Virus record (IMG/VR): IMGVR_UViG_2681813318_000003
Length of the DNA stretch: 64,000 bases
Reading direction: 5' to 3' (one strand)
From: a virus
Lineage: Duplodnaviria > Heunggongvirae > Uroviricota > Caudoviricetes
Within the stretch, counting starts at the first letter, position 1. Each line of letters begins with the position of its first letter. The notes below the pieces were generated by a model. It had not been told where the DNA came from. It saw only the letters and a program-made list of their open reading frames with translations, and ran no database searches. Both the position numbers and the translations under genes were made by a program. Below are positions 1-64,000 of this stretch, piece after piece.

Positions 1-167
1 CCTTCCAACCGAGTTGATGAACTCCTGCCATGGAACGTAGTACTCACCAATAAATAAGCGTCAATACGGTGCTCCGTTGACGCTTACAATCGAGATCGAG
101 TAATTTGGTCATTGGTTAAAATCCTTTTAAAAGAGAGGCCCATCCTGAGCCTCTGCTTAATTACTGA

Positions 168-914
168 TTAATCTGCGGGGTTAATCGTTACTGATTTAGT
201 TGCCTTCTTACCACCGCTATTGCTGGTGAAGGAGATATTTGTAGAACCCTGCGCCACACCACGTACCAGACCCGTTTGATCTACCGTGGCCTTTTCCTGG
301 TCTTCGGATTCCCAAACACCGGTTTTGTCTGCGGCATCAGCTGGAGTGATTTCGGCTGTCAGTTGCACAGTTTCTCCAGCTTTTACGGTTGGAGATTCCG
401 GTGCGATCGACACAGTTTTTACCGGTTTAGGGCCGCTCATTCTTCCCAGAACGCCTTCGTCATCAGGGTATGCGCTGAACTGAACAGAGAACACACGAAC
501 ATCATCAGACTGGTAGGTCATAGTGAAGTTGCCCGCGGTTGCCGCTTTCGGGATGGTCAACACATAGTCGGTGGTGTCCTGCGGAGTCAGAACCAGCTCC
601 TTCGCCACATCAATCAGGTTAACGCCCTGTGCAGATGTGATCGTGACAGAGTTGTCATCTTCGCTCAGAGTAGAACCAGGCATCAGGTCAACCATGTTTT
701 GGAGTACAGACTCAGCCAGAGGCGCGGTGATGGTAATGTTGCGCCCCTGAACTAATTCGGAAATTACGGTCTGCCCCAACTGATCGACGGTGACTTTCAG
801 CGTTTCAGTGGCTACTTCAACCTGAACACCACCTTTGGTGTAACCCAAATCCACACCACCAAACGACACCTTACAGGCACCAAGTTTGATGTTTTTTACA
901 TGGGTATTAGACAT
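168..914 (-). CDS. Major tail protein with C-terminal Ig-like (Big_2-type) domain
   Basis: ORF 168..950; probable start ATG at 914 preceded by AAGGAG. N-terminal tube-like region plus C-terminal Ig-like repeat, same architecture as lambda gpV-type tail proteins. Last gene of the virion operon inside the window. Confidence 0.55.
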   Translation of the reverse strand: MSNTHVKNIKLGACKVSFGGVDLGYTKGGVQVEVATETLKVTVDQLGQTVISELVQGRNITITAPLAESVLQNMVDLMPGSTLSEDDNSVTITSAQGVNLIDVAKELVLTPQDTTDYVLTIPKAATAGNFTMTYQSDDVRVFSVQFSAYPDDEGVLGRMSGPKPVKTVSIAPESPTVKAGETVQLTAEITPADAADKTGVWESEDQEKATVDQTGLVRGVAQGSTNISFTSNSGGKKATKSVTINPAD

Positions 915-988
915 TGATGGAAAACTCCTTTTTCCGTTAATTCTACGCATTCATTGCGCTAATAGTAAGTATATACTTACTAATTGAG

Positions 989-1345
989 TTAATTCAATAA
1001 ATAGCCAGCAAATTCAACAGGAATGCCTGCTTCTATTAATGCCCCATCATTTTTGGGATAAATGATTGGCATCGCCATCGGTCGTACAAGTCGAAAATAA
1101 ACACCACCAGATTCCGTTTCCTCTACTGGAAACATCTCAATGATTTTATTGGCTTTCTCAACCGTCGTAGTAATTGACGAACCACGCACAATGATTGTGA
1201 ATGATTCGAGATAAAAGCCCTGTAGCTCATGATCGATGCTGATACCGGTATTTGGGTTAATAAGCAGGACGCCAGATTTCACATTGGCAGGCAAGTAGTG
1301 ACAGAAAATGTCAGTCCCGACCGTGCCAATCTTTGCCTTCTGCAT
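989..1345 (-). CDS. Tail component (possible tail terminator or completion protein)
   Basis: ORF 989..1495 trimmed to the internal ATG at 1345 so it does not overlap the upstream gene; lies between head-tail genes and the major tail gene. Confidence 0.35.
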   Translation of the reverse strand: MQKAKIGTVGTDIFCHYLPANVKSGVLLINPNTGISIDHELQGFYLESFTIIVRGSSITTTVEKANKIIEMFPVEETESGGVYFRLVRPMAMPIIYPKNDGALIEAGIPVEFAGYLLN

Positions 1346-1373
1346 CAAACTTGCAAACGCTTCAATAAACACA

Positions 1374-1847
1374 TTAACCTCTCGTAAATCCGGCTTTTCT
1401 GGCAGCCTCAAGAATCGCTTCTGAGAACTGCTTCTCGCTAATTTCCACCGCTCTTTCCAGAAAGTGTGGCCCAACACGGGGTTTAACACCGGCAATTGGT
1501 GGGTTTGTCACGTTCTTCATTCGAGAAAGATAACCGAGTCGGTATTTACCCAGCTCCATGTACTTAGCATAGTCACCTACTTCTACGCCCGGATGCCCCT
1601 GACGTGGTTTTGCTCCAGACACAGAAAGCTCAATACGCAGCCCTGAATAACCTTCTTTAATCACCCTGGCAAAGATGGCTGTCTCCAGAGATCCGGTTTC
1701 CAGCGGGGCCATTGCACGGCTGAAACGCTCAACCAAACGCGCCAGCTTTTCCATGTCCCGAATAAGATATCGCTTAAATGCTTTCTGGCTGTTGTTGAGT
1801 CTATTCCCCGCACGTTTGAACTGATGCGCATCGTATTTCAGACCCAT
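1374..1847 (-). CDS. Head-tail joining or tail component (HK97 gp10-like, tentative)
   Basis: 157-aa ORF in the conserved position between head-closure genes and the tail terminator. Confidence 0.35.
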   Translation of the reverse strand: MGLKYDAHQFKRAGNRLNNSQKAFKRYLIRDMEKLARLVERFSRAMAPLETGSLETAIFARVIKEGYSGLRIELSVSGAKPRQGHPGVEVGDYAKYMELGKYRLGYLSRMKNVTNPPIAGVKPRVGPHFLERAVEISEKQFSEAILEAARKAGFTRG

Positions 1848-2182
1848 ATATTCGCCCCTACTTCAAGATGCCCAGGTCTTCCTCGTAGCCCCCAGCGGCG
1901 ATGAACACTGGACACCTTTAATTTTTGACCTTCAAGGATCAGTACATCATCAAGTTGTACAGCCGCTTCCAAAGGGACAACTAACACAGCATCAAACAGC
2001 TCCAGACTCGCCTTACCACGACTACCAGAGCTATCAGCACGAACTGACGATTTCTCATTACTCTGTTCGAACTTAACCACGCCGACATTCGTCTTCCTGA
2101 CGAATTGTAATTGCGCCTCACCGTAAACGTTCTTTGCGCCAAAGCGGTAGATCGCAATTTCTGTTTGCCATGAAATATTCAT
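1838..2182 (-). CDS. Head-tail connector or head closure protein (tentative)
   Basis: ORF 1838..2278 trimmed to ATG 2182 with SD-like CAGGGAGAG upstream; synteny only. Confidence 0.3.
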   Translation of the reverse strand: MNISWQTEIAIYRFGAKNVYGEAQLQFVRKTNVGVVKFEQSNEKSSVRADSSGSRGKASLELFDAVLVVPLEAAVQLDDVLILEGQKLKVSSVHRRWGLRGRPGHLEVGANIWV

Positions 2183-2261
2183 GCTCTCTCCCTGTTGTTG
2201 TCGGTCGCTCTCATTACTGGCCAAAAACCCTTTAGACCAAAAGTAAATAATGCGACTGGCG

Positions 2262-3095
2262 TTACGCACGGCGAACAATCATACGGTTGTTGATGTAACT
2301 GACCAGCAAGCGCCAGGTACTACGAGCCACATGCACGTTTGCAGCTTTACCGGTACGGTACATGTTGGTTGTTTCACCGATGGACTCTGACAAAATGCCA
2401 TCCTCTCGTGCTGCGGCTACATCATTGCCATTTGCGATCTCACACGCTTCGTTGACAACGGCAAGCATCAACGCTTCTTTGAAGTAGTCAGGGAACTCTT
2501 CAAACTTCTCCTGCGTCATCTTTTCCCAATCGACTAAATCATGCCGGTACGCTCCATCTGCTCCCCACGGAATGTCATACACATTCAGCATATTTTGAGG
2601 GCGATCGTATCGGTCAAAGTCGATACGTAGAATTTTGCGGATTGAGAACGGTAAAGTTTTAATACGTCTGGTAGCCTCAATGAGACGCTTGCGCATTAAG
2701 CCTTCACCATCCGACAGCAAAGTGTCCCCATTCAGCATATCGATCGCCTGCATTTGAGCATCAGCGACAGTTGCAAACGACTGTTCTGGTATCGACAGTT
2801 CAAAAGTATTCAGCAGAACATACATTTGACGCTCTTCATGCGTCAGGCCCGATGCAACAGCCTTCACAATGACGTACCGCAGATCTCGCTCTTTCTCAGA
2901 GAGCTGGTTATATTCAGCCGACACGACAACCGGAATCGACATTTGACCGTTGGTAATTTCTAGCGGCTCGCCATCAACGAGAATAGCCCCGGTGCTGTCC
3001 TTTACTGTGTAGGTGGCAGATTCGATATCCAGCACGTTGAAGGCAAATGAAAGAGAAACAGCTTCACCGCTACGATACGAGTCGATCTGCGCCAT
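2262..3095 (-). CDS. Hypothetical virion protein (possible head-tail adaptor)
   Basis: 277-aa ORF within the structural operon, start coupled to the stop of the upstream gene. Confidence 0.3.
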   Translation of the reverse strand: MAQIDSYRSGEAVSLSFAFNVLDIESATYTVKDSTGAILVDGEPLEITNGQMSIPVVVSAEYNQLSEKERDLRYVIVKAVASGLTHEERQMYVLLNTFELSIPEQSFATVADAQMQAIDMLNGDTLLSDGEGLMRKRLIEATRRIKTLPFSIRKILRIDFDRYDRPQNMLNVYDIPWGADGAYRHDLVDWEKMTQEKFEEFPDYFKEALMLAVVNEACEIANGNDVAAAREDGILSESIGETTNMYRTGKAANVHVARSTWRLLVSYINNRMIVRRA

Positions 3096-3529
3096 TACTC
3101 ACCACCTTGTGCTTTCAGGATGCCGTCAATCATTTCGACAATTCCTTTCGCTTTGACACCAACCTGATTACCAATAACTCGTAGACCGGCAATACCTTCG
3201 TTGTCTGCAATTGACTCCAGCTCTTCTCGTGTGAAAGTCTGGATCTGTTTGGCCGGTTCATCTGGTGTCCCACGTTTCATTGGCACAATGTCAGGCGCTG
3301 CTGGCTCGGTAATCAGGTCTGCTGTCAATTCACCACGATCACTGTATGCGGCAGACGGAGAAACATTTTTGCCCTCTACTGTTGACGCTCGCATTGAAGC
3401 ACAAATCCTCTGCTGATCGATAAAAGGCAACTCCGCTACGGATACCCCGTTCTCGAACTGAACGCCACACAGCATTCCCGAATAACCGGAAAATTGCGGT
3501 TCTAATAAAACAATTTTTGCTGGTTTCAT
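3095..3529 (-). CDS. Hypothetical virion protein
   Basis: 144-aa ORF, ATG at 3529 with GAGAGAAAG upstream; position between decoration and head-tail genes. Confidence 0.3.
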   Translation of the reverse strand: MKPAKIVLLEPQFSGYSGMLCGVQFENGVSVAELPFIDQQRICASMRASTVEGKNVSPSAAYSDRGELTADLITEPAAPDIVPMKRGTPDEPAKQIQTFTREELESIADNEGIAGLRVIGNQVGVKAKGIVEMIDGILKAQGGE

Positions 3530-3573
3530 AACGCTTTCTCTCTACATGGGCGGCTTTCGCCGCCCAATATTGA

Positions 3574-4494
3574 TTATTCCTGTGCAGCAGTGACTTCTAC
3601 GGTCGCTGTCGCTTTGTGGCTACCATCTTGGGTAGTAACCTCGATTGTGGCAGTACCAGCCGCAACGCCAGTTACAACACCGGTTTCGCTATCAACCGTT
3701 GCAAACTCGGTATTTTTGGATTCCCAAGTAACGGTTTTATTTGTTGCTCCTGCCGGCTCGACATTTGCGGTCAGCTGAACAGTTTTGTTTGCCTCAACGG
3801 TTGTGCTATTTGGGTCGATTTCGACGCCGGTAACAGCCACAACAGGCGCAGTTACTTCCACCGTTGCAGTTGCCTTTTTGCTGCCATCTTGGGAAACGAT
3901 CTCAATCGTCGCAGTGCCAACTTCTACACCAGTAACGTTCCCGCTCTGGTCTACCGTTGCCTTATCTTCATTTTTTGAAGACCAGGTAACAGCCTTATTC
4001 GTCGCATTTGACGGCTGAACATTCGCTTTCAGACTGACTGATTTCCCTTTCTCAACAGAGGTTGAGTCTGGCGTTACCGTTACGGATTGAACGGCTACCG
4101 GATTTACGGTGACTTCCACTGACGCGGAAAGCTGGGTTTCCTGATCAGTTGCAGTAATTTTTACTTTGCCTGGTGCTACACCAGTTACTAATCCAGTGCC
4201 GTTAACGGCTGCAATTTGATCATTAGCTGACTTCCAAGTGAATGAACTGGCACTCTTACCCATACTAATACCTGCACTAAGTTGAACAGTTTTCCCAACC
4301 AAAACTGACGGTGAAGCCGGGGTTATGTTTACGGATTGGGAGAGGGGAACCGCCTGCAAACAAGCAGATAGCTGACTTTGTTGCCGCTCGGTTAAAGGTT
4401 CATCGGAGATAGAATTGGTAAATCCGGCGCGGCACATATGCCCCGTAAAATCCGAAAATGCCTCTTCCGTAATCTTCATCTTTTGTTCTGGCAT
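3574..4494 (-). CDS. Ig-like domain (three Big_2-type repeats) head decoration protein
   Basis: Three tandem about 80-aa repeats of the type VTVTP..SV..G..V.L.A.V.P..A.NK.VTW.S...ATV; ATG 4494 preceded by AGGAG; directly downstream of the capsid gene. Confidence 0.55.
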   Translation of the reverse strand: MPEQKMKITEEAFSDFTGHMCRAGFTNSISDEPLTERQQSQLSACLQAVPLSQSVNITPASPSVLVGKTVQLSAGISMGKSASSFTWKSANDQIAAVNGTGLVTGVAPGKVKITATDQETQLSASVEVTVNPVAVQSVTVTPDSTSVEKGKSVSLKANVQPSNATNKAVTWSSKNEDKATVDQSGNVTGVEVGTATIEIVSQDGSKKATATVEVTAPVVAVTGVEIDPNSTTVEANKTVQLTANVEPAGATNKTVTWESKNTEFATVDSETGVVTGVAAGTATIEVTTQDGSHKATATVEVTAAQE

Positions 4495-4510
4495 TTCTTG
4501 CTCCTACAAA

Positions 4511-4536
4511 AAGGGTGGGCGTATAGCCCACCCTTA
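4511..4536 (-). terminator. Rho-independent terminator or attenuator after the capsid gene
   Basis: GGGTGGGC..GCCCACCC hairpin followed by a T-run on the minus strand, between capsid and decoration genes. Confidence 0.5.
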
Positions 4537-4567
4537 AACATAGATAATTGCTTATCTACCACACTGA

Positions 4568-5443
4568 TTAAATTTTTACATTGGTCAGTGCAGCGATAGC
4601 CTTATCGTGCTTATTCGCCAGAGAGCAGTACCACTTCACACGGGTACGTACTGCGTCTTTGTTCTGTACAGTACCAATGTTTTCAACAACGATACCTGCG
4701 TTATCGCCGCCATACAGACCAGTAACGCCGTTCTCTTCTGACAGATGCAGGCAATAGATGCTTGCTTTGCCAGCATCGGTCGGGATGAAGTCGTTGATGA
4801 TGAACGGAACGCCGTTATGACACAGCATCGGACGACCAAAGTTCTCCATCATGATTTCAGACGGACCTACGTTTACTGTACGCAGCAGCGCACGATAAGC
4901 ACGCAGGTGCTCTGAACGCATCATGATGCAGTCAGCACCAAGATCTTTCACCGCATCGACCAGTTCGTCGAACATAGAGAAAGTCATAGATGCACCGGCG
5001 ATATCGATCTTCTGATCTGCGTGCATCAGGCGTGGAATGCCGTCAAACGCTTTGTTGTTGGAGCTGGAGTCACCCAAAATCAGGTTGCGGCGGAACGCAC
5101 GAGCCAGACCTTTAACTTTCTGACGAACCTGAATAGCCAACTGGTTATTGGTGTCGGCCATAGTGGTTGCCAGGAATTTATCAACGTCTACGTCACCAGC
5201 CAGAATACGCAGTTTCGCAACGCATTCTTCGAAGGTTGCTGCACCTTCCGGGATGGTGTCGTTAACGTCGATGAAGGTAGCTTCACTCAGCGTTTTTTCA
5301 CGGTTGTACAGATATGCCTTTGAAGTAATTTTCATAAAAGGCAGGATGGCAAACAGGTCATCGCGATCGATGATGGTTTCAATCACGCCCTGTTCAAGTT
5401 CGTTGTTAGACAGCTTTTCAGCTTCTTCACGCAGTAATGGCAT
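4568..5443 (-). CDS. Major capsid protein (HK97 fold)
   Basis: 291-aa ORF with AAAGGGA SD; follows portal and scaffold in canonical order; terminator downstream consistent with high expression. Confidence 0.65.
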   Translation of the reverse strand: MPLLREEAEKLSNNELEQGVIETIIDRDDLFAILPFMKITSKAYLYNREKTLSEATFIDVNDTIPEGAATFEECVAKLRILAGDVDVDKFLATTMADTNNQLAIQVRQKVKGLARAFRRNLILGDSSSNNKAFDGIPRLMHADQKIDIAGASMTFSMFDELVDAVKDLGADCIMMRSEHLRAYRALLRTVNVGPSEIMMENFGRPMLCHNGVPFIINDFIPTDAGKASIYCLHLSEENGVTGLYGGDNAGIVVENIGTVQNKDAVRTRVKWYCSLANKHDKAIAALTNVKI

Positions 5444-5468
5444 CTATCAATTCCCTTTGATTTAGATG

Positions 5469-6356
5469 TTACTTAAGTCCAATTTTCCCCAGACCGGAGG
5501 CCAACTTATCCATAGTCGACTTGTTCTTCGGTTGGGATATTGTGTAGGTCGATTTGGAATGTGAGCCTACACCCTGCTTGGCTTCGCTACGCATCAATGC
5601 GTCAGCTTCCGGATCTGCCCGCACAATGCGTTCAATCGCGGATTCAAACGGCAACGGCTTACCTTCACCGTCAACCAGAACAGCTCGTTCTTTATGACCT
5701 GCCGGTTTGTCATAACCCACTACGCTACCGTCTTCACCCACTTCAAAATGAGAACCGTAGATCACGCGGGCTTTTGCCGGAGTCATCAGAACTTTGTCAC
5801 GTAGGAAGAGAGAGTTACTGAAGGAAGCGCCCACGGTCATCTCGACTAATTGAGATTTCAGTGATGCGTTTTCACTTTCCAGTGCTGCATAACGTTCGTC
5901 ACGCTGTGCCAGCTCTGCCTGGTGTGCTTCGATCATCTGTTTTTTAACAGCATCGAACTCACCACGACGCTCCAGTTCAGCTTGCTCCGCCTCACGACGT
6001 GCGTTTTCTGCGGCCTGTTCAGCTTCTAAAAGCTGGCGAGCACGCGCCGGGTCGATATCACCGTACTGAGCAAGCTGATCGGCCAATGTGCGCTCTTTCT
6101 CTTTGCGCTTCATGTTCTCTTTCAGCAGTTCAGCACCAGCTTTCTTGGTTTTGCGAAGTTCGACCAGTAACTCTTCATGAGTCATGCCAGCGTATTCGTC
6201 ATCACCCTTCGGCTGCTCTTTTTGTTCACCCTGCTTGTCAGGATCTTGTGTACTCTGCTCATTATCAGCAGCTACACCGCCAGCGCCCCCACGCTCATGC
6301 GCTTCAGCAACATCCATCAGACCACGACGGGCCAAAAGCATTTGCCACAGTTTCAT
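5469..6356 (-). CDS. Scaffolding protein
   Basis: 295 aa, strongly charged E/A/Q/R-rich central coiled-coil-like region; located between portal and capsid genes. Confidence 0.5.
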   Translation of the reverse strand: MKLWQMLLARRGLMDVAEAHERGGAGGVAADNEQSTQDPDKQGEQKEQPKGDDEYAGMTHEELLVELRKTKKAGAELLKENMKRKEKERTLADQLAQYGDIDPARARQLLEAEQAAENARREAEQAELERRGEFDAVKKQMIEAHQAELAQRDERYAALESENASLKSQLVEMTVGASFSNSLFLRDKVLMTPAKARVIYGSHFEVGEDGSVVGYDKPAGHKERAVLVDGEGKPLPFESAIERIVRADPEADALMRSEAKQGVGSHSKSTYTISQPKNKSTMDKLASGLGKIGLK

Positions 6357-6377
6357 AAAAATTCCCTTTGTTACTTA

Positions 6378-7952
6378 TCACTCGTTCTCTTGAGTAGATG
6401 AGTCCCCATTCCCTCGGGGTTGATCTTGCCCGCTTTCTTGGGCCACACCACGATCATAAGTAAGTACTGACTTATTTTCAAGGGTATTTAGATCATTTTT
6501 TGGCGGAAAATTCAAGAGATCTTTATCAAATTCCTTTTTCATCGCCTCAGTAATGTTCGGGAAAATCTTCTCAATAAGCATTTCCATCTGGTGACGACGT
6601 ACAGAGTCCGGTGCCTGAAGTAATGACAGTTTCTCGGCAACAGAAAATTCATCTGTAAGGCCACGAATATCGAAACTTTCTGGATACGCAATTAAAGAGT
6701 GGTCTTCGTCCAGATCTACCCCCATCCATTTCGCAACCAGTAGCATGATTTGGCGTTCAGCCCTTTCCAGACGCTCTGCTTTTGTGACAAGCAAGCTATT
6801 TACACGCTGGAAGTCATACATTTTTGCGGCACCAGATGAGTTATCGATTCCCTGTGCGTTGTCCTGCTTCGTTCGCTCACCAGCTACACCAACTGAATGG
6901 TAGATTTCGTTAATCACCGTCTTAATCGTAGTGATGATCATCTGAGCTTGTTTCGGGTCTGGTGACAGATAAAACGGCTGGTTTCCACCTTCAGAATCGT
7001 AGGTGAAGACTCGCTTTGTGCCCATTTCAAGCACTTTAGTGTGGTTTTCATCACCAGGTAAAAGCGACTGTACCGGTATAGCCAACTGGCTAAATGTCTG
7101 ATCCTGAATAATGGCATCAAGGTTTGACAGATAGTTTGCAACCGCACGATCAAGATAAGCGATATCATCGATCAACGATGGGCTGAAATACGGTGATTCA
7201 CTTTCTCCAATACAATCAACAGGAAACACAGGAACTACGCCGAGATTATGCTCACCGCTATCCTCTAAAATAACTTTTGCCTGACGGCGACCTGCTCCAC
7301 CAGCGCCCTTCTTCACTTCCTCACGGAACAGATACCACTCGTTTTGTGTCCACAGACGATAACGTTGGTATTCCTGACCTGTAGAAGTAAAAGGATCTGC
7401 GTCATCACGAGCGACTTCCACAATTAACGCCCACAACATATTCCCGTCGTCGTCCCATGCCACATCCAGCATTTGCTGAGGTGAAATCCAGTAGGCGTAG
7501 GCGCGAGCATCTTTCTTTTTCTCGTCAGCTACTGACTCAACATCACCACTCATCGTGCTATCGACAACAACCCATATGCGACCGTAAATAGACGACTGCA
7601 AATCAATAGCGGCCATAAATAAGTCAATAGAGGCATTCTGGCGAGTCGCACGTTTCCAGAAATTGCGGATCTGCTCTGGTGCCTCTTCGATATTTCTATG
7701 AATGTCTTCTTTAAAGAGATATTTGTTGATGAGGTTTACCACCTCACGAGTGTGGTTGAAGCGATAAGCACGTTCAACTCGCTCCTTAAACTCCTGATCT
7801 CCCTCTTTAAAGTAACGAAAGATATTGTCTGTAAACCAACCACGCCCGCCAGCGTAAGTGCTGGCGAGGAAGTCCCAATGTTCTTTTTTCTTTTCGTATT
7901 CCGGGTGGCGTCGCGCCACCAGATCCTTAATTTGTTTGTCGTTCAATTCCAT
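6378..7952 (-). CDS. Portal protein
   Basis: 524-aa ORF immediately downstream of terminase large subunit; size and position typical of portal. Confidence 0.65.
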   Translation of the reverse strand: MELNDKQIKDLVARRHPEYEKKKEHWDFLASTYAGGRGWFTDNIFRYFKEGDQEFKERVERAYRFNHTREVVNLINKYLFKEDIHRNIEEAPEQIRNFWKRATRQNASIDLFMAAIDLQSSIYGRIWVVVDSTMSGDVESVADEKKKDARAYAYWISPQQMLDVAWDDDGNMLWALIVEVARDDADPFTSTGQEYQRYRLWTQNEWYLFREEVKKGAGGAGRRQAKVILEDSGEHNLGVVPVFPVDCIGESESPYFSPSLIDDIAYLDRAVANYLSNLDAIIQDQTFSQLAIPVQSLLPGDENHTKVLEMGTKRVFTYDSEGGNQPFYLSPDPKQAQMIITTIKTVINEIYHSVGVAGERTKQDNAQGIDNSSGAAKMYDFQRVNSLLVTKAERLERAERQIMLLVAKWMGVDLDEDHSLIAYPESFDIRGLTDEFSVAEKLSLLQAPDSVRRHQMEMLIEKIFPNITEAMKKEFDKDLLNFPPKNDLNTLENKSVLTYDRGVAQESGQDQPRGNGDSSTQENE

Positions 7953-7978
7953 TTGAATAACCTTAGATAATTACTTAC

Positions 7979-9235
7979 CTATCGAGAACCACCAAGAATA
8001 ACACGGTTTTTGACTGGATACCTACGATGTACTGGATAGCCCAATGCGTCTGCACTATGCTCAATGCCACCTGTCTTATCCATATCTCGTGTTCCAGGCT
8101 TGTAGATGACTTTTTCCAGTGAATCAATCAAATGCTTGCACTTCGGATCGATATACAGCCGGATATCTCCAGATGCGGTCATCAGCATTCGGTTAACAGC
8201 ATTAACACGATCCGCAATTGGCGGGTGCTTTTTCGAATAATCGACACGTAAGAATCCCTTCTCTTTGAATATGTCGACGTCAGACTCCCCGCGAGCATGT
8301 TGGCGATAAGCACCTGCCGGATCTGGAAATATCGTTATCTGTGATTTCCAGCGCCAGAAGCGTCTCTCAAGCTCATCACAAACCTCTGCCGTGTTAGAGG
8401 AAAAGAGCACCAATTCATCAATTGCCCATAGTTCACCATTTGGCTGAGGTTGCAAAATTACGGAAGACATCGGGTCAATGTTGAAGTCCTGCCCTACCCA
8501 TATAGGTAACCGAGGGTTGAACTGAAGCGGTTTTACATGCACGTTACGATCGAACGGGTAGTAAACGCGCCCGGACATGTTCTCAAAGCTGGCCAGGTAC
8601 TCCTGAGCGAACGATTTGGGGTCCATATCGTTCTTAGCAGCTTCAATTTCCGCCGTAGGTACAAACGGAGAATCGGCAGTTACAAACTGCCAGCTCTTCC
8701 ACTGTCCCTTTCTTTGCAGCTCTACGTTCTGGCCTATAGTCCACAGTTTGTGAAATTCCGAGAAGCCTTTTGGCGTACCAATGATCAGTGCACCGCCGCG
8801 TGTCGATGAAAGAGTAGGTCGTAACACCTTGTACCAAGTGTCAGCCTTCATATCCTGAAATTCATCAAGCACTACAAAATGCAACGCTACGCCGCGCAGA
8901 GTGTCAGGCTTATCAGCACCTTTGAGGGCGATCTCCGAACCGTTCTTCAACACGATTGTCATCGTGGTGTCGTTCTTTTTCCTAACCCACTTACGAGGCA
9001 GAACTTCCTGTAGATCGTCCCACAAAATCTGGCGAGCCATCTGGTAAGTAGGAGCGACATACCAGACCCTTTGCTTTTTTTCCTTTGCCGCCGCACGAAT
9101 AATAGTGGAGATCGACAACCGGGATTTTCCCCAGCGTCGACCAGCACAAACAACTTTAAATCGATGCGGAGACTGGAAGACTTTCATCTGTCCAGAATGC
9201 AGTTGCACAAGACTGAGCGAGGACGGGATTGCCAT
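7979..9235 (-). CDS. Terminase large subunit
   Basis: N-terminal Walker A-like VVCAGRRWGKS, ATPase plus nuclease size class, start overlapping the stop of the upstream small-subunit gene. Confidence 0.7.
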   Translation of the reverse strand: MAIPSSLSLVQLHSGQMKVFQSPHRFKVVCAGRRWGKSRLSISTIIRAAAKEKKQRVWYVAPTYQMARQILWDDLQEVLPRKWVRKKNDTTMTIVLKNGSEIALKGADKPDTLRGVALHFVVLDEFQDMKADTWYKVLRPTLSSTRGGALIIGTPKGFSEFHKLWTIGQNVELQRKGQWKSWQFVTADSPFVPTAEIEAAKNDMDPKSFAQEYLASFENMSGRVYYPFDRNVHVKPLQFNPRLPIWVGQDFNIDPMSSVILQPQPNGELWAIDELVLFSSNTAEVCDELERRFWRWKSQITIFPDPAGAYRQHARGESDVDIFKEKGFLRVDYSKKHPPIADRVNAVNRMLMTASGDIRLYIDPKCKHLIDSLEKVIYKPGTRDMDKTGGIEHSADALGYPVHRRYPVKNRVILGGSR

Positions 9236-9867
9236 TATTCGTCCTCCCCTTCACTTCCATCATCTGTCGCATCAAATTCGCTTAGAGCTTCTTCTTCCAA
9301 CGTCTCAAGCAATTCGTCATCGATGATTTCAGGCTCGTCGTCTTCCTGACGTAATTTCGCCACCTGGGAAGGCGTAAGCTCACCAAATACCAGATTCGGA
9401 ATTTCTTCCTCGTCATTTTCCGCATGATCCATGCCCAATGCTTTGGACGAAACTTCAAAGCATTTTGCAAGGGTATTACTGGCTCTCTGTAAGCTCTTGA
9501 GAGAATCCTCAATCGCCCCTAAAGGCTTACCCTCACGTTTGGCCGTAGTGACTTCGACCATCACCATCTGCCCCAACGCATACGCCCAGCCGTCATAACG
9601 TGTACGACGTTCTTCTATCTTTTCTGCACGGGCTTTAGCGCGAAGCTCTGCGTCAGATTTAAGAGACTCACGAACCATCTTCCCAACAGAGTCCGCGCCT
9701 TTCTCTAATCCTCGCTTTTTGAAATGTCTGGAGAGTGTTTCACGACGAATGCCGTACTCTTCCTCCAGCTTTGAGAGTGTATATTCGCCTGACGTCCATT
9801 TGGCTTCAGCTTCGGCCCACTCCGCTGGTGTCAGGCGAGTTTTTACCTCGTCTTTTTCGACCGTCAT
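9235..9867 (-). CDS. Terminase small subunit (DNA-binding, acidic C-terminus)
   Basis: 210-aa ORF directly upstream of and translationally coupled to the large subunit; SD AGAGGGA before ATG 9867. Confidence 0.5.
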   Translation of the reverse strand: MTVEKDEVKTRLTPAEWAEAEAKWTSGEYTLSKLEEEYGIRRETLSRHFKKRGLEKGADSVGKMVRESLKSDAELRAKARAEKIEERRTRYDGWAYALGQMVMVEVTTAKREGKPLGAIEDSLKSLQRASNTLAKCFEVSSKALGMDHAENDEEEIPNLVFGELTPSQVAKLRQEDDEPEIIDDELLETLEEEALSEFDATDDGSEGEDE

Positions 9868-9981
9868 AGATCCCTCTAAAACACACAGAGCGCGTCCATG
9901 CGCTCTAAAACAACTTGTTTACTGCATCTGCTAACCAACTTGTTTTCTGGGGTGTTTAATTAGGTCTGGCATGTCTTACGA

Positions 9982-10040
9982 AGCCTGCTTCCGTATATAT
10001 TTAATAAGTTACTTATTATTTATATATACAGATGCAGGTC
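9982..10040. terminator. Long AT-loop hairpin (bidirectional terminator-like)
   Basis: CCTGCTTCCGTATATA..TATATATACAGATGCAGG inverted repeat; a near-identical element recurs at 38654-38710. Confidence 0.45.
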
Positions 10041-10062
10041 TTTAAATAAGCTCCCAGACCGA

Positions 10063-10329
10063 TTACATCACCAGTAACTTCGCTTTGGCTCGACCTAAAG
10101 TGGTTAACCCAAGAGTTCGGCGGTGATAGCGATTGTCACTGCGTTGGCGCGTATGCCCTTTCTCCACCAGCCCCTTTTTTATCAGAGCGCGAATTGAGAA
10201 CTGGATACTTTGCTTGGTTGTCTTGTACGGCAAAACTTCAAGCAATTCGTCCAGGTCAAGTAGATGACCTCGCTCATAACCGAGATTGAGCGTTTTGATG
10301 ATGTCCTTTTGTTTATCGGTTAACGTCAT
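10063..10329 (-). CDS. Small basic DNA-binding protein (winged-helix-like, tentative)
   Basis: 88-aa ORF with SD AAGGA; basic C-terminus; upstream of the packaging genes. Confidence 0.3.
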   Translation of the reverse strand: MTLTDKQKDIIKTLNLGYERGHLLDLDELLEVLPYKTTKQSIQFSIRALIKKGLVEKGHTRQRSDNRYHRRTLGLTTLGRAKAKLLVM

Positions 10330-10338
10330 GGCAAATCC

Positions 10339-11229
10339 TTATGCCGGTAAAGCAATTTCTAACGGTTTATCCAAAGGTTGTTTGTCGAATGCCAGCAGTG
10401 GCAGCGTGTCAGGCAGTCGACGGCCAAAGTCAGGGTTTCGGTACACACCATACAACGGAGACGTAAAGCTCAGGTTGTGAATGTCCTTGAGCAGCTTCAC
10501 AATGCTGGCCTCGTCCACCAGACTGTCGGCAATGTCCTGAATCGTCGTGCCACGATTCCGCCCAGCTTTTGCCAGGGAACTGTTCTTGTGGTAGTCCGCC
10601 ACCAGATCACGCAGTGCACGGCGACGACGAGACTCGCTCATTGCGAACAACTCTTTGACGATCGCCTCGTTATCACCCGGGTCGGAACGGAAATGGCGCT
10701 GGAATACACGCAGTGCACTTTCATAGCTCTTCGGTCGCTCAGGGCGGATGAACTTAAACCCTGCTTTCATGGCGAAGGGATTGTATTTGCTCATCGAGGA
10801 CTGGATCTCAATGATTGGCCGGTCATGCATCCTGCTAACCAGGTTAATCATTCGATAAGAGACGCCTACGCCACGATACTGAGTATCCACAACTGAGCGA
10901 CTGATCACCGCAAAGTTGTTATTCACGTACCGACCCCAGTACTGGTTAGCCACGGTGGTATTAGTGGTTGGTTTCAACTTAGGAAACATGCGGTGGCGAG
11001 GTGCCAGCAGTAGTTTCGGGTAAGCCATAACCACGACGCCCACCAGACGGTCATCAAGTTCGCAGCGATAGTAAGTTGGCGCGAAAGGTTTGCCGTCTGT
11101 TTTGTAGTGAAGCGACTTAAGAGCGTGCCAGTCCTCTACAGTTCCCTTTGTGACAGTCATTCGCTCCAGAAAGTCCAGATGACGCGGAAACTCTTCAGGG
11201 CGGTAGCGTTTAATGATGATGTCCGTCAT
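10339..11229 (-). CDS. GNAT-like acetyltransferase-fold protein (tentative)
   Basis: Contains Q-Y-R-G-V-G-V-S resembling GNAT motif A (R/Q-x-x-G-x-G/A); translationally coupled to the upstream ABC ATPase gene. Confidence 0.35.
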   Translation of the reverse strand: MTDIIIKRYRPEEFPRHLDFLERMTVTKGTVEDWHALKSLHYKTDGKPFAPTYYRCELDDRLVGVVVMAYPKLLLAPRHRMFPKLKPTTNTTVANQYWGRYVNNNFAVISRSVVDTQYRGVGVSYRMINLVSRMHDRPIIEIQSSMSKYNPFAMKAGFKFIRPERPKSYESALRVFQRHFRSDPGDNEAIVKELFAMSESRRRRALRDLVADYHKNSSLAKAGRNRGTTIQDIADSLVDEASIVKLLKDIHNLSFTSPLYGVYRNPDFGRRLPDTLPLLAFDKQPLDKPLEIALPA

Positions 11230-11891
11230 AAATGAACCTCATCATGACTACCATTGTGATATTCCACCTTCACGCGTTCTTTGTAGTGCTTGGTGATCTG
11301 CATATCCGGGCGCAGCGCGTTCTTCAGGTCTTCGTGAGTCGTCGCCACCATTACCGTCGCACCAACCTTTCGAGCGGCACGCTGGAGGTTAGATGCCACA
11401 ACCTGAGCGGTTACACGGTCTAGAACAGCACCGAACTCGTCAGCAGCCCACACTTTAGCGCCTGACTCAATCAGTTTGGCAATCTTGAGACGATATTTCT
11501 GACCGTCTGACATTTCAGAAGGCTTGCGAACAAACAGATATGCATCGTTCAGACCAGCCATAGATAACAACCCAAGCGCATCGCTGGTCGTTTTGCCCAA
11601 CTGATCGATGACGTTAACCTCATTATCGAAGGTAAAATCATCGATGGAGGCTACAGACAGCCCTTCATCCTTCATCTGTCGTTGCAACTCGCGCAGCACA
11701 ACGGATTTGCCGGAACCGGATTGGCCGGTGATGTACACCACATCGCCCTGCTTCACTTCCAGCTCCAGATTGTCGTAAAGCGTCCACTCTTTTTCGTCCA
11801 GGCCAAGCCCGAACGACTCAGCGATTTCCAACGTGCGCGTGGTTTTATTTACGCGTGTCTGAAACGATACGTTGATGATGTATTTGCTCAT
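11226..11891 (-). CDS. Stand-alone ABC-type ATPase (no transmembrane partner)
   Basis: Walker A GQSGSGKS, ABC signature-like MSDGQKYRL, Walker B VWAADEF, H-loop ATTHEDL; 221 aa. Confidence 0.6.
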   Translation of the reverse strand: MSKYIINVSFQTRVNKTTRTLEIAESFGLGLDEKEWTLYDNLELEVKQGDVVYITGQSGSGKSVVLRELQRQMKDEGLSVASIDDFTFDNEVNVIDQLGKTTSDALGLLSMAGLNDAYLFVRKPSEMSDGQKYRLKIAKLIESGAKVWAADEFGAVLDRVTAQVVASNLQRAARKVGATVMVATTHEDLKNALRPDMQITKHYKERVKVEYHNGSHDEVHL

Positions 11892-12589
11892 ACAGCCATC
11901 TCCCCGGAAGAGATCTTCTCCGCATATGCCACAAATGCGTCTACCCCGCTTTCTCCCGTCATTTCTTCCATGTGGGCAAGCAAATCACCAACAACAATGG
12001 CAGAGCCAGCAGGAAGCGTTTTAAAGCCCAATACGTCGACAACACGTACTTCTTCCGCTGCAACTTCACGACTGATCTCGGTGTGTTCATCCTTCTGTCG
12101 TTTAGTTTCTTCGCCAAGATCGATAACTAGCGAGTCGGTGTCCATTTCTTCTGTCATGCTGCCAACGAGAACATTCAACTCACGCTCTTCAAAGCCGAAA
12201 ACCTCGATATCGTCCAGAACAAGCGACTCAAGCTCTTTCTGTAGCTTAATTGCATCGTAATCAATGCTGGCAAGTCGGTTATCTTCAAGGCGCTTCGCAC
12301 GAACCTCATCATCACTGAGATCATCGCGAACAATAACCGGTACGCGCTCAAGTCCAGCAAAAATTGCAGCCTCACGGCGGCCGTGGCCAGTAATAATTAC
12401 GTCGTTCTTATCGACCGTAATTGGCTGGTCAAATCCGCGCTTTTTAATGGCTGCGGCTAGATCTCGGATCTGCTGTTCATCATGCTTTTTGGCATTCATC
12501 TCATAGGGAATAAGATCTGCCGGGTCGCGATATACGATTTCAAACTTTTTGGTCATTACATACGCTCCTTGTAGTAGTCGACCAGCCAC
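11888..12589 (-). CDS. ParB-like nuclease domain protein
   Basis: ParB/Srx-type motif ITGHGRREAA (GxxRxxA) near the N-terminus; acidic C-terminal half. Confidence 0.55.
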   Translation of the reverse strand: MAGRLLQGAYVMTKKFEIVYRDPADLIPYEMNAKKHDEQQIRDLAAAIKKRGFDQPITVDKNDVIITGHGRREAAIFAGLERVPVIVRDDLSDDEVRAKRLEDNRLASIDYDAIKLQKELESLVLDDIEVFGFEERELNVLVGSMTEEMDTDSLVIDLGEETKRQKDEHTEISREVAAEEVRVVDVLGFKTLPAGSAIVVGDLLAHMEEMTGESGVDAFVAYAEKISSGEMAV

Positions 12590-13236
12590 ACCAGAGCCTC
12601 ACCAGCGTTCTCCATTTCATTACCGGTGTTAATAGCCTGCTCTTTGATGATGTTTTTTATGGTTTCTGCAACACGATCTGACGCATCGAAAGTTACTTTG
12701 AAGCGCATGGTCTGATGTTCCGCCCCCACACGTTCGGTTTTCTCTCGTTTGTCGGTATCGACAGGCTCATCACTACCACGAGACAACGCCTCCAGTGCTT
12801 CAAGGTCGATTGCCGCCTCTTTTGCTAAAACCATCGAGATTTCGTCGTCATACGGGGCGATTTCAGACAGTTGATAGTCAAGTTCTGACTGAATTTCTTC
12901 AATGAAGCGTTGCAATGCGATTTGGTCGTCTTCACCGTATCGCTCGTTGTCCACCAGTGACATCTGTTTAGCTACGACATCGCTAATTTTGCCCACAGAA
13001 AGCACTGGAACCGTTGAAATTCCTTGCTCAATAGCGGCACGCCAGCGATGTTCGCCGCCGAGGATTTCAAAAAATCCATCTTCAAGTTCACGAGCCAAAA
13101 TTGGCTTAAAAAAGCCCAATTTTTCGATAGAACCTTTCAGTTTTTCAAAATTCTGCGCACCAACCGAATTGGTGTTCCAGGTATTCGGGCGAAGGTTGGC
13201 AACATCAACCTGCAAAATCGTGATTTTTACATCCAT
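12556..13236 (-). CDS. ParB-like nuclease domain protein (second copy)
   Basis: ParB motif ILGGEHRWRAA; start trimmed to ATG 13236 (MDVKITI); paralogous architecture to the adjacent gene. Confidence 0.55.
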   Translation of the reverse strand: MDVKITILQVDVANLRPNTWNTNSVGAQNFEKLKGSIEKLGFFKPILARELEDGFFEILGGEHRWRAAIEQGISTVPVLSVGKISDVVAKQMSLVDNERYGEDDQIALQRFIEEIQSELDYQLSEIAPYDDEISMVLAKEAAIDLEALEALSRGSDEPVDTDKREKTERVGAEHQTMRFKVTFDASDRVAETIKNIIKEQAINTGNEMENAGEALVWLVDYYKERM

Positions 13237-13318
13237 TTTATTGCTACAATCCACTAAGTAATCACTTACTTATTATAATAGCCAAATAACATACAAAAGG
13301 CACTAAGGAAAGAGGTTT

Positions 13319-14878
13319 ATGACTGTTCGGATTGTATCTAACGCAGTTAATGCGCTTATTTCTGGCGCAGATGACAAGGTAAAGCAACTGGTGCAACAGA
13401 TGTTGAGCTACGAAGTCGAGACTGGCGACTGGAAGGGCACAAGCACAATGTTCAACTGGAGTAAAAACTCGTTCCCTGCAGGCTTTGCCAAGCCTGTAGC
13501 GGCGAACTTGAACAAGGCGGGCATCAAATGTGTTCATATCCGCAAAGACAAAGCCCCGGCGCTTGGAAAACCAAATCCGGCGGTTAACCCATTCCCATAC
13601 AATCCTGATTATGCGTATCAGGATCAGACTGTGGAAACACTGGTTCGAGAGGGAATGATGATTGCGCAGATCGCTACTGGTGGCGGGAAATCTAATGTTG
13701 CCTGCAAAGCAGCTGCACGTATCGCTCGAATGACATTATTTTTAACAACCCGCTCTGTTCTGATGTTTCAAATGGCCGAAAACTTCCAGAGATCCATCGA
13801 CTACCGCGCCAAAAATGGCGAACCGTGGTTAAAAGACCAAAAGGTTGGAGTCATTGGCTCGGGTGAGTTCCAGGTATCACGACATATCAACGTCGCTACA
13901 GTTCAAACTCTTGCAAGTTTCCTCGAAGAACCACCACGCGATGCAACACCAGATAAGAAAAGCTACCACCTCAAACGTCGGGAGTTGGTGAAACGCTTCC
14001 TTTCAAGTGTCTCTCTTCTTATTCTGGAAGAGGCGCATGAGTCTTCAGGCTCAAATTTCTATGACATCGCCAGATTATGTGTGAACGCAGACTATCGTCT
14101 GGCGCTTACAGCCACGCCGTTCATGAAGGATTCGACGGAAGCCAACATGCGCCTGATGGCGGTGGCCGGGCGAATTGAAATTAAAGTCACAGAAAAGTAC
14201 CTGATTGATCGAGGCATTCTGGCAAAGCCGTACTTCCTTTATCATAAAGTTGCCTACAAGCCAGACGAGGCCAGAATCAAGGCCGAACTTGCCAACAAAC
14301 ATCTCAATTTTAGAGTTGGTATGAGCACCGCCTACCAAAAGGCTTATCAGTTGGGGATCGTGTATAATTTGGGACGTAACGAGGCCATAGTGCGCGAGGC
14401 ATTGCTTTATAAGCAACATTCACTCAACTGCATGACTCTGGTTCGTCTTAAACGCCACGGGCAAATCCTGATGGAGATGATGAAGGAGTCAGGTCTTAGA
14501 GTTGATTTCATCTATGGGGAATCTAACCAGACGACAAGGCAAGCAAAGCTGAACAGTTTAGCGTCTGGTGAAATAGATGTTTTAATAGGCTCGACTATTC
14601 TGGATGTTGGTGTTGATGTGCCAAGCGTTGGTGCGGTCATTCTTGCTGGTGGTGGGAAAGCAGAAGTTGAAATGAGACAGCGTGTCGGTCGTGGCTTACG
14701 AGCCAAAAAAAATCAGGCAAACGTGTGTTTTATCACTGATTTCATTGACATTAGCAACAAATACCTGTTGTCTCACTCTTATGAGCGAAAACACATCATC
14801 GACACCACACCTGGCTTTGCAGAAGGTGTATTGCCTATTGATGGAGCATTCGATTTTGGAGTTCTGAAACGAGATTAG
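13319..14878 (+). CDS. Superfamily 2 DNA helicase (DEAH-like, UvsW or type III res-like)
   Basis: Motif I ATGGGKS, motif II LEEAHE, motif III TATP, motif VI QRVGRGLR; SD AAGGAAAGAGG before ATG. Confidence 0.7.
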   Translation: MTVRIVSNAVNALISGADDKVKQLVQQMLSYEVETGDWKGTSTMFNWSKNSFPAGFAKPVAANLNKAGIKCVHIRKDKAPALGKPNPAVNPFPYNPDYAYQDQTVETLVREGMMIAQIATGGGKSNVACKAAARIARMTLFLTTRSVLMFQMAENFQRSIDYRAKNGEPWLKDQKVGVIGSGEFQVSRHINVATVQTLASFLEEPPRDATPDKKSYHLKRRELVKRFLSSVSLLILEEAHESSGSNFYDIARLCVNADYRLALTATPFMKDSTEANMRLMAVAGRIEIKVTEKYLIDRGILAKPYFLYHKVAYKPDEARIKAELANKHLNFRVGMSTAYQKAYQLGIVYNLGRNEAIVREALLYKQHSLNCMTLVRLKRHGQILMEMMKESGLRVDFIYGESNQTTRQAKLNSLASGEIDVLIGSTILDVGVDVPSVGAVILAGGGKAEVEMRQRVGRGLRAKKNQANVCFITDFIDISNKYLLSHSYERKHIIDTTPGFAEGVLPIDGAFDFGVLKRD

Positions 14879-14880
14879 TT

Positions 14881-15159
14881 ATGAGTGAAAAGAAAACAAC
14901 TTACTGTCAGGTAGCATTGTCTGATAAGGCCAATGACAAACTTGGAAAGTTTCAAGTGAAACTAAAAGAAAAAAATATCAAAATGTCTAAGGCTGAAGTC
15001 ATTAATACCATTCTGGAACAATTGACAATGGCCGACTTTGACAAGGTTATATCTTCTGTCGGGGCTTCCGCTAAGACTCGTGAGAAAATCATGCGTATCT
15101 ATGAGAACTCTAATATGACAAAGGAAGATCTCGAAACGCTATTAAGCAGATTAAAATAA
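14881..15159 (+). CDS. Hypothetical small protein
   Basis: 92-aa ORF immediately after the helicase stop; Lys-rich. Confidence 0.35.
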   Translation: MSEKKTTYCQVALSDKANDKLGKFQVKLKEKNIKMSKAEVINTILEQLTMADFDKVISSVGASAKTREKIMRIYENSNMTKEDLETLLSRLK

Positions 15160-15185
15160 TCACGCTATCAATTAGGGAGACAAAG

Positions 15186-15650
15186 ATGAAGTCTCCCATA
15201 CTGTTCACTTTCTGTTCTAAAACTAACATGAAATACTCGCTTCTCCCTCTACTAACGTTACCAGTGTTGATGCTTACCGCGTGCCAATCACGTCCAATAT
15301 CAATCCATGACGCCAAACCAGCACCGCAGGCCAAAGTGTTCAAGTATCAAAGCGCAGCGCCAGCTACGTTGGTGGTAATGAGAGACACAGGTTTTGTAGG
15401 AGCTGGATGTGATGCTTCCATTTTCATCAATGGCGAAACTGTCGCAAAACTGGCTACAGGCGAAAAAGCGACTTTCCATTTCAATGCCGGAGAATTAATT
15501 GTGGGTGCATCTCTTGAAGGTGCAGGTTTATGTGCTCTAAACCCCGCTCGTCAAGAGCGAGAAACGACTCTGAAGAATGGAGACACAAAAGCGTTCAGGG
15601 TGTTCACCAGCAATTCTGGTAACATCGACATTCTGCCAACAACTCTGTGA
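15186..15650 (+). CDS. Lipoprotein (lipobox LTAC), possible superinfection-exclusion factor
   Basis: Signal peptide LLPLLTLPVLMLTAC with Cys lipobox; SD AGGGAGA before ATG 15186. Confidence 0.5.
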   Translation: MKSPILFTFCSKTNMKYSLLPLLTLPVLMLTACQSRPISIHDAKPAPQAKVFKYQSAAPATLVVMRDTGFVGAGCDASIFINGETVAKLATGEKATFHFNAGELIVGASLEGAGLCALNPARQERETTLKNGDTKAFRVFTSNSGNIDILPTTL

Positions 15651-15654
15651 TGAC

Positions 15655-16179
15655 ATGACAACCAAAGATATTACCTACGGTATCCAAGCTGAACTCTTGC
15701 CGCGAGATTACACTAACGTTGAAAAACTACTGATGTTCTGGCGCAGAGAACAAATTCCTGTAAGGGTCACTCTCGAAGATGGTCAGGCGTTTTGCATGTA
15801 CGTTTATGGCCTCATGCCATCTCGCAACAAAGTTGACCTTTGCCCAGCCCCTTTTGACAAAGAAAATCGTATAAGGCTCCCACTTGAACGCATTAGTACA
15901 ATTGAATCAGGTGTGGTTGACAGTATCGCTCACGATTTCAAAGGTCGATTAACAGTTCACCCTGATTATGTCGATAATCGGCCATCACGCCGCGATTTTT
16001 TTGCAATTTGCAACCAAGCCTACAAAGCAAACAAATCTATAAGGGTGTACATGGCGGATGGCCGTGAAATTGAGGGGGTGTCAGCAGGCGCAGATGCTTG
16101 TCAGGTTACACTACGTGTCGAGAACGGTAGAAAAATAGTTGTTTTGTTCGATTGGGTTGAACGAATTTTGCCTTTTTGA
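15655..16179 (+). CDS. Hypothetical protein
   Basis: ORF 15577..16179 trimmed to ATG 15655 (MTTKDITYG), which is coupled to the preceding stop TGA. Confidence 0.4.
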   Translation: MTTKDITYGIQAELLPRDYTNVEKLLMFWRREQIPVRVTLEDGQAFCMYVYGLMPSRNKVDLCPAPFDKENRIRLPLERISTIESGVVDSIAHDFKGRLTVHPDYVDNRPSRRDFFAICNQAYKANKSIRVYMADGREIEGVSAGADACQVTLRVENGRKIVVLFDWVERILPF

Positions 16180-16182
16180 GTT

Positions 16183-16491
16183 ATGAAATCGATATTGTTA
16201 CCACCATTATTTTTACTTTGCTCAGTTGCGGCAAATGCAATGGACTATAAGCCTGTCATTCAGTCGCTGATGAATGACGTGTGCTCAACGTCTCAGAATG
16301 TATCAGTTTGCATGTATCAATTTTCGGCAGCCGTAAAAGCAGGAAAAGCGATAGGTGAGAATGTGGAACTGTGTAAGAAAGTGGCAAATGAAGAACGGGC
16401 AATGTTGGATTGCGAATCTAGCGAGTCATCGGCACAGTTCGTTGATGCGCTATTTGACACCAATCGTAAGGCTGTAGAGTCTGTTCAATAA
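16183..16491 (+). CDS. Small secreted or periplasmic protein
   Basis: N-terminal signal peptide MKSILLPPLFLLCSVAANA followed by a Cys-containing mature region. Confidence 0.45.
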   Translation: MKSILLPPLFLLCSVAANAMDYKPVIQSLMNDVCSTSQNVSVCMYQFSAAVKAGKAIGENVELCKKVANEERAMLDCESSESSAQFVDALFDTNRKAVESVQ

Positions 16492-16506
16492 ATCTATAAG
16501 GTTAAT

Positions 16507-16534
16507 AACCGGCTAAGTCCGGTTATTATTTTTC
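16507..16534 (+). terminator. Rho-independent terminator
   Basis: AACCGGCTAAGTCCGGTT hairpin followed by ATTATTTTT. Confidence 0.55.
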
Positions 16535-16682
16535 ACATCACTTCTTTATATCTACAAATCAAATAACCTAAATATATATAAGGTCGAAAGCCGGAATCGA
16601 TTATTTATTTAGGGAACACCTTCGACGATCTCGCTTTTATTTCTAGGACTTTCATCCCTGCAAAAAATTTAAAAAAAATACT

Positions 16683-16730
16683 TGCAATCTTTTTTCGCGT
16701 ATCGATAATTGAACTCGTCGAAAGCGAAGA
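16683..16730 (+). promoter_or_regulatory. Strong sigma70-type promoter with upstream A-tract
   Basis: TTGCAA, 17-bp spacer, GATAAT-like -10, preceded by an AAAAAATTTAAAAAAAA tract (UP-element-like); drives the AT-rich three-gene cassette. Confidence 0.45.
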
Positions 16731-16774
16731 CGCTAACGACAATAAATTTTAAATTTACATAAGGAAAAATTATC

Positions 16775-17425
16775 ATGGCTAACATTATCATTTCTAAAAA
16801 ATCCATCATTGAAGCTGCTTCCATTGTATCCGATGAACTGCGCGAAAAAGCAGATCTGGCAACTCAAACATATAACGAACATTATAAAAATGGTACGCAC
16901 ACTAAAGCAGACAAAGCAAATATGCAAGCTGCGTCCACTAAACTTGCTTACTTCATCAACAACGTCGTAAACGCTGTAGAAGACGAAAAATTATGCTCTG
17001 TTTTCTACTATGCGATTAAAGCAAGCAAACAAGCGCCAGAAGTATTTTTCCGTGATGCTATGACTAATAGTTATTCACTGGAAAAACTGGTTTATCTGGT
17101 TAAATCCATTAAAGCTGGTAAATGCGTTTATTCCGTCGCTGATATGTCAGGATCTCGTGTATTTGCTTTAATCGATATGATTAACGACGAGATCGACACG
17201 TTCACTAATGGCGCTGTTTTCGATTTAATGAATGAAGCTAAAAAAGCGTGCGAAATTAAATTGGACGCTGGCTATACTCAAGCCAACCAGTTGATCAATC
17301 TTTGCGAACGTCTTGGACTTGTTGAAAAAGTCAAAGGAGCTGGGAGCGCAAAAGCTGGTACTCAGCAATATCGCTTCATTAAAAATGATTTCTACAATTA
17401 TTTAGCTGATGCTTTCAAAGCGTAA
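16775..17425 (+). CDS. Hypothetical protein (first gene of AT-rich cassette)
   Basis: 216-aa ORF with SD AAGGAAAAA; codon usage biased to GCT/AAA/GAA/CGT/CTG, unlike neighbouring genes. Confidence 0.5.
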   Translation: MANIIISKKSIIEAASIVSDELREKADLATQTYNEHYKNGTHTKADKANMQAASTKLAYFINNVVNAVEDEKLCSVFYYAIKASKQAPEVFFRDAMTNSYSLEKLVYLVKSIKAGKCVYSVADMSGSRVFALIDMINDEIDTFTNGAVFDLMNEAKKACEIKLDAGYTQANQLINLCERLGLVEKVKGAGSAKAGTQQYRFIKNDFYNYLADAFKA

Positions 17426-17473
17426 TTAATGGAATCAAGCGCCCACTATGGGCGCTTTAAAGGAGCTTTAAAA

Positions 17474-17677
17474 ATGGTCAGCTATGACAAGATCCGCGCA
17501 GAATATCGCGCAAAGTATCGCGCTTATAAACTGGAATTAATCGATGATTTGATCGCGCAACGCGACCAATTAAATTTTACGTTTTCTGATTTGCTTAACA
17601 GCAAGCGAGATTGCAAGCGCAAACGTGAATACTTACGTTTAAGCGCATTAATCGGAAAACTTCAAAATTCTATTTAA
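17474..17677 (+). CDS. Small basic coiled-coil protein
   Basis: ORF 17429..17677 trimmed to ATG 17474 (MVSYDK) with SD AAAGGAG; the upstream in-frame codons run through the GCGCCCACTATGGGCGC hairpin. Confidence 0.4.
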   Translation: MVSYDKIRAEYRAKYRAYKLELIDDLIAQRDQLNFTFSDLLNSKRDCKRKREYLRLSALIGKLQNSI

Positions 17678-17698
17678 TTTTTTTTAAGGAGCTTAATC

Positions 17699-17929
17699 AT
17701 GTTTGTTCTTATCGCTGGCGTTAACGTCCATAACGAATATTATGTTAATCGCATCGCTGGGATCGCTGGTTACGCTGGGCGCGCAGTCGAGCTTATAGAT
17801 GAAACGACGCGCAAAATTGACTTATTGAGCGACCAGGAGCGAAAAAAAGCAGACGTGAACGACGCTGATATATTTTTAATGTTAAAAGCGTTTGTAGAAA
17901 TGGGATTTGAAATCAGTCTACATAAATAA
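17699..17929 (+). CDS. Hypothetical small protein
   Basis: 76-aa ORF with SD TAAGGAG. Confidence 0.45.
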   Translation: MFVLIAGVNVHNEYYVNRIAGIAGYAGRAVELIDETTRKIDLLSDQERKKADVNDADIFLMLKAFVEMGFEISLHK

Positions 17930-17980
17930 AATCGAGCGCTCACTATGGGCGTTTTTTTCGTTTCCAATACTTCCACCATA

Positions 17981-18010
17981 ACGCGCCAATGATGGCGCTT
18001 TTTTTATTGT
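17981..18010 (+). terminator. Rho-independent terminator
   Basis: GCGCCAATGATGGCGC hairpin followed by T8; a related hairpin with a T7 run sits at 17933-17958. Confidence 0.6.
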
Positions 18011-18384
18011 CTTTGACTCAAGCCAACAACATAAAAATAAGCGCCAAAATAACGCCATAGACGCACTTTTATATCCTTACCAGTACATACCCATTACTTA
18101 GCGCATTAACGCACTTAAATCGCGTTATATTGCGTTATGGTGTATGGTTAATCATTGGCTTTTATTCTTGCTATGTGATCCGCGTTTAATTGTCGGCGCG
18201 GATCGGCATTTTGTTTTGTTCCGTATCCGCTCGCGTATTATGTGCGCGTGATTTTTCACATAATCACACCACTTAATCACGTATGTGATTACGCTACGAA
18301 AGAAATCTGGATGTCTCAGGCGACGAAAGTCATCATAATTTTCCCCGCTCACCTGTCCGACAACCGCTGGTTGGATTCCACCAG

Positions 18385-18535
18385 CTTCCCGATGTTTTTT
18401 CTATATAAAGGCGAATGCAGCCGTTTCCCGAAAAAATCCTGGCCGTTCCCCGTCGGCTCATGAATACGTTCCTCGCCGTTTCTGAAAATTTCCCTGCGGC
18501 AGCTGGTGGCTATATAGAAAGGGCCGTTTCTGGCC
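18385..18535. repeat. Cluster of about five degenerate direct repeats CCGTT(T)CC(C)nGAAA
   Basis: CCGTTTCCCGAAAAAA, CCGTTCCCCG, CCGTTTCTGAAAATTTCCCTG, CCGTTTCTGG seen in tandem; second cluster at 21550-21690 in the same orientation. Confidence 0.5.
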
Positions 18536-18545
18536 CTCTTCTCAG

Positions 18546-19028
18546 TTACACGCCATCAAGGATGTGGATGCGGTTGCTGGCGTATACATTCAGCATAAAG
18601 TTAGCGCAAAACAGTTTCCATGTATCAACGCCAGCGGTATACGTAATGTTTTTGCATTTAATCGCATTGTTGGCGATCCGCATCCCCTGCGATACTGCTT
18701 CATCGTCGGAAAATTTGAACGACGATTGAGTTTTAATCCAGACAGAAATCTGCGTAGCAAACTCAATCAGCTTGGACTGGCAGAATCGCCCGGAGCGTAC
18801 CGGGAAGACGAACGTTCCGAATCCAGAATTTACCACATACGCTTTCTCAAATACCCGCGAGTAACGACGATTACCAATGATGTCACGTGCAATAATGCAT
18901 TTTTCTTGTGCTGACAGTTCTACCGTCTCATTGTCGCGCCATGCACCAAGTACTCGTTTTTCAATGTCAGAGAACGTTACAGCGATATTGCCATGTGCGG
19001 GTGCGTTTACAGTAGCGATAAAATTCAT
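18546..19028 (-). CDS. Hypothetical early protein
   Basis: 160-aa ORF; class A promoter/leader motif immediately upstream (19045-19086). Confidence 0.4.
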   Translation of the reverse strand: MNFIATVNAPAHGNIAVTFSDIEKRVLGAWRDNETVELSAQEKCIIARDIIGNRRYSRVFEKAYVVNSGFGTFVFPVRSGRFCQSKLIEFATQISVWIKTQSSFKFSDDEAVSQGMRIANNAIKCKNITYTAGVDTWKLFCANFMLNVYASNRIHILDGV

Positions 19029-19378
19029 GATTAATTCCTTATCGTAAATAACAAATTGTTTTCTTGTTGGTGTTAATTATCGTTGTACGAATAAGGCGTC
19101 AAAGTGGAAAGTTGCGGTAGCCGGACGGGAACAGGTGTGTTTGTCGGTTGCCTGGAGGTAAGAGGTTGGTGTTTTTAGCCTGCGGGAAACAGGATGGTCA
19201 TTTAAGACCACCAATGGTGATGGCCTTAATAATTATCGCCCGATTACGCTAAGGATCTTTTCCTCAACTGATTTGTTGTTGCGACTAAACTGCCTTGCGT
19301 ATCTGATGACAGCAGAGGCGTTTTGCTTTCTGACCATCTCGGCTCTTTCCTTCTGGCGTTTCTTGAAATCGCCCATAT

Positions 19379-19753
19379 TTACCACCAGGCGCAGAAGGTC
19401 AGTCTGTTATTGTGAAAGTCGTGGTTCCTGATCAGGTCTTCCACAAGTTTTTTCAGCTTATCCACGTCATGCCAGTAACCTTCGTCGTACTCCTGACTGC
19501 CGAAGAAAAAACCTTCCCGAGTAGGCAAGTACTCTTCGCAATTGCTTTCGTTTATGTGCATCAAATGAGCCTTCAGAAAACAAATGTCATTCATCGTTAA
19601 TTCTAAAAGCTCACAATTTTCGACTTCACCTACGTTGCGCTCCATCCACCCAACGAGCGCATTGAACTTACGGAAGTAAGCAACCTGCTTTCTGGATGCC
19701 TCGTTATTCAGATCGTTTTTAGGCTGTGTCTCGATATAGATATCAAGTCCCAT
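19379..19753 (-). CDS. Hypothetical early protein
   Basis: ORF trimmed to ATG 19753 (MGLDIY) with SD AAGGAAACC; class A-like motif at 19807-19827. Confidence 0.4.
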   Translation of the reverse strand: MGLDIYIETQPKNDLNNEASRKQVAYFRKFNALVGWMERNVGEVENCELLELTMNDICFLKAHLMHINESNCEEYLPTREGFFFGSQEYDEGYWHDVDKLKKLVEDLIRNHDFHNNRLTFCAWW

Positions 19754-19836
19754 GATGGTTTCCTTATTAAGTTGCTTCAGTGAAATCATTTTCACAAATC
19801 AGATAAGGCAGAAAACAAATTGTTATCGGGCATAAT

Positions 19837-19862
19837 AAAATGGCGCGGTTTGCGCGCCATTT
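19837..19862 (-). terminator. Rho-independent terminator
   Basis: GGCGCGCAAACCGCGCC hairpin followed by ATTTTATT on the minus strand, downstream of gene 19871..20266. Confidence 0.55.
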
Positions 19863-19870
19863 AAAGAGGA

Positions 19871-20266
19871 TTAAGCGAATACGCTTTCAGGGATTAAGGT
19901 GTCGGCAGGAATGCCAGAGGTAATGCGCAGACCGTACTGGCCAATCCAGGTGGTGCTGGTGTTCAGGCTGGAGGCGAATACGGTGTTAACCATATTCATC
20001 ATGGTTTCAAACACCTCTTCATCAACCTGGCGGAAGTAGTTCTCGATTTTCAGCAGCAGCGGGTCAGTTGCATCGAGAATGGACTGGTATTGAGTCGCGT
20101 ACTCGCCGCCGGAGGCATCACCTTTACGCACGATCGTACTGGCCTGTACTTCGGCACCAGTTTCGGTGTTGTACGTAACAACGGTGATTTTTGCCACATT
20201 CTTACCTTCGGCGGTTTCAGAGGCATAGTAAACATCAACTGTCAGTTTTTCGCGTTTAACGGTCAT
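19871..20266 (-). CDS. Hypothetical early protein
   Basis: 131-aa ORF with SD GGAGAG; class B palindrome and a terminator lie upstream. Confidence 0.4.
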   Translation of the reverse strand: MTVKREKLTVDVYYASETAEGKNVAKITVVTYNTETGAEVQASTIVRKGDASGGEYATQYQSILDATDPLLLKIENYFRQVDEEVFETMMNMVNTVFASSLNTSTTWIGQYGLRITSGIPADTLIPESVFA

Positions 20267-20330
20267 TTCACTCTCCGTAGTGTCTTGATTATTTTTCTAT
20301 TTTATAATCGTAGGTATGTACTTACAATAC

Positions 20331-20358
20331 AAAAAAGCCCCGTAAGGATGGCGGGGCT
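20331..20358 (-). terminator. Rho-independent terminator
   Basis: AGCCCCGCCATCCTTACGGGGCT hairpin followed by TTTTTTG on the minus strand. Confidence 0.6.
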
Positions 20359-20392
20359 GTCGTACTGTCGACTAATTACCACTTGCACATTA

Positions 20393-20704
20393 TCAGGCTA
20401 TTGCCATCACTGATGCTCTCTGAATTTCTTGCTGGGCCACGCGGTTAACTTCCATCAAGGCCAGTTCGAGCTGATGTTCCGGCCACATTCTTTGAAATGC
20501 CACCCATCCTTTTCCACGCTGGCGACGAACATTCATTACATAACGAGTAAAGGTGTTTTTATCGAAAGACACCGCTGTTTCACGGAACAGACGAATAGAA
20601 GTTCCATTGGCAACGATGTCTAGCAAAGTTAATTGAGCAACCAGTGCAGGCTTCTCTTTTCTCTTCTGGTCTTTGTCCAGACCAAGAACCAATGATTTTT
20701 TCAT
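20393..20704 (-). CDS. Hypothetical early protein
   Basis: ORF trimmed to ATG 20704 (MKKSLVLG) with SD ACGGAG; class A motif overlaps the leader. Confidence 0.4.
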   Translation of the reverse strand: MKKSLVLGLDKDQKRKEKPALVAQLTLLDIVANGTSIRLFRETAVSFDKNTFTRYVMNVRRQRGKGWVAFQRMWPEHQLELALMEVNRVAQQEIQRASVMAIA

Positions 20705-20857
20705 CACAACTCCGTAAACAACTTGTTTTCTCAATGGCGTAAATAATACCAGTAAGAAAACGGCTACAAAGCATAATGATCAGGTGCATGATCGATATGC
20801 AGGTTCCTCCCTGCGGCTATAGAGAAATTAAGCCAGCATTGCTGGCTTTGGTTGGGG

Positions 20858-21187
20858 TTACTCGAATACTTCAAGAAACTCCTGAACGTCCCAATGCTGG
20901 ACGAGGTGAAGATAGACCTTAGAAATCACGTCATTTTCGCTATCGCATGTGAAGTAGTACTTCTGGCTGCGGTTGTATGTGTCCACACAAAATTCGCTCA
21001 TATCCATAAAGTCAGCATCTTCACCCATGTCGCAAATCATCAAAGCAGGTGCGTCATCACGAGTCATCAGCTCAAGCACCCACCGCGAATTGATCAGAGT
21101 GGAAGACCAACCTTCTAACTCATAAAACTGATCAAACTCTTTTTGAGTTAATTTCTTGATTTGGTTGATGTCGATATTTGCAAACAT
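20858..21187 (-). CDS. Small acidic protein (candidate anti-restriction or DNA-mimic type)
   Basis: ORF trimmed to ATG 21187 (MFANIDI) with SD AAGGA; D/E-rich, about 109 aa; class A motif upstream. Confidence 0.4.
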   Translation of the reverse strand: MFANIDINQIKKLTQKEFDQFYELEGWSSTLINSRWVLELMTRDDAPALMICDMGEDADFMDMSEFCVDTYNRSQKYYFTCDSENDVISKVYLHLVQHWDVQEFLEVFE

Positions 21188-21198
21188 AAAGCAATCCT

Positions 21199-21236
21199 TA
21201 AACAACTTGTTTTCTCGTTGGTGTTATTATCGCAAT
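21199..21236 (-). promoter_or_regulatory. Class A promoter/leader motif (representative copy)
   Basis: Minus-strand reading TTGCGATAATAACACCAACGAGAAAACAAGTTGTTTAA: extended -10-like TGnGATAAT followed by palindrome AAACAAnTTGTTT 10-30 nt before the ATG. Related copies near 19045-19086, 19807-19827, 20714-20750, 24007-24075 (two), 31872-31892 (inverted), 34786-34820, 35501-35537, 36230-36268, 46450-46492 (two), 58371-58408. Confidence 0.5.
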
Positions 21237-21549
21237 AACGCACAGGCGAAAAAGGATTTTATTCCGGTGAATGTTGTTTTGGCAGTGAGTTTTCAGGTTC
21301 AGTATCGAGTACACTTTTTACATTATTCTGATTTAGTGGCCGAAGGTGGCTGGTGGGCAGAATAATCCTCTCCCCGAAAACCTACTGAAATCGATTGTGA
21401 CCCGTTGGCTGTCTGGCACAATTACGCTGTAGCTGGGCATTCAGAGGGAATCCAGCGGTAAGTAAGTTCGCCTGCACGTGAGCGCCTCTCTTCTTCCCGC
21501 ACATTACAGGTGGGTAGCCGCAACTCTCCCTCACGCTATACCGGTACGC

Positions 21550-21690
21550 CGCCGTTCCTGAACCGGCATCGAGCCTTTTCCCGAAATCCACACAGGCAAC
21601 TCGACCGTTTCCCTGAAAACCTCCAGCCGTTCCCCGAAGGCAACCCAGCCGTTTCTGTAGCGGGATGCAACCTTTTCCCTGTATGGACCG
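21550..21690. repeat. Second cluster of CCGTT(T)CC(C)nGAA(A) direct repeats
   Basis: CCGTTCCTGAACC, TTTTCCCGAAATCC, CCGTTTCCCTGAAAACC, CCGTTCCCCGAAGG, CCGTTTCTGTAGC, TTTTCCCTGTATGG; same orientation as cluster 18385-18535. Confidence 0.5.
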
Positions 21691-21699
21691 AAGGCTGAC

Positions 21700-22750
21700 C
21701 GTAGGGGTGTTACGGGGGATAAAATCAGGAGTTGAATAAATACGAAAAAGGAGGCGACACCCCTCCTTCCCTCCCCACTTATACATACCTGGCTTCTTCG
21801 CTATACACGTTGTGTTTTCTGCGTGTTTTATCTGTCTCAACCTCTCTATGGGCGTTAATGCACACTCCTTCCAGAACGTTCTATACGGCGACTATTTCTG
21901 TTGGTGAATTGGGTGTGTTGTTTTCTCTGTCGGTGTATGTGGTTTCGTTAGTTTTGCGGTGGTTCTTCTATGGGGTGTTCTCGTCGTTTTGGTGATTGTT
22001 CTTCTCCGTCTATGGAGTAATGGCAGGTGGGCGATTCCTTTCGTTATTGTGTTTGAGTTGTTTGTCTGGAGTGCGTGAAGGGCTTTTGTAGTTATTCGTG
22101 TATTGGGTAATGGCGTTTCCCGTGATTGTTATGTTTCGTGTCTTTTGGGATTGAGAGAAACCTTGCGGTTACAGGCTTCGTTGGGGTTTCAGTGATTCTG
22201 ATGTTTCTTCGCTGTTTGGGTAATGGCGTGTCGTGGGTATCGCGCGTATGAATGTTTTCGGATTGCCTGTGAAAGTTAGGTTGGTTCTCCGGTAGCCTGG
22301 GAAGAAGAGGTGGGTCTTTTCGGTAGCCTGCCATAAAGAGGTTGGTTGTTTTGGGAATGGCATATGTGTTATTTAGTTGTTTTGTTATGCCTGAAAATAA
22401 GTTGTTTATATGGTTATGTAACGCAACGGGAACGATTTTGAGCGTGTGTTTTTGTTGGTAGTGTGTTGGGTCGTCTGTGGTGAAAATTGGACGCTGTGGC
22501 GCTGTCTGCTGCGTAGAATTACGGGTATAAGCAGTGATGTGTGAAAACGTCAATTTTTTAGACCAAATCGGGTGAAAGCGTTGATGTTTCGTTGATCTGT
22601 TATTCAGTTGTTTTCTTGATTGTATAAACAACTATAACTTATTGATATTTAAGGATGTGATTGCGGGTATGGAAGGGGAGTAGTGGCGATCAACGGATTC
22701 TTATAGAAAAGAATCAAATTGTGACCGCCATTATCAATGAGTTGCAACCG
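21700..22750. other. About 1-kb non-coding tract with strong G+T skew on the plus strand
   Basis: No credible ORF; recurring GGTAATGGCG-type units at roughly 100-bp spacing (about 22010, 22095, 22215) and CGGTAGCCTG..AGAGGTGG duplicated. Confidence 0.4.
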
Positions 22751-23320
22751 TTAGTTGTTCAGATAAACATTTGGAACACGGACGTAGAAGTTCCTGTCGC
22801 CGGTAAGTTCCAGAGTAATGTTAATGTCATTACCATTGTCTAGTGTAGCCGTTGCTCTATAGAACTTATCCGTCACCTTGTCCTCTATTGTCACCTTCAT
22901 ACATTTTGGTGCAGTCGAACCGTTATTCTCTTTCAGAATAGTTGTCACGAGAGGGCAGGCTGCTTCTTCAAGAGCAACCTCGTCCTTGTGTGGGATGCCG
23001 ATGAAGATAACCCAAGCCAGCGACGCAACGATTATGATAAATGGCACTCTGCTGCCTTTTGTAATAGTCGCGCGCTTCCAGAGATAGACAGGCAGGAGGA
23101 ATACCCCCCATAGAATTGAAGGTGGTTCACAGCCAGACTCCGATAGAGCCATTCTGTCAGCTACTAACAAACCGATGGTAGTTACACCCCCAATTATAAT
23201 AGCGTAATTGGTATACTCTTCCGGCGATACTCCAAAGAAGAAAGGCATGAACGCTAGAATCCACGCATAAATGTTATTCAGAGGTTTTGTTTGTTGGTTC
23301 TGGGTTTCCATCACATCCAT
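22751..23320 (-). CDS. Membrane protein (about three TM helices plus C-terminal soluble domain)
   Basis: 189-aa ORF with hydrophobic segments IYAWILAFMPFFFGV, AIIIGGVTTIGLLV, FIIIVASLAWVIFIGI. Confidence 0.45.
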   Translation of the reverse strand: MDVMETQNQQTKPLNNIYAWILAFMPFFFGVSPEEYTNYAIIIGGVTTIGLLVADRMALSESGCEPPSILWGVFLLPVYLWKRATITKGSRVPFIIIVASLAWVIFIGIPHKDEVALEEAACPLVTTILKENNGSTAPKCMKVTIEDKVTDKFYRATATLDNGNDINITLELTGDRNFYVRVPNVYLNN

Positions 23321-23472
23321 TCCATCACATAAAAATCGCGTTTATATATTATCAATTTTCTCACTTGTATAACCTAAATACGCATCCGTTTATCAATCCA
23401 CCTTCCACAAACATCAGCTTTAGCTATGAAAAATAACAATCTCAAAGTGAAAACCATTATCATAGGAAACGA

Positions 23473-23658
23473 TTAGATGAGATGGTCTAATTCATCATCT
23501 ATCATTGCTTTAACACTTGAGTCATTAACCCCGTATTGATTTATGAACCGTTTCAGCTCCGGTGAAAACTGAAGGTAGATATCGTGAGCGTTTTTCACTG
23601 TAGGTTCAACGCCACGCATTTCAAGCGCCTTTAGTAGATATGAGTCTTCTTTAAGCAT
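23473..23658 (-). CDS. Hypothetical small protein
   Basis: 61-aa ORF with ATG at 23658. Confidence 0.3.
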   Translation of the reverse strand: MLKEDSYLLKALEMRGVEPTVKNAHDIYLQFSPELKRFINQYGVNDSSVKAMIDDELDHLI

Positions 23659-23694
23659 AAATTCTCCGTTGTCTAGTATGAAGCGATTGCCGGA

Positions 23695-23994
23695 TTACCA
23701 TTGCCAGCACTCTAGCCCTTCAACGACCGGTGCACCACAATCAAAATGTACAGAGTCAAAGCCTACATCAAGTACTTTCTGAATGTTCGCAATCGCGCCC
23801 TCGGATATACCATATCGACGCAACTCATCTTTCCAGTCATCGTCCTGTAACCCGGCGTGGACAATGCAACCGTACTCAATTTGTGAAACCCAATCCAGCT
23901 CATTGCTTGCGATCATGAATCGGCGAGCATCTTCCTCTGATGTATGAGATGAGCTGATCAATGCCACCTGGTAGGCTTGGGTAATGTTCAACAT
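23695..23994 (-). CDS. Hypothetical early protein
   Basis: ORF trimmed to ATG 23994 (MLNIT) with SD GGAGTGG; two class A motif copies upstream. Confidence 0.4.
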   Translation of the reverse strand: MLNITQAYQVALISSSHTSEEDARRFMIASNELDWVSQIEYGCIVHAGLQDDDWKDELRRYGISEGAIANIQKVLDVGFDSVHFDCGAPVVEGLECWQW

Positions 23995-24006
23995 TTCAAC
24001 CACTCC

Positions 24007-24075
24007 AAAACAAGTTGTTTTCTTATGTGGTTTATTATCTCCATCAACAAAAGGCAGAAAACAAATTGTTTTAGG
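24007..24075 (-). promoter_or_regulatory. Two tandem class A motif copies next to the host-like block
   Basis: AGAAAACAACTTGTTTTGG and AAAACAATTTGTTTTCTGCC on the minus strand, ending about 35 bp from the metG terminator. Confidence 0.45.
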
Positions 24076-24109
24076 TACTGTGTAAATCAGAAGGGATTGT
24101 GTCTATATG

Positions 24110-24136
24110 AAAATGCCCGGCGTGTTGCCGGGCATT
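24110..24136 (-). terminator. metG rho-independent terminator
   Basis: AATGCCCGGCAACACGCCGGGCATT hairpin followed by TTTCAT on the minus strand, about 20 nt after the metG stop. Confidence 0.6.
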
Positions 24137-24155
24137 GCGAAGAGAGGTTGTTTAA

Positions 24156-26189
24156 TTACTTAACCTGGTGGCCAGGTTTAGCACCAGCATCCGGGCTTAA
24201 CAGGAAGATATCTTTCCCGCCGGGGCCAGCAGCCATCACCATGCCTTCAGAGATACCGAAGCGCATTTTACGCGGAGCCAGGTTAGCCACCATAATTGTG
24301 TGACGACCAATCAGTGCCTGTGGGTCTGGATAAGCAGAACGGATGCCTGAGAAGACATTACGCTTTTCACCACCGAGATCCAGCGTCAGGCGCAGCAGCT
24401 TGTCAGAACCTTCAACAAACTCTGCGTTTTCAATCAGCGCCACGCGCAGGTCAACTTTAGCGAAGTCGTCAAAGGTGATGGTTTCCTGAATCGGGTCGTC
24501 TGCCAGTGGGCCAGTTACCGGTGCGGCTGTGGCTTTCACTTCTTCTTTGGATGCTTCCACCAGTGCTTCCACCTGTTTCATATCGATACGGTTATACAAT
24601 GCCTTGAACGGATTCACTTTATGGCCCAGCAGCGGTTGCTGGATACCATCCCAGGTCAGTTCTGTATTCAGGAATGCTTCTGCACGTTCAGTCAGTTTCG
24701 GCAGTACCGGTTTCAAGTACGTCATCAGCACGCGGAACAGGTTAATGCCCATAGAGCAAATCGCCTGCAGATCGGCATCGCGTCCTTCCTGCTTCGCCAC
24801 CACCCACGGAGCCTGTTCATCAACATAGCGGTTAGCCAGGTCAGCCAGTGCCATGATTTCACGGATAGCTTTACCAAATTCGCGGCTTTCCCATGCTTCG
24901 CCAATCACTTCAGCGGCATCAGTAAAGGTTTTGTACAGTTGCGGGTCAGCCAGTTCGCTTGCCAGCACGCCGTCAAAACGCTTGTTGATAAAGCCTGCAT
25001 TACGGGAGGCCAGGTTAACCACTTTGTTCACGATATCGGCATTCACGCGCTGAACGAAATCCTCCAGGTTGAGATCGATATCATCAATGCGCGAAGAGAG
25101 TTTCGCAGTGTAGTAGTAACGCAGGCTGTCGGCGTCAAAATGATTCAGCCAGGTGCTGGCTTTAATAAAGGTGCCGCGAGACTTGGACATCTTCGCGCCG
25201 TTCACCGTCACATAGCCGTGAACAAACAGGTTGGTCGGCTTGCGGAAGTTGCTGCCTTCCAGCATGGCAGGCCAGAACAGGCTGTGGAAGTAAACAATAT
25301 CTTTACCGATGAAGTGGTACAGCTCGGCGGTGGAGTCTTTCTTCCAGTATTCATCGAAGCTGGTGGTATCGCCGCGCTTGTCGCACAGATTCTTGAAGGA
25401 ACCCATGTAGCCAATCGGCGCGTCCAGCCAGACGTAGAAATATTTGCCCGGCGCGTTCGGAATTTCAAAACCGAAGTAAGGCGCATCGCGGGAGATATCC
25501 CACTGTTGCAGGCCGGATTCAAACCATTCCTGCATTTTGTTCGCCACCTGCTCCTGCAACGCGCCGCTGCGGGTCCATGCCTGCAACATTTCGCTGAAAG
25601 AAGGCAGATCAAAGAAGAAGTGTTCGGAATCACGCATTACCGGGGTAGCGCCAGAAACCACCGATTTCGGCTCGATCAATTCAGTCGGGCTATATGTTGC
25701 GCCGCAGACTTCACAGTTATCGCCGTATTGATCTGGCGCTTTACATTTCGGGCAGGTGCCTTTTACAAAACGATCCGGCAGGAACATGCCTTTTTCCGGG
25801 TCGTACAACTGAGAGATAGTGCGGTTTTTAATAAAACCGTTCTCTTTCAGGCGAGTATAGATAAGCTCAGACAACTGACGGTTCTCTTCGCTGTGCGTCG
25901 AGTGATAGTTGTCATAGCTGATGTTAAAGCCTGCGAAATCAGTCTGATGCTCATGACTCATTTCGCCAATCATCTGCTCCGGTGTGATACCAAGCTGCTG
26001 TGCTTTCAGCATGATCGGCGTACCGTGGGCATCGTCGGCACAGATGAAATTAACCTCGTGGCCGCGCATTCGCTGGTAACGAACCCAGACATCAGCCTGG
26101 ATGTGCTCCAGCATATGGCCGAGGTGGATTGAGCCGTTAGCGTACGGCAGCGCGCACGTCACCAGAATTTTCTTCGCGACTTGGGTCAT
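24156..26189 (-). CDS. metG: Methionine--tRNA ligase (host-type)
   Basis: 677-aa protein starting [31 protein letters not shown], class I HIGH motif, zinc knuckles CPKC/CEVC, KMSKS motif. Near-identical (a handful of substitutions) to Escherichia coli MetG as recalled from memory, not from a database search. The longer ORF to 26318 is an upstream read-through. Confidence 0.95.
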
Positions 26190-26346
26190 AGTAGGCATTA
26201 CTTCTTTGTAGTGAAAAGGGGCTTGATAGTAACAAAATGGCCTTATGTCTGCCATGTGATAACAGCATTTCTCATAAATGATTAAATGTCGTAGCTGGAG
26301 TACACTACAAGGCGACAATTGCGCAAATTAAAATAAAGGAGACGGG

Positions 26347-27447
26347 ATGAGCGAGTCCAAATCGCCGGATGCCCTGAGAGCAATGGTAGCCGGTACGCTG
26401 GCTAATTTTCAGCACCCAACCCTGAAACACAACCTGACTACGCTTAAAGCGTTACACCATGTTGCGTTGATGGATGACACACTGCATGTCGAACTAATCA
26501 TGCCTTTCGTGTGGAATAAGCCTTTTGAAGACCTGAAAGAGCAATGTAGTGGTGATCTGCTCCGTATCACTGGCGCAAAGGCTATTGACTGGAAGCTGTC
26601 GTACAACATTGCCACGCTTAAGCGCGTCAAAAACCAACCAGGCATTAATGGCGTTAAGAACATTATCGCCGTCAGCTCAGGCAAGGGCGGCGTGGGTAAA
26701 TCCTCCACGGCGGTAAACCTGGCACTGGCGTTGGCTGCTGAAGGTGCGAAAGTTGGTATTTTGGATGCCGATATCTATGGTCCATCAATTCCAACCATGC
26801 TGGGCGCGGAAAACCAACGTCCAACCTCACCTGACGGTACTCACATGGCACCTATCATGTCTCATGGCCTGGCAACCAACTCTATTGGTTATCTGGTCAC
26901 CGACGACAATGCAATGGTGTGGCGTGGACCGATGGCCAGCAAGGCGCTGATGCAGATGTTGCAGGAAACTCTATGGCCTGATCTGGACTATCTCGTTCTC
27001 GATATGCCGCCGGGCACTGGTGATATTCAGTTGACGCTGGCGCAGAACATTCCTGTAACTGGTGCGGTTGTGGTAACTACGCCGCAAGACATCGCGCTGA
27101 TCGATGCGAAGAAAGGCATTGTGATGTTCGAAAAAGTCGAAGTGCCGGTACTGGGTATCGTCGAAAACATGAGTGTGCATATTTGCAGTAACTGCGGTCA
27201 TCACGAGCCAATTTTTGGCACCGGTGGCGCACAGAAACTGGCCGAGAAATACAACACGCAGTTGTTAGGCCAAATGCCACTTCATATCTCTCTTCGTGAA
27301 GATCTGGATAACGGAACACCAACCGTTATTAGTCGTCCAGATAGCGAATTTACGGCTATTTATCGTGACCTCGCAGATCGCGTTGCTGCCCAAATGTATT
27401 GGCAAGGTGAAGTAATACCTGGCGAAATCGCATTCCGCGCAGTGTGA
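26347..27447 (+). CDS. apbC: Fe-S cluster carrier ATPase Mrp/ApbC (host-type)
   Basis: 366 aa, P-loop SGKGGVGKS, CxxC motif ICSNCGHHEP; divergent from metG with a 157-bp intergenic region as in the enterobacterial chromosome. Confidence 0.95.
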   Translation: MSESKSPDALRAMVAGTLANFQHPTLKHNLTTLKALHHVALMDDTLHVELIMPFVWNKPFEDLKEQCSGDLLRITGAKAIDWKLSYNIATLKRVKNQPGINGVKNIIAVSSGKGGVGKSSTAVNLALALAAEGAKVGILDADIYGPSIPTMLGAENQRPTSPDGTHMAPIMSHGLATNSIGYLVTDDNAMVWRGPMASKALMQMLQETLWPDLDYLVLDMPPGTGDIQLTLAQNIPVTGAVVVTTPQDIALIDAKKGIVMFEKVEVPVLGIVENMSVHICSNCGHHEPIFGTGGAQKLAEKYNTQLLGQMPLHISLREDLDNGTPTVISRPDSEFTAIYRDLADRVAAQMYWQGEVIPGEIAFRAV

Positions 27448-27452
27448 TAAAA

Positions 27453-27478
27453 AGGCGGTGCATTGCACCGCCTAATCA
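27453..27478. terminator. Bidirectional terminator shared by mrp and the UmuD'-like gene
   Basis: GGCGGTGCATTGCACCGCC hairpin flanked by AAAAA on the plus side (T-run on the minus strand). Confidence 0.55.
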
Positions 27479-27484
27479 GTTCTC

Positions 27485-27874
27485 CTACATCACGGGACAA
27501 TCATCAAACTCGCCACTTCTTGCGTCGTTGATAATGTGAGTGATCACACCAAACACGGCATTGCTGCCCGTGCATCCATCGTCATCCTTTGGCAATGCTT
27601 CCTTCTTACCGGTTCTTAAATCCTCCAGATGCTGACGTGGGTACTTCCGGTATCTTTTTACGCGATATTCCCCACCCAGAGCGCATACAAGCAGAGAACC
27701 ATCAACCGGGGTAAGTGAGGAATCGACCACCAGCAATGCACCCTGTAATATTCCCTCACGATGATGACTATCAGCTGCCCTCATGAAGTAGGTCGCTGAA
27801 GGATGTCTAATTATCTGCTGATCAAGAGAAATACGGCTCTCAGCATAATCCGCCGCAGGAGAAGGGAAGCCCAT
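27485..27874 (-). CDS. UmuD'-like peptidase S24 protein encoded in pre-processed form (HumD-like)
   Basis: Starts MGFPSPAADY, corresponding to UmuD residues just after the Cys24-Gly25 autocleavage site; HPSATYF motif; Ser (ADSH) and Lys (RVKRYRK) of the catalytic dyad present; in-frame TAA five codons upstream excludes a longer N-terminus. Confidence 0.8.
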   Translation of the reverse strand: MGFPSPAADYAESRISLDQQIIRHPSATYFMRAADSHHREGILQGALLVVDSSLTPVDGSLLVCALGGEYRVKRYRKYPRQHLEDLRTGKKEALPKDDDGCTGSNAVFGVITHIINDARSGEFDDCPVM

Positions 27875-27890
27875 AATACTCGCCTCTTAA

Positions 27891-27910
27891 TACTGTATAT
27901 ACATACAGTA
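27891..27910. promoter_or_regulatory. LexA (SOS) box
   Basis: TACTGTATATACATACAGTA, a CTGT-N8-ACAG match to the SOS-box consensus, 17 nt upstream of the UmuD'-like ATG and overlapping a TTCAAA-17-TATACT promoter on the minus strand. Confidence 0.75.
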
Positions 27911-27964
27911 TATGTTGAAGCTATATATTTTTGAACTCTATCTCTTAAAAAAGATGTTAATAAG

Positions 27965-28207
27965 ATGCTAACTATTGAAAGGCATAAATATATACAATTC
28001 CATCAAACGTTATTTTTAACAAATTTTTTCTCTCCGTTGACTTTTGCGAAAGCCTTGTCTGGCCTAAATTGCGCGGAAGATACTTTTTCCTTCCTGAGTT
28101 ATCCACAGAGTTATGCACTTGCATGCATAACCTATACACACTATCTTAATTCGCAAGACACTGATGTTGCGGTATTGAAGGTTCATTGGGTTAAAAATAG
28201 ACATTAA
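27965..28207 (+). CDS. Hypothetical small hydrophobic protein (low confidence)
   Basis: 80-aa ORF divergent from the SOS-controlled gene, followed immediately by a terminator; weak SD. Confidence 0.25.
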   Translation: MLTIERHKYIQFHQTLFLTNFFSPLTFAKALSGLNCAEDTFSFLSYPQSYALACITYTHYLNSQDTDVAVLKVHWVKNRH

Positions 28208-28236
28208 AAAGCCCAGTTGACTAGGCTGGGCTTTTT
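28206..28236. terminator. Bidirectional rho-independent terminator
   Basis: AAAAAGCCCAGTTGACTAGGCTGGGCTTTTT. Confidence 0.6.
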
Positions 28237-28271
28237 AAAAGGAAACAGAGTTTGCGCCTCTGTTCCTGAGC

Positions 28272-28572
28272 CATAAGTATCTGGCGACTGAGCTAAGATT
28301 AACCGAATGTACTGGATTCATCAAGAAACGTTGAGCCGTCATGCTAGGTAATAATGACCATTTACCAAACATCGTTGTTCTCAAAGAAGATTTAAGTCCA
28401 GGTTTTTGGTGACTCTAAAACCTTACCTTAACTCGAAATCGTGCCGTAAGTATCTGGCGACTACAGATATTGCAACTGCAAAGGCAAGCTCAAAGGTATT
28501 TGCAGCTAGGTGCGATAAAACTAAGTGAGGCCTATAGTGCTTAACTTACTTTTCAAAATCGTGCCGCCTATG
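28272..28572. repeat. Two tandem imperfect repeat units in a non-coding region
   Basis: Both units begin with TAAGTATCTGGCGACT (28276 and 28449) and end with AAATCGTGCCG (28437 and 28555); no ORF. Confidence 0.45.
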
Positions 28573-28630
28573 TTCGCAATCATCGAAGCGATCATTGAGT
28601 ACGTCAACCAGCGCCCATAATGCTAGTTGT

Positions 28631-28660
28631 TACCGGCCCCATCCAAATGGGGCCATTTTA
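28631..28660 (+). terminator. Rho-independent terminator
   Basis: CCGGCCCCATCCAAATGGGGCC followed by ATTTTATT. Confidence 0.55.
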
Positions 28661-28669
28661 TTGTATTGA

Positions 28670-29341
28670 CTACATACTTTCTGATCTAATTGAGTTGTTC
28701 ACTGCTCTGGCAATTTTCTCCCGCAATTGCTGCGTTCCGTGGTACTGAACCGCAATATCCCGCAACTCGTTCACCAGTTCTCTAATCTGGTGATCTTTAA
28801 GCTCATTATTTGGGTGATGGGTAACAACTCTGGTTAATTCACCCTTGTCTTTTGCCCTTACGTATGCAGCTCTTGTGCATTCGACCCATGTATTACCGCC
28901 TACATTAACTTCGTAGATTAGGCTAGACTTATCTGTCAATTCGGAACAAATACGGGCCGTGGTCTGGCAACTAGAGCATTCGCAGTTATCGCGGAAACCG
29001 TGGTCTACTGGCTTCGGTTTCACATCATCAACTTTTTCTACCCTATTGGAATTTAAATACTTCGAAGCCTTGCTATGCCAATCGCTGGTTTTAGGATCTT
29101 GTCCATCCATCAAACGCCAGGCTTCAGCGATTAACTCATAACTAGTGACTGTAGCTTCCTGCGCATCACCAATAAGTCGTGTAATCTCTCTTTCAAGCCG
29201 ACCGCCTAGCTCTGTTTTAGTGCAATGTTCTGACCAATCGCCAGCCTCAAGCAGCGCGAGAATGCTTAAAATATCGTCCAATAGATCAGTGGTATTATCG
29301 ACTTCCTTCTGAAGCTCACCGGCTACTGATTTATGCATCAT
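28670..29341 (-). CDS. Hypothetical protein
   Basis: 223-aa ORF, first of a run of small minus-strand accessory genes. Confidence 0.4.
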   Translation of the reverse strand: MMHKSVAGELQKEVDNTTDLLDDILSILALLEAGDWSEHCTKTELGGRLEREITRLIGDAQEATVTSYELIAEAWRLMDGQDPKTSDWHSKASKYLNSNRVEKVDDVKPKPVDHGFRDNCECSSCQTTARICSELTDKSSLIYEVNVGGNTWVECTRAAYVRAKDKGELTRVVTHHPNNELKDHQIRELVNELRDIAVQYHGTQQLREKIARAVNNSIRSESM

Positions 29342-29559
29342 TCGTCATCCTCATCCGAGTCATCCTCATCACAGAATGAAAGTAGTGGGTTAGTCATTCG
29401 CCCTACCTGAGTAGCGTAGCCACGCCGACAGAGATTGCGCAGCACACTGTATATTTCGAACATCTCGGTTCGTTCACCGCCAACATCAAGCTCAGATGCT
29501 ATAGCGTGACATTCAGTCGCGAGAGCCGATATTTTCTGAAATAACTCTGCTTTATTCAC
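29338..29559 (-). CDS. Hypothetical small acidic protein
   Basis: 73 aa with poly-acidic C-terminus DEDDSDEDDE; translationally coupled to neighbours. Confidence 0.35.
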   Translation of the reverse strand: MNKAELFQKISALATECHAIASELDVGGERTEMFEIYSVLRNLCRRGYATQVGRMTNPLLSFCDEDDSDEDDE

Positions 29560-30256
29560 TCTGCGACTCCTGCGGAGGTTCTGGTAGCGGCATCCAATGG
29601 GTTACGTTGCTAATCAGTCCATATTCATTAGTTTGAGGATGGCCGCCGCGATCGTCTCCGTATTTAAAACTTTCCATAAAACCATAATGCTTACCCCCAT
29701 TAACGCTCACAAAGCCGTAATAAGCTGGTATAACGCCGATCTCACACGTAATCAGCAAAGGAAAACCAGTTCTCCAATTTAGCTCGCCGATTACAGGCAT
29801 TCGCTCACTACAGCTTATCCAGCTATCCTTAATGCCACTATCTTGACTCTGAAGCATGGCGGCACGACAGGCGTTCCAGCCTCTCACCTCTGCAATAGCG
29901 GCAACAGCATCGACCGCGTACATTTTAAGAGGGTTAGGCATTGGTTTTTCTTCAGGTACTACTGGAATGGGTGGGGCGGCGTAGACCTCAATAATTCCAT
30001 TATCAATAGGCCATTCTCCATCCTTGAGGTAGTCACTTGTGCCGTCAACTTGCTGTTCTGCAATGTGGAATGCACCTATTGGTTTTGCCTCAAGCGAGGC
30101 CAGTGCAATTCGTGCCAGTTCTAGATCTCGTTCAACCATCTCAAGAACAACTTTGCAGTCCGCACCTTCTTTGCTAACACGTCCTTTCAAGTTTTCCAGA
30201 TAACTAACGCTTTCGCGTGCATGGGAGATTAACTGTTCTTTGGTAAAGGTGGTCAT
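29552..30256 (-). CDS. DUF551-like phage protein (tentative)
   Basis: C-terminal GDDRGGHPQTNEYGLISNVTHWMPLPEPP resembles the conserved C-terminal motif of DUF551 proteins common in enterobacterial prophages. Confidence 0.35.
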   Translation of the reverse strand: MTTFTKEQLISHARESVSYLENLKGRVSKEGADCKVVLEMVERDLELARIALASLEAKPIGAFHIAEQQVDGTSDYLKDGEWPIDNGIIEVYAAPPIPVVPEEKPMPNPLKMYAVDAVAAIAEVRGWNACRAAMLQSQDSGIKDSWISCSERMPVIGELNWRTGFPLLITCEIGVIPAYYGFVSVNGGKHYGFMESFKYGDDRGGHPQTNEYGLISNVTHWMPLPEPPQESQSE

Positions 30257-30444
30257 TAGGCAGCTCTCTCAACAACAAGCAATTCGTCGTAGTCATAATC
30301 AGTTTCGGAGCCATCCGTACCGAACAGAGTCACTTTGTCACCGTCCATCCAGAAAGATTTAACCGCACATTGTTGACCTTTAGATGTTATGACCACATCA
30401 CCAGGTATTACGTCCTCAGCGCGAACTTCTATAGTTCTCATCAT
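30256..30444 (-). CDS. Hypothetical small protein
   Basis: ORF 30256..30570 trimmed to the internal ATG (MMRTIEV) that abuts the upstream stop. Confidence 0.3.
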
Positions 30445-30764
30445 GCTGATCCCTCTTTCTCTCCCCGGATAATTCTGTTGCACACATCCACGCACTCGTC
30501 GCAGATAAAAACGGCGTCCCCAGCAATTAACTTTTTGACGGCGTGCTGGGATTTGTTGCAGAAGCTGCAATAAAGCGTTCGCCTAACGGATACGGATGGT
30601 GCGCCAGATGTCAGCCGCGCCATATCGTTCTTGCGGCGCAACATCACACGGCTGAACTCAACCAGTTTCTCTGGGGATATCTCCTCCTCCGTAGCTAGCG
30701 TCTCTAGTCGTTCGAGTATGTGGAAGGCTTTTTCCTGGGTAATTGCAGAATGCGATGTGGTCAT
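30441..30764 (-). CDS. Small protein with ClpX-type C4 zinc-binding domain
   Basis: [36 protein letters not shown] closely parallels the ClpX N-terminal zinc-binding domain ([36 protein letters not shown]); no AAA+ module follows. Confidence 0.55.
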
Positions 30765-31106
30765 CTTCTTTCACCTTAATTTTCGACACGATCATGATTT
30801 AGCCAAAATCCACCATCCCGAAATGAGTGCATAATCTGACCAACATGAGTGAACAATCCCGTTCTCCTGTTGCTGATTCTTGTCCATTGCAAGACTCGAG
30901 GGTCGTTTCTACGAACTAATAGAATCTTTGCTTTACGGTTTTTCATCGTTTTGCTCTCCTGCGTTTCTTTGCTGCACGCCGAGCCGCCGCGATACCAGTA
31001 CGACGCTTTGATGCAGGAATACCGGTTCCATCAGAAAAGACATGCGACTTTATGAGTGATGTTGACGCCCAAAGGCGAATTGGGTGTGGAAGCAAGCCGA
31101 AGAACA

Positions 31107-31352
31107 CTATCTGCATTTCACACCACCATTTGTATTCGGTGAGCTATTTACTTCTTTCGCGTTAGCTTTGCGCTTAACTTCTCGAACGGTATAAGAAAGG
31201 TCATTAAGCATGATGACCGACGCCATAATATTGCAATGCAGTTGCTCTTCGACACGGTTAAGCATTATTCGCAAATCCGGGTGTTCCGCTTCAAATCTTG
31301 CACGCTCAATCTGCCATAAGTTGGCGGCTTCTAACGTTTTATTGGTTGCCAT
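31107..31352 (-). CDS. Hypothetical small protein
   Basis: 81-aa ORF with ATG at 31352. Confidence 0.3.
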   Translation of the reverse strand: MATNKTLEAANLWQIERARFEAEHPDLRIMLNRVEEQLHCNIMASVIMLNDLSYTVREVKRKANAKEVNSSPNTNGGVKCR

Positions 31353-31353
31353 A

Positions 31354-31803
31354 TCAAACTCCTTTGCGAAGCTCAGCGGCGAAGGCTACTGCGTGATCAT
31401 GATGTTCAAGTGTGTATGCATACTCCGCAAACATCTCCACGCCCTGCGCACGTACTTCAGCCAGAAAAGCATCGGTGGCTGGAGTCTCCGTCAATTCGCT
31501 AACCCAATTATCTCCGTGTTCCTCGGCACACATCGCATCGAATGCTCGCTCAGATTCTTTCAGGGCTGCATTCTCCGCCGCTAATGCGTCTCTTTGCGCC
31601 CGCAACTTCTCAATTTCGGCAGCCATGTAGTAACCAACCATAGCGAAGACGGCAAAAGAGTTGTCTGCCTCATCAGGCGACACTGAGGCCATTAGCAGGC
31701 CATCGTAAAAATCGTGACTCCCATTGGTGATCGCCACCGCATAGGAGTCGTGGTTCTCGCGCTTGTGAATGAGAACTACGGGATTTTCGATTTTGTTACT
31801 CAT
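31354..31803 (-). CDS. Hypothetical protein
   Basis: 149-aa ORF; conserved start context AGAGAAAAACACATG; inverted class A motif about 70 nt upstream. Confidence 0.4.
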   Translation of the reverse strand: MSNKIENPVVLIHKRENHDSYAVAITNGSHDFYDGLLMASVSPDEADNSFAVFAMVGYYMAAEIEKLRAQRDALAAENAALKESERAFDAMCAEEHGDNWVSELTETPATDAFLAEVRAQGVEMFAEYAYTLEHHDHAVAFAAELRKGV

Positions 31804-31941
31804 GTGTTTTTCTCTTCTTTGCTGTTACATAAGCACTACCAAGTGCTGGTTTATTTTCACAAATAAGAAAATGTAGAAAACAATTTATTTAAGGCCATAA
31901 GTTATGGCCTTTATTTATTCATGCAGAAGGATTTGTAGCGC

Positions 31942-32322
31942 CTAATTGCCGGATAAAATGGGTTGAGGTGCTTGCCAGTAAGCTCCACCGTCCCATGTGA
32001 ACCCCATGCGAATAAGAGTGTTTATTGCGGCTTTGGTAGACTCTGATTCGACGCTGACTTTTCGAAACTCTTGAACCTCTTTCGCCAACTTGTATGTAAT
32101 TGTGCAGGGGACGATTGCAGCCCAGCCTTTCTCATGACTGTTAATGACCATCTGGATGTGACCATCCAGAATAGGTTGATTAGGCATGTTATTGAAAACG
32201 TCTGCCTGTTTTTGAATGTGAAGAAAAAGCCTTGCCAGCGCCATTTGCTCACTACGAGACAAGGGATTATCAAGAGGACTTTTTGCAAAAGCTGCTATAC
32301 GCTGTGCATCAATGCCAAACAT
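31942..32322 (-). CDS. Hypothetical protein
   Basis: 126-aa ORF, start coupled to the stop of the upstream gene. Confidence 0.35.
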   Translation of the reverse strand: MFGIDAQRIAAFAKSPLDNPLSRSEQMALARLFLHIQKQADVFNNMPNQPILDGHIQMVINSHEKGWAAIVPCTITYKLAKEVQEFRKVSVESESTKAAINTLIRMGFTWDGGAYWQAPQPILSGN

Positions 32323-33026
32323 CAGCGCACCTCACCATCTTTATGGCTGGAGTTAACTTCCGCCATTAAATGTCTGACGTAATCGACAAGAGAGCCATCT
32401 GGTGGAATCTGGCATTCCTCAACTAACTGGAAGTAGATATCCGCTGCATTACGTGTATTACTACCCGCGCATATTCTTTCTTCCCGAAGTGCATGAAGCT
32501 CGTTGATCAAACGGTCACACTCTCCGTTACGCTGATCCACAACGGCCTCAAGCTCTGCGACGCGTTCACCTGGCGTCTTACCTTCTTTGCGTTGGATGGT
32601 AACGACGAAATCGCCAATTGCAGGGACGTTGTAATCCAGCTCAAGGTAGTTTTTGGCACCGCTGCGGACGAACTCACCCGCGAACATGGTGGCGAACATC
32701 GCAGAGGCCACTTCGCCGTTGAAAAGTGACTCCAGATCTAACGGAGTCCCGGCAGCAAGAGCCTCTTTTGCTGTATCCATTGCATCCATGAACCGATCAA
32801 ACTCACTAGCGCGCTTTTCCAGGTCTTTCCATTGCTCGCTCCAACGTTTGGCAACGAAGTCTATGAATGTTTTCGCGGATTCATCAAAATCCCCCTCAAA
32901 CTTAACGATGCCTTTATCAATAATGATCTGGCCTACCGCATCCTCTGCATAACCTTTCAATGTAAACTTGAAAGGAAAATCAGAATGGCCTGTGACGTTA
33001 AAATGCTCTAACTGGAGGTTGTTCAT
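32322..33026 (-). CDS. Hypothetical protein
   Basis: 234-aa ORF; start context GAGAAAAACACATG. Confidence 0.4.
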   Translation of the reverse strand: MNNLQLEHFNVTGHSDFPFKFTLKGYAEDAVGQIIIDKGIVKFEGDFDESAKTFIDFVAKRWSEQWKDLEKRASEFDRFMDAMDTAKEALAAGTPLDLESLFNGEVASAMFATMFAGEFVRSGAKNYLELDYNVPAIGDFVVTIQRKEGKTPGERVAELEAVVDQRNGECDRLINELHALREERICAGSNTRNAADIYFQLVEECQIPPDGSLVDYVRHLMAEVNSSHKDGEVR

Positions 33027-33087
33027 GTGTTTTTCTCTTATCGTTTAGTTATTACATTCTTACACAAATTAAGTAAGTATTTACCTA

Positions 33088-34773
33088 TCATTTAACGCAT
33101 TTGAAAACGTATACGCTGACTGTGATCCCTGTGTCTTCAAACTCGTTGGTAAACGACTTCCCTCTGGCATAAACGTAATTATCCATCGTCATCCAGTCCA
33201 GTATTGGCGCAGTGCCCGGCAATACTGCTACAAGACGCCCGCCGACTTTCAGATGCCCCAGCGCAGCCAGCGTGTGCTCTCTATGACGACCAAGCGAGTA
33301 CGGCGGGTTCATAACGATTTTGTCGAACTGATAACCTGCGTTGTCCTCAGACCACTTTATGAAGTCGCAGCAAATCGTGTTCGTATACCCTTTTCCACGC
33401 AGGATATCAGCGAAGAGAGGTGCGATTTCTATGCAGGTAACATCTTCCAGATCGGCGTTAATATAGGCCAGAAGATCCCCACGTCCGGCTTGAGGCTCCA
33501 ACAGCTTCTCACCAGGCTTCAATTCAGTGGCTCTGGCAACGTACTCAGCAATCAAGCGTGGGGTAGGGTAGAACTGGTGTGATTTTGTATCCGGTATTAA
33601 ACCGGTAGCCACAATCGTATTTAGCGTATGGCCGATCTCATACGGGAACTGCCAGTGCTTTTTCTCCTGCACGCCGCCAATGAAGCTCAGTGTGCGCTCA
33701 AGCTCTTCCACCTGCGACTTCTGGAGAGCTGAATCAGAGAAGTACCATACGCCTTTGTCTTTGCTCAATCGCCCGTCACGAAGCGCAGTGCGAACCGGCA
33801 TGGAGATCGTCTTCTGGATTAACCCGAACTGCTTTGGTGCCCGTGTTTTTGGCGCAGTTCGGCATGGCGCGGGAATTGCAGCAGGCATACTGTAAGCCAG
33901 CACCTCATTCAACTTCCAGGCCACGTCAGGATGTATTTCAAAGTGAACGTTGCCGTTCTTGAACATCTTCACGCGCATCAGATTTCCATCGACGTTCATC
34001 CAGTCACCGGTCTGGCAGTCGTTTGCCCGATACGCAGCTGATAGCACCTCAGCAGTGCGGTTGATGGTAATAAATTCTTTGTGCGCGAAGAAATGAAGCA
34101 AGACACGCAGATCGTCGATGTAGTCCTCTTTGCGATAGTTCACGCTAACGCTGTCCCGCCAGAAATCAGAAATGCAGTCAGCGATTATCAGACGCTCGCT
34201 GAAACCGTTTGTCTTATTTGTCTTGTGCGCAGGACTCAGCGCCTTAAACAAGCCATACACGCGCTCAGAGAGATATTTGTGCCTGTCATTCAGCAAATTA
34301 AGCATCGTGGGTATGACCGTTTCTGCTTTGAACTCCGGTACACCAACGAACTCTTTAACCTTCATCTGGTAGCCGGTTCTGTCAGTTTTGATGACTTCCT
34401 GTTTGCCCTCTATAAACTGCTCGCGCCACTCATCTCGACGGGAAGCTGGCATGATCAGCAAAACGTTAGTCATATCCGTGACCTTCCTCCAGTACTCGGC
34501 CCAAATATTCTGTTTCACCCATTCCAGATCGACTTTATCCAACCAACCTCGATTTAAACGCGAGCGATCTTCATCTGGTCGATGGTTTAGTCGCAGCAGG
34601 CGATTAATCATGTTGTGGCGTTCGTCGCCATAAACGAAGTCGTGTACCTGATACATGAAGGCGATCTCTTTCTCGCACTCGGCCACGATTTCGTGGATGA
34701 CATTCATTTCCTGACGATAGTCGATAGCCGTGTTTGAGCTGGCATCGTCGATGATGGAAAGGGCTGTATTCAT
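33088..34773 (-). CDS. DNA N6-adenine (or N4-cytosine) methyltransferase with large N-terminal domain, orphan
   Basis: C-terminal SAM-binding LLEPQAGRGDL and catalytic IVMNPPY; 561 aa; no restriction endonuclease partner nearby. Confidence 0.6.
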   Translation of the reverse strand: MNTALSIIDDASSNTAIDYRQEMNVIHEIVAECEKEIAFMYQVHDFVYGDERHNMINRLLRLNHRPDEDRSRLNRGWLDKVDLEWVKQNIWAEYWRKVTDMTNVLLIMPASRRDEWREQFIEGKQEVIKTDRTGYQMKVKEFVGVPEFKAETVIPTMLNLLNDRHKYLSERVYGLFKALSPAHKTNKTNGFSERLIIADCISDFWRDSVSVNYRKEDYIDDLRVLLHFFAHKEFITINRTAEVLSAAYRANDCQTGDWMNVDGNLMRVKMFKNGNVHFEIHPDVAWKLNEVLAYSMPAAIPAPCRTAPKTRAPKQFGLIQKTISMPVRTALRDGRLSKDKGVWYFSDSALQKSQVEELERTLSFIGGVQEKKHWQFPYEIGHTLNTIVATGLIPDTKSHQFYPTPRLIAEYVARATELKPGEKLLEPQAGRGDLLAYINADLEDVTCIEIAPLFADILRGKGYTNTICCDFIKWSEDNAGYQFDKIVMNPPYSLGRHREHTLAALGHLKVGGRLVAVLPGTAPILDWMTMDNYVYARGKSFTNEFEDTGITVSVYVFKCVK

Positions 34774-34920
34774 AATTACACCATTAAATAATTTGTTTTC
34801 TTATTGGTGTAATTATCGCAAACTTGAAAAGGCATAAAAGCTGCATTCATAGGCGTTACAGCAGATTTAAGGCGTAAAAATGGGGGCTTTCGCCCCCTGT
34901 CGACTTGTGCGGTATTAGAA

Positions 34921-35484
34921 TTATGCGTATTGCGTTTTGTGCGGTTGCTTATTCAAGTCGTGGCGATGCGTAAGCTCCCGCATCATGTCTTCAAGCCGAC
35001 TTTTCGTATCATCAAGCTGGTCGGCCATTGCTCCCAAAAGCTGGCGAACGGCCATTGGATCGTCACTGTTTAGTGATGGCATTTTATATCCCGCTTTAGA
35101 AGACATAAGATTGATTGCAGACATCAACATCGTTAGAGAAGACTTAAGTCCGGCAATTTCACGATCTTTGCTGGCAATAATCGTCTCACTATTGTTACCG
35201 TCATGGGTTCCTTGAGTCTCGCTCACCATATCCAAAGTCGCCTGCAACTTATTAGCGCGCTCTTTTTCAGCAAGATAATGAACACCGAAATGGTGTGCCA
35301 AAGCTACAACCTGAGTTGGCTCTTCAAAGGTGGAATTAAAATTAAGTACTGTAAACAGTCTCTCAAATATAGAAACGTCTTCTGTTCCCCGAACAATGCC
35401 TAACATTTTGACAAGTTCATTAGCATCCATTTCTTCGAATAGGGCGTTTTGTTCATCAGCTATTGCTTTGCATTTCTCGCACAT
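34921..35484 (-). CDS. Hypothetical protein
   Basis: 187-aa ORF with start context AAGGAAAACACATG and a class A motif upstream. Confidence 0.4.
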   Translation of the reverse strand: MCEKCKAIADEQNALFEEMDANELVKMLGIVRGTEDVSIFERLFTVLNFNSTFEEPTQVVALAHHFGVHYLAEKERANKLQATLDMVSETQGTHDGNNSETIIASKDREIAGLKSSLTMLMSAINLMSSKAGYKMPSLNSDDPMAVRQLLGAMADQLDDTKSRLEDMMRELTHRHDLNKQPHKTQYA

Positions 35485-35781
35485 GTGTTTTCCTTAATGC
35501 TTAAACAAGTTGTTTTCTAATTGGATTTATTGTGATGTGGCATAAAAGGGGAGCAAGCTAAACGTAAAGGTGCAAACTCTCTATTTCGGTCAACGAAACA
35601 CAAGGGCCATTTGGCCCTTGTCATTAACACGTTGCTTTACGGACTAGCGGATAAGCGAAGTAGATCGCCAGGCCAATGAGGACGCCATCAGAAATGACAG
35701 ACATCATCTTTCCCGTAAAATCCACCAACACCGCCATCACCAGAAGAGCAATGACGGTCACAAGCCGGAATCTCTCAAGCA

Positions 35782-36207
35782 TTAGAGATAAGCATCCAGT
35801 GACAACTGAAGCGCCTGGGCTATCTTTTTCAGCGCCTGCTCTTCTTGTTCTCCAATACCGTCTTGGTCGGCAATATCAAGGCACAGACACAGAACATCGA
35901 CCGCCTCTGGAGTACCCGCAATATCAGACAGCTCACGAATAGCCTGTGCATTAGCAGAACGAGGGGACGCTTCGTAACGAGCACGGATATTGGCGCTCAT
36001 TTGGGCAATTTCACCAGCAAACGGAGAAAACGCAGGCAGAGCTGCAATTGTCTTCTCAAGAATGGCAATTTCTTTTGCGTCACATGTGCCGTCGGCATAG
36101 GAGATCATGTACGCGCCCCACACGGTGGCCTCAACCGCATCACGGTTCTCCATTTTTTTGACTTCAATAACAGCTTTACGAGTTTTCTTTTTGAAGAAAC
36201 CTAACAT
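35782..36207 (-). CDS. TerB-like domain protein (tentative)
   Basis: YADGTCDAKEIAILEKTIAALPA segment resembles the TerB fold signature; class A motif upstream. Confidence 0.35.
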   Translation of the reverse strand: MLGFFKKKTRKAVIEVKKMENRDAVEATVWGAYMISYADGTCDAKEIAILEKTIAALPAFSPFAGEIAQMSANIRARYEASPRSANAQAIRELSDIAGTPEAVDVLCLCLDIADQDGIGEQEEQALKKIAQALQLSLDAYL

Positions 36208-36300
36208 GTGTTTTCCTTTTATTATTTGTCAGAACAAGTTGTTTTCTAGTTTCATAAATTGCTTGCGCAAAGATGGTCAATGCATATGCACTAACAACCG

Positions 36301-36489
36301 TCAGAAATAACCAAGTACCGAACCAACTGGAAAAACAAAAATCCCAACTACACGAGCCAAGGTCATGCCAGCCTGAAACTGGAGATCACCAGAGCAAACA
36401 AGTTTTATAATGTTCGATACCCAACCGGCGGCCATGAGGGCCAGAATTGCCAGCCAAATTTTTCCAAAGTGATTTGAAAACCAGTTCAT
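36301..36489 (-). CDS. Small two-TM membrane protein
   Basis: 62 aa with hydrophobic stretches IWLAILALMAAGWV and VVGIFVFPVGSVLGYF. Confidence 0.4.
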   Translation of the reverse strand: MNWFSNHFGKIWLAILALMAAGWVSNIIKLVCSGDLQFQAGMTLARVVGIFVFPVGSVLGYF

Positions 36490-36737
36490 ACAACCGCCTT
36501 AGTCACAACATGATCCTGAGTAACTGGATGAACTTGAGGTATCGCATCCACCGTCATCCCATCCAGAGTGACAGGACGCTCTACTGGAGTGGTGGTAATT
36601 GTCGTCGACGGAGGTGTGGTGATGGATGAATCCGGCATCAAAAGGCTCTGGCCGGCTGGAACAGCTACCGTCGCCAGTGAAACTATAATGAGAACGTAGG
36701 CCATTGGTTTCAGCCTCTTTCTTTGAAAATTTTCCAT
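36486..36737 (-). CDS. Small signal-anchored Pro/Thr-rich protein
   Basis: 83 aa, TM segment MAYVLIIVSLATVAVPAG, SD AAGGA before ATG 36737; lies in a different frame inside the longer ORF 36499..36993. Confidence 0.4.
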   Translation of the reverse strand: MENFQRKRLKPMAYVLIIVSLATVAVPAGQSLLMPDSSITTPPSTTITTTPVERPVTLDGMTVDAIPQVHPVTQDHVVTKAVV

Positions 36738-36993
36738 TCGAACTGTCCTTGTTGTTTTTCTCCTTCACTAAAGGCCGTGCATTTTTCGCTTGGTGTGAAG
36801 AACCAGAGGTAACAATCGCCCCCACGTTCGCAACAACTGACGCTTGCTTATCTAAACGTTCATTCAGCAACCGAACGGTAGTCTCCAGTTCATCAAGACG
36901 TGACAGAACACGACCGCTAAATAATTCGGCCAAAATTTGACGTAGTGAACGAGGACGTTTAGTTGCAGAAGTGAAATAGGTTTGACGTGCCAT
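36499..36993 (-). CDS. Hypothetical protein (extent uncertain; overlaps the 83-aa gene out of frame)
   Basis: 164-aa ORF with SD GGAG before ATG 36993; C-terminal half is low complexity, so either the real gene ends early or this is an embedded-gene arrangement. Confidence 0.25.
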   Translation of the reverse strand: MARQTYFTSATKRPRSLRQILAELFSGRVLSRLDELETTVRLLNERLDKQASVVANVGAIVTSGSSHQAKNARPLVKEKNNKDSSNGKFSKKEAETNGLRSHYSFTGDGSCSSRPEPFDAGFIHHHTSVDDNYHHSSRASCHSGWDDGGCDTSSSSSYSGSCCD

Positions 36994-37138
36994 GTGGACT
37001 CCATCCAGTGTCAGAAAGAGTTGCGGCTGGCGATTGCCAGCCGCCTTTCTCGTTCCATCCTGGAACTGTGTCTTACCGACACATTGTCATCCTGACGCCG
37101 ATAAGATACATGATTTAATATGATAGGTAAACACTTAC

Positions 37139-37732
37139 TTACCACTTGTTGTAAATAAAACCAATGTCTTTCTTGTGAGGCGTATCGGCTGCGGAAAAAG
37201 CTGCGATCTTCGCGAGTCGATCACATATTTCATTTTCACGATGCCCGGCGTGACCTTTAACCCACTTCCAGCGAACATTATGTCGACTTGCGGCCTCATC
37301 CAGACGTTTCCACAGATCAACATTCTTTACCGGTTTTTTATCAGAAGTCATCCATCCATTACGTTTCCACCATTTCATCCACTGTGTCATGCCGTTTTTC
37401 AGATACTGGCTATCAGAGTACAAAATAACGTTGCATGGATATTTCAAACGCTCCAGCCCGATAAGTGCGCCCATCATCTCCATGCGGTTATTGGTGGTGC
37501 TATGAAAACCATCTGAGAACTCGCGTTCCTCACCACGATACTGGAGAACGATACCGTAACCGCCCGGGCCACCCGGATTTTTAAGGCAAGAGCCATCACT
37601 AAAGATTTTCACGGTTTTGAGCTGGGGATTGAACTCTACGACAGGCGTTGTGGGATTGGTGCGGGGAGAATTTTTGTTTTTGTCTTTTTTGCGAGTTTTT
37701 GCTTGCGATCGGGCTGGTGTCTTCGTCGTCAT
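37139..37732 (-). CDS. Ribonuclease HI with basic N-terminal extension
   Basis: [58 protein letters not shown] align to E. coli RnhA catalytic motifs; start at ATG 37732 with SD CAGGAG. Confidence 0.85.
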
Positions 37733-38316
37733 ATAAACTCCTGAATCAATCGCCGCGCCGATTTTTTTTCCTCGCGCGTGCGCACACGCGTGCGTGTTAA
37801 TAATTATTAAAATAAACAAATTACTTCCCAGAACAGGTTTTTATAAACCTGAACTGAACGAACGAAGTGAGTGAAGTTCACCTCGAACGAAGTGAGAGGT
37901 TGTCTTTTCAGGTAATACTCTCCCAGGGAGGTGAGTATAAAATTCCTCACCAACCTGGTCGTTTCATAACCTGAAAAGCTATGGTCTAAGTCTACTGCCA
38001 GCTTAGACTTGGGAAGTTATGGATGACAGCACCCCAGAACCGAGATCTTCCCACACTTTATGAAGGGGAGTACTGGATTCAACCTCTCGAAACACCCCAG
38101 ACTCGACAATCATAAAGTGACCCTTGTCTCTGCTCACTTTGGTTCCCCCTTCCCCGACACCTATACGGCACCGGTTCTACGCTGGTAGTGAGCTTTTTTA
38201 AACCTGACGCCAGTGACGCTTACCCCCACCCATCAGGTCGAGCCTCCAGTCTACGACTGGAAACTATCATATCTTAGCACTTACAATTCACTTTATGAAT
38301 AGTTTGTACTTATCTA
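37733..38316. other. About 580-bp non-coding region with multiple inverted repeats (candidate structured RNA or cis element)
   Basis: No ORF; alternating GC tract CGCGCGTGCGCACACGCGTGCG, GAACGAAGTGAG direct repeats, CTCCCAGGGAG and TAAGTCTA..TAGACTT palindromes. Confidence 0.3.
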
Positions 38317-38547
38317 TCATTGTGATTGATTATTTTCTCGACCATGTAGTTGAACATTCAAGGCAAACACCTCATTGATCAACTCACCTAAAAGCTGTTC
38401 AACAAGTTCGCGATGCTCGCCAAGATGCAAGCACTTAATTGCCCACTCGTACAAGTTGAAAGCCTGCTCACGATCTTTCATCATTTCACGAGCCTGGGCC
38501 AGAAAATCGCTCTCTACGAGCGCAACGACATTAGTCGGGTATGACAT
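38317..38547 (-). CDS. Hypothetical small protein
   Basis: ORF 38317..38571 trimmed to ATG 38547 (MSYPTNV) with SD AAGGA. Confidence 0.35.
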   Translation of the reverse strand: MSYPTNVVALVESDFLAQAREMMKDREQAFNLYEWAIKCLHLGEHRELVEQLLGELINEVFALNVQLHGRENNQSQ

Positions 38548-38653
38548 GTTGGTTTCCTTAAAGTGGTTCATAAAATCGATTTTAAAGCGTCTGGGAAGGG
38601 GTTCTAGTGGATTCTGTAGTGATGTTCAGGTCTGGAGTCTCTGATACAAAACA

Positions 38654-38710
38654 GCCTGCTTCCGTATATTAATAATTAATATGTAGTTATTTATATATAC
38701 AGAAGCAGGC
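38654..38710. terminator. Long AT-loop hairpin (bidirectional terminator-like), paralog of 9982-10040
   Basis: GCCTGCTTCCGTATATT..TTATATATACAGAAGCAGGC. Confidence 0.45.
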
Positions 38711-38732
38711 TAATTACAGACGCCAGAACAAA

Positions 38733-39326
38733 CTAAGCAGCCTTCTTTGATGGTCTTTTTTTCCTGATCACATTCGCAGGATCATACCCTCCCAGACTTT
38801 TCATGACGTCCAAAGGGATCTTGCTTATAGAGTGCCCAGCGTCCTGACAGAATCCTCGAAAAACAACGAGCATACTGCCACCGGGGTTGATGTTTACTTC
38901 TACCTGACCCAAATTGACGTCAGGCTCGACAAACGCTACGCGGCCACCAGACAGAATAATCGTCTCATTCGCACACTCTGTTGCACGCTCATACCACTTT
39001 GTATCGAGGGATTGAGGAATTAGCATCACTGTTGTAACTCCGCGAGCCTGCTCACGTATAGCCGCATCAATCCAGGGGGAGATTTTGGAGTAGGGTGGAT
39101 TGAGGAAGGCAATTGTACCTGGCTGTCCCCATTCAGATTTCAAAGCATCACGCTCAACGCCTATGAAAATAGGCAGCTTTGCGTTGTCCTTGTTGCAGGC
39201 AACGTCAACATCAAATGTCACTCCAAGATAACGTTGAATGGCAGAAAACAGCCAATCAGGTGTTCTCCAGAGGTCACGAAGAGAGTTGTCGCGCTTTCGC
39301 TGTTTGATTTTTTCGGCTGCAATCAT
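38733..39326 (-). CDS. Phage-type Dam-like DNA N6-adenine methyltransferase, orphan
   Basis: 197 aa with FLNPPYSK catalytic motif; size and layout of the small phage Dam family. Confidence 0.6.
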   Translation of the reverse strand: MIAAEKIKQRKRDNSLRDLWRTPDWLFSAIQRYLGVTFDVDVACNKDNAKLPIFIGVERDALKSEWGQPGTIAFLNPPYSKISPWIDAAIREQARGVTTVMLIPQSLDTKWYERATECANETIILSGGRVAFVEPDVNLGQVEVNINPGGSMLVVFRGFCQDAGHSISKIPLDVMKSLGGYDPANVIRKKRPSKKAA

Positions 39327-39336
39327 CTTCTTTCTC

Positions 39337-39357
39337 GATAGGTAAGTGATTACCTAT
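39337..39357. promoter_or_regulatory. Class B palindromic motif (representative copy)
   Basis: GATAGGTAAGTGATTACCTAT, 8-bp arms ATAGGTAA/TTACCTAT, about 12 nt upstream of the Dam ATG. Related copies near 963-982 (perfect 20-bp palindrome TAGTAAGTATATACTTACTA), 4542-4559, 7964-7983, 10003-10017, 13253-13274, 20309-20331, 33070-33089, 37121-37145, 44177-44198, 48890-48913, 53571-53593, 59511-59535, 63035-63062. Confidence 0.5.
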
Positions 39358-39509
39358 TTTTGCATTTGATTTTATGTCTGGCAATCAAATAAAACGCGCC
39401 AGAAATGCAAACGAGAAGCTCTCTGGCGCGTTTTTGTGGTGCTGGGTATGTGATTGGCTTACCCAGCACTATAAAGCTCTCTATGGGCTTTATTTTCAGT
39501 AGGGGGACG

Positions 39510-40319
39510 TCATCCAATAGTGTACTCCGCTACAAACTTCTTAACGATCGGTGATTCTTCGTTCAATGTTAGATTTCCACCGTCTCTAACGGCAATTCCT
39601 GTCGCTGGAAATACAGCCATCATTTGCCCAGCCTGAGTTGACGCAGTGTTAAGCGGATACGGTTTTTCTGGATTGCTCATTAAAGCAATCTTAATACTAT
39701 TACTTGTAGCCTTCTTTTCTGTGAGAAGGTGTCTCATGGAAATTACCGTGTAAACACTAATATCTGGACCTCCGCTAAACCAATTAAGAAGGTTTAATAT
39801 CTTATCCTTTGCTTTGACAGGCGCGTTTTCGTAAGTGTCTAAGAAAATATCTTTTTCTAAGCCTGCTTTATTGAAAAACAAATCATCTTTATCACTTAAA
39901 GTAAAACGAGGACCTCTTGCAGTACGAGCTTTTTTATTTGTATTGCTATCATTTGACTGTTGAACTTTTAATTCATCATTAACCTCAACACACTCTTCAA
40001 CCTCAATAAACCCCAATTGTTCTGGCTCGTTTTCGGCAGATTCAACACTTTCAGCCTTAATTACGTTTATAGGCTCATGAGCTAACTCCAACTCATTTAA
40101 AGCGGAGCTGAAATCACCTGCTTTTTCTTCATTGAACAGTTCTTCGGCAACATCATCAGAACTCATGGCTACGCCAGCATCGAGGCCGAGAAGCAGATCG
40201 TCAATATCATCAGTATTTTCAACCTGTGCAGCTTTTTTTACTGGTTCATCAAGTGATTGCAACATGGCTGTCAGCTCATCCAGATCATCATTTGTCATTA
40301 CATTTTCAACCGAACTCAT
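39510..40319 (-). CDS. Hypothetical protein with highly acidic N-terminal half
   Basis: 269-aa ORF with SD AAGGAG; N-terminal 120 aa rich in D/E. Confidence 0.4.
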   Translation of the reverse strand: MSSVENVMTNDDLDELTAMLQSLDEPVKKAAQVENTDDIDDLLLGLDAGVAMSSDDVAEELFNEEKAGDFSSALNELELAHEPINVIKAESVESAENEPEQLGFIEVEECVEVNDELKVQQSNDSNTNKKARTARGPRFTLSDKDDLFFNKAGLEKDIFLDTYENAPVKAKDKILNLLNWFSGGPDISVYTVISMRHLLTEKKATSNSIKIALMSNPEKPYPLNTASTQAGQMMAVFPATGIAVRDGGNLTLNEESPIVKKFVAEYTIG

Positions 40320-40440
40320 GTAAGTCTCCTTCTGTTTAGTTGCATTTGCGTTTCGATGGCTACATTTTGACTAAACCTATCAGGCGGAAAAGTATTAAAT
40401 ACAGGCAGGAAATGATTGAAAGGCGACTGTTCTTTAAAAG

Positions 40441-40482
40441 AAAGCCTGCTTCAAACTCTCTTTAAAGCAGGCTTTTGTTTTA
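40441..40482. terminator. Hairpin terminator (bidirectional)
   Basis: AAAGCCTGCTT..AAGCAGGCTTTTGTTTT. Confidence 0.5.
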
Positions 40483-41037
40483 CACAATTTCAGAGGGTAA
40501 TTTAAAAAATCCGTATTTATTACGTGCCTTAAAGAAGCATTGCATCATTAAGTTTGTGTCATATAAGGCACTATGTGCTTTGGCATGATCGTATATAAAG
40601 CCAAGAGAGAAGGCCAATTCTTCAAGGCGAGGACGTTTACCGTCTTCTGTGGCCCACAATCCCGATAACATAGTATCTATAACAGGAACTTCTGGCAGTC
40701 TTACTCCATACCCTGAAAACTCGTGTCGAATAAATGGTATATCAAACGCTTCGCCGTTATGAGCAATCCACGCACTACATGCCCCCATATAAGCGCCAAT
40801 TTCGCTGGCATGATTTGACAACAAAGGTTCAGCTGCGAGCTGTTCTAATGAAATGCCATGAACGGCTTGAGCTTTCGGATCTATGTTTCTGCGAGGGTTA
40901 AAACGCATCTCCAGACTATCAATATGTCTCTGTGTCTCCAGTTCATAGCGGGTAATTGCGATTTCAATAATTTTATGACCAGCAAGGAAATCCAGTCCCG
41001 TAGACTCGATATCGATGCCTGCAACAATCGTTGTCAT
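40480..41037 (-). CDS. DnaQ-like 3'-5' exonuclease (DEDD family)
   Basis: Exo I GIDIESTGL, Exo II HNGEAFDIPF, Exo III HSALYDT motifs; SD AAGGAG. Confidence 0.7.
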   Translation of the reverse strand: MTTIVAGIDIESTGLDFLAGHKIIEIAITRYELETQRHIDSLEMRFNPRRNIDPKAQAVHGISLEQLAAEPLLSNHASEIGAYMGACSAWIAHNGEAFDIPFIRHEFSGYGVRLPEVPVIDTMLSGLWATEDGKRPRLEELAFSLGFIYDHAKAHSALYDTNLMMQCFFKARNKYGFFKLPSEIV

Positions 41038-41046
41038 CAGAACTCC

Positions 41047-41466
41047 TTACAACTTCTTAGCGCCCTTAAGTAGGGCGCTACGTACAAATTGAGCCGCTTT
41101 TTTCAAAGTTTCTTCACTGGTTTCACAGACAATCGGATCTTTCCACTTACCTGACGCAGTGTTGAGAATATTGATTTGGTTGCTATCCAGACAAATAGAG
41201 ATATAAAGCACCGTGCCACCAGCCAGCATCAAATGCATAGGAAACAGAGGCTTTTTACTGTCTTCACTGAACTGAGACATGGCGATGTTAATGGCTTCAC
41301 CTACTTGTGCGCCAACAAGCCCCTGCGCAGTTTCGAATATGGCACGAATAGCCAGACGAGCCTCTCGATCGCTCATAAGCGACCGGGAATGTTCGTCCGC
41401 TACACGAATCAAAGCCTCTGTTGTTTTCCGATCCAGTTCATCTTCAAGCAACATTTCACTAAACAT
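41047..41466 (-). CDS. Hypothetical protein
   Basis: 139-aa ORF with SD TAAGGA. Confidence 0.4.
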   Translation of the reverse strand: MFSEMLLEDELDRKTTEALIRVADEHSRSLMSDREARLAIRAIFETAQGLVGAQVGEAINIAMSQFSEDSKKPLFPMHLMLAGGTVLYISICLDSNQINILNTASGKWKDPIVCETSEETLKKAAQFVRSALLKGAKKL

Positions 41467-41527
41467 TTTTTATCCTTAACCCATTTTGAGAGTTTTATTG
41501 TCGCAATGTCGAAGAGGCGAACAATTT

Positions 41528-42172
41528 CTAATGAACGGTTACTCGGCCACAGAACCGGTTTTCTATCTTTTCTACAGCGTTATCTAGCATTCTCATCACT
41601 GATCTGGCTCTTGCTTCAACCGTGCGATATCGGTTGGAAACGACGAAGGTTTGCAGATCTCCCCTTTGCGGATGCAGGTGAATTTTTGTCAGTTCCCCGC
41701 ACATCAACGCATCAATACGAGCGACATACAGACGGTCTAATGATGCTCGTTGTGATCGCAAGTAATCTCGCTCTGAGAGAGCGACTCCCGGGCGTAAGCC
41801 AGCAATGGCGTTAAAGTTTGAAATAGCAGTTTTGTGGCAAAACTTTTCGATATCGAGGGCTAACTCAATACATCGATCTTCATTGGTATGGCCGACCAAA
41901 TCCAACGTGTAGGCCATAACATCAGCAGGTGTGCGATCGATAACAAAGCCTTCAACACCACGCGTAAGTAGCTCTATATGCTTTGCTATTTCCATTTGAA
42001 TCTGAAGCCGCTCATATAGAGGCATAGACTCACCTACTCGAACACCGAGGCGGCTCATCAAACTTCCGACACCAGCATCCACGTAAGGGATTCCGTAATG
42101 TTTGTCGATATATTTAGCCAGGGTTGTTTTCCCACTGCCCTGAGCACCAGTGATCCCAATCCGGTAATCCAT
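41528..42172 (-). CDS. P-loop nucleotide kinase (putative dNMP kinase)
   Basis: Walker A GITGAQGSGKTT at the N-terminus, 214 aa, start coupled to the DHFR stop within a nucleotide-metabolism operon. Confidence 0.5.
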   Translation of the reverse strand: MDYRIGITGAQGSGKTTLAKYIDKHYGIPYVDAGVGSLMSRLGVRVGESMPLYERLQIQMEIAKHIELLTRGVEGFVIDRTPADVMAYTLDLVGHTNEDRCIELALDIEKFCHKTAISNFNAIAGLRPGVALSERDYLRSQRASLDRLYVARIDALMCGELTKIHLHPQRGDLQTFVVSNRYRTVEARARSVMRMLDNAVEKIENRFCGRVTVH

Positions 42173-42648
42173 TACGACCTTCTGTATACGATCTGCGAAA
42201 AGCCAGGCTCTTCCTCGCTGGCTCGTTGGGTATAAGCTGTTTCAACAGGCACAAAGCCTAAGTTACGCATCATGCTTGCCGGGAAGAATGCATCGGCGTT
42301 TGGTACATCAACGCCGATGTGGGAGAGCCAAATCTCTTCAACATGCGGCATGAATAGCGAGTAAATTTGTTCCCCGCCAATCACCCACACAGGCTCTGGT
42401 AATCGCAACACATCATCCACACCAGCAGGGTAGAATCCATTTGGTACAAAGCCATGAGAGCGCGTCAAAACGAGGTTATGACGCTCTGGAAGAGGGCGTT
42501 TGAGACTTTCCATCGTTTTACGCCCCATAACAACAGTGGCGTTTTTGGTGAGTCTCTTAAATAGCTTCAGATCGGTAGAACAACGCCAGGGCAGTTCGTT
42601 CGCTATGCCGATCTCATAGTTACGGCCAACAGCAGCTATCATCTTCAT
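42172..42648 (-). CDS. Dihydrofolate reductase
   Basis: 158 aa, MIAAVGRNYEIG..LPW N-terminus and VVMGRKTMESL motif typical of DHFR; adjacent to thymidylate synthase. Confidence 0.75.
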   Translation of the reverse strand: MKMIAAVGRNYEIGIANELPWRCSTDLKLFKRLTKNATVVMGRKTMESLKRPLPERHNLVLTRSHGFVPNGFYPAGVDDVLRLPEPVWVIGGEQIYSLFMPHVEEIWLSHIGVDVPNADAFFPASMMRNLGFVPVETAYTQRASEEEPGFSQIVYRRS

Positions 42649-43058
42649 TTGCTCACCTCATAGATGACCGGTCTATGATGAGAGTCAGCTAAAGCGGCAC
42701 GGAGTCGAGGATCGTGCACCAGCGCAGCGATAAGCAGATCGCCTTTATGCTCCGCTAATGTGCGCTTAATATGCTTCTCATAACTGGTGCCATTCGGTAC
42801 GAGATGAAGCCAGTCGTAATCAACGCCAAAATCTTTCAGCCATCGTTTAGTGGGCGCTTCAAGAGTTTCAGAGCGGCTACTGATAAGCACCACTTCAGCC
42901 CCTGAGCGAGCAAAACCACGCAACATACGGCTGGTGGGGAAAATGAGTTCATCACCGGCAATGAGCTGGCCTGCATCCGCGTCAGATACAGATTTACGAT
43001 GACTGGTATTTGCCAGCACACCTTCAATTTCGCATAAGACATACATACCTCTTGCCAT
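42645..43058 (-). CDS. Hypothetical protein
   Basis: ORF 42645..43106 trimmed to ATG 43058, which is coupled to the thymidylate synthase stop. Confidence 0.3.
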   Translation of the reverse strand: MARGMYVLCEIEGVLANTSHRKSVSDADAGQLIAGDELIFPTSRMLRGFARSGAEVVLISSRSETLEAPTKRWLKDFGVDYDWLHLVPNGTSYEKHIKRTLAEHKGDLLIAALVHDPRLRAALADSHHRPVIYEVSK

Positions 43059-43059
43059 A

Positions 43060-44163
43060 TCACACCGCCACTGGAACCTTGATCCACGGTAGAGGGTCAT
43101 AGCCAAGAATTAAAACCTCGTCCCATTTGAAATCATCCAACTCTGACCATTCATGAGGGAAAATAACGACCGGATCTGAATGCTCTGGAGCCTGTCGTTT
43201 CATTAGCTCACACACACCTTCCATTTGGTTGTTGTACAAATGCACGTCAAAGCCAAAATGTACAAATGCACCGGCCATGTGACCCGTAATCTTCGCGAGA
43301 AAATGAGTGAGAATGCCATAGCCAGCAATATTGAATGGCATACCAACAAAAGTGTCTACGCTACGCTGTACGAGGCAGGAGTTGAGGATGCGTTTGGGGA
43401 TTCCAAGTTCATCCAGTTCAGCTTCAGTAACACTGCCGTCCATCTCCAGATCGTATAGCATCTTGGTGTAGATAGACTCATAACCGAGGCGACTGTGTTG
43501 AAGACCAATGTCAGTTGCCATCGTTAAACGGGTTTCAAAATCAAGCTCACGACTCCACAAAGAGAAGACAAAGTGGCAAGGTGGCAGTTTCATATCCTCA
43601 AGCTCGCCTACGTTCCATGCGTTAAGCATGATACGACGATCGGTGGGGTTCGTGCGCAGTGTATCGACAATACGCTGTAGCTGATCGATTTCACGGGACA
43701 GCACTACGCGATCTTCACTGATACCCAGGTATCCCTCGACTTTGTACCCGCGTTCACGGAAAGTATCGATCTTGCTCAGATATTCACTATGGCTCACGAT
43801 GCGGGTATCTTCCCATCGACGCCACTGCTTACCGTAAACCGGCCCCAAATCGCCATTCTCATCGGCCCATGCATCCCAAATCTTAACGCCGTTATCCTTG
43901 AGAAATTGGATGTTGCCCGTGCCTTTCAGATACCACTCAAGTTCGACAAGCAGTGGCTTAAGATTTACCGCCTTTCCAGAAATAAGCGGCACAGTCCCAC
44001 CAGTAAGCATGTAGTAAGAGGGAACGTAGCAGGTGCTTAAAGTACCAGTGCCTGTGCGATCATCAGCCTGCACGCCGCTTTTAAGCACCGTCTCAATAAC
44101 TTTTGCATACGATGCGTTTGTTACCTGACCGTTCGTATGCTCACGATTCAAAAGGAGTGACAC
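43060..44163 (-). CDS. thyA: Thymidylate synthase (ThyA family) with two internal insertions
   Basis: DRTGTGT, WADENGDLGPVYGKQWR, NPTDRRIMLNAWNVGEL, catalytic LPPCHFVF, QRSVDTFVGMPFNIAGY, GYDPLPWIKVPVAV; probable GTG start at 44163 with SD GAGG; about 100 extra residues relative to E. coli ThyA. Confidence 0.8.
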   Translation of the reverse strand: MSLLLNREHTNGQVTNASYAKVIETVLKSGVQADDRTGTGTLSTCYVPSYYMLTGGTVPLISGKAVNLKPLLVELEWYLKGTGNIQFLKDNGVKIWDAWADENGDLGPVYGKQWRRWEDTRIVSHSEYLSKIDTFRERGYKVEGYLGISEDRVVLSREIDQLQRIVDTLRTNPTDRRIMLNAWNVGELEDMKLPPCHFVFSLWSRELDFETRLTMATDIGLQHSRLGYESIYTKMLYDLEMDGSVTEAELDELGIPKRILNSCLVQRSVDTFVGMPFNIAGYGILTHFLAKITGHMAGAFVHFGFDVHLYNNQMEGVCELMKRQAPEHSDPVVIFPHEWSELDDFKWDEVLILGYDPLPWIKVPVAV

Positions 44164-44334
44164 AAAAACCTCACAAAGATAAGTAACCACTTATTCCTTA
44201 AGTGAGTTTACATTTATTGAGGGAACAAGGCCAGATAGATAAAAAAATGGTGGCCATAGGCCACCAAAAACGAATAGTTGTTTCAGAAATTTAACGCGCC
44301 AACGCAATATACACAGATAGATAACTACCTACAA

Positions 44335-45204
44335 TTATTTTTTGATCATTCCGTACATTGCTGAGGCTTTAGCTTGCTCAACAAAGGAGGATAAATCGAC
44401 ATCACTATAGGTTGGAGACTTCAGAATCTTTCCATCGGAAATTCGAAAACCGATCATCTTATCGGTGCCATCAGCATGGCGAAATCCCAGGTCAGAAGAG
44501 TCGTATTTGCAGTTGGCCACAGCATGGCGACGCTCTTCGGCATCTGCAGGCCATAATTTTGTCATGTTGGACCGATGAATTTCGCCAACCAGCTCGACGA
44601 CATTGATACCGAGGAAATCAGCCAGTCGATAGGTCATCATGCACGCCACATAGATTTTGTTCATTACACGGCGCAGTTCCTGAATCAGCTCAGAATCCTT
44701 AACAGTCTTGTTCTCAAGTTTATCTGCCAGCTCTTCGAGCATACATGACGCCTCACGAGCTTCCTGAAATGGCATTGCCATATCATCGAAAACAGTGTTA
44801 CCAGGCACAAAAATTGTCTGCATAAAGCGATCAATGCTCTGTTCCTGCGTGTAATAGGTCATGCCGGTAGAAATACCACCTTTGATGGCGACCATCGTAC
44901 CAACACCAACGTATAAAAAGTCGGCCATTGCATCCAGCAGTTGCTCAATATCCCCATTCATTGCGGCTGGAATACCTTCCACTACAGCTTCTTCATGAAT
45001 CAGGCTTGCACGGAGACGAAGCAGCTCTGGTGTCGGCATAACGCGTCTCGGATGCTGGAAGAGTTCATGAAACTGATCGACCATCTTGTAAATACTTTCA
45101 GTAGCTACACCATGACCTTCATGCAACTCATATGGTTCTGGCTTAAATCCAATGAGTCGATCGGTGGCAAGTTTCAGGTGGTCAGTCAGTTTGGTAAAGT
45201 TCAT
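44335..45204 (-). CDS. Hypothetical protein in nucleotide-metabolism operon
   Basis: 289-aa ORF with SD AAGGA; no confident motif recognised. Confidence 0.4.
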   Translation of the reverse strand: MNFTKLTDHLKLATDRLIGFKPEPYELHEGHGVATESIYKMVDQFHELFQHPRRVMPTPELLRLRASLIHEEAVVEGIPAAMNGDIEQLLDAMADFLYVGVGTMVAIKGGISTGMTYYTQEQSIDRFMQTIFVPGNTVFDDMAMPFQEAREASCMLEELADKLENKTVKDSELIQELRRVMNKIYVACMMTYRLADFLGINVVELVGEIHRSNMTKLWPADAEERRHAVANCKYDSSDLGFRHADGTDKMIGFRISDGKILKSPTYSDVDLSSFVEQAKASAMYGMIKK

Positions 45205-45281
45205 GCTAGTTTTGTTCCTTCTTAATTCTTGTGATCCATTGTGGCCCAGCGTTGCCAGGCCACATAATGCTTTGTATCGGT

Positions 45282-46424
45282 TTACAGGTCTGCAAACTGG
45301 CTTAGAGAAGCCTTATCCACGGTAGAATCGATCTGACCTACCAGATATGTGCTTTGCTCTGCCTCTTGTGGTGCAATTTGCAGTGTGTCGGTTAACAACC
45401 ACTTGTTCATCCAGACCAGCGGATCTGTGGTAACTTCTGGAAATAAAGCCTTCAGGCCAAGACGATTCATAGCCAGATTGGTGCGGTATTTTACATAGGT
45501 CTTCAGAATATCCGCGTTTAAACCAATCATCGAACCGTCTTTGAAGAGATAGTCTGCCCAGTTCATTTCTTGTTCGGCGACTGATTTCATGGTGTCGTAA
45601 ATGACGTTTTCTTCATCAGCAGCAATCTCTTTCCACAATAAACCTTCGCGACCGGTACGCATGAAGCGGATCATGCGTTCAGTTCCTTCGCAATGCAGAG
45701 CTTCATCACGGGCAATAAAGCGCATAATTTTGGTGTTGCCCTCAAGCAACTTCCGTTCGCCAAAGGCAAACGTACATGCAAAACTTACATAGAAACGGAT
45801 CGCCTCAAGCGCATTAATGGACACCAACGTGCGGAAAAGCTGACGGTGCAAAGGGTATGGCTCCCAGCCATATTCATTTACGTACAGACGTTCAAACTCT
45901 TTCTCACCTAACGACTGGCGCTCGCAGGTCATCCCATAAAGCCTGTCATATTCAGCAGAGATACTGATCGCTCGGTTGATGATTTCTTCATCCGTAACAA
46001 TACCGTTAAAAACAATGCTCGGATCGTCCACCATGCCACGAATAATGTGGGTGTAGCTGCGGCTATGGATAGTCTCAGAGAAAGACCATGTTTCAACCCA
46101 CGTTTCCAGTTCAGGAATAGAGATAAGCGGCAGCAGCGTTGCATTTGGGCTACGTCCCTGAACTGAATCGAGTAACGTTTGATAACGGAGATTGCTCAGA
46201 AAAATGTGACGTTCGTGGTCCCGCAGCTTCGTGTTGAAGTCGATACGATCGCTCGAAATATCAACTTCTTCCGGCCGCCAGAAGAAAGACAATTGACGTT
46301 CAATCAACTTTTCAAAATCACGGTATTTTTGCTGATCGTAACGTGCCACGTTGACAGATTGTCCGAGGAACATAGGCTCTTTGGTTGCATCATTAGCACC
46401 CAAACGGAACGTTGAATATGACAT
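45282..46424 (-). CDS. nrdB: Ribonucleotide reductase class Ia small subunit
   Basis: 380 aa, co-linear with E. coli NrdB ([39 protein letters not shown], iron ligand region EALH..GT, C-terminal SYLVGQIDS). Confidence 0.9.
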
Positions 46425-46504
46425 GTGTTTTCCTTTTGCTTATTGATGTGTTTAAACAAGTTGTTATCTTATTTGTTTAAACAAGGTTTACAAATCAAAG
46501 AGAA

Positions 46505-46523
46505 GGTGGGGATATCCCCCACC
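46505..46523 (-). terminator. Rho-independent terminator after nrdA
   Basis: GGTGGGGGATATCCCCACC perfect hairpin followed by TTCTCTTTGATTTG on the minus strand. Confidence 0.55.
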
Positions 46524-46528
46524 ATATG

Positions 46529-48844
46529 TCAGATTTTGCAGGCTCCGTCGCACTCATCTTCTGGCTCGACGGCTACAGCTTGCGTCAGTGGATTCTGCGG
46601 TTCGTCGTCATCACGCTTTCCTGCCCCATCTCTGGTGTTGTGGTAGTAAAGCGTTTTAACTCCCATCTTGTAGGCGAGAAGCAAATCTGACAGTAGCGTC
46701 ATCATTGGGACTTTATCGCCTTCAAAGCGAGAAGGGTCATAGTTGGTATTGGCTGAAATAGCCTGGTCAAAGAACTTCTGGATGATCGCCACCTTTGTCA
46801 GATAGCCGCGGTTGTCCGGCATATCCCACAGGTATTCATACTGTTCCTTCAGTTTTTCAAACTCAGGCACGACCATCTTAACGATGCCGTCCTTAGAAGA
46901 TTTCACCGACACCGGGCCACGAGGCGGTTCGATGCCGTTGGTGGAATTAGTGATCTGGCTGGAAGTCTCGCATGGCATTTGTGCCGTCAGTGTGGAGTTG
47001 CGAAGGCCGTATTTTGCAATACGTTCACGCAGTTCTTCCCACGGCATCTTTAACTCAAAGTTGGTTTCGCCACTTTCGTCTAATGAAGAACGGTAATGGT
47101 CGATCGGCAACTGACCAATTGCGTACTTGGTCTGCTCAAACCAGTCACACTCACCTTTTGCTTCAGCAAGTCGGCAGCTGGCATCAAGAAGGTAATACTG
47201 GATAGCTTCGAACGTTTCATGCACCAGTTTATTGCCAGCGGTATCAGAATAACGAACGCCATTCTTTGCCAGGTAATAAGCAAAGTTGGTTACACCAATT
47301 CCCAAGCTACGACGAGCTTTGGCAGGCACTGCGGCTGCCTCCATCGGATAGTCTTGATAATCCAGTAACGAATCCAGTGCAGCAACGGCATAGAACGCCA
47401 CCTCTTTAAGAGACTCCAGTGAACGGATGGCTCCGAGGTTAAAAGCGGATAAAGTGCATAGCGCGATCTCACCGTTCGGGTCGTCGGTAAATGCCAGTGG
47501 ACGAGTGGGTAGAGTGATCTCCATGCACAGGTTTGACTGGCGGACAGGTGCAAGAGCAGGAATGAAAGCGCCATGCTCATTAATATGATCGACGTTCGCA
47601 ATATAAATTCGGCCCGTGGACGCTCGTTCCTGCATCAGAGATGAGAACAGCTCAATGGCAGACACTGACTTCTTGCGAATTGAATCATCGGCTTCGTATT
47701 TATGGTACAGCTTTTCAAACAGATCCTGGTCTGTGAAGAAGGCTTCGTACATATCAGGCACATCATGCGGGCTGAACAGAGTGATGTTCTCGCTTCTGAC
47801 GAGTCGACGGTACATTAGACGGTTACTCATGACGCCGTAATCAAGATGGCGAACGCGGTTTTCATCAATACCACGGTTATTTTTCACCACCAGCAGACTT
47901 TCAACTTCAAGATGCCAGATCGGGTAAAACGCTGTTGCTGCGCCACCACGAACACCACCTTGCGAACAAGATTTAACAGCCGTCTGGAAATGCTTCAGGA
48001 ATGGAATAACTCCGGTATGGGTGGCTTCACCATTGCGGATCTCGCTGCCCAGCGCACGGATACGGCCAAAACCAATACCAATTCCAGCACGACGTGAAAC
48101 GTAGTCGATAATTGCGGCTGAAGCTGCACTAATCCCTTTCAGACTATCGCCAGACTCAATCAGCACACAACTGGAGAACTGACGGGTTGGAGTACGGACG
48201 CCGGCCATGATTGGTGTGGGCAGAGACAGTTTGAACGTACTTGTAACGTCATAGAAACCTTTGACCATCTCCATACGTGTTTTACCAGCGCAGTCGTCTT
48301 CCCAATTCTGGAACAGACACATGCCTACCAGCATATAGATATGTTGCGGCCCCTCATGAATCTCACCAGTAACACGGTTTTGAACGAGGTATTTGCTTTG
48401 CAACTGCACCGTAGCTGCATAGCCAAAAAGATCGTCACGTTTCGGCTTAATGTAATTGCCGAGTTCTTCGATCTCTTCAAACGAATAATGTGTCAGCAAA
48501 TCCTTGTCATAAACGCCCTTGTTAACGTTCTTGACAATGTGTTGGTAGAAGTTCGGATAGTCGTAACGACCGAAGGCATCTTTGCGGATTTTAAAAATGT
48601 TCAGGCGGGCAGCCACCTGTGAGTAATTTGGTGCTTCTGGTGAGATCAAATCAGCGGCAGATTTAACCAAAGCCTCATGCAACTGGCTGGTGGTAATCCC
48701 ATCAAAAATGCTGGCCGCAGCTCCCATTGCTACAGCGGATGCGCTTACACCACGAATGCCTTCTACGCCATACATTACGACGCGGTTGTATTTTTCTTCG
48801 GATAACGGCTCTGTTTGGCCGTTACGTTTTACGATGCTTATCAT
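46529..48844 (-). CDS. nrdA: Ribonucleotide reductase class Ia large subunit
   Basis: 771 aa, N-terminal ATP-cone region and active-site region NLCMEI, C-terminal Cys pair; directly upstream of nrdB. Confidence 0.9.
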   Translation of the reverse strand: MISIVKRNGQTEPLSEEKYNRVVMYGVEGIRGVSASAVAMGAAASIFDGITTSQLHEALVKSAADLISPEAPNYSQVAARLNIFKIRKDAFGRYDYPNFYQHIVKNVNKGVYDKDLLTHYSFEEIEELGNYIKPKRDDLFGYAATVQLQSKYLVQNRVTGEIHEGPQHIYMLVGMCLFQNWEDDCAGKTRMEMVKGFYDVTSTFKLSLPTPIMAGVRTPTRQFSSCVLIESGDSLKGISAASAAIIDYVSRRAGIGIGFGRIRALGSEIRNGEATHTGVIPFLKHFQTAVKSCSQGGVRGGAATAFYPIWHLEVESLLVVKNNRGIDENRVRHLDYGVMSNRLMYRRLVRSENITLFSPHDVPDMYEAFFTDQDLFEKLYHKYEADDSIRKKSVSAIELFSSLMQERASTGRIYIANVDHINEHGAFIPALAPVRQSNLCMEITLPTRPLAFTDDPNGEIALCTLSAFNLGAIRSLESLKEVAFYAVAALDSLLDYQDYPMEAAAVPAKARRSLGIGVTNFAYYLAKNGVRYSDTAGNKLVHETFEAIQYYLLDASCRLAEAKGECDWFEQTKYAIGQLPIDHYRSSLDESGETNFELKMPWEELRERIAKYGLRNSTLTAQMPCETSSQITNSTNGIEPPRGPVSVKSSKDGIVKMVVPEFEKLKEQYEYLWDMPDNRGYLTKVAIIQKFFDQAISANTNYDPSRFEGDKVPMMTLLSDLLLAYKMGVKTLYYHNTRDGAGKRDDDEPQNPLTQAVAVEPEDECDGACKI

Positions 48845-48917
48845 GTATCACCAAATAAAGAGGGCCACTAAATATAGTGGCCCATGTTAATAGATAAGCA
48901 CTTACCTATCAACGAGA

Positions 48918-49487
48918 TCAAATGAGAGACTTGAGAACATCGCGCACCTGGCGAAACTGATCTGTTTGCATACCGGTATGGATGGCAGCCACCGCATCAG
49001 CCAAATGTTCGTTTTTGTTCACGAGAACATCCTGTCCAGATTGCTTACGACGCAGCCACGGTGCTTTAGGGTGTTTTTTCGTAGCCCACTGGATAATCTC
49101 TTCTTTCGATGTAGTAAGTTTATTGCCGACAAAATGCTTGATTTCGTTTGGAGTAACCTGGATCAATGGCTTATCCACACACGCAAGTACACCGATACAA
49201 ATACCGTAAGACGTCTGCGAACGAGAGTTTTGGCTCCCAACCGGTAGCTCACAAAAAACCATATTTGCCTTATCAATGATTGGCTTCGCAACACGCCATA
49301 TTTCACTGGCTCGGCGCAGATCGTCACTGTTCACACGAACGGTCTTTTTGTTACTCCCCGCTTTAGTCTCAACAAGAGTAAGGCCGTGAATCTCAAGTTC
49401 GTCCGTCTCAAGGTCTAAAGTGCCCACAGCAAGCCCAAAGTTGCTCATTGAGGGATCAACACCAACTACGCTGATTTTTTTACTCAT
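48918..49487 (-). CDS. RuvC-like Holliday junction resolvase
   Basis: N-terminal VVGVDPSMSNFGLAVG resembles the RuvC/YqgF catalytic Asp motif; 189 aa; SD AAGGAG. Confidence 0.5.
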   Translation of the reverse strand: MSKKISVVGVDPSMSNFGLAVGTLDLETDELEIHGLTLVETKAGSNKKTVRVNSDDLRRASEIWRVAKPIIDKANMVFCELPVGSQNSRSQTSYGICIGVLACVDKPLIQVTPNEIKHFVGNKLTTSKEEIIQWATKKHPKAPWLRRKQSGQDVLVNKNEHLADAVAAIHTGMQTDQFRQVRDVLKSLI

Positions 49488-49496
49488 ATAGTCTCC

Positions 49497-50240
49497 TTAC
49501 CATGTTCCCCATATAGGGTTTTCCAATAATCTCGCCTCCAACGAATTGGCTACTATTGCCGTTTGCAACGTTGGTTGGGGATAGTTTGCAAAGTCTGAAT
49601 ACTCATTTTCCTGCGTGACACGTTTATCTGCGGCATGTTTAACACCACTTGCTATGAAATGACGCATGATGCCCAACAGCCTCCGACTGTCTGCACTATC
49701 GTTTGCTAAAACATGAGGGAGCTGAAGTTCGATTTCTACCATTTCTCCATACTTACCAACAAACTGTAGTTTGTCCGCACTGTACTTTTTATCCCTCCTT
49801 TGGATAAGGAAACCAGTAAAAGCATCACCTGGCGATGCCAAACTATCCGCCCGCTTATTGGCAAGTCGAATAAGGTTCGTGAAAGCCATACAGAGATGCG
49901 CATCCATTGCCCCAAAGAACCCTTCGCTATTAATGTTAAGATCTTCAGTTTCATGGGTTGCGATAAACCCAGGTCCGACGTTGGGAAGATATCCCCCCTC
50001 AACAAAAGGATTAATCAAGATCGGCGCAATACATCCAGACGGCAGTGATTCCAAACTTTGCATCAATGGTGTCTCGGATATTAGACCAAGCAACGGGGCG
50101 AATTGTGCTTTGTCAATATTATTGCTGCCCCACAGAATACGTGGAGCCGCACTATTGGAAGTATGCCCATTGATCAGTTTTATCGACTGCATCACTGCAA
50201 ACACCTGCAAAAACTGCGAGCGGCTTAATTTAAACGACAT
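49497..50240 (-). CDS. Hypothetical protein co-transcribed with SbcCD
   Basis: 247-aa ORF with SD GAGGGG; start overlaps the SbcC stop region. Confidence 0.4.
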   Translation of the reverse strand: MSFKLSRSQFLQVFAVMQSIKLINGHTSNSAAPRILWGSNNIDKAQFAPLLGLISETPLMQSLESLPSGCIAPILINPFVEGGYLPNVGPGFIATHETEDLNINSEGFFGAMDAHLCMAFTNLIRLANKRADSLASPGDAFTGFLIQRRDKKYSADKLQFVGKYGEMVEIELQLPHVLANDSADSRRLLGIMRHFIASGVKHAADKRVTQENEYSDFANYPQPTLQTAIVANSLEARLLENPIWGTW

Positions 50241-52146
50241 AGCTGCGCCCCTCTTTAACTTCCAGCGTAATAGTTTCGCGGAACCATGACTTCATCTCTT
50301 TATGGGAGATAATCAGCACAGTGCCCCGTTCGCGAGCTTTGGACTCCAGAATACCCATGAGGCGTTCAAGACCGGCTGTATCGAGTGCATCGTCAATTTC
50401 GTCGCCGATAAACAAATCGATGTTTTTACTCGCCCGGTTACTAACCAGATCCTGCAATGCCAAAGAACACGCAATGCGAACCTTCCGCTTCTCACCACCA
50501 GAGAGGGTCTGGAACGACTTACTTGAACCTTTCTTCTGCACACTAATGTTGAATTTGTCGCGATACTCACCTTTTTTAGTGACATCCATCGTCGACCACT
50601 CAGCAGTAATATTCCCGTCAGACAACGTATTGAGATACTCGGCTGTGCGTGTATTCAGGAAAGGCGTAACAGACGTCAAAATATGAGAACGCACCCCGGC
50701 AGGAGAGTAGACCTGACGAGCTTTTTCCAATAGCAACGTTTGTTCCTGAATAGCCTTCAACTCATCTTTTAAGGACTTGAAGGTAGACTTACTGGATACC
50801 AGGTTATCTTCGTGTCTGGCGATAAGAGCAATAAACGGATTAATCTCTTTTGATATACGATCGACCTCAGTACGAGCACGAGTAACAAGAGACTCAATAG
50901 CAACAACCTCCTTCTCACGATGACGCAAAGATGAGAGTTGTTTAGTAAGTTCTTCAATCCGGGCAATGATAGCCGTTACATCAGGTGTCGTTTTAACAAG
51001 GGCAGACTCAATGCTTAACGCCTTCTCAAGATTCGTTTTGTGTTTAGCCATTGCCTCTGCAAGTGTCTTCGCCTGACCAATTTCCTGACGTGCTTGTTCA
51101 ATGAAATTCTCCTTCACCGTTGATAGATCTTTTTCGCAGTAGGCTTTGCCACAAGTAGGGCATGGTGATCCTACTTTAGTACCAACCTCTTCTGCTTTGG
51201 TCTTAAAATTGCGCGCGCGGCTCATTGCATCAGCCTGACTATTTTCTGTAGCTTTGATGCTTGCCCGAATATCAGTTATCGCTCCACGCACTTTGAGCAA
51301 CTTGGCGTCATGTTCTTCTTTTGAGGCTAACTTTTTGCGCTCACTTTCGATTGCCTTCTCGGTATCACAGATCTGTTCGGGAAGAGTGCGGATCTCAAGT
51401 TCAACTTCTGTTAACTCAACTTCGGCACTTGCCAGCCCAGCCAGGGCATCGTCATAACGTTTAGAACGCTCTTGTTCCCATGATTCAGAGGAGGCTTTCG
51501 CGGACTCAATTTCTGACTGTGTTGCCTCAATGGTCGAGATTGTCGACTCCAATTTGGTTTTAACCACGTCCATACGTGCGGCAGCTGCGTTAGCTCGTTC
51601 ACGAGCAATAGCGTAGGCGCGTGTCAGTCTGTCAACGCCAGCGGCTTCTTCTACGATGGTTTTGAGGTTTTTGTCGGACATTCCAGGTAGATCTGGCATA
51701 GCTTCTTGGCTTGCATAGATGGAAGCCATGAAAACCTCTTTAGATGCACCGATCAGACGTTCGACGAACTCTTGCGTCAGCGCATCTTTGCCTTTCGTCA
51801 TATCGCCGTCTTCACCACGAACGATAAGCCGATTTTTGAACTCTTTGTGTTTACGGTGACGAATGATCGCATATCTCTTGCCTTCATCCTCGATGGTTAC
51901 TGCAACACGACAGTTCTTTTCATGGTCGGTAGACAACACATCGTCCCCCTTCACACCATGAGCTGTTTCACCATAAAGACACCACATCAGGCTATTCATT
52001 AGAGTTGACTTTCCAGAGCCATTACTTGATGCGGAACTATCATCACTATTAACGCCCTGAATTAACACTAAACCACGCTGATCTAACTCGACCTCCGCGC
52101 TGGCGATAGCCATAAAATTCTCAACCTGGAGTTTTAAAAACTTCAT
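50230..52146 (-). CDS. SbcC/Rad50-like recombination ATPase
   Basis: Walker A NGSGKST, long coiled coil with central CPTCGK zinc hook, C-terminal signature LSGGEKRK and Walker B LFIGDEID. Confidence 0.8.
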   Translation of the reverse strand: MKFLKLQVENFMAIASAEVELDQRGLVLIQGVNSDDSSASSNGSGKSTLMNSLMWCLYGETAHGVKGDDVLSTDHEKNCRVAVTIEDEGKRYAIIRHRKHKEFKNRLIVRGEDGDMTKGKDALTQEFVERLIGASKEVFMASIYASQEAMPDLPGMSDKNLKTIVEEAAGVDRLTRAYAIARERANAAAARMDVVKTKLESTISTIEATQSEIESAKASSESWEQERSKRYDDALAGLASAEVELTEVELEIRTLPEQICDTEKAIESERKKLASKEEHDAKLLKVRGAITDIRASIKATENSQADAMSRARNFKTKAEEVGTKVGSPCPTCGKAYCEKDLSTVKENFIEQARQEIGQAKTLAEAMAKHKTNLEKALSIESALVKTTPDVTAIIARIEELTKQLSSLRHREKEVVAIESLVTRARTEVDRISKEINPFIALIARHEDNLVSSKSTFKSLKDELKAIQEQTLLLEKARQVYSPAGVRSHILTSVTPFLNTRTAEYLNTLSDGNITAEWSTMDVTKKGEYRDKFNISVQKKGSSKSFQTLSGGEKRKVRIACSLALQDLVSNRASKNIDLFIGDEIDDALDTAGLERLMGILESKARERGTVLIISHKEMKSWFRETITLEVKEGRSYVV

Positions 52147-52375
52147 ATAACACCTTTGATACCGTGTGTTAGCTTTTGACCTTCTTTCAATCTGAACTCC
52201 GTATGCGCCGGGAAGGATCTGCGCCTCAATACGCCTTTTCTGGTTAACCTTCCAAGATAAAACGCTACGGGATTTCCTTGTGGCGGGTAGGGCTTGTGAA
52301 ACATCACCGTCTGGCCTCGTTCAAGTCTTTTCATCGTGATGGCAAAGTCTCGAAAGCTCCCATAACGACTTTGCC

Positions 52376-53461
52376 TCACACAGCCTCCGAACTCTCCGCT
52401 TCGGTGAGGATTTCCTGACACAAAATATCCAACTTGCTCAGATCAAATCCGCCGTCAGTATCGTGGACAATCTTGCAATAAGCAGATACCGACTCTCCCA
52501 GGCTATCGATTTTGCTGGTTTCCGTTGTGCTTGCTGTCCCTTCCATCATTGATGACTTACGGATGAAGTTGCACACAACACCTTTTGCACCCATTGTTTT
52601 GAGGATGTTCTGGTACTTAATGCCTTCTTCGTCGTTCTCGATTACGGCGCGGAAACGCACGTAGTTGCCGCGAATTTGGTCATCAGCAACATAATCTTCC
52701 AGGTTAATGAATTTAGGCGCACTGGTTTCGTAGTGACTGAAACTGCCGTCCGGGTTTACGATCATGTAACCAGCCAGAGATCCAACATCTCCCCAATTTT
52801 GATGGGTCAGTGCACCGACACTGATAACTCCAGGAATGACCTCTTTGTGGTTGTGGTAATGCCCACTAAGCACGAGACGAAAGCCGATATCCTTTAACTC
52901 CTGCGCATCGATACCGACGTCAGGCATTGTTGGAATGGCTTTGTTAATGGATGTATGGATAACAACATCATGATTATCACCTTCTACGCTCTTACGTAAT
53001 GCTTTCAGATCGCTGATAAGCTCTGCATGATTGTTACGCCAGCTAATCAGGTGGACAGTCACATCACCAATTTTTATTGAGTGTGGGCGCTTGCCACATA
53101 CGATTACCACGCCGATAGAACTCAGCGATGCTGCTGCGTTGGCGCTATATACTGAATCGTTGGTTTCAAGATCGTGATTACCGGCCAGCATTACTACTGT
53201 CAGATCAAGCTCGTTGATAATCCACTTGTACGTTTCAGTTACGTAATGCAAAACAGAAGGGGACACAGTTCCTCGGACGTGAAATGTATCACCGGCAACC
53301 AACATGTACTTACAACCGGCCTTCTTCATGGCGATGGCTGCTTCTTTCGTTGCTTCCAACTGTATTTCAAGTCTGGAGTTAAGCCCCTCAGCGTTCGTCG
53401 TGGAGAACGCATCCCATTTGTGGTAGTGGCAGTCAGAAATGACGCCGTATGGCAAAGTCAT
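52376..53461 (-). CDS. SbcD/Mre11-like nuclease (calcineurin-like phosphoesterase)
   Basis: Phosphoesterase motifs LVAGDTFH, LAGNHD, LSGHYH; start at ATG 53461 with context AAAGGAAAAACACATG. Confidence 0.8.
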   Translation of the reverse strand: MTLPYGVISDCHYHKWDAFSTTNAEGLNSRLEIQLEATKEAAIAMKKAGCKYMLVAGDTFHVRGTVSPSVLHYVTETYKWIINELDLTVVMLAGNHDLETNDSVYSANAAASLSSIGVVIVCGKRPHSIKIGDVTVHLISWRNNHAELISDLKALRKSVEGDNHDVVIHTSINKAIPTMPDVGIDAQELKDIGFRLVLSGHYHNHKEVIPGVISVGALTHQNWGDVGSLAGYMIVNPDGSFSHYETSAPKFINLEDYVADDQIRGNYVRFRAVIENDEEGIKYQNILKTMGAKGVVCNFIRKSSMMEGTASTTETSKIDSLGESVSAYCKIVHDTDGGFDLSKLDILCQEILTEAESSEAV

Positions 53462-53782
53462 GTGTTTTTCCTTTGTGGTTATTTGATACAAATCTTAAGC
53501 TTGCTCGAGAGGTGAGCAACCAAGACAGCACGGCACAGAAGAACATCAACAGGCATAGTATTACAAAATAAATAGGTAAGTGAATACCTACCAAAATTGT
53601 TGAATGGATTGCTTACAAGGCGGCTAGAGTTTCATTGAAGTGCTTAGATGTATATGGTAGGCAAAAGTCTCATCGTTACATATGAATGAACTATCTCATG
53701 GGTCATGTATCATTTGATATTTTTATTATCAACAATTACTGTATAAGAGGAATTTTCCAAATTGAAAAAGGATTGATTATCA

Positions 53783-54040
53783 ATGGCTATTGATGAAAGA
53801 AATATTGTTGTTGGTGGATTGTACAAGACCCATACGAATCAAGAACGGGTCGTTCTAGAAATAAAAGATGATGAAGTGAAATACGCTCCTCGAGGTGGAA
53901 ATGTAGAAAATAAATTTGACCATATGCAAAAAGCCAAATTGATCACATTTGCAGGAGCATGTTCAGAAAAAATTAAAGATTTACCCTCCGATGAATTTAA
54001 TAAAATTCGACAACTATTTGTGGATAGAAAACTTATTTAA
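53783..54040 (+). CDS. Hypothetical small protein in AT-rich moron
   Basis: 85-aa plus-strand ORF in a low-GC island between minus-strand operons, followed by a T-run terminator near 54132-54165. Confidence 0.4.
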   Translation: MAIDERNIVVGGLYKTHTNQERVVLEIKDDEVKYAPRGGNVENKFDHMQKAKLITFAGACSEKIKDLPSDEFNKIRQLFVDRKLI

Positions 54041-54187
54041 ATAGTTGTATTAGTTTTGAGGGTTTGTCTCTTAAAGGATTACCATTACTTGGATGAGTAA
54101 ATTTTAAACAGGAAAAGTTCTAAAAGCCAATGAGCGCCTATGTAACGAGCGCTCTTTTTTTGTTTGTGGATGGGCCTACTAAACCAT

Positions 54188-54841
54188 TTAAATCGTGTCG
54201 GAGGGCTTTTTACGCGCGTTACGCGCTGCGTTTATGCTTATGACGCCAGCTTTTGGACGTGGGTCAACAAGGTTAAGCTCTTCTTCACTGTGGTATTCGA
54301 GGTCGAACTCACGTTTTACATGTCTGATGTAGATTGCGGTGAGCAGGCTATCTTTGGTTAGGAAGTGTCCGTAGGATTTGCGGATCACTTCTTCTACCTT
54401 CTCGATTTTCTCACCCCCCATACAGAGATGATTAAACCGGCTGTGTTTTCGCAACATTTCGTCTACTGGACCTGAGTAAACCTTGTCTACTTTCCCAAAA
54501 CGGATGATTTTCCCTGTGTCTGCGGATACAAGGCAAATCAGCTTGTCTGGTGATAAACGATCTCGCCACGTCACACCTGAACGGAGTGTGTTGAAGTAGG
54601 GGGCATCCAATCCGATGATCGGTTTACGAAATGCGAGCAATGGAACGTACCTGATGCAACTGTTTAAATGAAAATTCACACCAGCCTTATCAAGTTTAAT
54701 TCTGGTTTCGTAGATCGGGCACTTCGCCGCTATACCGCAGATGTCACAAAGCAACTTCTGCTTATTCAGGTTGGAATTTGATTCGATAGTGTAGGAGCCG
54801 TCTTCAAGACGACGAACCCAGCGCGTGCGTTTTAGATCCAT
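54188..54841 (-). CDS. Hypothetical protein adjacent to the replication origin
   Basis: 217-aa ORF with CxxC (LCDICG) and further Cys residues; divergent from repA. Confidence 0.4.
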   Translation of the reverse strand: MDLKRTRWVRRLEDGSYTIESNSNLNKQKLLCDICGIAAKCPIYETRIKLDKAGVNFHLNSCIRYVPLLAFRKPIIGLDAPYFNTLRSGVTWRDRLSPDKLICLVSADTGKIIRFGKVDKVYSGPVDEMLRKHSRFNHLCMGGEKIEKVEEVIRKSYGHFLTKDSLLTAIYIRHVKREFDLEYHSEEELNLVDPRPKAGVISINAARNARKKPSDTI

Positions 54842-54918
54842 ATGTCATTTTTCTGTGATTGTTAGCCGAGGCAACGATAACCCACCAGGTGCGCCGAAGG
54901 TAGTAAATGCCTGTTTTA

Positions 54919-55145
54919 ATTATTCACATATCCACAGGATAGATCCTAATAAAGAGATCCATAGATAGATCCTTGTATAGATCAAATAAGATCCCCGATC
55001 GCTGTAAGCCGCGCCACGACTGGTCTGAAGCCATGTTCATGTATGCTACCAGCGGTAATTGATAGTCTGTCAACGGTTCGCCGTATGCTGCCAACTGTTT
55101 TTGGTATGCTGCCAGCGGCAAATCAAGTATGCTGTCAGCGGTTGA
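54919..55145. promoter_or_regulatory. Plasmid-type replication origin: tandem DnaA boxes, GATC-rich repeats, upstream iterons
   Basis: TTATTCACATATCCACA (two overlapping DnaA-box matches), six GATC sites within about 60 bp in AGATCC units, then four iteron copies GTATGCT(G/A)(C/T)CAGCGG at about 55041, 55083, 55104, 55127. Confidence 0.7.
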
Positions 55146-55162
55146 ATGACAAAGGTGTCCAC

Positions 55163-56257
55163 ATGTCCACAAAAAATAAAAAAGGTAAAAATAACAAAGA
55201 AGTAGAAGATAATCTCGACAACTTTGAAGAAGGTTCCCTTGAATTGTACACAGGGGAACTTGTCCCTAATAGCAACAATACAGTCCAACCAATTGCGTTG
55301 ATGCGGCTGGGGTTGTTCGTGCCCACGCTCAAGGGGACAAAATACAGCAAGCGTAACAAGCCAAATGAGATCGATGCTTCAAAGGAGCTTGTTCAGCTCG
55401 AAGTAGCCCGTTCTGAAGGTTATTCCGATATCAAGATAACCGGTCCTCGTCTCGACATGGATCATGATTTCAAAACGTGGGTGGGCGTTGTGCGTTCGCT
55501 GGCAGAATACGGCGAACCTAACGGTCGTGTCGAGTTAAGCATCACGAAATTTGCGAAGTTTTGTGGCTATCCATCGTCACAGATCCGCAAAACACTCCGC
55601 GACCGGCTTACAAACAGTCTTTTGAAGATCATGCGTACAACTCTGTCTTTTCAGAGAACGTATGAAGAAAAGAACGTCGACGGCTCTAACAAGATCTCGC
55701 TTCTGATGGTGCACCTCATCAATAGCGTGGACTACAACGAGCAGAAAGATACGGTGGTGTTCTATGCAGAACCGAAGCTGGCCGAACTATATCGCTTTGA
55801 CCATAAGGTTCTTTTGCAGTTAAAGGTTATCAATAAGCTACCACGCAAAGAAACAGCACAGGCTCTGTACACCTTCATCGAAAGTCTTCCAACCAAGCCT
55901 GCGCCGGTATCGCTTGCTCGATTACGTGCGCGACTCAATTTGAGTAGCAGGAATGTCAGCTCGCAGAATCAGACTATACGTAACGGCTTAAAAGCTCTCC
56001 AAGATTTGGGCTATCTCGAATACAGCGAGATTAAGCGAGGGCGGTCGATCTATATCCAGATTCACAGCCGCAATCCAAAACTCAAAGTCGCACCGCCAAA
56101 ACCTGAAGACATCGAACCCAAAAAACCAGATGAGAAAGCTGGGGAAATTGATGCCAAACAGAACATTATCAACAAGATAACCGAACTTTCGCAGAATTTG
56201 ACGCCTGAAAATATCAAGATGATTGAGATCCTTTCCAATAGTCTCAAACTGCTTTGA
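55163..56257 (+). CDS. repA: Iteron-binding replication initiator (RepA-like)
   Basis: 364-aa ORF flanked on both sides by same-orientation iterons; start taken at ATG 55163 (MSTKNKKGK) after SD AAGG; architecture matches P1-type incC-repA-incA replicons. Confidence 0.7.
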   Translation: MSTKNKKGKNNKEVEDNLDNFEEGSLELYTGELVPNSNNTVQPIALMRLGLFVPTLKGTKYSKRNKPNEIDASKELVQLEVARSEGYSDIKITGPRLDMDHDFKTWVGVVRSLAEYGEPNGRVELSITKFAKFCGYPSSQIRKTLRDRLTNSLLKIMRTTLSFQRTYEEKNVDGSNKISLLMVHLINSVDYNEQKDTVVFYAEPKLAELYRFDHKVLLQLKVINKLPRKETAQALYTFIESLPTKPAPVSLARLRARLNLSSRNVSSQNQTIRNGLKALQDLGYLEYSEIKRGRSIYIQIHSRNPKLKVAPPKPEDIEPKKPDEKAGEIDAKQNIINKITELSQNLTPENIKMIEILSNSLKLL

Positions 56258-56792
56258 TATGCTGTCAGCGGTGAAATGTATGCTATCAGCGGCTATTTTT
56301 CTGAAAAGTATGCTGTGAACGGTTAAAGATATGCTACCAGCGGTATAGTGAGATAAACGTATGCTGTGAGCGGTAAATCATCTATCACCACTCAATGCTC
56401 TGGCATACCTCCCCAGTGGTTACTAACCTCGAAGAGTGCATTCCATATAGGTTTGCGCTCACTAACATTCTATTGCCGTTGCGCTGATTGCTTGTAGTGA
56501 AAGGCATTTATTGCCTGCTGCTCCCTGATAGAACGTATGCTGTCAGCGGTGTTTTATTGAGGAATTTTTGTTTGGATATGCTATCAGCGGTAATTAATGG
56601 TATATGTCAGACCTTCGTATGCTGCCAGCGGTAATTTTGTTCTGGTTATAACCATACCGGTACACATTATTCATGCAATGTCTTAAGTATGCTGTCAGCG
56701 GTAAAAAATCGAGTAAAGTATGCTGTGAGCGGTGAGATAAACTCTCGATATGCTATCAGCGGTAATTGATTGTGTATGCTGTCAGCGGTGAC
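56258..56792 (+). repeat. Downstream iteron arrays (incA-like), about 12 copies
   Basis: 19-bp units (G)TATGCTGTCAGCGGT(A/G)A at about 56258, 56279, 56308, 56329, 56359, then after a 150-bp spacer at 56535, 56576, 56617, 56687, 56718, 56748, 56774; irregular spacing. Confidence 0.8.
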
Positions 56793-56836
56793 GACTATGA
56801 AATATGACTGCGGCACGTGCCGCAGTCAGTTTGCAT

Positions 56837-57049
56837 TTAGTGTATTTTCTTTAACAGACCCCAAAGTGTTCCGGCTTTTGTAGTCAGTTTTCCTGTTTCT
56901 GGATCGTACATACGCCATTCACGCCGCTGGTGGACGATATACCCATCTTCACGTTCCAGACGCTCAAGAATGCCAGGCTGCTTGAAACCCTTAGCACGCC
57001 AGTAGCCGCTTGTTTTCTCGATTTCCAGACCTGCCAGTGTTAATGCCAT
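56837..57049 (-). CDS. Hypothetical small protein
   Basis: 70-aa ORF, start overlapping the stop of the upstream gene. Confidence 0.35.
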   Translation of the reverse strand: MALTLAGLEIEKTSGYWRAKGFKQPGILERLEREDGYIVHQRREWRMYDPETGKLTTKAGTLWGLLKKIH

Positions 57050-57384
57050 TATCCAACCTCCTTGCAGTCATCGAAAAGGTAGCTTTGCTGAGAAGCGTGA
57101 ACGCCATAGAAGCCCTTGTATTTGTTGTATACGAAGTGGTCTTCTCCGACGCCGGTTAATTTGCCATTACGGTTTGTGAGATATGGGGATGACAATACTC
57201 GATCGTCACGCACTACATAGAACTGGTCGCCGCTGTCTACGACCATCGCGCCATATGGTGCTTTTATGACGTCGGTAAAAGCGCCATTCTTAATGTCGGC
57301 TACAGACATTTCACACTGATAAACAGTGGTGTCGGCCACAACGATCGAAGAAAGGAACAACAAAGCGAATGGGATGGCCTTCAT
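57049..57384 (-). CDS. Secreted or periplasmic protein
   Basis: 111 aa with signal peptide MKAIPFALLFLSSIVVA. Confidence 0.45.
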   Translation of the reverse strand: MKAIPFALLFLSSIVVADTTVYQCEMSVADIKNGAFTDVIKAPYGAMVVDSGDQFYVVRDDRVLSSPYLTNRNGKLTGVGEDHFVYNKYKGFYGVHASQQSYLFDDCKEVG

Positions 57385-57560
57385 GCTGCCACCTCTTTGA
57401 TTACATCAAATGCTGAATTAAATACGAGCACGATAGCCAAAGCGTTTATGACTACTTCGTTCACCGGGGAAAATACTTTACGAATGACACCAGTGAAAAT
57501 GCAGTCGATGACAAAAGCTATTGACACGATGAGTAACAAGTATTCAATAAAAATCTTCAT
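57381..57560 (-). CDS. Small membrane protein (below the ORF-track size cutoff)
   Basis: 59-aa ORF read manually (MKIFIEYLLLIVSIAFVIDCIFTGV...); its stop overlaps the next start as ATGA; two hydrophobic segments. Confidence 0.3.
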   Translation of the reverse strand: MKIFIEYLLLIVSIAFVIDCIFTGVIRKVFSPVNEVVINALAIVLVFNSAFDVIKEVAA

Positions 57561-57599
57561 GATAGGTAGATACTAACTTATATAAATTTTACTGTAAAC

Positions 57600-57875
57600 T
57601 CACTCAAAAGTGCTGATGCTTAAAATACGCTCAAGATGTGCGGCATCTTCATCACTGATTTGTTGAGTCTCTTCTACGTACCAACAGTTGCCGTTATGCC
57701 AACAAACACCATCATCATCAACCATCACTGAATCAGCGTCATGACCTGTATATTCAACGAGAATGTGCTGGATCAGCGCGTCAGTTTCTTCGTCGTTAAG
57801 GCCATCGGCTTTGACCATAAAAAGCGGAAACACGTCATAGACAGTGCTGGTAACGATTCGAACTAAAACTCTCAT
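57600..57875 (-). CDS. Hypothetical small acidic protein
   Basis: 91-aa ORF with start context AAAGGAAAAACACATG. Confidence 0.4.
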   Translation of the reverse strand: MRVLVRIVTSTVYDVFPLFMVKADGLNDEETDALIQHILVEYTGHDADSVMVDDDGVCWHNGNCWYVEETQQISDEDAAHLERILSISTFE

Positions 57876-57930
57876 GTGTTTTTCCTTTTGTGGTTAGTGT
57901 TTACTTATTTTGTTAGTTATGAATAGGCGA

Positions 57931-58356
57931 TCAATCTTCTTGTTTAGGGAAAAACTGTTCAATAACTCTGTCAACGGCTGTGTCTATATGGAGTAGATGC
58001 CACACAACCATATCTTTGCTTCCCATGCCTTGTGTGAATATCACGTCATACTTACGCCATGCGCAGTGGAACCAATATGCTGAGTCATCAATTGGTAAAT
58101 CCTCTCCCGCCTCTTTGAAGTATTTCAGCAGCATTGCCTGCTCTGCCGTTGGCGTTGGACCTATTTCCTGAGCGTACATACGGATGAATCGCTGCCAGTC
58201 TGTCTCGTCGGGGGTTGGATCTGGTGGGGTCATTTCTGCGATAGCGTTTCGTAGCTGATGCGCCCAATCAGGTTCAGGAAAGCCTTTTGCTACTTCATCA
58301 TCAATAACATCCAGAGCCACGTTTGCGGCATCGTAGAGTTTCTTAATAGCTGTCAT
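57931..58356 (-). CDS. Hypothetical protein
   Basis: 141-aa ORF; class A motif upstream. Confidence 0.4.
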   Translation of the reverse strand: MTAIKKLYDAANVALDVIDDEVAKGFPEPDWAHQLRNAIAEMTPPDPTPDETDWQRFIRMYAQEIGPTPTAEQAMLLKYFKEAGEDLPIDDSAYWFHCAWRKYDVIFTQGMGSKDMVVWHLLHIDTAVDRVIEQFFPKQED

Positions 58357-58404
58357 GTTTTCTTATCCTTTTAAACAAATTGTTTTCTTAATAAGATAAT
58401 TGCG

Positions 58405-58432
58405 ATAAAAAAGGCGTCCAACTGGACGCCTG
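58405..58432 (-). terminator. Rho-independent terminator (GGCGTCC hairpin family)
   Basis: AGGCGTCCAGTTGGACGCCT followed by TTTTTT on the minus strand; same stem family at 59545-59570 and 61877-61906. Confidence 0.65.
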
Positions 58433-58447
58433 AACTTTTTAGGGGAG

Positions 58448-59278
58448 TTATTTCACTGTAATGAAAGGAGTGTTAGCCCCTTGAGTCATGTACTGCGGTA
58501 ACTGGCCATTCCATTTATTGATGGCTTCCAGTTCCATAACGTTCGGGTTTTGACGCAGAGCTTCACCGCGCAGACGAATGGCGTCTGCTTCTGCTTGCGC
58601 ACGAGCACGGATAGCATCAGCTTCACCATTAGCCTGTTCACGTAGCATATTCGCCTCAGCTTTACGTTGTTCAACTTCCTGCTGACGTTGCAGAGTACGC
58701 TGGTTAGCCGTTACTTTGGCGTTAATAGATTCAATGACAGTTTTTGGGTAATCAGGCTTTCCAACCCATGACAGGCTCAGTACCTCAATACCAACCGGAG
58801 ACATCTCTTTCTGAATATCTTTCAGTGCGTTGTCCAGCAATTGTGCCTTACCACCGTCGATAAATGAGTCAGTGGTCATACGGCTGGCCAAACGGTTTAG
58901 AGAGTCGGCAATTTTCTGACGCAGATCTGATTCGGTGATATCGTCTACGCCTTTGCGATAGGTCTGGAACACCGTCGTTACCTTGTCACGATTAACCAGA
59001 TACGCAACGCCAATTTTGTGACCAATAGCAGTACCGTCACTCATCTGGAATGTGAACGGCTCGTCGTAGGTCTTCATTTGTTTGAAGGTCGGGAATACGT
59101 AAAGTTCGGTGTTAAGACCTGTCCATTGGCGACCAACGCCAACCACTTCACCAATCCCTTTGTCTTCACCTAATTTGTTTACTTTGATGCCAACGTATCC
59201 AGGCTCCACGCGATCGCAGCCAGTAAGACCCATTGTGCAAATAGCCGCCAGAGCAACTGCAAGTAAACCTTTCTTCAT
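58448..59278 (-). CDS. SPFH (band 7/prohibitin-like) domain lipoprotein
   Basis: Lipobox LTGC after a signal peptide, followed by an SPFH-like domain and an A/E/R/Q-rich coiled-coil C-terminus. Confidence 0.55.
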   Translation of the reverse strand: MKKGLLAVALAAICTMGLTGCDRVEPGYVGIKVNKLGEDKGIGEVVGVGRQWTGLNTELYVFPTFKQMKTYDEPFTFQMSDGTAIGHKIGVAYLVNRDKVTTVFQTYRKGVDDITESDLRQKIADSLNRLASRMTTDSFIDGGKAQLLDNALKDIQKEMSPVGIEVLSLSWVGKPDYPKTVIESINAKVTANQRTLQRQQEVEQRKAEANMLREQANGEADAIRARAQAEADAIRLRGEALRQNPNVMELEAINKWNGQLPQYMTQGANTPFITVK

Positions 59279-59281
59279 TAC

Positions 59282-59482
59282 TTATTTCCCCTTTGCTTTG
59301 ATTAATGAGTTGATAAACTTACGACCAGCAATAAGACCGATTACAGGAGCACCAAAACCAACGATAACTCCAAACATGACGGCTAAATCACTCTTGGTAG
59401 AAATCAGCGACGGAACCAGTAAACCGTAGATGAGAGCCACTGAAAGGCCTGTGGCTACTGCCAATAGATAGATTTTGATCAT
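59282..59482 (-). CDS. Small two-TM membrane protein upstream of the SPFH gene
   Basis: 66 aa, hydrophobic helices LLAVATGLSVALIYGLLV and VMFGVIVGFGAPVIGLIAG. Confidence 0.45.
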   Translation of the reverse strand: MIKIYLLAVATGLSVALIYGLLVPSLISTKSDLAVMFGVIVGFGAPVIGLIAGRKFINSLIKAKGK

Positions 59483-59544
59483 GTGTTTTCCTATGTGGTT
59501 GTTATGCGAAAATAATAAGTAAGTACTTATATATTTTCAAGAGA

Positions 59545-59570
59545 TAAAAAAGGCGTCCTGTGGACGCCTT
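59545..59570 (-). terminator. Rho-independent terminator (GGCGTCC hairpin family)
   Basis: AGGCGTCCACAGGACGCCT followed by TTTTTT on the minus strand, after the RecA-like gene. Confidence 0.65.
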
Positions 59571-59574
59571 GTGT

Positions 59575-60648
59575 TTACTCTTCTACTGACTCGGTGGGGT
59601 TGTCTTTTGCTCTTCGGTCGTCGATTGCCTGCAAAGCCGCAATGATTTCAGCCAGTGGCTTCTCCCGATACATCTCGACGATCTGCGATTTGGTGTATTT
59701 CTTGTCACCAATTTCAACTCGCCCGCTGGCGTTCTTTGGCAGGTATCCTTCTTCCAGCATGTACTCGACGAGCGATTCGATAACGTCGAGGCCACGAGTA
59801 GGATCGAAGTAGAATTTCCAGGTGCATTTGCCATACGGTGGTGCAACTTTGTTTTTGATGCATTCTGCGCCTACGTCCTGGCCGATCTTCTCTTTACCAT
59901 CCTTCATTACCGATGCACCAAGACGGATACGTACAGAAGCGTAGAACTTCGGTGAATCTCCACCTGGCGACGTAGTAGGGTCGCCAAACATTACACCGAT
60001 TTTTGTGCGAACCTGATTCAAGAAGATGATGCAGGCGTTGTATTTGCGTGCCCACAAAGCCAGAGTAGGGAAGTTCGCACTTGTCGCACGAGCCAGTGCC
60101 GTATTGTCGTTCATGTTTAGCTGATCTTTGTCTTTGGCAGTGCCTTCAGCCATCTTTTCGAACTTCTCGGCTTTGGTGTTCGGAACCATAGACGCAAGTG
60201 AGTCAGCCACGATACAGATAGGTGCTGATTCAGGGATAAGCTCTTCATCACGTACCAATTTAAGTATTGTGCCGATCAACTCTACAGAGTCTTCGAAGGT
60301 GTCAGGCTGCTTGTATACCCACTGACCGTCATCCTCATCTGCGTTCAGGCCATTGGCTACAGCCAGGCCAACGTCAAAACTGTTTTCATGATCGAGGAAT
60401 ACCGCCAGACCATCTTGTTTTTGAGCGGAGATCATCGCTGCTGTCGCAAGGAACGTTTTCCCTGCACTTGGAGGACCGAATACTTCGACGATACGACCAC
60501 ATGGGAAGCCGCCATCGTAACGACCGGAAATAGCTTTGTTTAACGGTGGAAAGCCTGTATCAATCCAATGAGTTACTTTCTGAATTTCGTCGTTGCTACC
60601 GATTTTCTTTTTCAGAGCAAGTGCCAGTGCGGATTTTCCTTTTGCCAT
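59575..60648 (-). CDS. RecA/UvsX-like recombinase
   Basis: Walker A GPPSAGKT in a RecA-type core, 357 aa, SD AAGGAG. Confidence 0.7.
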   Translation of the reverse strand: MAKGKSALALALKKKIGSNDEIQKVTHWIDTGFPPLNKAISGRYDGGFPCGRIVEVFGPPSAGKTFLATAAMISAQKQDGLAVFLDHENSFDVGLAVANGLNADEDDGQWVYKQPDTFEDSVELIGTILKLVRDEELIPESAPICIVADSLASMVPNTKAEKFEKMAEGTAKDKDQLNMNDNTALARATSANFPTLALWARKYNACIIFLNQVRTKIGVMFGDPTTSPGGDSPKFYASVRIRLGASVMKDGKEKIGQDVGAECIKNKVAPPYGKCTWKFYFDPTRGLDVIESLVEYMLEEGYLPKNASGRVEIGDKKYTKSQIVEMYREKPLAEIIAALQAIDDRRAKDNPTESVEE

Positions 60649-60650
60649 GA

Positions 60651-60923
60651 TCAGGCTCCTTTTGTTTCGTTGATTCGTTTTAAAGCGGCGGATTCGTCGA
60701 ATACAATCGCATCGTGATTAAGGAGTCTGGATACACGAGCGAGGATTTTTACGACCTGCTCGCTGACTAATCCAAACTCGCGATCTGTCGCTTTCATTCC
60801 GGCAGCGCCCAGAATTGACGGCAGTGCGATGACAGCGTACTCACCGTGATAAAAGACAATCTCTTTTGCCAGTTGGGTGGGGGTGGTTGTAGCGCCATTA
60901 ATAATCGATTTAAGCATTAGCAA
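60651..60923 (-). CDS. Hypothetical small protein
   Basis: 90-aa ORF between the flap endonuclease and recombinase genes. Confidence 0.35.
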   Translation of the reverse strand: MLMLKSIINGATTTPTQLAKEIVFYHGEYAVIALPSILGAAGMKATDREFGLVSEQVVKILARVSRLLNHDAIVFDESAALKRINETKGA

Positions 60924-61861
60924 TACCTTTCGAATGGAAGAACAAACACTTCAAGGTCTTCAAGGAACGAACGGAAATTCAGCTCGTAGCACAGTTGCTC
61001 GAATGCTTTCACGTCACGATTGCCTTTGATTGTTTCGATTTCGGTAGGCGGAAACTTCGTCTCAATCAGGTTCATTAGCGTGATGTTTCTCTTGAACGCT
61101 TCGAGCATTCGACAGCCTGTTTTCTCGTTGAAGGCATTCTTCGCTAGTTTGTTGAAGGCGGTCTTATGGCGTCCTTTGTCAACCACGATTGAGCCGTCGT
61201 TGATGCCGCGTACCATCGTTGCGACACTTCCCCATTCATGCAGCAGCTCTTTCGCACCGCCAGCACCAATGCCACCAACACCGCTAATGTTGTCCGATTT
61301 ATCGCCTTGTAATGCTTTTGCTTCCAAAAATGCGCGAGGAGTAGCGAATCCTGTCAGCTCCGCAAATTGCTCAAAATTAACCTGCTTGTTTTTGGCGTCT
61401 TCGCGCAGGCTTACCCAGCTTACGTTTTCGCGAACTAACTGAAGCCAGTCGCTATCGCCTGTTAACAGATAGATGTGTTCAACGGTTGGCTGCGCTGCCA
61501 TGCGGGATACCAGCAGCCCGGCCAGATCATCCGCTTCTGCATCTTTTGCAATGAGTTGGGTAACTCCAAGCGCGGTCATCATTTTGAGGATGTATGGCTT
61601 CTGGATAGCAAAGCCTTCCTTCATCTTTTTCATATCAGGATCGTCGTCGCGATTTGCTTTGTAGTCCGGGTAAAAGTCGCGACGCTTGTCACTAAATCCA
61701 TCCCAAAGAATCATAGGTCGGGCATGGAGGATGGAGGCATAACGACGGACGTTCTTAACAAAGCCGAAAGCAGCCTGTACTTCCATTTCGCCGTTGTGCA
61801 ATTTGTCAGATTGTTGGTGGTAATAACCCAGGCTATTGCCATCTACGAAGAGATAATTCAC
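60917..61861 (-). CDS. 5'-3' exonuclease / flap endonuclease (FEN family)
   Basis: N-terminal LFVDGNSLGYY PIN-like motif and H3TH motif GDKSDNISGVGGIGAGGAKELL; start taken at GTG 61861 after SD GGAAGGA. Confidence 0.75.
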   Translation of the reverse strand: MNYLFVDGNSLGYYHQQSDKLHNGEMEVQAAFGFVKNVRRYASILHARPMILWDGFSDKRRDFYPDYKANRDDDPDMKKMKEGFAIQKPYILKMMTALGVTQLIAKDAEADDLAGLLVSRMAAQPTVEHIYLLTGDSDWLQLVRENVSWVSLREDAKNKQVNFEQFAELTGFATPRAFLEAKALQGDKSDNISGVGGIGAGGAKELLHEWGSVATMVRGINDGSIVVDKGRHKTAFNKLAKNAFNEKTGCRMLEAFKRNITLMNLIETKFPPTEIETIKGNRDVKAFEQLCYELNFRSFLEDLEVFVLPFERYC

Positions 61862-61876
61862 CGGTACATTCCTTCC

Positions 61877-61906
61877 AAAAAGTAAGGCGTCCGTAGACGC
61901 CTTACT
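61877..61906 (-). terminator. Rho-independent terminator (GGCGTCC hairpin family)
   Basis: AGTAAGGCGTCTACGGACGCCTTACT followed by TTTTTGG on the minus strand, after the SSB-like gene. Confidence 0.6.
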
Positions 61907-61921
61907 GGTCACGTAATGGGA

Positions 61922-62950
61922 TTACAGAGAGTCCAGCTCTCTCAGTAGGTCATCCAGACCTTCATCTTCCGTCGCAGATGCGGTTGCTACAGATGTCGCT
62001 GCGACTGCTTCAGACTCTTTGACTGATACGGCAACGGCAGCGGAACTTGCCTCTGGTTTAAATTCAGTTTCAACGGCACGGAGGATTTCTTCATCAACCA
62101 GACTGGTTGGTTCAGAAGCCGGTGTGTGCGCGGTTGCTACAGCCGTCGCTCCTTCTGTATGACCAGTGACAGAGCCAAATCCAGGTAGTGCCGCAGCCGA
62201 TGTTTTCGCGGTTGAGGAAATTGCTGGTGCAGATGCTGCGGCAGTTGGTGCAGCGATGCCAATCAGACGACCCATAGTGCGAACTGTCGACAGAAGACGA
62301 GTTTCATCAGCCTGATTTGCGTATGCGATCAGATCATGCTGAGTGTTCCAGAATTTATCTTCGATATCGCCTTTGTAGACTTTACGCTTAGGCGAGACGT
62401 CATATTTGGTATCGCGACCAGAGCCAGTACGTTTAATCAGGAATGCGTAGCCTTCCTCTTTGCTCAGTGGATTGCCGATATCATCAGCGATGTCTTCGGT
62501 GATTGCTTTGCAGATATCATCGAATACAGTAGACGGCAGCTCGATTAACTGGCATTTCTCAGCATCTGCGAAATCCTCACGAGCAGAAAGAATGCCGTTG
62601 ACCAGGTAGCGAGGAGTGGCACGCATTTGACCGATGCGTTCTTCCATTGCTTTGTTACCCTTGTGACGAGCGCGACCTTCCATCACCATTTCGCATAGCT
62701 GACAAGCGCGACCGTGAGTATGTTGCTCACAAATATAAGCGTTGGTTGCTTCTTTACCTTCCTCGTTCTGATACTTAACGTAGTGCATACCGAAAGTCTG
62801 GAAGAACTTACCGTTTGGGTCGTCTTTATTCGGGAAGATGCGGATATAGTTGACGCCGTCTTTTAAGCGAGTCAGATCAACGTTGTTACCACGTTTGGCG
62901 GCAATGTCTTCACGAGTTTTGTTAAGCAAATCAAGTAATGTCTTAGACAT
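61922..62950 (-). CDS. Single-stranded DNA-binding protein (T4 gp32-like, tentative)
   Basis: Cys/His cluster YICEQHTHGRACQLCE, Ala/Ser-rich linker, acidic C-terminal tail DEGLDDLLRELDSL; sits with recombinase and FEN genes. Confidence 0.5.
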   Translation of the reverse strand: MSKTLLDLLNKTREDIAAKRGNNVDLTRLKDGVNYIRIFPNKDDPNGKFFQTFGMHYVKYQNEEGKEATNAYICEQHTHGRACQLCEMVMEGRARHKGNKAMEERIGQMRATPRYLVNGILSAREDFADAEKCQLIELPSTVFDDICKAITEDIADDIGNPLSKEEGYAFLIKRTGSGRDTKYDVSPKRKVYKGDIEDKFWNTQHDLIAYANQADETRLLSTVRTMGRLIGIAAPTAAASAPAISSTAKTSAAALPGFGSVTGHTEGATAVATAHTPASEPTSLVDEEILRAVETEFKPEASSAAVAVSVKESEAVAATSVATASATEDEGLDDLLRELDSL

Positions 62951-63067
62951 GTGTTTCTCCTTGTTGTGATTTGGCCGATGGCGCTATGCGCGTTGGGCTT
63001 TCGTTCATTCGTGGCTCTTTCGAGCTGTTAAATGATAGATCAGTACTTACTTATTATCTATCAAAAA

Positions 63068-63499
63068 TCAACGGGGAGTAATAAAGCGTTCAGAGCCTAA
63101 TCGCTCTAATTCAACGATGGCCATCTTTGACGCCTGAACGATCATGTCTCGGCGATGCGAAAAGGCGGCGACAGCATGTTTGTATATGTCTGCGATGTGC
63201 CGTGCTTCATCCAACTTCTGCCGTTTAGACAGATACTGTGGGTTTGTTTTAACCTTAGCGTCCAGTACAGATTCGTTGAACTTAATGCCGTTCATACTCA
63301 AGTTCTTACGCTCTGTGTCGTATAGCTTTGCTTCAACAGCTTCAAGGTTAAGTTTTGCTTCTGCGACACTTCTTTCTGCATGGGCGAGTTTTGAGCCATA
63401 TTCCATCAACAGGCGGGGTTGTCTACGCCAGACTTCTTCCAGATTGTCTCGGTCAAACTCGAGATCAGACATTATTTTCTCGTAAATATCGGCGATCAT
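63068..63499 (-). CDS. Hypothetical protein
   Basis: ORF 63068..63523 trimmed to ATG 63499 with SD AAGGAA. Confidence 0.35.
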   Translation of the reverse strand: MIADIYEKIMSDLEFDRDNLEEVWRRQPRLLMEYGSKLAHAERSVAEAKLNLEAVEAKLYDTERKNLSMNGIKFNESVLDAKVKTNPQYLSKRQKLDEARHIADIYKHAVAAFSHRRDMIVQASKMAIVELERLGSERFITPR

Positions 63500-63626
63500 G
63501 CACATTTCCTTATCACTTATCATTTTGTATTGATTATATCATTGTAATGATGAGGCAATGAGCTTGAAGATAGGGGGGGGTGAGGGGATAAGGGAAAACA
63601 TGGCCTTTATGGCCATGTTTATTGGA

Positions 63627-64000
63627 TCACGTCTTAATAGTTTCTGCTACGTCGGCTAATATCGCTTCTAGTCGTTCTCCCTCTTCAGGTCTGAAGTAAA
63701 GAATGTTGGGGTTAAACCCGTAAAAGACAGTAACGTCAAGGTCTGGAAGATACTCCTTCCTGCCGACCAAATCGGATGGCTTGTTTTTGTTGTTAAACAA
63801 TGCCGTTGCCCGGCTGCCACACGTCAGCACATAGGTCGGACGCACCAGATTGATCTCTTCACGTATAAAGTCGGTGAACTGGCCGATCTCGTCTTTGGTG
63901 TAGTCTTTTTCTTTGTCTTTAACCTTCTTGCAAACGCCTGTGACATAGAGATCGCCCATTCGTAAATCTCCAGCCGTCAATAGCTTGGCCTTAAAGTCGT
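63627..64000 (-). CDS. Hypothetical protein, 5' end probably beyond the window
   Basis: Minus-strand reading frame stays open to the window edge; the first in-window ATG is at 63959. Confidence 0.3.
   Translation of the reverse strand, partial: DFKAKLLTAGDLRMGDLYVTGVCKKVKDKEKDYTKDEIGQFTDFIREEINLVRPTYVLTCGSRATALFNNKNKPSDLVGRKEYLPDLDVTVFYGFNPNILYFRPEEGERLEAILADVAETIKT

Follow-up and report, generated by a model that had tools for sequence, protein, structure and literature searches.

A probable SSU5-supergroup phage-plasmid of the Escherichia/Shigella clade with a divergent metG-apbC module

The 64-kb stretch of DNA analyzed here (the window) very probably comes from a phage-plasmid in the Escherichia/Shigella clade of the SSU5 supergroup, on which a divergent metG-apbC module occupies a variable slot between a DUF5983 gene and humD. 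An old capture of mixed origin, with metG since turned into a mosaic, is the probable recombination history of this module. Phage-plasmid-borne metG is already published with a link to antimicrobial survival (pWPMR2), and the details added here leave that basic picture unchanged: the module appears to be old, both genes rather than metG alone are under strong selection, apbC has no identifiable donor, the slot accepts other cargo (including der beside apbC), and metG behaves as a recombining mosaic, which would explain its reported variability. Since the literature ties a transmissible second metG to antibiotic survival and to resistance-bound lineages, recognition of the module is useful for surveillance.

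Anatomy of the module and its junctions

The locus comprises the following features.

23695-24003, minus strand: backbone gene of the left flank, DUF5983 family, 102 aa (ORF list; Pfam PF19419, E = 8e-13)
24008-24020 and 24059-24071: the operator-like palindrome AAACAAnTTGTTT, one copy at each site, within the promoter region of the leftward operon of backbone genes
About 24073-27484: cargo module of left hairpin, metG, divergent promoter region, apbC and right hairpin (junction alignments with pTB212)
24112-24136, minus strand: terminator-like hairpin 3' of metG, a perfect 10-bp G+C-rich stem with a 5-nt loop, then TTTTC
24156-26189, minus strand: metG, methionyl-tRNA synthetase, 677 aa, full length
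26190-26346: divergent intergenic region with putative promoters (chromosome alignments)
26347-27447, plus strand: apbC (mrp), Fe-S cluster carrier P-loop NTPase, 366 aa
27453-27473: hairpin of 9 pairs separating apbC from humD, which converge on it (minus-strand hit of the terminator scan)
27485-27874, minus strand: humD, UmuD'-like S24 peptidase, 129 aa, backbone gene of the right flank
27893-27908: LexA box CTGTATATACATACAG (CTGT-N8-ACAG), overlapping the humD promoter-like site

An earlier, sequence-only reading had located metG and mrp correctly, in the divergent arrangement of the chromosome, and its block limits (24076-27480) agree with ours, which were derived from pTB212, a relative without metG-apbC that holds an alternative cargo, a DUF4145 gene, in the same slot. 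The DUF5983 gene adjoining the cargo is the first gene of a leftward phage-plasmid operon and is kept in pTB212. Backbone homology with pTB212 stops just past the second copy of AAACAAnTTGTTT, a palindrome found at 15 sites of the window, compared to an expectation of 0.55 (0 of 100 shuffles reached 15). We took this palindrome to be the class A motif previously noticed near the metG terminator; its last copy in the left flank does end close by, at 24071, ~40 bp before the hairpin. That hairpin is an inverted repeat with 100% complementarity and was absent from the consensus terminator scan because its T-run is short.

At the other end, humD begins 37 bp beyond the apbC stop, and its own stop codon is the exact point where pTB212 backbone homology resumes. 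This is the UmuD'-like gene with an SOS box that had been recognized just past mrp, and its promoter-like site lies on the minus strand at 27935-27907. The T-run of the right hairpin is also on the minus strand, so the structure most plausibly terminates humD transcripts and would serve apbC only weakly, if at all. In the E. fergusonii and ST131 copies, paired C>T and G>A changes compensate for each other and preserve its stem. Alignments showed the hairpin to be absent from K-12 and pTB212.

The block has a G+C content of 0.50-0.51 compared to about 0.43-0.47 in the flanks. A repeat search found no direct or inverted repeats pairing the two junctions, and the ORF list and Pfam revealed no mobility genes within 23695-27874. 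Capture as a transposon, IS or integron cassette was rejected given the lack of terminal repeats and of a recombinase at the module ends. Neither Rfam families nor tRNA genes were found in the window, the first 87 bases of which match an IS end.

The element and its relatives

Both flanks matched phage and plasmid records, in keeping with the view that they are mobile-element DNA. Over 88-98% of two large segments, the window shared 94-98% identity with phages CMS-2020a, Cyrano and PhiR41_1, and its backbone was 78-81% identical to that of SSU5. Salmonella phage SSU5, pHCM2 and the Klebsiella SSU5-like phage-plasmids have the structural and replication backbone in common with the window (77-81% nucleotide identity) but are without the metG-apbC module, and the entire stretch at ~19.8-32.4 kb of the window is not common to them. 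In pLF82/Cyrano, pB20 and PhiR41_1, by contrast, the backbone is 94-98% identical and the same metG-apbC-humD arrangement is present at 96-98% identity, with small differences in neighboring accessory genes. pLF82 is probably the same element as phage Cyrano, to which it is equal in length, and the ST131 plasmid pB20 (111,741 bp) has the size published for pECOH89. Some relatives were deposited as phages, one of which lists E. coli K-12 MG1655 as host.

The full 5.6 kb including both junctions occurred in 107 PLSDB plasmids and the 3.4-kb block in 202, about 196 of them at 94.8-99.4% identity. Block and junctions were also carried by four phage records (Cyrano, two CMS-2020a records and PhiR41_1). 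Hosts of the complete block-bearing plasmids were E. coli, Shigella, E. albertii, E. fergusonii and E. marmotae; the plasmids examined were ~100-125 kb and typed as rep_cluster_488 or IncFIB, and 203/208 matching records were classed as non-mobilizable. The module is carried by almost the whole clade; only two records, pTB212 and NZ_CP104619.1, joined both flanks without it. In three plasmids a der GTPase gene adjoined apbC. The block was matched in every complete E. coli genome (5426/5426), at 224 plasmid places and 5429 chromosomal places, so that the element seems to supply an extra copy instead of standing in for an essential gene.

A P1-type phage-plasmid was also considered and ruled out, as the backbone at the locus is not P1-like. 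The humD gene was ~85% identical to P1 humD at the nucleotide level, with P1, P7, D6 and SJ46 matching at 84-87% over ~400 bp, and it was the only P1-like sequence in the 5.6 kb around the locus.

Gene products and selection

MetG. The protein was identical to K-12 MetG at 668/677 residues (98.7%), while metG DNA was ~94% identical to K-12 and 93-95% identical to Escherichia species (dS 0.25-0.39). The full catalytic domain was present (PF09334, 1-390 of 391, E = 8e-166), as were the anticodon-binding and C-terminal tRNA-binding/dimerization domains (PF19303, and PF01588 at 581-674), and alignment with K-12 showed the HIGH motif as HLGH, the KMSKS motif and the zinc knuckle CPKC...CEVC. The predicted product fits a class I methionyl-tRNA synthetase of the E. 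coli dimeric type, and its close identity to the K-12 enzyme together with a dN/dS of about 0.02 suggests that it is active in aminoacylation. The substitutions were natural Escherichia-type changes plus one private change, Q79H, and none of them pointed to inhibitor resistance. A putative extended -10 of metG (TGTTACTAT, minus strand, hexamer 26226-26231) was conserved in the aligned enterobacterial chromosomes, and this conservation is the basis on which we assign the candidate promoter.

ApbC. Identity to K-12 ApbC was lower, at 346/365 residues (95%), and the N-terminus was three residues shorter than in K-12 and different in sequence. The Pfam match covered nearly the whole model (PF10609, 2-245 of 246, E = 2e-102), and the alignment contained a deviant Walker A motif (GKGGVGKS) and a cluster-binding CxxC motif in CSNCGH. 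These features are consistent with an ApbC/Mrp (NBP35-type) Fe-S cluster carrier having a NUBPL-type P-loop NTPase domain. The apbC DNA was 82% identical to Escherichia and to Citrobacter alike, with dS of about 1.3-1.6 to Escherichia. No chromosome provided a donor with >95% ApbC identity among the best 80 of 484 relatives, taken at one genome per species. A search of 5.8 billion proteins likewise returned no ApbC clusters between 95% and 100% identity, in a database where 90% clustering merges the phage-plasmid and E. coli proteins and hence discriminates poorly between them.

Selection. Both genes are under strong purifying selection, with dN/dS of about 0.02 (0.010-0.023 for metG, compared to six Escherichia chromosomes, and 0.013-0.031 for apbC, compared to 16 chromosomes). 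Across eight phage-plasmid copies, metG had 247 segregating sites and 10 variable residues, with up to 7% divergence between alleles, and apbC had 70 segregating sites and a single variable residue.

Comparison with the chromosomal locus

The K-12 metG-apbC (mrp) locus has the same divergent gene pair and protein architectures as the module, and ~50 bases upstream of metG are common to both. The middle of the intergenic region and the terminators 3' of both genes, however, are unrelated to K-12: outside the conserved metG-proximal part, the intergenic region is of the Citrobacter/Salmonella type rather than that of Escherichia, and homology to K-12 ends exactly at the two stop codons. Among the aligned enterobacterial chromosomes, the module hairpins were matched in 0/12 on the metG side and 0/16 on the apbC side. 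The terminators are thus not those of the Escherichia chromosome, as had been proposed from the sequence alone. Near-identity of the proteins to E. coli, also proposed, held for MetG but not for ApbC, nor for the DNA of either gene. The DUF4132 gene and yehE, which neighbor the locus in K-12, are both absent beside the module, so that the flanks are not ordinary chromosome adjacent to metG, the finding named beforehand as one that would overturn the reading of an embedded host block.

Probable capture and recombination history

The recurrence of the block and its junctions supports the suggestion that the element captured a host locus, though a capture from Escherichia with native terminators is not what we found. 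In the history that we favor, apbC and the intergenic region would derive from an enterobacterial lineage about as far from Escherichia as Citrobacter, and metG would have been overwritten patchwise and repeatedly as it recombined with the metG alleles on Escherichia host chromosomes. Such overwriting of metG would explain both its host-type appearance and the high variation between copies.

The contrast between the two genes is evident in statistics computed from alignments of six Escherichia chromosomal alleles and eight phage-plasmid copies, a small sample. At least 45 recombination events were detected in metG compared to four in apbC, and sites fixed and specific to the phage-plasmids numbered three in metG but 85 in apbC. 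Of the 247 segregating sites in metG, 171 were also polymorphic among the chromosomal Escherichia alleles (34 expected). The excess persisted at third codon positions (158 vs 82 expected), where apbC showed some excess too (49 vs 34 expected), and some of the polymorphism that metG has in common with the chromosomal alleles could stem from parallel change at two-fold degenerate sites. The longest metG tracts identical to a chromosomal allele were 237-257 nt, which only modestly exceeds the chromosome-to-chromosome background of up to 176 nt.

Possible role in the host cell and rival explanations

The window element appears to be of the pWPMR2 kind, judging from an S. sonnei plasmid of 110,949 bp that is 97.1% identical to the window over 5.6 kb (block and both junctions) and from secondary descriptions of pWPMR2. 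As portrayed there, pWPMR2 resembles the window element in being an SSU5-supergroup phage-plasmid with an extra, variable metG and in occurring in both S. sonnei and E. coli. Tam et al. 2024 (medRxiv 10.1101/2024.10.27.24316207; cited by both PMC12452169 and bioRxiv 10.1101/2025.09.12.675607) described the metG-bearing pWPMR2. The bioRxiv account assigns it to the SSU5 supergroup and reports it from S. sonnei as well as from E. coli of CC131, CC23 and CC73. According to the summary of the S. sonnei work in PMC12452169, lineages on their way to resistance have a variable additional metG on a phage-plasmid, and its expression yields a subpopulation predisposed to third-generation cephalosporin resistance. 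These secondary sources make no mention of apbC, of discordant gene origins or of alternative cargo in the slot, and pWPMR2 is not mentioned in one supplement of a UK phage-plasmid survey.

A carrier cell would hold a second intact metG and a second intact apbC, presumably expressed from the intergenic promoter region of the module and independently of phage-plasmid circuits. As the most likely function, the extra wild-type-like MetRS would shift the aminoacylation balance and thereby give rise to an antibiotic-surviving subpopulation; ApbC, for its part, is kept by selection. This dosage-to-tolerance mechanism, modeled on the published description of phage-plasmid metG, has in our judgment about an even chance of being correct. 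Plasmid-borne second aminoacyl-tRNA synthetases are familiar from mupA/ileS2, which give mupirocin resistance by means of divergent, inhibitor-insensitive enzymes. As in that system, a mobile element here supplies a second essential synthetase, but this MetRS is almost identical to that of the host and has ordinary Escherichia polymorphisms. Because it is so near to the host enzyme, any effect is more likely to come through dosage than through an altered target.

It is also conceivable, though unlikely, that the module mainly serves the phage, with MetRS and the Fe-S carrier supporting lytic replication and antibiotic survival of the host as a by-product. The element carries other genes of self-sufficiency (NrdA/NrdB, ThyX, a DnaE-like polymerase, ligase, primase, glutaredoxin and a tRNA cluster), and purifying selection on metG and apbC acts within the phage-plasmid lineage, both of which would suit such a role. 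However, SSU5 and its Klebsiella and Salmonella relatives manage without the module, which is thus not needed for the phage cycle, and the tRNA cluster of the close relative CP099286.1 contained no tRNA-Met in the first 50 kb searched. The chromosomal-type promoters, the bracketing of the module by hairpins and the position of the palindromes outside it further suggest expression in the plasmid state rather than in a lytic program.

A more speculative extension of the mosaic history, which we rate as quite unlikely, is that phage-plasmid metG acts as a recombination shuttle, swapping patches with the chromosomal metG of each Escherichia or Shigella host and feeding MetRS diversity to antibiotic selection. 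Its effect may also hinge on partners encoded by the same element, namely the deeply divergent, strictly conserved ApbC and, in many copies, an AtaT-like toxin. The module would then be part of a translation initiation/dormancy circuit rather than a mere additional metG.

Such a toxin also enters a reading to which we give little credence, namely that the module stabilizes the plasmid or protects the host by covering loss of, or damage to, chromosomal metG or by buffering toxins or inhibitors directed at Met-tRNA, such as the AtaT-like GNAT toxin that many of these phage-plasmids encode at another locus. CP099286.1 and 143 similar plasmids do encode a DUF1778 and GNAT toxin-antitoxin pair, the toxin of which aligned over 172 residues with PDB 6GTS and 6AJM (269 bits, E = 1.4e-79, ~70% identity). 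We take both structures to be AtaT, an enzyme that acetylates Met-tRNAfMet. Against this reading, the pair lies outside the window and occurred in 143 PLSDB plasmids compared to 202 with the block, none of the 5426 E. coli genomes appears to depend on the plasmid copy given the 5429 chromosomal places, and the natural Escherichia-type changes plus Q79H in MetG bear no sign of inhibitor resistance.

That the two genes are neutral hitch-hikers, decaying host DNA without function on the element, is highly improbable: the slot is variable and also takes the DUF4145 gene in pTB212 and der in three plasmids, but both reading frames were intact in 8/8 copies at a dN/dS of about 0.02, the 70 segregating sites of apbC produced one amino-acid change, the compensatory pair maintains the right hairpin, and nearly all clade members have the module. 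The idea that the block arose by chimeric assembly, or is chromosomal DNA beside an integrated element, has as its sole support the housekeeping genes inside phage DNA and the higher G+C of the block, and its probability is negligible given identical junctions in about 200 closed circular plasmids and four phage records, flanks that are not the DUF4132 gene or yehE, and a block only ~90% identical to any E. coli chromosome. The chimeric contig raised in the sequence-only reading is excluded by the independent, complete circular plasmids that share both junctions, and integration with rearrangement, its other proposal, appears to be excluded because the parts of the window that were compared, which make up nearly all of it, align collinearly with SSU5-type phage-plasmids of ~110 kb.

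Identity and distribution of the element

The 3.4-kb metG-apbC block is a host locus captured by a phage-plasmid. The 5.6 kb across both junctions was present at full length and 97–99% identity in 107 PLSDB plasmids, and the block itself in 202 plasmids (~196 at 94.8–99.4%) and four phage records. Hosts of block-bearing plasmids were E. coli, Shigella, E. albertii, E. fergusonii, and E. marmotae; the plasmids examined were ~100–125 kb circles typed as rep_cluster_488 or IncFIB, and 203/208 records matching the block were non-mobilizable. Because identical junctions recur in this many replicons, each closed independently, neither an assembly artefact nor an integrated prophage with rearrangement is tenable, leaving capture as the correct one of the three origins offered by a sequence-only reading. 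The block was matched in 5426/5426 complete E. coli genomes, with 5429 chromosomal places at only ~90% identity, and the same genomes held 224 plasmid-borne copies; the plasmid locus appears to add a copy and not to replace the essential chromosomal one.

Similarity searches placed the window in the SSU5 supergroup of phage-plasmids. Outside humD it matched Escherichia phages CMS-2020a, Cyrano, and PhiR41_1 at 94–98%, and Salmonella phage SSU5 and Klebsiella SSU5-like elements at 77–81% on structural, replication, and nucleotide-metabolism genes. Cyrano and pLF82 are probably one element, since both are 108,379 bp long. A P1-like element was rejected because P1, P7, D6, and SJ46 matched only ~400 bp of humD, the gene right of the block, at 84–87%. 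The region from ~19.8 to 32.4 kb, with the block inside, was missing from SSU5 and the Klebsiella relatives and makes up a variable stretch of accessory DNA.

A metG carried by a phage-plasmid has been described before (Tam et al., medRxiv 10.1101/2024.10.27.24316207, as summarised in PMC12452169): S. sonnei lineages on the way to resistance reportedly bear an extra, variable metG on such an element, and its expression yields a subpopulation predisposed to third-generation cephalosporin resistance. A UK survey (bioRxiv 10.1101/2025.09.12.675607) assigned pWPMR2, a metG-bearing phage-plasmid of S. sonnei, to the SSU5 supergroup and recorded it from a large fraction of S. sonnei and from E. coli CC131, CC23, and CC73. 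The window element very likely belongs with pWPMR2, judging from a 110,949-bp S. sonnei plasmid that was 97.1% identical across the block and both junctions. The feature is thus an already described kind of element, to which we add, incrementally, the exact module limits, an alternative cargo in the slot, a deep, donor-less apbC, an apparently recombinant metG, and der in three variants.

Module organization and limits

The block contained two intact genes, divergent as on the E. coli chromosome, between phage-plasmid genes (window positions):

23695–24003, minus strand: DUF5983-family gene, left flank
24008–24020 and 24059–24071: two copies of palindrome AAACAAnTTGTTT, preceding the DUF5983-family gene
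24112–24121 / 24127–24136: hairpin after metG, perfect 10-bp G+C-rich stem, then TTTTC on the minus strand
24156–26189, minus strand: metG, 677 aa
26347–27447, plus strand: apbC (mrp), 366 aa
27453–27473: hairpin after apbC, 9-pair stem, T-run on the minus strand
27485–27874, minus strand: humD, 129-aa S24 peptidase of UmuD' type, right flank, 37 bp from the apbC stop
27893–27908: LexA box CTGT-N8-ACAG at humD, overlapping a promoter-like site

MetG was identical to the K-12 protein at 668/677 residues and kept the HLGH, KMSKS, and zinc knuckle (CPKC...CEVC) motifs as well as the anticodon-binding and C-terminal tRNA-binding domains. ApbC shared 346/365 residues with K-12 and had a complete NUBPL-type P-loop domain with Walker A GKGGVGKS and the CSNCGH motif; its N-terminus was unlike that of K-12 and it was three residues shorter. 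Palindrome AAACAAnTTGTTT, taken to be the "class A motif" described previously, occurred 15 times in the window vs 0.55 expected (other positions include 9908–9920, 20716–20728, 21200–21212, 35503–35515, and 58373–58385). The pair beside the block lies just upstream of the leftward gene's start, and the palindrome looks like a candidate operator of a phage-plasmid repressor.

Plasmid pTB212 (NZ_CP033252.1) carried the same DUF5983 gene and humD with a 744-bp DUF4145 gene and its own hairpin (4745–5488 of the pTB212 stretch, L003) instead of metG-apbC, which shows that this slot is a cargo-exchange point. Alignment with pTB212 lost backbone homology just past the second palindrome, at about 24072, and regained it at precisely the stop codon of humD (27485), placing the cargo at about 24073–27484. 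The sequence-only interval of 24076–27480 was nearly the same, and that reading's account of the flanks was accurate. A second plasmid, NZ_CP104619.1, looks like pTB212 at this slot. In three phage-plasmids, of which two come from E. marmotae and one from E. coli, der (EngA), a ribosome-biogenesis GTPase gene, lay directly after apbC in the usual place of humD (L084 1578–4870 and L090 390–1862, stretches of E. marmotae NZ_CP072690.1). This der, ~91.5% identical to chromosomal E. coli der, adds to the slot another essential host gene with a role in translation.

The description of the block as host-type with native terminators held only in part. Homology to K-12 started and stopped at the two stop codons with unrelated DNA beyond, and the hairpins, one per cargo end, were in 0/12 chromosomes aligned on the metG side and 0/16 on the apbC side. 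The hairpin at 27453–27473 reads best as a putative humD terminator because its run of T lies on the minus strand. In the copies from E. fergusonii and ST131 the stem bears a compensatory C>T/G>A change, which argues that its structure matters. Upstream of metG, ~50 bases were conserved, among them a putative extended -10 TGTTACTAT (hexamer 26226–26231, minus strand), and the centre of the intergenic region was closer to Citrobacter and Salmonella than to Escherichia. No direct or inverted repeats paired the two junctions and the block contained no mobility gene, so nothing points to transposition or cassette capture.

Discordant histories of metG and apbC

The supposed near-identity to E. coli did not extend to DNA, with 94.0% (metG) and 82.2% (apbC) identity to K-12.

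Divergence and polymorphism of the phage-plasmid genes (metG; apbC)
DNA identity to other Escherichia chromosomes compared: 92.8–94.8%; 81.8–83.2%
DNA identity to Citrobacter: about 87%; 79.4–82.5%
dS vs Escherichia: 0.25–0.39; about 1.3–1.6
dN/dS: 0.010–0.023 (vs Escherichia); 0.013–0.031 (vs 16 chromosomes)
Eight phage-plasmid copies
Mean pairwise divergence: 4.6%; 2.1%
Segregating sites: 247; 70
Variable residues: 10; 1
Minimum recombination events (Hudson-Kaplan): 45; 4
Segregating sites also polymorphic in six chromosomal Escherichia alleles: 171 (34 expected); 50 (14 expected)
Shared polymorphic sites, third codon positions only: 158 (82 expected); 49 (34 expected)
Sites with the majority base missing from the six chromosomal alleles: 24; 102
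Of these, fixed in all eight copies: 3; 85

Since K-12 metG is 93–95% identical to other Escherichia (dS 0.25–0.34), the phage-plasmid metG lies at the distance between Escherichia species. K-12 apbC differs by only 7–11% from other Escherichia, which puts the phage-plasmid apbC at about another genus's distance. The best chromosomal ApbC match was 95% identical (one genome per species; best 80 of 484 relatives), and 5.8 billion protein sequences held no cluster between 95% and 100% identity; neither search found a donor.

The eight copies came from the window, its close relative CP099286, and plasmids of E. marmotae, E. fergusonii, E. albertii, S. sonnei, ST131, and a hen isolate. Tracts identical to one chromosomal allele reached 237–257 nt, vs a longest run of 176 nt between chromosomes. 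In the simplest reading, which we consider probable, the module is an old capture from an enterobacterium outside Escherichia; metG, similar enough to that of its Escherichia hosts, would since have exchanged patches with chromosomal metG, while apbC, too diverged to recombine, would have remained a separate lineage. The sample behind this recombination reading is small, and the shared polymorphism may partly reflect parallel synonymous change.

Possible functions

Eight of the nine MetG differences from K-12 were ordinary Escherichia polymorphisms, the exception being Q79H, private to the window's allele, so that an effect through dosage is more likely than one through an altered enzyme. A benefit to the phage, with the module supplying translation and Fe-S capacity in lytic growth, fits in part: the element is rich in self-sufficiency genes, but the module has chromosomal-type promoters, is insulated by hairpins, and is missing from SSU5 as well as from the relatives in Klebsiella and Salmonella. 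A tRNA cluster (Ser-TGA, Thr-TGT, Tyr-GTA, Asn-GTT; 21676–22222 of L091, a stretch of CP099286.1 outside the window) lacked tRNA-Met, leaving no obvious phage-plasmid tRNA/MetRS pairing in the first 50 kb of CP099286.1.

A DUF1778 antitoxin and GNAT toxin pair on many such plasmids (L091 34190–34988 in the near-identical CP099286.1, and 143 similar plasmids) suggests that the module could have a stabilising or protective role. The toxin aligned over 172 residues with PDB 6GTS and 6AJM (269 bits; ~70% identical, counted by hand), which we take to be AtaT, an acetyltransferase of Met-tRNAfMet. The toxin pair may be functionally linked to the extra MetRS. Against such a role, no genome appears to be without chromosomal metG, and the pair lies outside the window and is less widespread than the block (143 vs 202 plasmids). 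Neutral hitch-hiking is contradicted by the low dN/dS, which shows both genes to be functional and constrained, and by the strict conservation of ApbC within its lineage, which shows that it is no mere passenger.

Other accessory sequence

Bases 1–87 of the window were 100% identical to a mobile-element end annotated in Stx2-converting and lambdoid phages and backbone homology began at 88–90, which suggests an IS insertion at the left edge. About 700 bp right of humD (27965–28650) had no convincing ORF (only one of 80 aa, 27965–28207), a bidirectional-looking hairpin at 28210–28227, and no Rfam match. The phage records diverge from each other right of humD, and 2/4 cease matching at 27875. Short patches at 28600–32400 were 90–98% identical to lambdoid/P22-like phages (ea/Eaa-type, DUF550, and DUF551 genes) and D6, a sign of mosaic exchange, right of the block, between the element and temperate phages unrelated to it.

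Follow-up and report, generated by a model that had tools for sequence, protein, structure and literature searches.

What does a solitary, LexA-controlled gene for a UmuD-like protein contribute to the element that carries it when that protein starts where UmuD is normally cut? The locus at 27485-27910 of the window analysed here (the whole 64,000-nt stretch of DNA) raises this question, having been taken in an earlier reading of the letters, referred to below as the original prediction, for a gene encoding a ready-made UmuD' with no N-terminal arm and no umuC partner, in the manner of HumD of phage P1. The answer depends on how the gene is built and controlled, on what its product is related to, on the element in which it sits, and on two features of the protein itself, namely the residues of the former peptidase site and an acidic C-terminal tail.

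The humD transcription unit and its product

The coding sequence opens with an ATG at 27874 on the minus strand and its product begins MGFPSPAADY, giving the 129-residue protein that had been described (Table 1). Since an in-frame TAA stands at 27889..27887, five codons 5' of this ATG, a longer precursor is ruled out, again as had been argued. The SOS box, TACTGTATGTATATACAGTA, is a perfect 20-bp palindrome that lies 16 nt 5' of the ATG; graded by mismatch count to the LexA consensus TACTGTATATATATACAGTA, it deviates at one position, matching its description as a near-consensus site. A consensus scan allowing up to 3 mismatches returned this site (27910-27891) as the sole one in the 64-kb window, and 100 dinucleotide-preserving shuffles of the window returned 0 such sites, the chance expectation being none. 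The only other CTGT-N8-ACAG in the window, at 20575, has a GC-rich spacer and was set aside as a chance-type match. The predicted -10 element runs into the SOS box, in line with the proposed overlap of box and promoter. At the 3' end, the predicted terminator begins 12 nt past the stop codon, inside the 37-nt gap that precedes the convergent apbC gene. A search of the window by tblastn with the P1 protein Lxr found no divergent gene that could share the SOS box, and the ORF listing and promoter scan of the window gave no plausible plus-strand ORF or promoter divergent from humD. As read from its sequence, the locus is a compact single-gene unit consisting of promoter, operator, gene and terminator.

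Table 1 Features of the humD locus, with positions as numbered in the window
Feature	Position	Strand	Details and basis
humD coding sequence	27485..27874	minus	129 aa, TAG stop 27485-27487; ORF listing and sequence
Shine-Dalgarno-like AAGAGG	27883..27888	minus	8 nt before ATG; sequence reading
In-frame TAA, fifth codon 5' of ATG	27887..27889	minus	sequence reading
LexA (SOS) box TACTGTATGTATATACAGTA	27891..27910	no strand	1 mismatch to consensus; homologue of the P1 LexA site
Predicted sigma-70-like promoter, TTCAAA-17 nt-TATACT	27907..27935	minus	9/12 consensus matches; pattern only
Promoter parts	TTCAAA 27935-27930; TATACT 27912-27907	minus	consensus scan
Predicted intrinsic terminator hairpin, 9 pairs (7 G-C), then TTTTT	27453..27473	minus	terminator scan

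The profile matches identify the gene as an orthologue of humD, beyond mere likeness to it. The NCBIfam HumD equivalog NF051876, named 'HumD family translesion DNA polymerase', matched residues 1-129 along its entire length (profile 1-129/129) with 217.3 bits against a cutoff of 120, while the UmuD model (NF007621, Pol V autoproteolytic subunit) reached 84.3 bits, below its cutoff of 110, and the LexA model 25 bits against a cutoff of 111. The protein was assigned to Peptidase_S24 by Pfam and to 'UmuD-like protein' by PHROGs, and in related plasmids PGAP names it either 'HumD family translesion DNA polymerase' or 'S24 family peptidase'. In tblastn searches of phage genomes the closest copy was CYRAN_98 of phage Cyrano (99.2% identity), followed by those of P1, P7, D6, RCS47 and SJ46 (91.5-93%), where the gene is annotated humD, by a phiKO2 homologue (~70%), and by copies in the lambdoid phages HK140 and HK639 and the P22-like phages BTP1, MG40 and BIS08P22 (62-66%). 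The best match among solved structures was UmuD' (1UMU, E = 6e-22). The original comparison with P1 HumD is thus well supported, given 91.5% identity and an equivalog score of 217 bits against 120, and humD as found here belongs to a gene family that is already known, widely distributed and annotated. Two other identities were considered and rejected: the protein is not a LexA/CI-type S24 repressor, as its 129 residues comprise the S24 core alone and no N-terminal DNA-binding domain, and it is not UmuD proper, as it has neither the N-terminal arm with its Cys/Ala-Gly cleavage site nor a umuC operon, and scores below the NF007621 cutoff. The name 'LexA family transcriptional regulator', borne by many HumD-family entries (P0016, P0017, P0024, P0054 and others), is a misnomer for proteins that have no DNA-binding domain.

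The N-terminus lies where it had been predicted. Gly2 aligns to UmuD Gly25, the first residue of UmuD', both in the HMMER alignment to 1UMU and in a MAFFT alignment with K-12 UmuD and P1 HumD, and the P1 protein starts at the same place. The same arm-less start is found in 109 of the 120 closest clusters. Seven HumD-family entries are 'long' (148-223 aa), and in six of them the residue directly before GFPSP is Met, the exception being P0079 with Thr; the extension looks like an SOS box that has been translated, and these entries are over-extended gene calls. The original prediction had also described an insertion of about 20 residues, EDLRTGKKEALPKDDDGCTGSNA, and this did not stand: both HMMER and MAFFT align the segment (residues 84-106, carried by P1 HumD as well) to UmuD ~108-126, than which it is longer by a net 4 residues, and in these alignments it is a diverged surface region with no 20-residue insertion. 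Besides a one-residue deletion directly before the Ser (UmuD ASGDSM, HumD AA-DSH), what really makes the protein differ in length from UmuD' is an extension of 10 residues at the C-terminus, SGEFDDCPVM, of which the original prediction made no mention.

The carrier element and related loci

The window and the complete genome of phage Cyrano (pLF82) are collinear at 97-99% identity, and the window spans the junction of the linear Cyrano record, covering Cyrano 52235-108379 and 1-9914. Cyrano is a 108-kb SSU5-like siphovirus phage-plasmid of E. coli LF82, maintained at a copy number of ~5.5 per cell; ciprofloxacin induces it 39-fold (PMC9928086), so that SOS conditions are part of the life of the element. 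Among complete E. coli genomes, plasmids of 105-113 kb gave the best DNA matches. That humD has no umuC partner proved correct: tblastn with E. coli UmuC detected no UmuC-like polymerase in the 64-kb window (best E = 6.5) or elsewhere on the element, as represented by the full Cyrano genome of 108 kb (best E = 0.45), and the Cyrano annotation lists no Y-family polymerase. The absence of umuC holds for the whole element type, which would have to obtain the catalytic subunit from its host. The element does encode its own RecA, a gp32-like SSB and the alpha and epsilon subunits of Pol III. Its RecA (59575-60648, minus strand, 357 aa; Pfam RecA E = 2e-42) adjoins a 5'-3' exonuclease and the gp32-like SSB, and the Cyrano recA gene (55065-57404, 779 aa) contains an in-frame 1,263-bp insertion at 55257-56519 that is absent from the window and is probably an intein or homing-type insert.

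Several neighbouring features of the window deserve mention in their own right. Upstream of humD, 27911-28669 is an AT-rich stretch (39% GC) of ~760-790 bp with no convincing gene, and since no Rfam family was found in the window at the gathering threshold, no known RNA element explains this gap. Within it, a small ORF at 27972-28139 (minus strand) has a product that resembles P1 UpfO (MQVHNSVDNSGRKK compared with LQVHNFVDKSGRKK), and a perfect DnaA box, TTATCCACA, at 28099-28107 stands beside an imperfect one, TTATGCAC, at 28111-28118, in a region homologous to a P1 segment that is annotated with two DnaA boxes. On the other side of humD, a divergent metG-apbC(mrp) pair occupies 24155-27443; the block shares 88.4% DNA identity with the chromosomal mrp-metG region of E. 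coli K-12 over 3,298 bp, ending at both stop codons, with protein identities to K-12 of 98.7% for MetG and 94.8% for ApbC and a GC content of 51% against 46% for the window. Cyrano carries this block as CYRAN_99/100, with apbC annotated there as MinD. The metG gene duplicates an essential aminoacyl-tRNA synthetase on a mobile element. Finally, a 107-aa ORF at 30441-30764 (minus strand) has zf-C4_ClpX as its only recognisable domain (Pfam E = 4e-17) and no AAA+ ATPase, and sits in a segment, ~29835-31569, that is largely unshared with Cyrano. The C4 zinc finger of ClpX docks adaptors and substrates, UmuD included, and a free-standing version of it could, judging by its domain content, serve as a decoy.

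The studied counterpart of the gene is P1 HumD (P1_gp103, YP_006569.1; McLenigan et al. 1999, J Bacteriol 181:7005), which PMC7092418 describes as an already activated, shorter UmuD. According to the note in the P1 record and PMC7092418, P1 HumD can stand in for UmuD' in vivo and binds both UmuC and RecA filaments, properties known for the P1 protein only. The P1 record annotates a LexA site at 87545-87564 and states that the protein 'functionally complements E. coli UmuD''. Both proteins have 129 residues, the Met-Gly start at the UmuD' N-terminus, the divergent segment at 84-106 and the C-terminal tail; in both elements, each a plasmid-prophage of E. coli, the LexA box occupies a homologous position (19 nt before the ATG in P1 and 16 in the window) and umuC is absent. 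Good complementation by P1 HumD was reportedly obtained only upon over-expression. The two systems differ in their carriers, P1 being a P1-like myovirus and the element studied here an SSU5-like siphovirus phage-plasmid of the Cyrano/pLF82 type, and in their surroundings, since the P1 LexA site also serves the divergent lxr gene, with hot beyond it and phd-doc following humD, whereas the window has neither lxr nor hot, and beyond humD come its terminator and the convergent apbC-metG block. The SOS box of the window has 1 mismatch to the consensus, and that of P1 has 3.

At the DNA level, homology to P1 extends from the first base of the P1-annotated LexA site to the stop codon, with 84% identity over 428 bp (P1 locus 3962-4389, window 27910-27486). 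A second P1-like block (window 28123-28000) matches the P1 upfO/DnaA-box region at 75%; in P1 this region is separated from the LexA site by hot and lxr, the genes missing from the window. With 84-85% DNA identity and a dS of 0.81 to P1 humD, the divergence is old rather than the product of a recent transfer, and the accompanying dN of 0.044 gives a dN/dS of 0.054. These substitution rates describe an old split under strong purifying selection, and the gene is neither a recent copy nor in decay. Among 5,426 complete E. coli genomes, the cassette of box plus gene matched 889, and in 745 of these the match covered 80% or more of the query length; the places matched number 736 on plasmids and 212 on chromosomes. 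A protein search with HumD returned 562 clusters, many of them named HumD family.

With E. coli UmuD and UmuD' (PDB 1UMU, 1AY9 and 1I4V) the protein shares the S24-fold core at ~37-40% identity, the Ser and Lys positions, and a LexA box upstream of the gene. UmuD differs in possessing a 24-residue arm, while HumD has no arm, no cleavage site and no self-processing step; the arm of UmuD holds ClpX-tethering and clamp-binding motifs, which are accordingly absent from HumD. HumD furthermore has A-DSHH in place of GDSM, carries the 10-residue acidic C-terminal extension, and is not part of a umuC operon.

The wider family was sampled by fetching eight additional phage loci. The UmuD-like proteins of the linear plasmid-prophages of N15 type (phiKO2 gp23, N15 gp26), like those of lambdoid or P22-like phages (HK140, HK639, BTP1), resemble window HumD in being arm-less, at 62-70% identity, in having the C-terminal tail and an SOS box upstream, and in the absence of umuC. 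They differ in that Thr takes the nucleophile position occupied by Ser here, in that a divergent dinI gene often uses the same SOS box (phiKO2, HK140), and in that the gene lies between tail-fibre genes and integrase or partition genes. The arm-less homologues of phiKO2, HK140, HK639, pAEv1818, yong1 and APC_JM3.2 (the last pseudogenised) are all solitary and have no umuC; they follow tail-fibre genes and usually precede integrase/attP or partition genes, and a CTG-N10-CAG LexA-type box stands 8-44 nt before the start in each arm-less phage copy examined. In HK140 the box is found farther upstream, beyond one small ORF, at the divergent dinI promoter. Phages with full-length umuD, PHB10 (139 aa) and ENT39118 (145 aa), have umuC directly downstream. 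Among the sampled phages, arm-less copies therefore occur without umuC and arm-bearing copies with it. Several lambdoid, Stx and P22-like phages, mEp234 among them, retain no more than decayed remnants of humD: the APC_JM3.2 copy (1501-1890) has two internal stop codons, and others carry fragments that match residues 45-128 and lie at the end of the genome, beside attP or integrase. The putative attP of HK140 overlaps the 3' end of its humD homologue.

Peptidase residues, acidic tail and alternative functions

A conserved C-terminus sets the protein apart from UmuD'. Window HumD ends INDARSGEFDDCPVM (…EFDDCPVM), which is among the best conserved stretches of the protein: D117, R119, E122, F123, D124 and P127 are invariant in an alignment of 40 HumD sequences, the clade motif …ND(A/M)R..E(F/W)DD.P.. 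recurs in 110 of the 120 closest clusters, and Aeromonas and Hafnia phages retain tails reading …EWDDLPVI and …EFDDNPCM. When 50%-identity representatives were compared in an alignment-free manner, the tail motif occurred in 7 of 34 arm-less proteins and in 0 of 54 arm-bearing ones (p = 8e-4), and one representative, P0128, ends in EFDDTPF. This ending brings to mind the SSB C-peptide DFDDDIPF, which recruits the partners of SSB (PMC3936761); by sequence the likeness is loose, and we treat it as a lead rather than a result. We found no description of a function for the acidic tail of HumD in the literature as far as it could be searched. An AlphaFold2 model built from the 40-sequence alignment, which is shallow, all of its sequences being at least 67% identical, had a mean pLDDT of 53 and a pTM of 0.42 and placed a helix where UmuD' has a beta-strand; it was set aside as unreliable. 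The presence of a conserved tail that UmuD' does not have suggests an additional partner or role beyond that of a ready-made UmuD'. A more specific proposal, which we regard as rather doubtful, is that the arm-less clade lost the arm, let the peptidase motif decay and gained an acidic docking peptide resembling the tip of SSB. If this were true, the tail could tie the phage subunit, and host UmuC bound to it, to replication and repair proteins that bind SSB tails or to RecA, and mobile elements would possess a differently wired translesion complex.

Three other functions for HumD have to be weighed against that of a UmuD' substitute, and two of them turn on these same features of the protein. 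Were HumD an active S24 serine peptidase working in trans, for instance by cleaving host UmuD, LexA or a phage repressor, one could point to Ser36 and Lys73, which align to Ser60 and Lys97 of UmuD, and to the Lys position, which is K in 117 of the 118 closest clusters with both columns. At the position of the Ser, however, 71 of the same clusters have S, 44 have T and 3 have A. Distant arm-less phage copies carry Q/R or Y/R as the pair, and HK639 has Met at the Lys position; a nucleophile that varies in this way is not what is expected of a catalytic residue essential to a family, and the peptidase reading is undermined by it. Ser36 also falls below 90% conservation in the 40-sequence alignment, and the motif around it reads A-DSHH, with its 1-residue deletion. 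Because dyad counts taken from the large MAFFT alignment of distant representatives are prone to misaligned columns, we relied on the alignment-free test on 50%-identity representatives, in which a GDSM-type motif was present in 31 of 54 arm-bearing proteins as against 0 of 34 arm-less ones (Fisher p = 2e-9). A catalytic role in trans is in our view very unlikely. The residues of the Ser/Lys dyad that had been singled out in the original prediction are present, but the canonical motif has been lost across the arm-less clade. Ser36 and Lys73 are probably vestigial rather than a sign of protease activity, and the simplest reading of the alignments would be that the chemistry of self-cleavage became dispensable once the arm was lost.

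It is likewise unlikely, though less so, that HumD mainly modulates host SOS proteins through its acidic tail instead of building an active polymerase, for example by titrating or redirecting UmuC, UmuD or RecA, or by docking on readers of SSB-type acidic tails in the service of the replication and recombination machinery that the phage-plasmid itself encodes. Such a role would account for the invariance of the tail and its restriction to arm-less proteins, for its persistence in Aeromonas and Hafnia phages, and for the closeness of the P0128 ending to the SSB peptide, and it would fit an element that has its own RecA, gp32-like SSB and exonuclease. Yet P1 HumD, which has the same tail, is reported to complement UmuD' (P1 record note), and the stretch that resembles the SSB tail is short and out of register by one residue. 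A role of this kind is in any case compatible with HumD as a ready-made UmuD' and does not exclude it. The last of the three, which makes HumD an SOS-controlled, antirepressor-like trigger of prophage induction comparable to the LexA-controlled Tum of phage 186, draws on the fact that humD carries the only strong LexA box of the 64-kb window and on the induction of the near-identical Cyrano by ciprofloxacin (PMC9928086). We consider it extremely improbable, in that the protein is a bona fide UmuD' homologue with no similarity to known antirepressors, the cassette sits at accessory 'moron' positions in the unrelated phages P1, N15-like phiKO2, lambdoid HK140 and HK639 and an Aeromonas phage, whose immunity systems are quite different, and a second LexA-type box, TACTGTTTACTTATACAGTG, in the Cyrano lysogeny module offers a more natural route. 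This second box, at Cyrano 41044-41063, has 4 mismatches with intact CTG/CAG cores. It stands 27 nt upstream of the integrase gene, beside a putative lysogeny repressor, and may connect SOS with the induction of SSU5-like phage-plasmids.

Proposed role of the cassette

On balance we think it highly probable that the humD cassette of this SSU5-like phage-plasmid is a one-gene SOS operon that supplies a ready-made UmuD' to the UmuC protein of the host. In an undamaged cell, host LexA would keep humD off by binding to the near-consensus box, into which the -10 element extends, and upon DNA damage RecA* would drive the self-cleavage of LexA, with the result that HumD is made. As HumD starts at the equivalent of UmuD Gly25, it would need no RecA*-mediated self-cleavage, and the delay caused by the processing of UmuD to UmuD' would be skipped. 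A HumD dimer, together with host UmuC and RecA-ATP, would then form an active translesion polymerase of the Pol V type, for which the element would provide the accessory subunit only and the host the catalytic one. For dimerisation, the binding of UmuC and RecA, SOS mutagenesis and UV survival, the proposal leans on orthology to the studied P1 protein, whose properties window HumD would be expected to share.

The conserved acidic tail is the only loose thread in this picture that could open something new. For the family, the locus means that phage-plasmids of the SSU5 type, like those of the P1 and N15 types, carry the cassette of SOS box and humD. Its presence in about one in six complete E. 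coli genomes gives it a mild relevance to stress-induced mutagenesis in clinical E. coli, where a humD gene that is both widespread and mobile could remove the checkpoint that UmuD cleavage imposes on Pol V when SOS is induced, for example by fluoroquinolones.

Follow-up and report, generated by a model that had tools for sequence, protein, structure and literature searches.

A direct-repeat cassette in Escherichia coli phage-plasmids as a candidate type I toxin-antitoxin-like pair

The window analyzed here, a stretch of viral DNA of 64,000 nucleotides (64 kb), belongs to an SSU5-like phage-plasmid of Escherichia coli and has a seemingly "empty" gap of 770 bp, which holds direct repeats, a 27-codon open reading frame (ORF), and a predicted small RNA (sRNA). 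Phage PhiR41_1 is collinear with the window on both flanks, with different DNA replacing positions 27921-28691. Judging from sequence comparison, this segment is probably a self-contained cassette encoding a type I toxin-antitoxin-like pair. On its left, the UmuD'-like gene humD is preceded by a LexA box (CTGT-N8-ACAG; CTGTATATACATACAG, 27894-27909), which in the P1 homologue is annotated as the LexA site of humD. This box is the context and left border of the cassette and lies outside the toxin/sRNA pair.

Most of the queried segment 27400-28800 is carried by 111 of 5,426 complete E. coli genomes (~2%). The cassette resides on SSU5-like and P1-like phage-plasmids and in prophages of Escherichia, Citrobacter, Kluyvera, Enterobacter, and Klebsiella, and the Crohn's-associated E. 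coli strain LF82 carries it on its phage-plasmid, pLF82/Cyrano. Its neighbors vary by lineage, and no recombinase or initiator gene travels with it; in one Citrobacter plasmid it adjoins RepB and its iterons. A pattern scan of genome contigs gave 39 matches, mostly by chance and in unrelated phyla, of which six had the two-copy repeat layout, five of them from Citrobacter, Kluyvera, and Enterobacter. Across lineages that are only 49 to 65% identical elsewhere in the region, the repeats, a promoter, and RNA stems are kept. A scan with the Rfam 15 covariance models, as the initial annotation had proposed, gave no match at E ≤ 1 on either strand of positions 26000-31000, and a tRNA/tmRNA search found nothing. 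Literature searches on the peptide motif, on phage-plasmid type I systems, and on NrdR in combination with type I toxins gave no description of the locus, although the ORF may be among the candidates tabulated in the supplements to Fozo et al. 2010 or to the dql paper.

Two direct repeats mark the cassette, and the shared "start" and "end" sequences described earlier are real. Repeat A (the "start," 16 to 20 nt), GCC[A/G]TAAGTATCTGGCGACT, is found at 28270-28289 (A1) and 28443-28462 (A2), 173 nt apart; repeat B (the "end," 11 to 14 nt), TC[G/A]AAATCGTGCCG, is found at 28433-28446 (B1) and 28553-28566 (B2). No shuffle of the window matched the count of the repeat-A 16-mer, and the motif is absent elsewhere in the window. 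Repeat B alone is not beyond chance, with at least three matches at two or fewer mismatches in 9 of 100 shuffles, although relatives retain it. Two A copies, 152 to 178 nt apart, are present in all true homologous loci whose upstream sequence is long enough (~55). Three sequence variants of repeat A exist, and within any of the ~55 loci both copies are of the same variant, with the differences between copies being almost exclusively C in A1 and T in A2 or A in A1 and G in A2.

The 27-codon ORF lies on the plus strand at 28537-28620 (MLNLLFKIVPPMFAIIEAIIEYVNQRP), with a GTG start, a TAA stop (28618-28620), and a Shine-Dalgarno (SD) sequence, GAGG, at 28527-28530; an allele with an ATG start also occurs (MVNLLFKIVPPMFAIIKAIIEYVNQRP). 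Among 16 distinct alleles the pN/pS ratio is 0.285, indicating purifying selection. Variable columns number 17, 4, and 23 of 24 at the first, second, and third codon positions, and differences are distributed 498/207/1137 over the same positions. As judged from these codon patterns, the ORF is a real gene of the locus, under purifying selection. Its product, a hydrophobic peptide of 27 aa, comprises one hydrophobic helix with a conserved Pro-Pro and a conserved polar C terminus. A paralogous peptide type with the pattern L-L-x-K-h-x-x-P ... Y-h-x-x-R is found in relatives, either alone or in tandem with the 27-aa peptide.

The peptide gene is unannotated in all 93 plasmid records and both phage records that encode it. 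An exhaustive representative search of 1.84 billion proteins with the extended, 31-aa form of the ORF recovered only two real relatives, both named "hypothetical protein." The peptides have no significant family match in Pfam, NCBIfam, PHROG, or PADLOC, and none of 19 peptide variants matched Pfam at E ≤ 10, a search in which TisB itself scores 37 bits. We infer that the peptide is a candidate membrane-active toxin, which would serve plasmid or prophage maintenance or a response to stress or phage. Pore-forming helices do not usually have a Pro-Pro at their center, a feature that counts against a toxin.

Conserved blocks and a consensus fold delineate a predicted peptide mRNA of ~260 nt (28400-28660, plus strand), whose 5' end is uncertain (about 28397-28402) and whose structured leader spans ~135 nt. 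The mRNA is predicted to begin with a GGTG/TACC hairpin (28408-28427), and at its other end a terminator scan identified an intrinsic terminator at 28635-28654 (GGCCCCAT-CCAA-ATGGGGCC, followed by ATTTTATT), in place of which related loci have a stem of different sequence. In between, B1 (TCGAAATCGTGCCG) is predicted to pair with an anti-B element (GGTGCGAT, 28509-28516) near the ribosome site, closing a three-way junction, while A2, ~75 to 95 nt upstream of the peptide start codon, forms a hairpin (28449-28454 with 28466-28471, loop CUGGCGACUAC). The RNAalifold consensus contains the B1:anti-B helix and two hairpins, one of them that of A2. The B1:anti-B helix is paired in 92% of cells with three pairs changed on both sides, anti-B:B2 is 77% paired with double changes, and the A2 hairpin has compensatory UA/AU changes. 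This covariation is limited: many of the paired columns do not vary, the aligned sequences are relatives of one another, and much of the double change in B1:anti-B comes from a single outlier, locus L066.

In the minimum free energy (MFE) fold of the full mRNA as a single sequence, anti-B, which is complementary to both B copies, pairs with B2 instead. That helix encloses the SD and start codon, while B1:anti-B leaves both outside the helix. These models suggest that repeat B marks two alternative, mutually exclusive partners of anti-B. The second repeat "unit" ends inside coding sequence, with B2 spanning codons 6 to 10 of the 27-codon ORF. A convincing, conserved sigma-70 promoter was not found for the peptide mRNA; the region 53 to 58 nt upstream of A2 offers just weak, AT-rich hexamers resembling a -10 element, and inspection by eye for sigma-32, sigma-E, and sigma-54 motifs gave nothing convincing. 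A conserved mok- or tisA-like leader ORF that would use the GTG within the GGTGA block as its start was considered and rejected because it stops after 8 to 12 codons in many lineages.

On the minus strand, the position of a promoter, the fold, covariation, and a covariance model together define a predicted antisense sRNA of 84 nt (28206-28289), a candidate antitoxin. Its sigma-70-type promoter (28296-28324) has a -35 element TTGATG (28324-28319), a 17-nt spacer, and a -10 element TAATCT (28301-28296). From the promoter position, transcription is predicted to begin at A 28289, which is precisely where repeat A ends, and the 5' seed of the sRNA (28289-28270) is the reverse complement of A1. In 17 of 17 representative loci, which range from 49 to 100% identity, the top-scoring minus-strand promoter stands at a fixed offset from A1, with the consensus TTGA(A/T)G-17-TAA(G/T)NT. 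The predicted sRNA lies ~110 nt to the left of the predicted mRNA 5' end and is divergent from it.

Downstream of the seed, the sRNA contains an internal stem-loop (28266-28241), a hairpin without a T tail, and a terminator (28236-28206) followed by U5. The terminator is bidirectional in the window, but only its minus-strand form is consistently strong across lineages, with a tail of 5 to 6 T in all of them, while the plus-strand tail is degenerate in most; thus, it is not the own terminator of an 80-aa ORF, as had been proposed. Among the three terminators called earlier, the one at 28635-28654 is a true plus-strand terminator and that at 28206-28236 is the bidirectional one, whereas 28241-28266 is the hairpin lacking a T tail. 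The sRNA fold has an MFE of -32.6 kcal/mol (z = -4.46), and compensatory changes occur in both stems among 20 sequences, with GC and AU in a 10:10 ratio at one terminator pair. Within the window, the covariance model finds the sRNA as its sole strong match (97 bits, E = 7e-21). Complementarity between sRNA and A2 extends over 20 nt in the window (with one G·U) and over 24 nt in most relatives, and of all non-self sites in the 64 kb, A2 is the one with which the sRNA 5' end forms its best duplex (-38.6 kcal/mol).

Repeat A most likely marks an antisense pair, in which A1 would be the sRNA 5' end and A2 its target in the leader of the peptide mRNA. The direction of the copy differences is suggestive, as C/T and A/G changes keep G·U pairs only if an RNA antisense to A1 meets A2 in the sense orientation, an argument built on about five to six variable positions. 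Concerted evolution of two direct repeats could also come from gene conversion or from a shared DNA-binding protein. The two copies most likely do not belong to equivalent tandem RNA genes or recombination sites, as the initial annotation had offered; A1 would be read from the opposite strand, as the sRNA 5' end, and A2 would be its leader target.

We consider it likely, from sequence and predicted structure, that the locus is a type I toxin-antitoxin-like pair consisting of a candidate peptide toxin and a divergent antisense sRNA. The general idea of a small toxin with an antisense RNA, put forward earlier, is thereby the best supported one, but the candidate toxin is the 27-codon ORF rather than the 80-aa ORF. 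On the plus strand, an mRNA of ~260 nt with a long structured leader would encode the single-helix hydrophobic peptide; on the minus strand, the sRNA of ~84 nt would be transcribed divergently, starting exactly at the A1 edge, which would leave it an unpaired 5' stretch of 20 nt complementary to A2. By pairing with A2, the sRNA would keep the peptide unmade, possibly through a block of ribosome standby or entry, a leader fold that closes the ribosome-binding site (RBS), or cleavage by RNase III. Standby block, leader fold, or RNase III are the mechanisms shown for IstR-1/tisB, OrzO/zorO, and AgrB/dinQ. Repression of peptide synthesis by base pairing is supported, only indirectly, by the concerted, G·U-compatible repeats. 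A model in which sRNA binding shuts the RBS by simple thermodynamics was rejected: when the target is blocked in silico, the predicted accessibility of the SD stays the same in most lineages, so a structural switch is unsupported by equilibrium folding.

The arrangement was compared with the T1TAdb criteria for the class of 5'-located, non-overlapping antisense RNAs (PMC8594479) and with type I organization (PMC4147584). The cassette has a hydrophobic coding gene of <60 aa, an antisense RNA gene predicted in silico 5' of the mRNA, on the other strand, non-overlapping, and within 300 nt, and complementarity between sRNA and 5' untranslated region (UTR) that reaches at least 15 to 18 nt. The layout is that of dinQ/agrB and tisB/istR-1 at the DNA level, as read directly from MG1655. 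Like tisB/istR-1, the cassette combines a single-helix peptide of 27 to 29 aa with a 5', divergent, non-overlapping sRNA gene, and ~20 nt of sRNA 5' complementarity ~100 nt upstream of a structured RBS, which appears as a direct repeat on the DNA; the conserved Lys and Tyr spacing of the peptide also matches TisB. Unlike tisB/istR-1, the window has no LexA box between the genes and no tisA-like conserved leader ORF, there is no nucleotide similarity and no Rfam match, and the cassette, instead of having a fixed place in the chromosome, is carried by phage-plasmids and prophages. Homology to TisB was considered on the basis of a suggestive local score, which failed in profile comparison: the peptide gave no match to the TisB profile (PF13939; Pfam TisB_toxin), with an hhalign probability of 20%.

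A 27-aa peptide and direct repeats common to the antisense gene(s) and the toxin leader are shared with dinQ/agrB, and alternative leader pairings that open or close the RBS, with the antisense site beside a competing element, are shared with dinQ/dql (PMC5066626). The cassette differs in having one sRNA copy, not agrA plus agrB, and no LexA operator. When the dinQ locus was compared with all cassettes, the best blastn match was 22 nt (E = 0.45) and peptide similarity stayed at z < 1. As dql genes require striking similarity to the dinQ 5' UTR and the DinQ signature residues (PMC5066626), the lack of leader and peptide similarity in this comparison with dinQ gives no sign of dinQ/dql homology and places the cassette outside the dql definition. 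The zorO/orzO and shoB/ohsC systems are of the same organization class, with 18 to 19 nt of complementarity within a long leader; their sequences are unrelated, and the cassette adds an upstream nrd-type promoter across the sRNA gene. With hok/sok it shares a plasmid-borne small membrane peptide, a long folded leader, an antisense RNA, and a likely maintenance role. However, the hok/sok antisense RNA overlaps its mRNA in cis and acts via the mok reading frame, whereas the cassette sRNA is non-overlapping and there is neither a conserved leader ORF nor a Hok family match. By these comparisons, the cassette matches no known toxin or RNA family and appears unrelated in sequence to any named family.

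An unlikely alternative accepts both the sRNA and the peptide as real but takes the peptide for a regulatory or protective small membrane protein rather than a toxin, with its level tuned by the sRNA and a role such as transporter modulation or superinfection exclusion. That the peptide matches no toxin family fits this proposal, and the conserved Pro-Pro and polar C terminus could be an interaction motif; a structured leader with a dedicated divergent antisense RNA and 20 to 24 nt of complementarity is, in contrast, the typical type I pattern, and the tandem paralogous peptides and the plasmid or prophage location, once beside a replication origin, also argue for the toxin. Considerably less probable is that the direct repeats are DNA sites (recombination sites on either side of tiny cassettes, iterons, or operators of a single protein) changed in concert by protein specificity or gene conversion. 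Such sites would account for both copies always being the same variant, the half-site/full-site/half-site arrangement resembles site-specific insertion products, and one relative adjoins a RepB origin. However, DNA sites do not predict the G·U-compatible direction of the copy differences, a conserved promoter directed exactly to the repeat edge, with a covarying hairpin and a terminator downstream, or the compensation of A2 variants in an intramolecular hairpin; moreover, no recombinase or initiator gene travels along, the neighbors vary, and the motif is absent elsewhere in the window.

The initial annotation had instead raised the 80-aa hydrophobic ORF as a possible SOS-controlled toxin, with the tandem units as its antisense or small RNA genes, a proposal we now regard as most improbable. 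The ORF does exist, open in the window at 27965-28207 on the plus strand with the LexA box 55 nt upstream, but it is spurious: relatives of 88 to 90% identity have in-frame stops or frameshifts, substitutions fall evenly over codon positions (e.g., 8/6/7 versus P7), and it overlies a copy of the E. coli nrdA promoter with DnaA boxes. It has no family match, the hairpin where it ends is a minus-strand terminator across lineages, and the repeats have no complementarity to it. SOS control of the pair likewise finds no evidence, as the sole nearby LexA box is the humD operator. This box is the only one between ~1.5 kb to the left and 0.7 kb to the right of A1, and it lies ~380 nt from the sRNA start (384 nt left of A1) and ~500 nt from the peptide leader; none was found in the toxin or sRNA promoter, and in several related loci the cassette has no such box in its vicinity. 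A minus-strand promoter-like site (27935-27907) overlaps the humD box. In two diverged lineages humD-like genes recur beside the cassette, an observation that counts against SOS independence. Just as improbable is a decaying, functionless relic of a tandem duplication of the peptide gene 5' region, for which the resemblance of the unit 1 end (GGTGAC...AAATCGTGCCG) to the ORF start (ATGGTT...AAAATCGTGCCG) makes ancient duplication a plausible origin, but neutral relics would have diverged, whereas the repeats, promoter, and stems are maintained in lineages 49 to 65% identical elsewhere.

Returning to the type I pair, a promoter region to the left of the sRNA gene bears on how it might be switched on. 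Positions 28008-28154 (plus strand) correspond to a copy of the nrdA promoter region of E. coli and share 82 to 84% identity with the yfaL-nrdA intergenic region and with P1/P7. The copy includes a perfect consensus DnaA box (TTATCCACA, 28099-28107), a second DnaA box placed as in E. coli nrdA (TTATGCACT, 28111-28119), and -35 (TTGCAT, 28119-28124) and -10 (TATCTT, 28142-28147) elements. GenBank record M95666 annotates the P1 copy with an "nrdA-like promoter" and a "dnaA box," and the consensus box in the window suggests a promoter of the DnaA-controlled class. The NrdR regulon is characterized by two partially palindromic 16-bp boxes, with 15 to 16 bp between them, at the promoter (PMC13584703), and at nrdAB, boxes 1 and 2 are the NrdR-binding pair (nomenclature and binding data in PMC12176259). 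The copy in the window has only the NrdR-like "box 0" without boxes 1 and 2. Such a pair is present in related loci, where paired 16-bp NrdR-type boxes 31 to 32 nt apart were found in 13 of 34 distinct upstream regions, with no pair in 509 kb of background. As the literature describes NrdR as specific for ribonucleotide reductase genes, an operator pair on a toxin cassette would be unexpected.

The window thus resembles the nrdAB promoter in its ~82% identical upstream copy, both DnaA boxes, and the -35/-10 elements, and differs from it in lacking NrdR boxes 1 and 2 and in having the peptide ORF downstream, not a reductase gene. The peptide ORF is the only plus-strand coding sequence downstream of the copy. 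In P1 and P7, the same nrdA-like promoter stands ahead of a different unannotated hydrophobic ORF of 45 aa, an arrangement that suggests a recurrent design in phage-plasmids. The nrd-type promoter, across the sRNA gene, may trigger peptide expression. If repression by NrdR and/or DnaA were lifted under deoxynucleoside triphosphate (dNTP) depletion, replication stress, or perhaps lytic phage infection, rightward read-through would collide with sRNA transcription, make a transcript complementary to the whole sRNA, and continue into the peptide gene, and all three effects together would switch the toxin on. We advance only tentatively, and with more doubt than confidence, the resulting view of the cassette as a toxin switch wired to DNA-precursor and replication status via an nrd-type promoter with DnaA or NrdR boxes.

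The locus illustrates that direct repeats in "empty" intergenic DNA can be the footprint of an antisense pair, here around a peptide gene hitherto unannotated in every record encoding it. If confirmed, the cassette would represent a new toxin and sRNA family among the few trans-acting type I systems of enterobacteria and would give widespread phage-plasmids a candidate maintenance or abortive-infection function. Its nrd-type promoters raise a possible link between nucleotide-pool sensing and toxin activation.

The window comes from an ~110-kb SSU5-like phage-plasmid of E. coli, and positions 27400-28800 share 96-97% identity with plasmids of ~105-120 kb and with phages Cyrano (pLF82) and CMS-2020a; Cyrano is itself described as an SSU5-like phage-plasmid (PMC9928086). 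The ~800 bp between humD, which encodes a UmuD'-like protein of 129 aa (27485-27874, minus strand), and a leftward ea22/eaa-like operon ending at 28670 carry zero features in every annotated record. PhiR41_1 is collinear with the window through 27920 and from 28692 on, with flanks ~95% identical, but 852 bp of unrelated DNA encoding a 174-aa hypothetical gene (L002, the PhiR41_1 locus, 4524-5375) replace what lies between. As both flanks match and the DNA between them differs, 27921-28691 behaves as a single cassette and is an exchangeable "moron" slot running from humD to the ea22-like operon. The slot, which takes in the nrdA-like promoter, predicted sRNA, and peptide gene described below, nearly coincides with the interval singled out by the initial annotation, whose observation as reported is largely right.

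Several neighboring genes merit mention. Further left, beyond humD, are phage-plasmid copies of metG and apbC, giving the window its own methionyl-tRNA synthetase (24156-26318, minus) and ApbC/Mrp-type iron-sulfur carrier ATPase (26347-27447, plus); the latter is annotated "MinD" in the Cyrano record and is among the genes listed as expressed in the lysogen. The C terminus of a 107-aa ORF at 30441-30764 (minus) carries the motif CSFCNK...FICDECV, similar to the zinc-binding domain at the ClpX N terminus. The homologue of this ORF is labelled "ClpX" in the PhiR41_1 record, and the product could act on host ClpX as a decoy or modulator.

Relatives were sought with the conserved-leader pattern GTATCTGGC-N12-20-ACTGCAAAGG. 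This recovered 44 true homologous loci in viral contigs and six in bacterial genomes, of which the five with informative titles belong to Citrobacter, Kluyvera, and an Enterobacter chromosome. The other 33 genome matches, from unrelated phyla, were discarded as chance; a pattern of such size should give about that many. Pattern matches, loci from annotated collections, and the window together make 55 loci with 44 distinct sequences, sharing 49 to 100% identity with the window across 660 nt. Plasmid searches revealed further carriers in Citrobacter, Enterobacter, and Klebsiella, both P1-like plasmids and others. One of these, from Citrobacter freundii (L009 3196-3460), has the cassette next to its replication origin: directly beside it are the RepB initiator gene, five iterons of ~20 bp (TTATGAAAGTGACCGTA-like), a stretch rich in GATC, and a DnaA box.

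Two tandem units with a common start and a common end had been reported here. The start repeat extends over 20 nt, GCC[A/G]TAAGTATCTGGCGACT, at 28270-28289 (copy 1) and 28443-28462 (copy 2, or A2), far beyond chance, and is 24 nt long in most relatives. Its copies are 152 to 178 nt apart in every homologous locus with enough upstream sequence. There are three variants (TAAGTATCTGGCGACT, AATGTATCTGGCGACT, and AATGTATCTGGCAGC), and both copies of any locus are always of the same variant. The end repeat, TC[G/A]AAATCGTGCCG, is present at 28433 (B1) and 28553 (B2), although by itself it is not significant.

Directly right of copy 1 is a minus-strand promoter, TTGATG-17-TAATCT (28324-28296), which in most other lineages reads TTGAAG-17-TAAG(C/A)T and is the top-scoring minus-strand promoter, at identical offset, in 17/17 representatives. 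The start predicted from it, 28289, is the final base of the repeat, where similarity between copies 1 and 2 also stops in every lineage. Leftward from this base follow the reverse complement of copy 1, a stem-loop (28266-28241) whose arms covary between lineages, and a terminator (28236-28206) with compensatory changes and, in every lineage, a minus-strand run of 5 to 6 T. The predicted 84-nt small RNA (sRNA; 28289-28206) has a folding energy of -32.6 kcal/mol (z, -4.46), and its locus, which matches no Rfam family, is the only strong match within the window for a covariance model built from 20 sequences. Own gene aside, the best target of the first 30 nt of the sRNA on both window strands is copy 2 (-38.6 kcal/mol). 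Within the repeat the copies differ almost only as C (copy 1) against T (copy 2) or A (copy 1) against G (copy 2). Pairing of antisense-copy-1 RNA with sense copy 2 turns these differences into G·U pairs, and the reverse combination would leave mismatches; as only about 5 to 6 positions vary, this argument is supportive, not decisive. Judged from sequence, the start repeat is most likely an antisense pair, the seed of an sRNA against the leader of an mRNA.

An alignment of representatives reveals a conserved 27-codon ORF (28537-28620, plus) immediately 5' of the right-hand terminator, with a GTG start (ATG in other lineages), a Shine-Dalgarno GAGG at 28527-28530, and the product MLNLLFKIVPPMFAIIEAIIEYVNQRP in the window. 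Purifying selection clearly acts on this reading frame, as seen from a pN/pS of 0.285 among 16 distinct alleles and from the distribution over codon positions of pairwise differences (498/207/1137) and variable columns (17/4/23 of 24). In some lineages another peptide sharing its pattern (e.g., MALLLLILKLAPPVTAIITALLGYFKDR) replaces or precedes it. None of the 93 plasmid and two phage records that encode the gene annotates it. Searching 1.84 billion representative proteins exhaustively yielded two real relatives, both "hypothetical protein," and no family match was obtained in Pfam, NCBIfam, PHROG, or PADLOC.

The 80-aa hydrophobic ORF first proposed for this locus is open in the window, yet it is no gene: relatives 88 to 90% identical have in-frame stops or frameshifts, and its substitutions are even across the three codon positions. 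Three terminators had also been called. The plus-strand terminator at 28635-28654 stands, whereas the hairpin at 28241-28266 has no T tail and 28206-28236 is bidirectional. On the minus strand, 28635-28654 lacks a T tail, so transcripts of the ea22-like operon could pass antisense through the peptide gene and could extend to the terminator at 28236-28206.

RNAalifold predicts a three-way junction for 23 distinct leaders. It comprises a helix between B1 (28438-28445) and an anti-B element, GGTGCGAT (28509-28516); a hairpin of copy A2 that exposes the loop CUGGCGACUAC and whose other arm compensates the TAAG/AATG variant; and an invariant hairpin, CTGCAAA/TTTGCAG. Pairing of B1 with anti-B holds in 92% of cells, and three of the base pairs are altered on both sides. 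Alternatively, anti-B can pair with B2, located in codons 7 to 10 of the ORF (77% paired; one G-C/A-U compensation, in five sequences), in a helix that encloses the Shine-Dalgarno sequence and start codon and is used by the minimum-energy fold of the full-length RNA. B1 would thus resemble B2 because both must fit anti-B, and the two repeats are most likely footprints of RNA-RNA pairing. The sRNA duplex reaches into the 3' part of B1 in most lineages; forcing the sRNA site to be unpaired left predicted ribosome-site accessibility unchanged in most lineages. Neither a conserved leader ORF nor a convincing conserved promoter of the peptide mRNA was found; the region 53 to 58 nt upstream of copy 2 has only weak AT-rich -10-like hexamers.

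The dinQ-agrAB and istR-tisB loci of MG1655, read directly, have the same DNA footprint as the cassette: two direct repeat copies, of which the antisense gene contains one and the toxin leader the other. In tisB, the sRNA and ribosomes compete for a standby site that precedes a structured ribosome binding site by ~100 nt (PMC4147584). The dinQ leader has four elements whose helices exclude one another, and its Shine-Dalgarno hairpin closes when AgrB binds (PMC5066626). By analogy with antisense repression of these genes, the sRNA would bind A2, 75 to 95 nt upstream of the start codon, and prevent translation of the peptide, probably followed by RNase III cleavage, and the peptide would be a membrane-active toxin. 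The peptide does not match Pfam TisB_toxin (control TisB, 37 bits), and its hhalign probability to TisB is 20% despite similar Lys-to-Tyr spacing. Neither dinQ leader nor DinQ peptide resembles the cassette, which therefore falls outside the definition of dql genes; by these comparisons, the locus belongs to no named family. The small toxin with antisense RNA envisaged originally was right in kind and wrong in detail. [quoted passage not shown]

SOS control, also proposed, is not borne out. Near the cassette, the humD operator (27894-27909) is the sole LexA box, and it lies outside the exchangeable segment; for many related cassettes, a 1.5-kb surrounding contains no such box, and no evidence found supports placing LexA at the toxin or sRNA promoters. 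A diverged lineage ~61% identical to the window (L013) has, left of its cassette, a 109-aa HumD-like gene (6100-6429, minus) with the N terminus MGFPSPA.DYAE as in humD and its own LexA-type box near 6451. The neighborhood thus recurs beyond the E. coli lineage and may be non-accidental.

A promoter of another kind faces the cassette from the left. Inside the 80-aa ORF, positions 28008-28150 reproduce the sequence that precedes nrdA in E. coli, with DnaA boxes TTATCCACA (28099-28107) and TTATGCACT (28111-28119) and plus-strand -35 TTGCAT and -10 TATCTT elements. P1 and P7 share this piece, annotated "nrdA-like promoter" and "dnaA box" in GenBank M95666 and oriented along the window's plus direction. 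In all three the copy stops at "box 0," without boxes 1 and 2, the pair that actually binds NrdR at nrdAB (PMC12176259). Other lineages have the promoter TTGTAC-16-TAGAAT and then two 16-bp NrdR-type palindromes (e.g., CCACTACATGTAGTGG) with starts 31 to 32 nt apart, often followed by a TTATCCACA box. This spacing is the one that defines NrdR operators, two 16-bp boxes with a 15- to 16-bp linker (PMC13584703). Of 34 distinct upstream regions, 13 have such a pair, versus 0 pairs in 509 kb of flanking DNA. In L007, L011, L013, L029, L031, L044, L048, L056, and L082, the pairs lie ~60 to 115 nt upstream of the shared terminator, with no gene for ribonucleotide reductase behind the promoter; a conserved noncoding block of ~190 nt, resembling the far-upstream E. 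coli nrdA region, precedes them. Separately, P7 and P1 share an unannotated 45-aa hydrophobic ORF ~300 nt past the nrdA-like promoter (in P7, MNAFFQFLSAFLDAPIISQILAIILIIVLILLLRSVKNGIMHWLT, L005 3995-4132, plus; in P1, L004 about 1490-1628, reverse strand). In both genomes the only genes annotated here are upf ORFs of the other strand. Unrelated to the 27-aa peptide, this ORF may represent a further small-membrane-peptide module under the same promoter type.

In all lineages, then, a ribonucleotide-reductase-type promoter points toward the 3' end of the sRNA gene. The shared terminator (28206-28236) has a poor plus-direction T tail in most lineages, making plus-strand read-through plausible; in the window its tails are equal, with five T per strand. 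As the peptide gene is the only plus-strand coding sequence downstream, the nrd-type promoter is a possible trigger of the putative toxin system. Our literature search returned no paper linking NrdR to a type I toxin. Possible control of the cassette by nucleotide-pool and replication regulators is testable and more interesting than the cassette itself.

Follow-up and report, generated by a model that had tools for sequence, protein, structure and literature searches.

The question raised by this locus is whether two solitary adenine methyltransferase genes on a phage genome encode functional enzymes, and what such enzymes would do for the element that carries them. The DNA analyzed (the window) is 64,000 nt long, and the two ORFs reported in an earlier note on it were both found on the minus strand, at 33088..34773 (MTase A, a 561-aa DUF4942-methyltransferase, an orphan and putative N6-adenine DNA enzyme) and at 38733..39326 (a 197-aa phage Dam-family N6-adenine methyltransferase with GATC as its predicted target), within a long block of DNA-metabolism genes on that strand. 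The whole region was 98% identical to ∼110-kb non-mobilizable Escherichia coli plasmids, and the phages Cyrano, CMS-2020a and SSU5 also matched; the window is part of a phage-plasmid of the SSU5 supergroup, of the well-known pECOH89/pSLy3 type. The known hosts (Escherichia, Salmonella, Klebsiella and others) are all Dam+. Phage-plasmids of this type are frequent in clinical Enterobacterales, with ESBL and carbapenemase genes among their cargo, and the establishment of these elements in new hosts hinges on restriction evasion. In ∼110-kb phage-plasmids of E. coli, pECOH89 (111.7 kb) among them, both genes have annotated counterparts at ∼99% identity. The orphan pair is an ordinary feature, already annotated in public records; solitary methyltransferases are to be expected on temperate phages. 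The earlier note had missed the SSU5/pECOH89-type identity of the element, the DUF4942 domain and this existing annotation.

Frameshifted pseudogenes had been named there as the outcome that would speak against the proposal. Neither gene is a pseudogene, since no internal stops occur in either, both match their annotated pECOH89 homologues over the full length (561/561 and 197/197 aa), and pN/pS was 0.11 for MTase A (against SSU5_095) and 0.12 for the 197-aa gene (against SSU5_088). Purifying selection acts on both genes.

The 561-aa protein matched phrog_6263 (‘DNA methyltransferase’) over its full length (E 3e-299) and was 99% identical to the WP_024269809-type ‘DUF4942 domain-containing protein’. 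The NPPY motif previously assigned to it was located at residues 489–492, and the large N-terminal region that had been left as a domain of unknown function was identified as DUF4942 (PF13708; residues 140–295, E 1.7e-20, 74 bits against a gathering cut-off of 25). Two parts of the protein were distinguished: an N-terminal module of residues 1–395 (33589..34773, minus strand) and a C-terminal Rossmann-fold N6-adenine methyltransferase catalytic domain of residues 396–561 (33091..33588, minus strand). The module comprises a variable helical head (1–85), a conserved DUF4942 core (86–300; the Pfam match corresponds to window positions 33889–34356), a basic linker (301–325) and a small, variable and indel-rich alpha/beta subdomain (326–395). 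The core is conserved as strongly as the catalytic domain, with H183, H277, H281, D221, D262, E170, R171 and R223 invariant, and no structural relative of the 395-residue module was found. In the catalytic domain, motif X (QFYPTP, residues 400–405), motif I (EPQAGRGD, residues 426–433; 33475–33498) and motif IV (NPPY; 33298–33309), all encoded on the minus strand, follow one another in the linear order X-I-IV of the gamma (TaqI-like) class. A C-terminal target-recognition domain is absent; 69 residues are left after NPPY, and in the structure model these do no more than complete the strands of the Rossmann sheet. Unlike M.TaqI, M.BseCI, CamA and HsdM, which possess such a domain, the 561-aa enzyme has the DUF4942 module instead, and binding DNA and selecting the target are presumably the task of this fixed module.

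In the structure search, the fold of the catalytic domain resembled both DNA and rRNA m6A enzymes. That the protein is an RNA (rRNA, tRNA or mRNA) or protein N-methyltransferase manipulating host translation or an element-encoded process, rather than a DNA enzyme, is nevertheless improbable: the highest identities among the structural matches were to the DNA enzymes CamA (27%) and TaqI (25%), the sequence matches favor DNA enzymes (TaqI in the PDB, PADLOC type II methyltransferases at 2e-10, the MADS methylase mad2 as best PADLOC match at 1e-15, and phage PHROG families annotated as DNA methyltransferase), the NCBIfam matches were far below cut-off, and on plasmids and in the early regions of phages, members of the family have further DNA methyltransferases as neighbors. 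Context and sequence matches thus favor DNA as the probable substrate. It is less credible still that the protein is not an orphan, DUF4942 being a cryptic nuclease or effector within a fusion enzyme of type IIG-like restriction-modification or MADS-like defence, even though the strong conservation of the DUF4942 core, its invariant His, Asp, Glu and Arg residues, which could form an active or metal site, and the mad2 match of the catalytic domain would be in keeping with such an enzyme. The mad2 match was limited to residues 394–523, within the catalytic domain, and no neighboring gene matched any mad model; a MADS defence system was accordingly rejected. A type IIG/IIL (MmeI-like) fused enzyme was also rejected, as neither an N-terminal PD-(D/E)xK nuclease nor a C-terminal recognition domain was found. 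An HNH reading of H277, H281 and N289 (H-x3-H…N, beta-hairpin and helix) was dropped, since no structural match supported it and its histidines are on the second strand.

The orphan status of both genes, for which the earlier note had cited the lack of a nearby endonuclease, was upheld when the search was widened. Restriction-endonuclease models of PADLOC gave 0 matches in the 10 neighboring and 30 further window ORFs, many of which are hypothetical, so that a novel nuclease among them is possible; the flanking ORFs showed no Pfam or PADLOC nuclease match, that is, no adjacent cognate endonuclease as in type II restriction-modification systems, and no restriction endonuclease is annotated across the full 111.7 kb of pECOH89. 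Solitary adenine methyltransferases on mobile elements also include M.EcoGIX/M.BceJIII, which are plasmid leading-region, single-strand-specific anti-restriction enzymes, and the non-specific phage methylases of the Hia5/M.EcoGII type, and these protect incoming DNA (PMC7736820, PMC3299994). As families for either window enzyme they were rejected because they are DPPY beta-class enzymes (the definition of M.EcoGIX/M.BceJIII; PMC7736820) or belong to other subfamilies, whereas the motif is NPPY in both window enzymes, with gamma motif order in the large one.

The architecture of the 561-aa protein is that of its family, in which a DUF4942 module at ∼80–300 of 510–580 aa precedes a C-terminal NPP[FYW] domain. 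Among the best 149 homologues of the module, 135 were at least 480 aa long, and 132 of these 135 carried the C-terminal NPP[FYW]. The N-terminal module is fixed across hundreds of methyltransferase clusters from prophages, phage-plasmids and IncHI2 plasmids, and the family occurs on >1,300 large conjugative plasmids (PLSDB) and many prophages. Distant relatives lie on prophages, in phage or replication modules and on IncHI2-type plasmids, without an adjacent nuclease and often 0–2 kb from another orphan methyltransferase. The DUF4942 proteins of IncHI2 plasmids and lambdoid prophages, likewise solitary, share the full-length architecture at ∼31–38% identity over 85–99% of the length. The second orphan beside them is a PF02086 Dam on IncHI2 plasmids and a PF01555 or PF00145 enzyme in prophages; the pair in the window thus differs from these systems in the family of the partner and in the type of mobile element. 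The family is widespread, and no characterized member was found in the literature. Functional data were not found in the literature on DUF4942, on SSU5 or pHCM2 methylomes or on IncHI2 methyltransferases, nor were activity, target or expression data for either window protein. Since the family is so widely distributed on plasmids and prophages, one characterization would annotate a large gene set. A more far-reaching and at present unlikely proposal is that DUF4942-methyltransferases constitute a separate class of adenine methyltransferases on mobile elements, in which a module of new fold confers unusual targeting (for example, relaxed specificity or coupling to replication or entry in place of a classical sequence-specific recognition domain), and which, together with a GATC/Dam-type enzyme, makes up an anti-restriction pair of methylases that has been put together repeatedly and independently on phage-plasmids, IncHI2 plasmids and prophages.

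The assignment of the 197-aa protein to the phage Dam family was borne out by matches above cut-off to PF05869 (129.1 bits against 28.1; residues 13–173 on profile positions 5–160 of 169) and TIGR01712 (112.5 bits against 97.05), and PADLOC ‘orphan methyltransferase’ models matched it as well. Its NPPY is located at residues 76–79 (39090–39101, minus strand). In a three-way alignment with the T1 and VT2 enzymes, D18, W20, T22, P23, D41, A43 and N76-P77-P78-Y79 were invariant; the N-terminal D-x-W-x-TP and D-x-D-x-A elements common to the T1 and VT2 enzymes are therefore conserved. Identity was 36% to the VT2-Sakai dam product and 27% to T1 Dam. With the enzymes of T1, HP1 and VT2 (933W), all three described as Dam enzymes, and with M.Phi93DAM of Lactococcus, the protein shares the HMM family, a small single domain, NPPY as the sole classical motif and a solitary, phage-borne gene. 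M.Phi93DAM (Phi93_04, ∼30% identity) was GATC-specific by SMRT sequencing and DpnI/DpnII digestion, and it protects phage DNA from DpnII (PMC4190342). Because the VT2 and T1 enzymes and this distant relative are GATC-specific, the 197-aa protein is most likely a minimal T1/HP1/VT2-type ‘phage Dam’ that methylates GATC. It differs from VT2 Dam in a basic C-terminal tail of 20–25 residues (…IRKKRPSKKAA), and from the whole group in residing on a phage-plasmid with a P1-type origin.

That origin corresponds to the GATC-rich site at 54.9 kb pointed out earlier, which proved to be real and homologous in sequence to oriR of phage P1. It lies at 54920..55160 (plus strand) and contains two DnaA-box-like sites (54920 and 54928), six GATC in heptamer repeats (54942–54997), a conserved GC-rich spacer and four iterons, TATGCT(G/A)CCAGCGG (55042–55141), followed by a RepA-type initiator gene of the RepB family (55163..56257, plus strand) whose product is 43.5% identical to P1 RepA and ∼50% identical to RepFIB RepA. 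A density of 6 GATC in 56 bp was attained in 13 of 5000 random placements. Side by side with P1 oriR, the DnaA boxes, GATC heptamers, iterons and RepA homologue stand in the same order, the spacer is conserved, and the P1 record annotates the homologous heptamers as ‘Dam site; methylation site’. On this comparison, origin and RepA are true homologues of P1 oriR and P1 RepA, and the origin is the likely substrate of GATC methylation. The suggested link between Dam and the origin is stronger than could be known from the letters of the window, given the oriR homology and an enzyme family in which those members that have been characterized methylate GATC. Across the window, GATC was neither avoided nor enriched (281 observed against 324 expected; ratio 0.87, similar to other 4-bp palindromes).

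The reading preferred here, with a probability of roughly 60%, is that the phage-plasmid carries two independent, functional, solitary N6-adenine methyltransferases which most likely act on the DNA of the element itself, methylating it and so protecting it against restriction, the Dam enzyme possibly also serving oriR. Both enzymes would use S-adenosylmethionine (SAM), the larger by gamma-type catalysis with the DUF4942 module presumably targeting it. The greatest benefit would come when replication, lytic or as a plasmid, outpaces methylation by the host, and packaged DNA would arrive in the next host already protected; the GATC enzyme would in addition keep the six oriR Dam sites methylated, and serve other GATC-dependent processes, whatever the Dam capacity of the host. 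By analogy with related phage orphan methyltransferases such as M.Phi93DAM, self-protective methylation is the most economical reading and the best explanation, with a P1-like origin role of the 197-aa enzyme as a possible addition. Against this reading stand the unexceptional GATC frequency in the window and the finding that, in the carrier state, orphan methyltransferases of prophages and plasmids are frequently silent (PMC4659465). Moreover, with every known host being Dam+, it is not evident what further protection from enterobacterial restriction systems a second GATC methylase would give.

This last point would suit a Dam with a mainly housekeeping or regulatory task, which, as in P1, would use GATC methylation to license the oriR-type origin, to time packaging or gene expression, or both, and which would free the element from limiting host Dam. 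The phage P1 is also a phage-plasmid with an adenine methylase of its own and an oriR of the same composition, and P1 oriR and pac reportedly depend on adenine methylation. The P1 enzyme, Dmt, is a large fused protein of a different family from the 197-aa Dam, and a complete type III system, EcoP1I, is present in P1 as well, whereas no restriction-modification system was detected here. The parallel with P1 makes a chiefly regulatory Dam conceivable, although doubtful on balance. Host Dam is enough for P1 oriR in dam+ cells, and as all known hosts already have Dam, it is not evident why the origin would need the element's own enzyme in order to function. No P1-pac-like GATC cluster was found near the terminase genes, where the maximum was 4 GATC per 200 bp, at ∼6.4 kb. 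SSU5 retains the same Dam gene with an origin of only 3 GATC and a Rep variant of 47.9% identity, which weakens the idea of an origin role. Finally, ∼720 plasmids carry this Dam at ≥60% identity and ∼485 this Rep type, so the Dam gene is not tied to this origin. Once known, the modification targets of both enzymes would aid host-range prediction, explain long-read methylation motifs in plasmid-bearing isolates and allow a test of whether an origin of the P1 type is made insensitive to the level of Dam in the host.

Two ParB-like proteins (11888–13254) were discarded as further methyltransferases, their PADLOC ‘MTase_II’ match covering only the ParB-like N-terminus of that model. By consensus scan, a sigma-70-like promoter match (TTGCCA-17-AAAAAT with an upstream TG; 39356..39384, minus strand) lies 30 bp upstream of the Dam start codon; as the region overall is poorer in promoter-like sites than shuffled sequence, this weak match is a lead only. 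The same type of scan placed a terminator-like GC-rich hairpin followed by a T-run (34882..34897, minus strand) between the upstream 187-aa ORF and the start of MTase A, which suggests that MTase A may be its own transcription unit.

Two open reading frames were found on the minus strand exactly where the earlier note had placed a pair of adenine methyltransferase genes, at 33088-34773 (561 aa, the large enzyme) and 38733-39326 (197 aa, the small enzyme). Neither gene contained an internal stop, and the lengths of both equalled those of annotated homologues. When compared with Salmonella phage SSU5, a more distant relative, the large-enzyme gene gave a pN/pS of 0.11 at a synonymous divergence (pS) of 0.33, and the small-enzyme gene a pN/pS of 0.12 at a pS of 0.76. 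These full lengths, together with low pN/pS despite synonymous divergence, refuted the pseudogene scenario. The far higher pS of the small-enzyme gene indicates different histories (mosaicism) for two genes of the same block. The finding of two methyltransferases is correct but ordinary, as the genes were already annotated in public records: both are present in SSU5 (each as 'DNA methyltransferase'), in the 111.7-kb E. coli phage-plasmid pECOH89 and in hundreds of plasmids.

The 197-aa product exceeded the curated cut-offs of both PF05869 and TIGR01712 by a wide margin and carried NPPY at residues 76-79, which bore out its assignment as a phage Dam. It belongs to the T1/HP1/VT2 phage Dam family, with 36% identity to the VT2-Sakai dam product and 27% to T1 Dam, and the D-x-W-x-TP, D-x-D-x-A and NPPYS elements were common to all three. 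A very distant member of the family, Phi93_04 (M.Phi93DAM) of a Lactococcus phage (∼30% identity), was shown by SMRT sequencing and DpnI/DpnII digestion to methylate GATC and to shield phage DNA from DpnII (PMC4190342). Given that GATC specificity is conserved across distant family members, GATC is by analogy the most likely target of the small enzyme. At an identity of at least 60%, the small enzyme was found on ∼720 plasmids, almost all non-mobilizable and ∼110 kb in size, and its gene is a near-core gene of the SSU5/pECOH89-type phage-plasmid lineage.

The 561-aa product matched PHROG 6263 'DNA methyltransferase' from end to end. Pfam placed DUF4942 at residues 140-295, which gave a name to the N-terminal domain noticed earlier, and called no methyltransferase domain in this product. 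The C-terminal 165 residues contained QFYPTP (400), EPQAGRGD (426) and the expected NPPY (489), and aligned to M.TaqI with NPPY in register; this region also matched the PADLOC type II methyltransferase models and the MADS methylase. When residues 85-330 alone were searched with phmmer against 1.84 billion representatives, 612 clusters were found. Among the 149 best homologues, 135 had a length of 480 aa or more and carried the module in the same place, and 132 of these 135 had a C-terminal NPP[F/Y/W]. DUF4942 is thus not a free-standing domain but forms the N-terminal part of a single methyltransferase family.

Mean pairwise identity was 0.51-0.53 in the DUF4942 core (residues 86-300), which is conserved as much as the catalytic domain (396-500; 0.53), and was 0.27 in the variable residues 1-85 and 0.30 in the variable, indel-rich residues 326-395. 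TaqI-like enzymes have a C-terminal recognition domain, whereas the catalytic domain of the large enzyme is not followed by one, which sets the enzyme apart from that group; for the same reason, DNA binding is attributed, by inference, to the N-terminal module. Its variable 326-395 subdomain may determine specificity, and the conserved core would serve a function shared by the whole family. The catalytic domain is predicted to work like that of a gamma-class N6-adenine methyltransferase, and the enzyme as a whole falls into the uncharacterised DUF4942-methyltransferase family. It could instead act on RNA, given that rRNA m6A enzymes matched its structure equally well; however, the sequence matches and the genomic context favour DNA as the substrate.

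The claim that no endonuclease accompanies the two enzymes was upheld. According to Pfam and PADLOC, the ten ORFs around both genes contained no nuclease or restriction match except a DEDDh 3'-5' exonuclease of replication/repair type (40480-41037). A further 30 ORFs of the window gave similarities of a generic kind only, to helicases, SMC-ATPases and ParB domains, with no restriction enzyme, and none was listed in the complete PGAP annotation of pECOH89. Orphan status thus means that no partner was detected; many of the ORFs are hypothetical and could include a novel nuclease, though nothing points to one. Both enzymes were excluded from type II, type IIG and MADS systems and from the M.EcoGIX/M.BceJIII and Hia5 groups. 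Elsewhere in the window, two tandem ParB/Srx-like proteins (11888-12589 and 12556-13254) were rejected as methyltransferases, since they matched only the ParB-like N-terminus of the PADLOC 'MTase_II' model; their neighbours are an ABC-type ATPase (11226-11891) and a divergently transcribed DEAD-box helicase (13319-14878).

The large enzyme was found at an identity of at least 60% on ∼599 plasmids, and its architecture, at ∼31% identity, on roughly another 1,650, most of them large conjugative plasmids. At six relative loci, no recognisable nuclease lay next to the DUF4942 gene. A second solitary methyltransferase was found 0-2 kb away at four loci (locus-internal coordinates: L009 3560-7844, L014 4655-8638, L004 8001-10936 and L006 4948-12320), the partner being a PF02086 Dam on IncHI2-type plasmids and a PF01555 or PF00145 enzyme on prophages. 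On the IncHI2 plasmid pSH102 (L009), a canonical Dam-family gene lay 1.8 kb off and ∼5.5 kb from repHI2, and on an IncHI-like 116-kb contig a PF02086 Dam was 1.5 kb away. In the early-right operon of a Variovorax prophage, a PF01555 enzyme lay directly downstream, while PF01555 and PF00145 enzymes flanked the gene in an Enterobacterales prophage. No second methyltransferase was found on a phage contig or in a UvrD-DnaG replication module. The pairing in the window is thus mirrored on unrelated mobile elements, and with no adjoining nuclease at the six loci, the DUF4942 family is a mobile-element orphan methyltransferase that is recurrently grouped with further orphan methyltransferases, as anti-restriction would lead one to expect. 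The residual interest lies in how the DUF4942 module folds and what specificity it has, and in its repeated occurrence beside a Dam-type enzyme.

The 'GATC-rich origin' reported at 54.9 kb proved to be a genuine homologue of P1 oriR-repA (54920-56257), with DnaA boxes, six GATC heptamers, a conserved GC-rich spacer, four iterons (TATGCTGCCAGCGG) and RepA. The only significant GATC cluster of the window packs six sites into 56 bp (54942-54997); of 5000 random placements, 13 reached this density. Two DnaA-box-like sites lie directly upstream, and the four iterons and then the Rep gene downstream. The homology rests on the Rep protein (43.5% identity to P1 RepA, ∼50% to RepFIB RepA), this layout and a DNA alignment made by eye, in which P1 ttatccacattatccactggatagatcc… and window ttattcacatatccacaggatagatcc… both continue with …gatccc(t/c)gatcg(t/c)tg(c/t)a(g/a)gccgcgccacg…. 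In the P1 record, the heptamers bear the label 'Dam site; methylation site', and an element-borne GATC methylase would, as in P1, be a sensible partner of such an origin. Four observations nevertheless speak against the link being a necessary one: the hosts are themselves Dam+, the Dam gene is retained in SSU5 although the diverged replicon of this phage has just three GATC at the origin, Dam is more widespread than the Rep type of the window, and no pac-like GATC cluster was found near the terminase genes.

The 6.2-kb region of the two genes was matched over its full length at 97.6-98.5% identity by ∼110-kb non-mobilizable plasmids of E. coli, E. albertii and E. fergusonii, including pECOH89, at 96.5-97.3% by phages Cyrano, CMS-2020a and PhiR41_1, and at 83.6% by SSU5. 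Collinearity of the window with pECOH89 begins at the capsid genes and extends across the DNA-metabolism block as far as the replicon. From this identity and collinearity, the element is an SSU5-supergroup phage-plasmid (PMC9600943) of the pECOH89/pSLy3 type. Three differences from pECOH89 were found: a mosaic segment at 22.7-23.7 kb, another at 29.8-31.85 kb (29835-31847), where pECOH89 encodes an HD-domain protein, and a missing 3-kb ISEcp1-blaCTX-M-15 insertion (junction ∼58455; 58453-58457). The region between the methyltransferase genes is variable (window 35624-36207 versus L010 5509-6243): the window and pECOH89 carry DUF3927 and a TerB/TciA-like 'tellurite/colicin resistance' gene, and SSU5 has an Ant anti-repressor at the corresponding position. 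DUF3927 and tellurite-resistance genes are among the genes listed as lying close to where resistance genes have inserted in pSLy3-type phage-plasmids (PMC9600943). ORFs of 720 aa (24156-26318) and 366 aa (26347-27447) lie inside a block that is 96% identical to a pECOH89 segment carrying methionine--tRNA ligase (metG) and apbC, an unusual cargo for a phage-plasmid.
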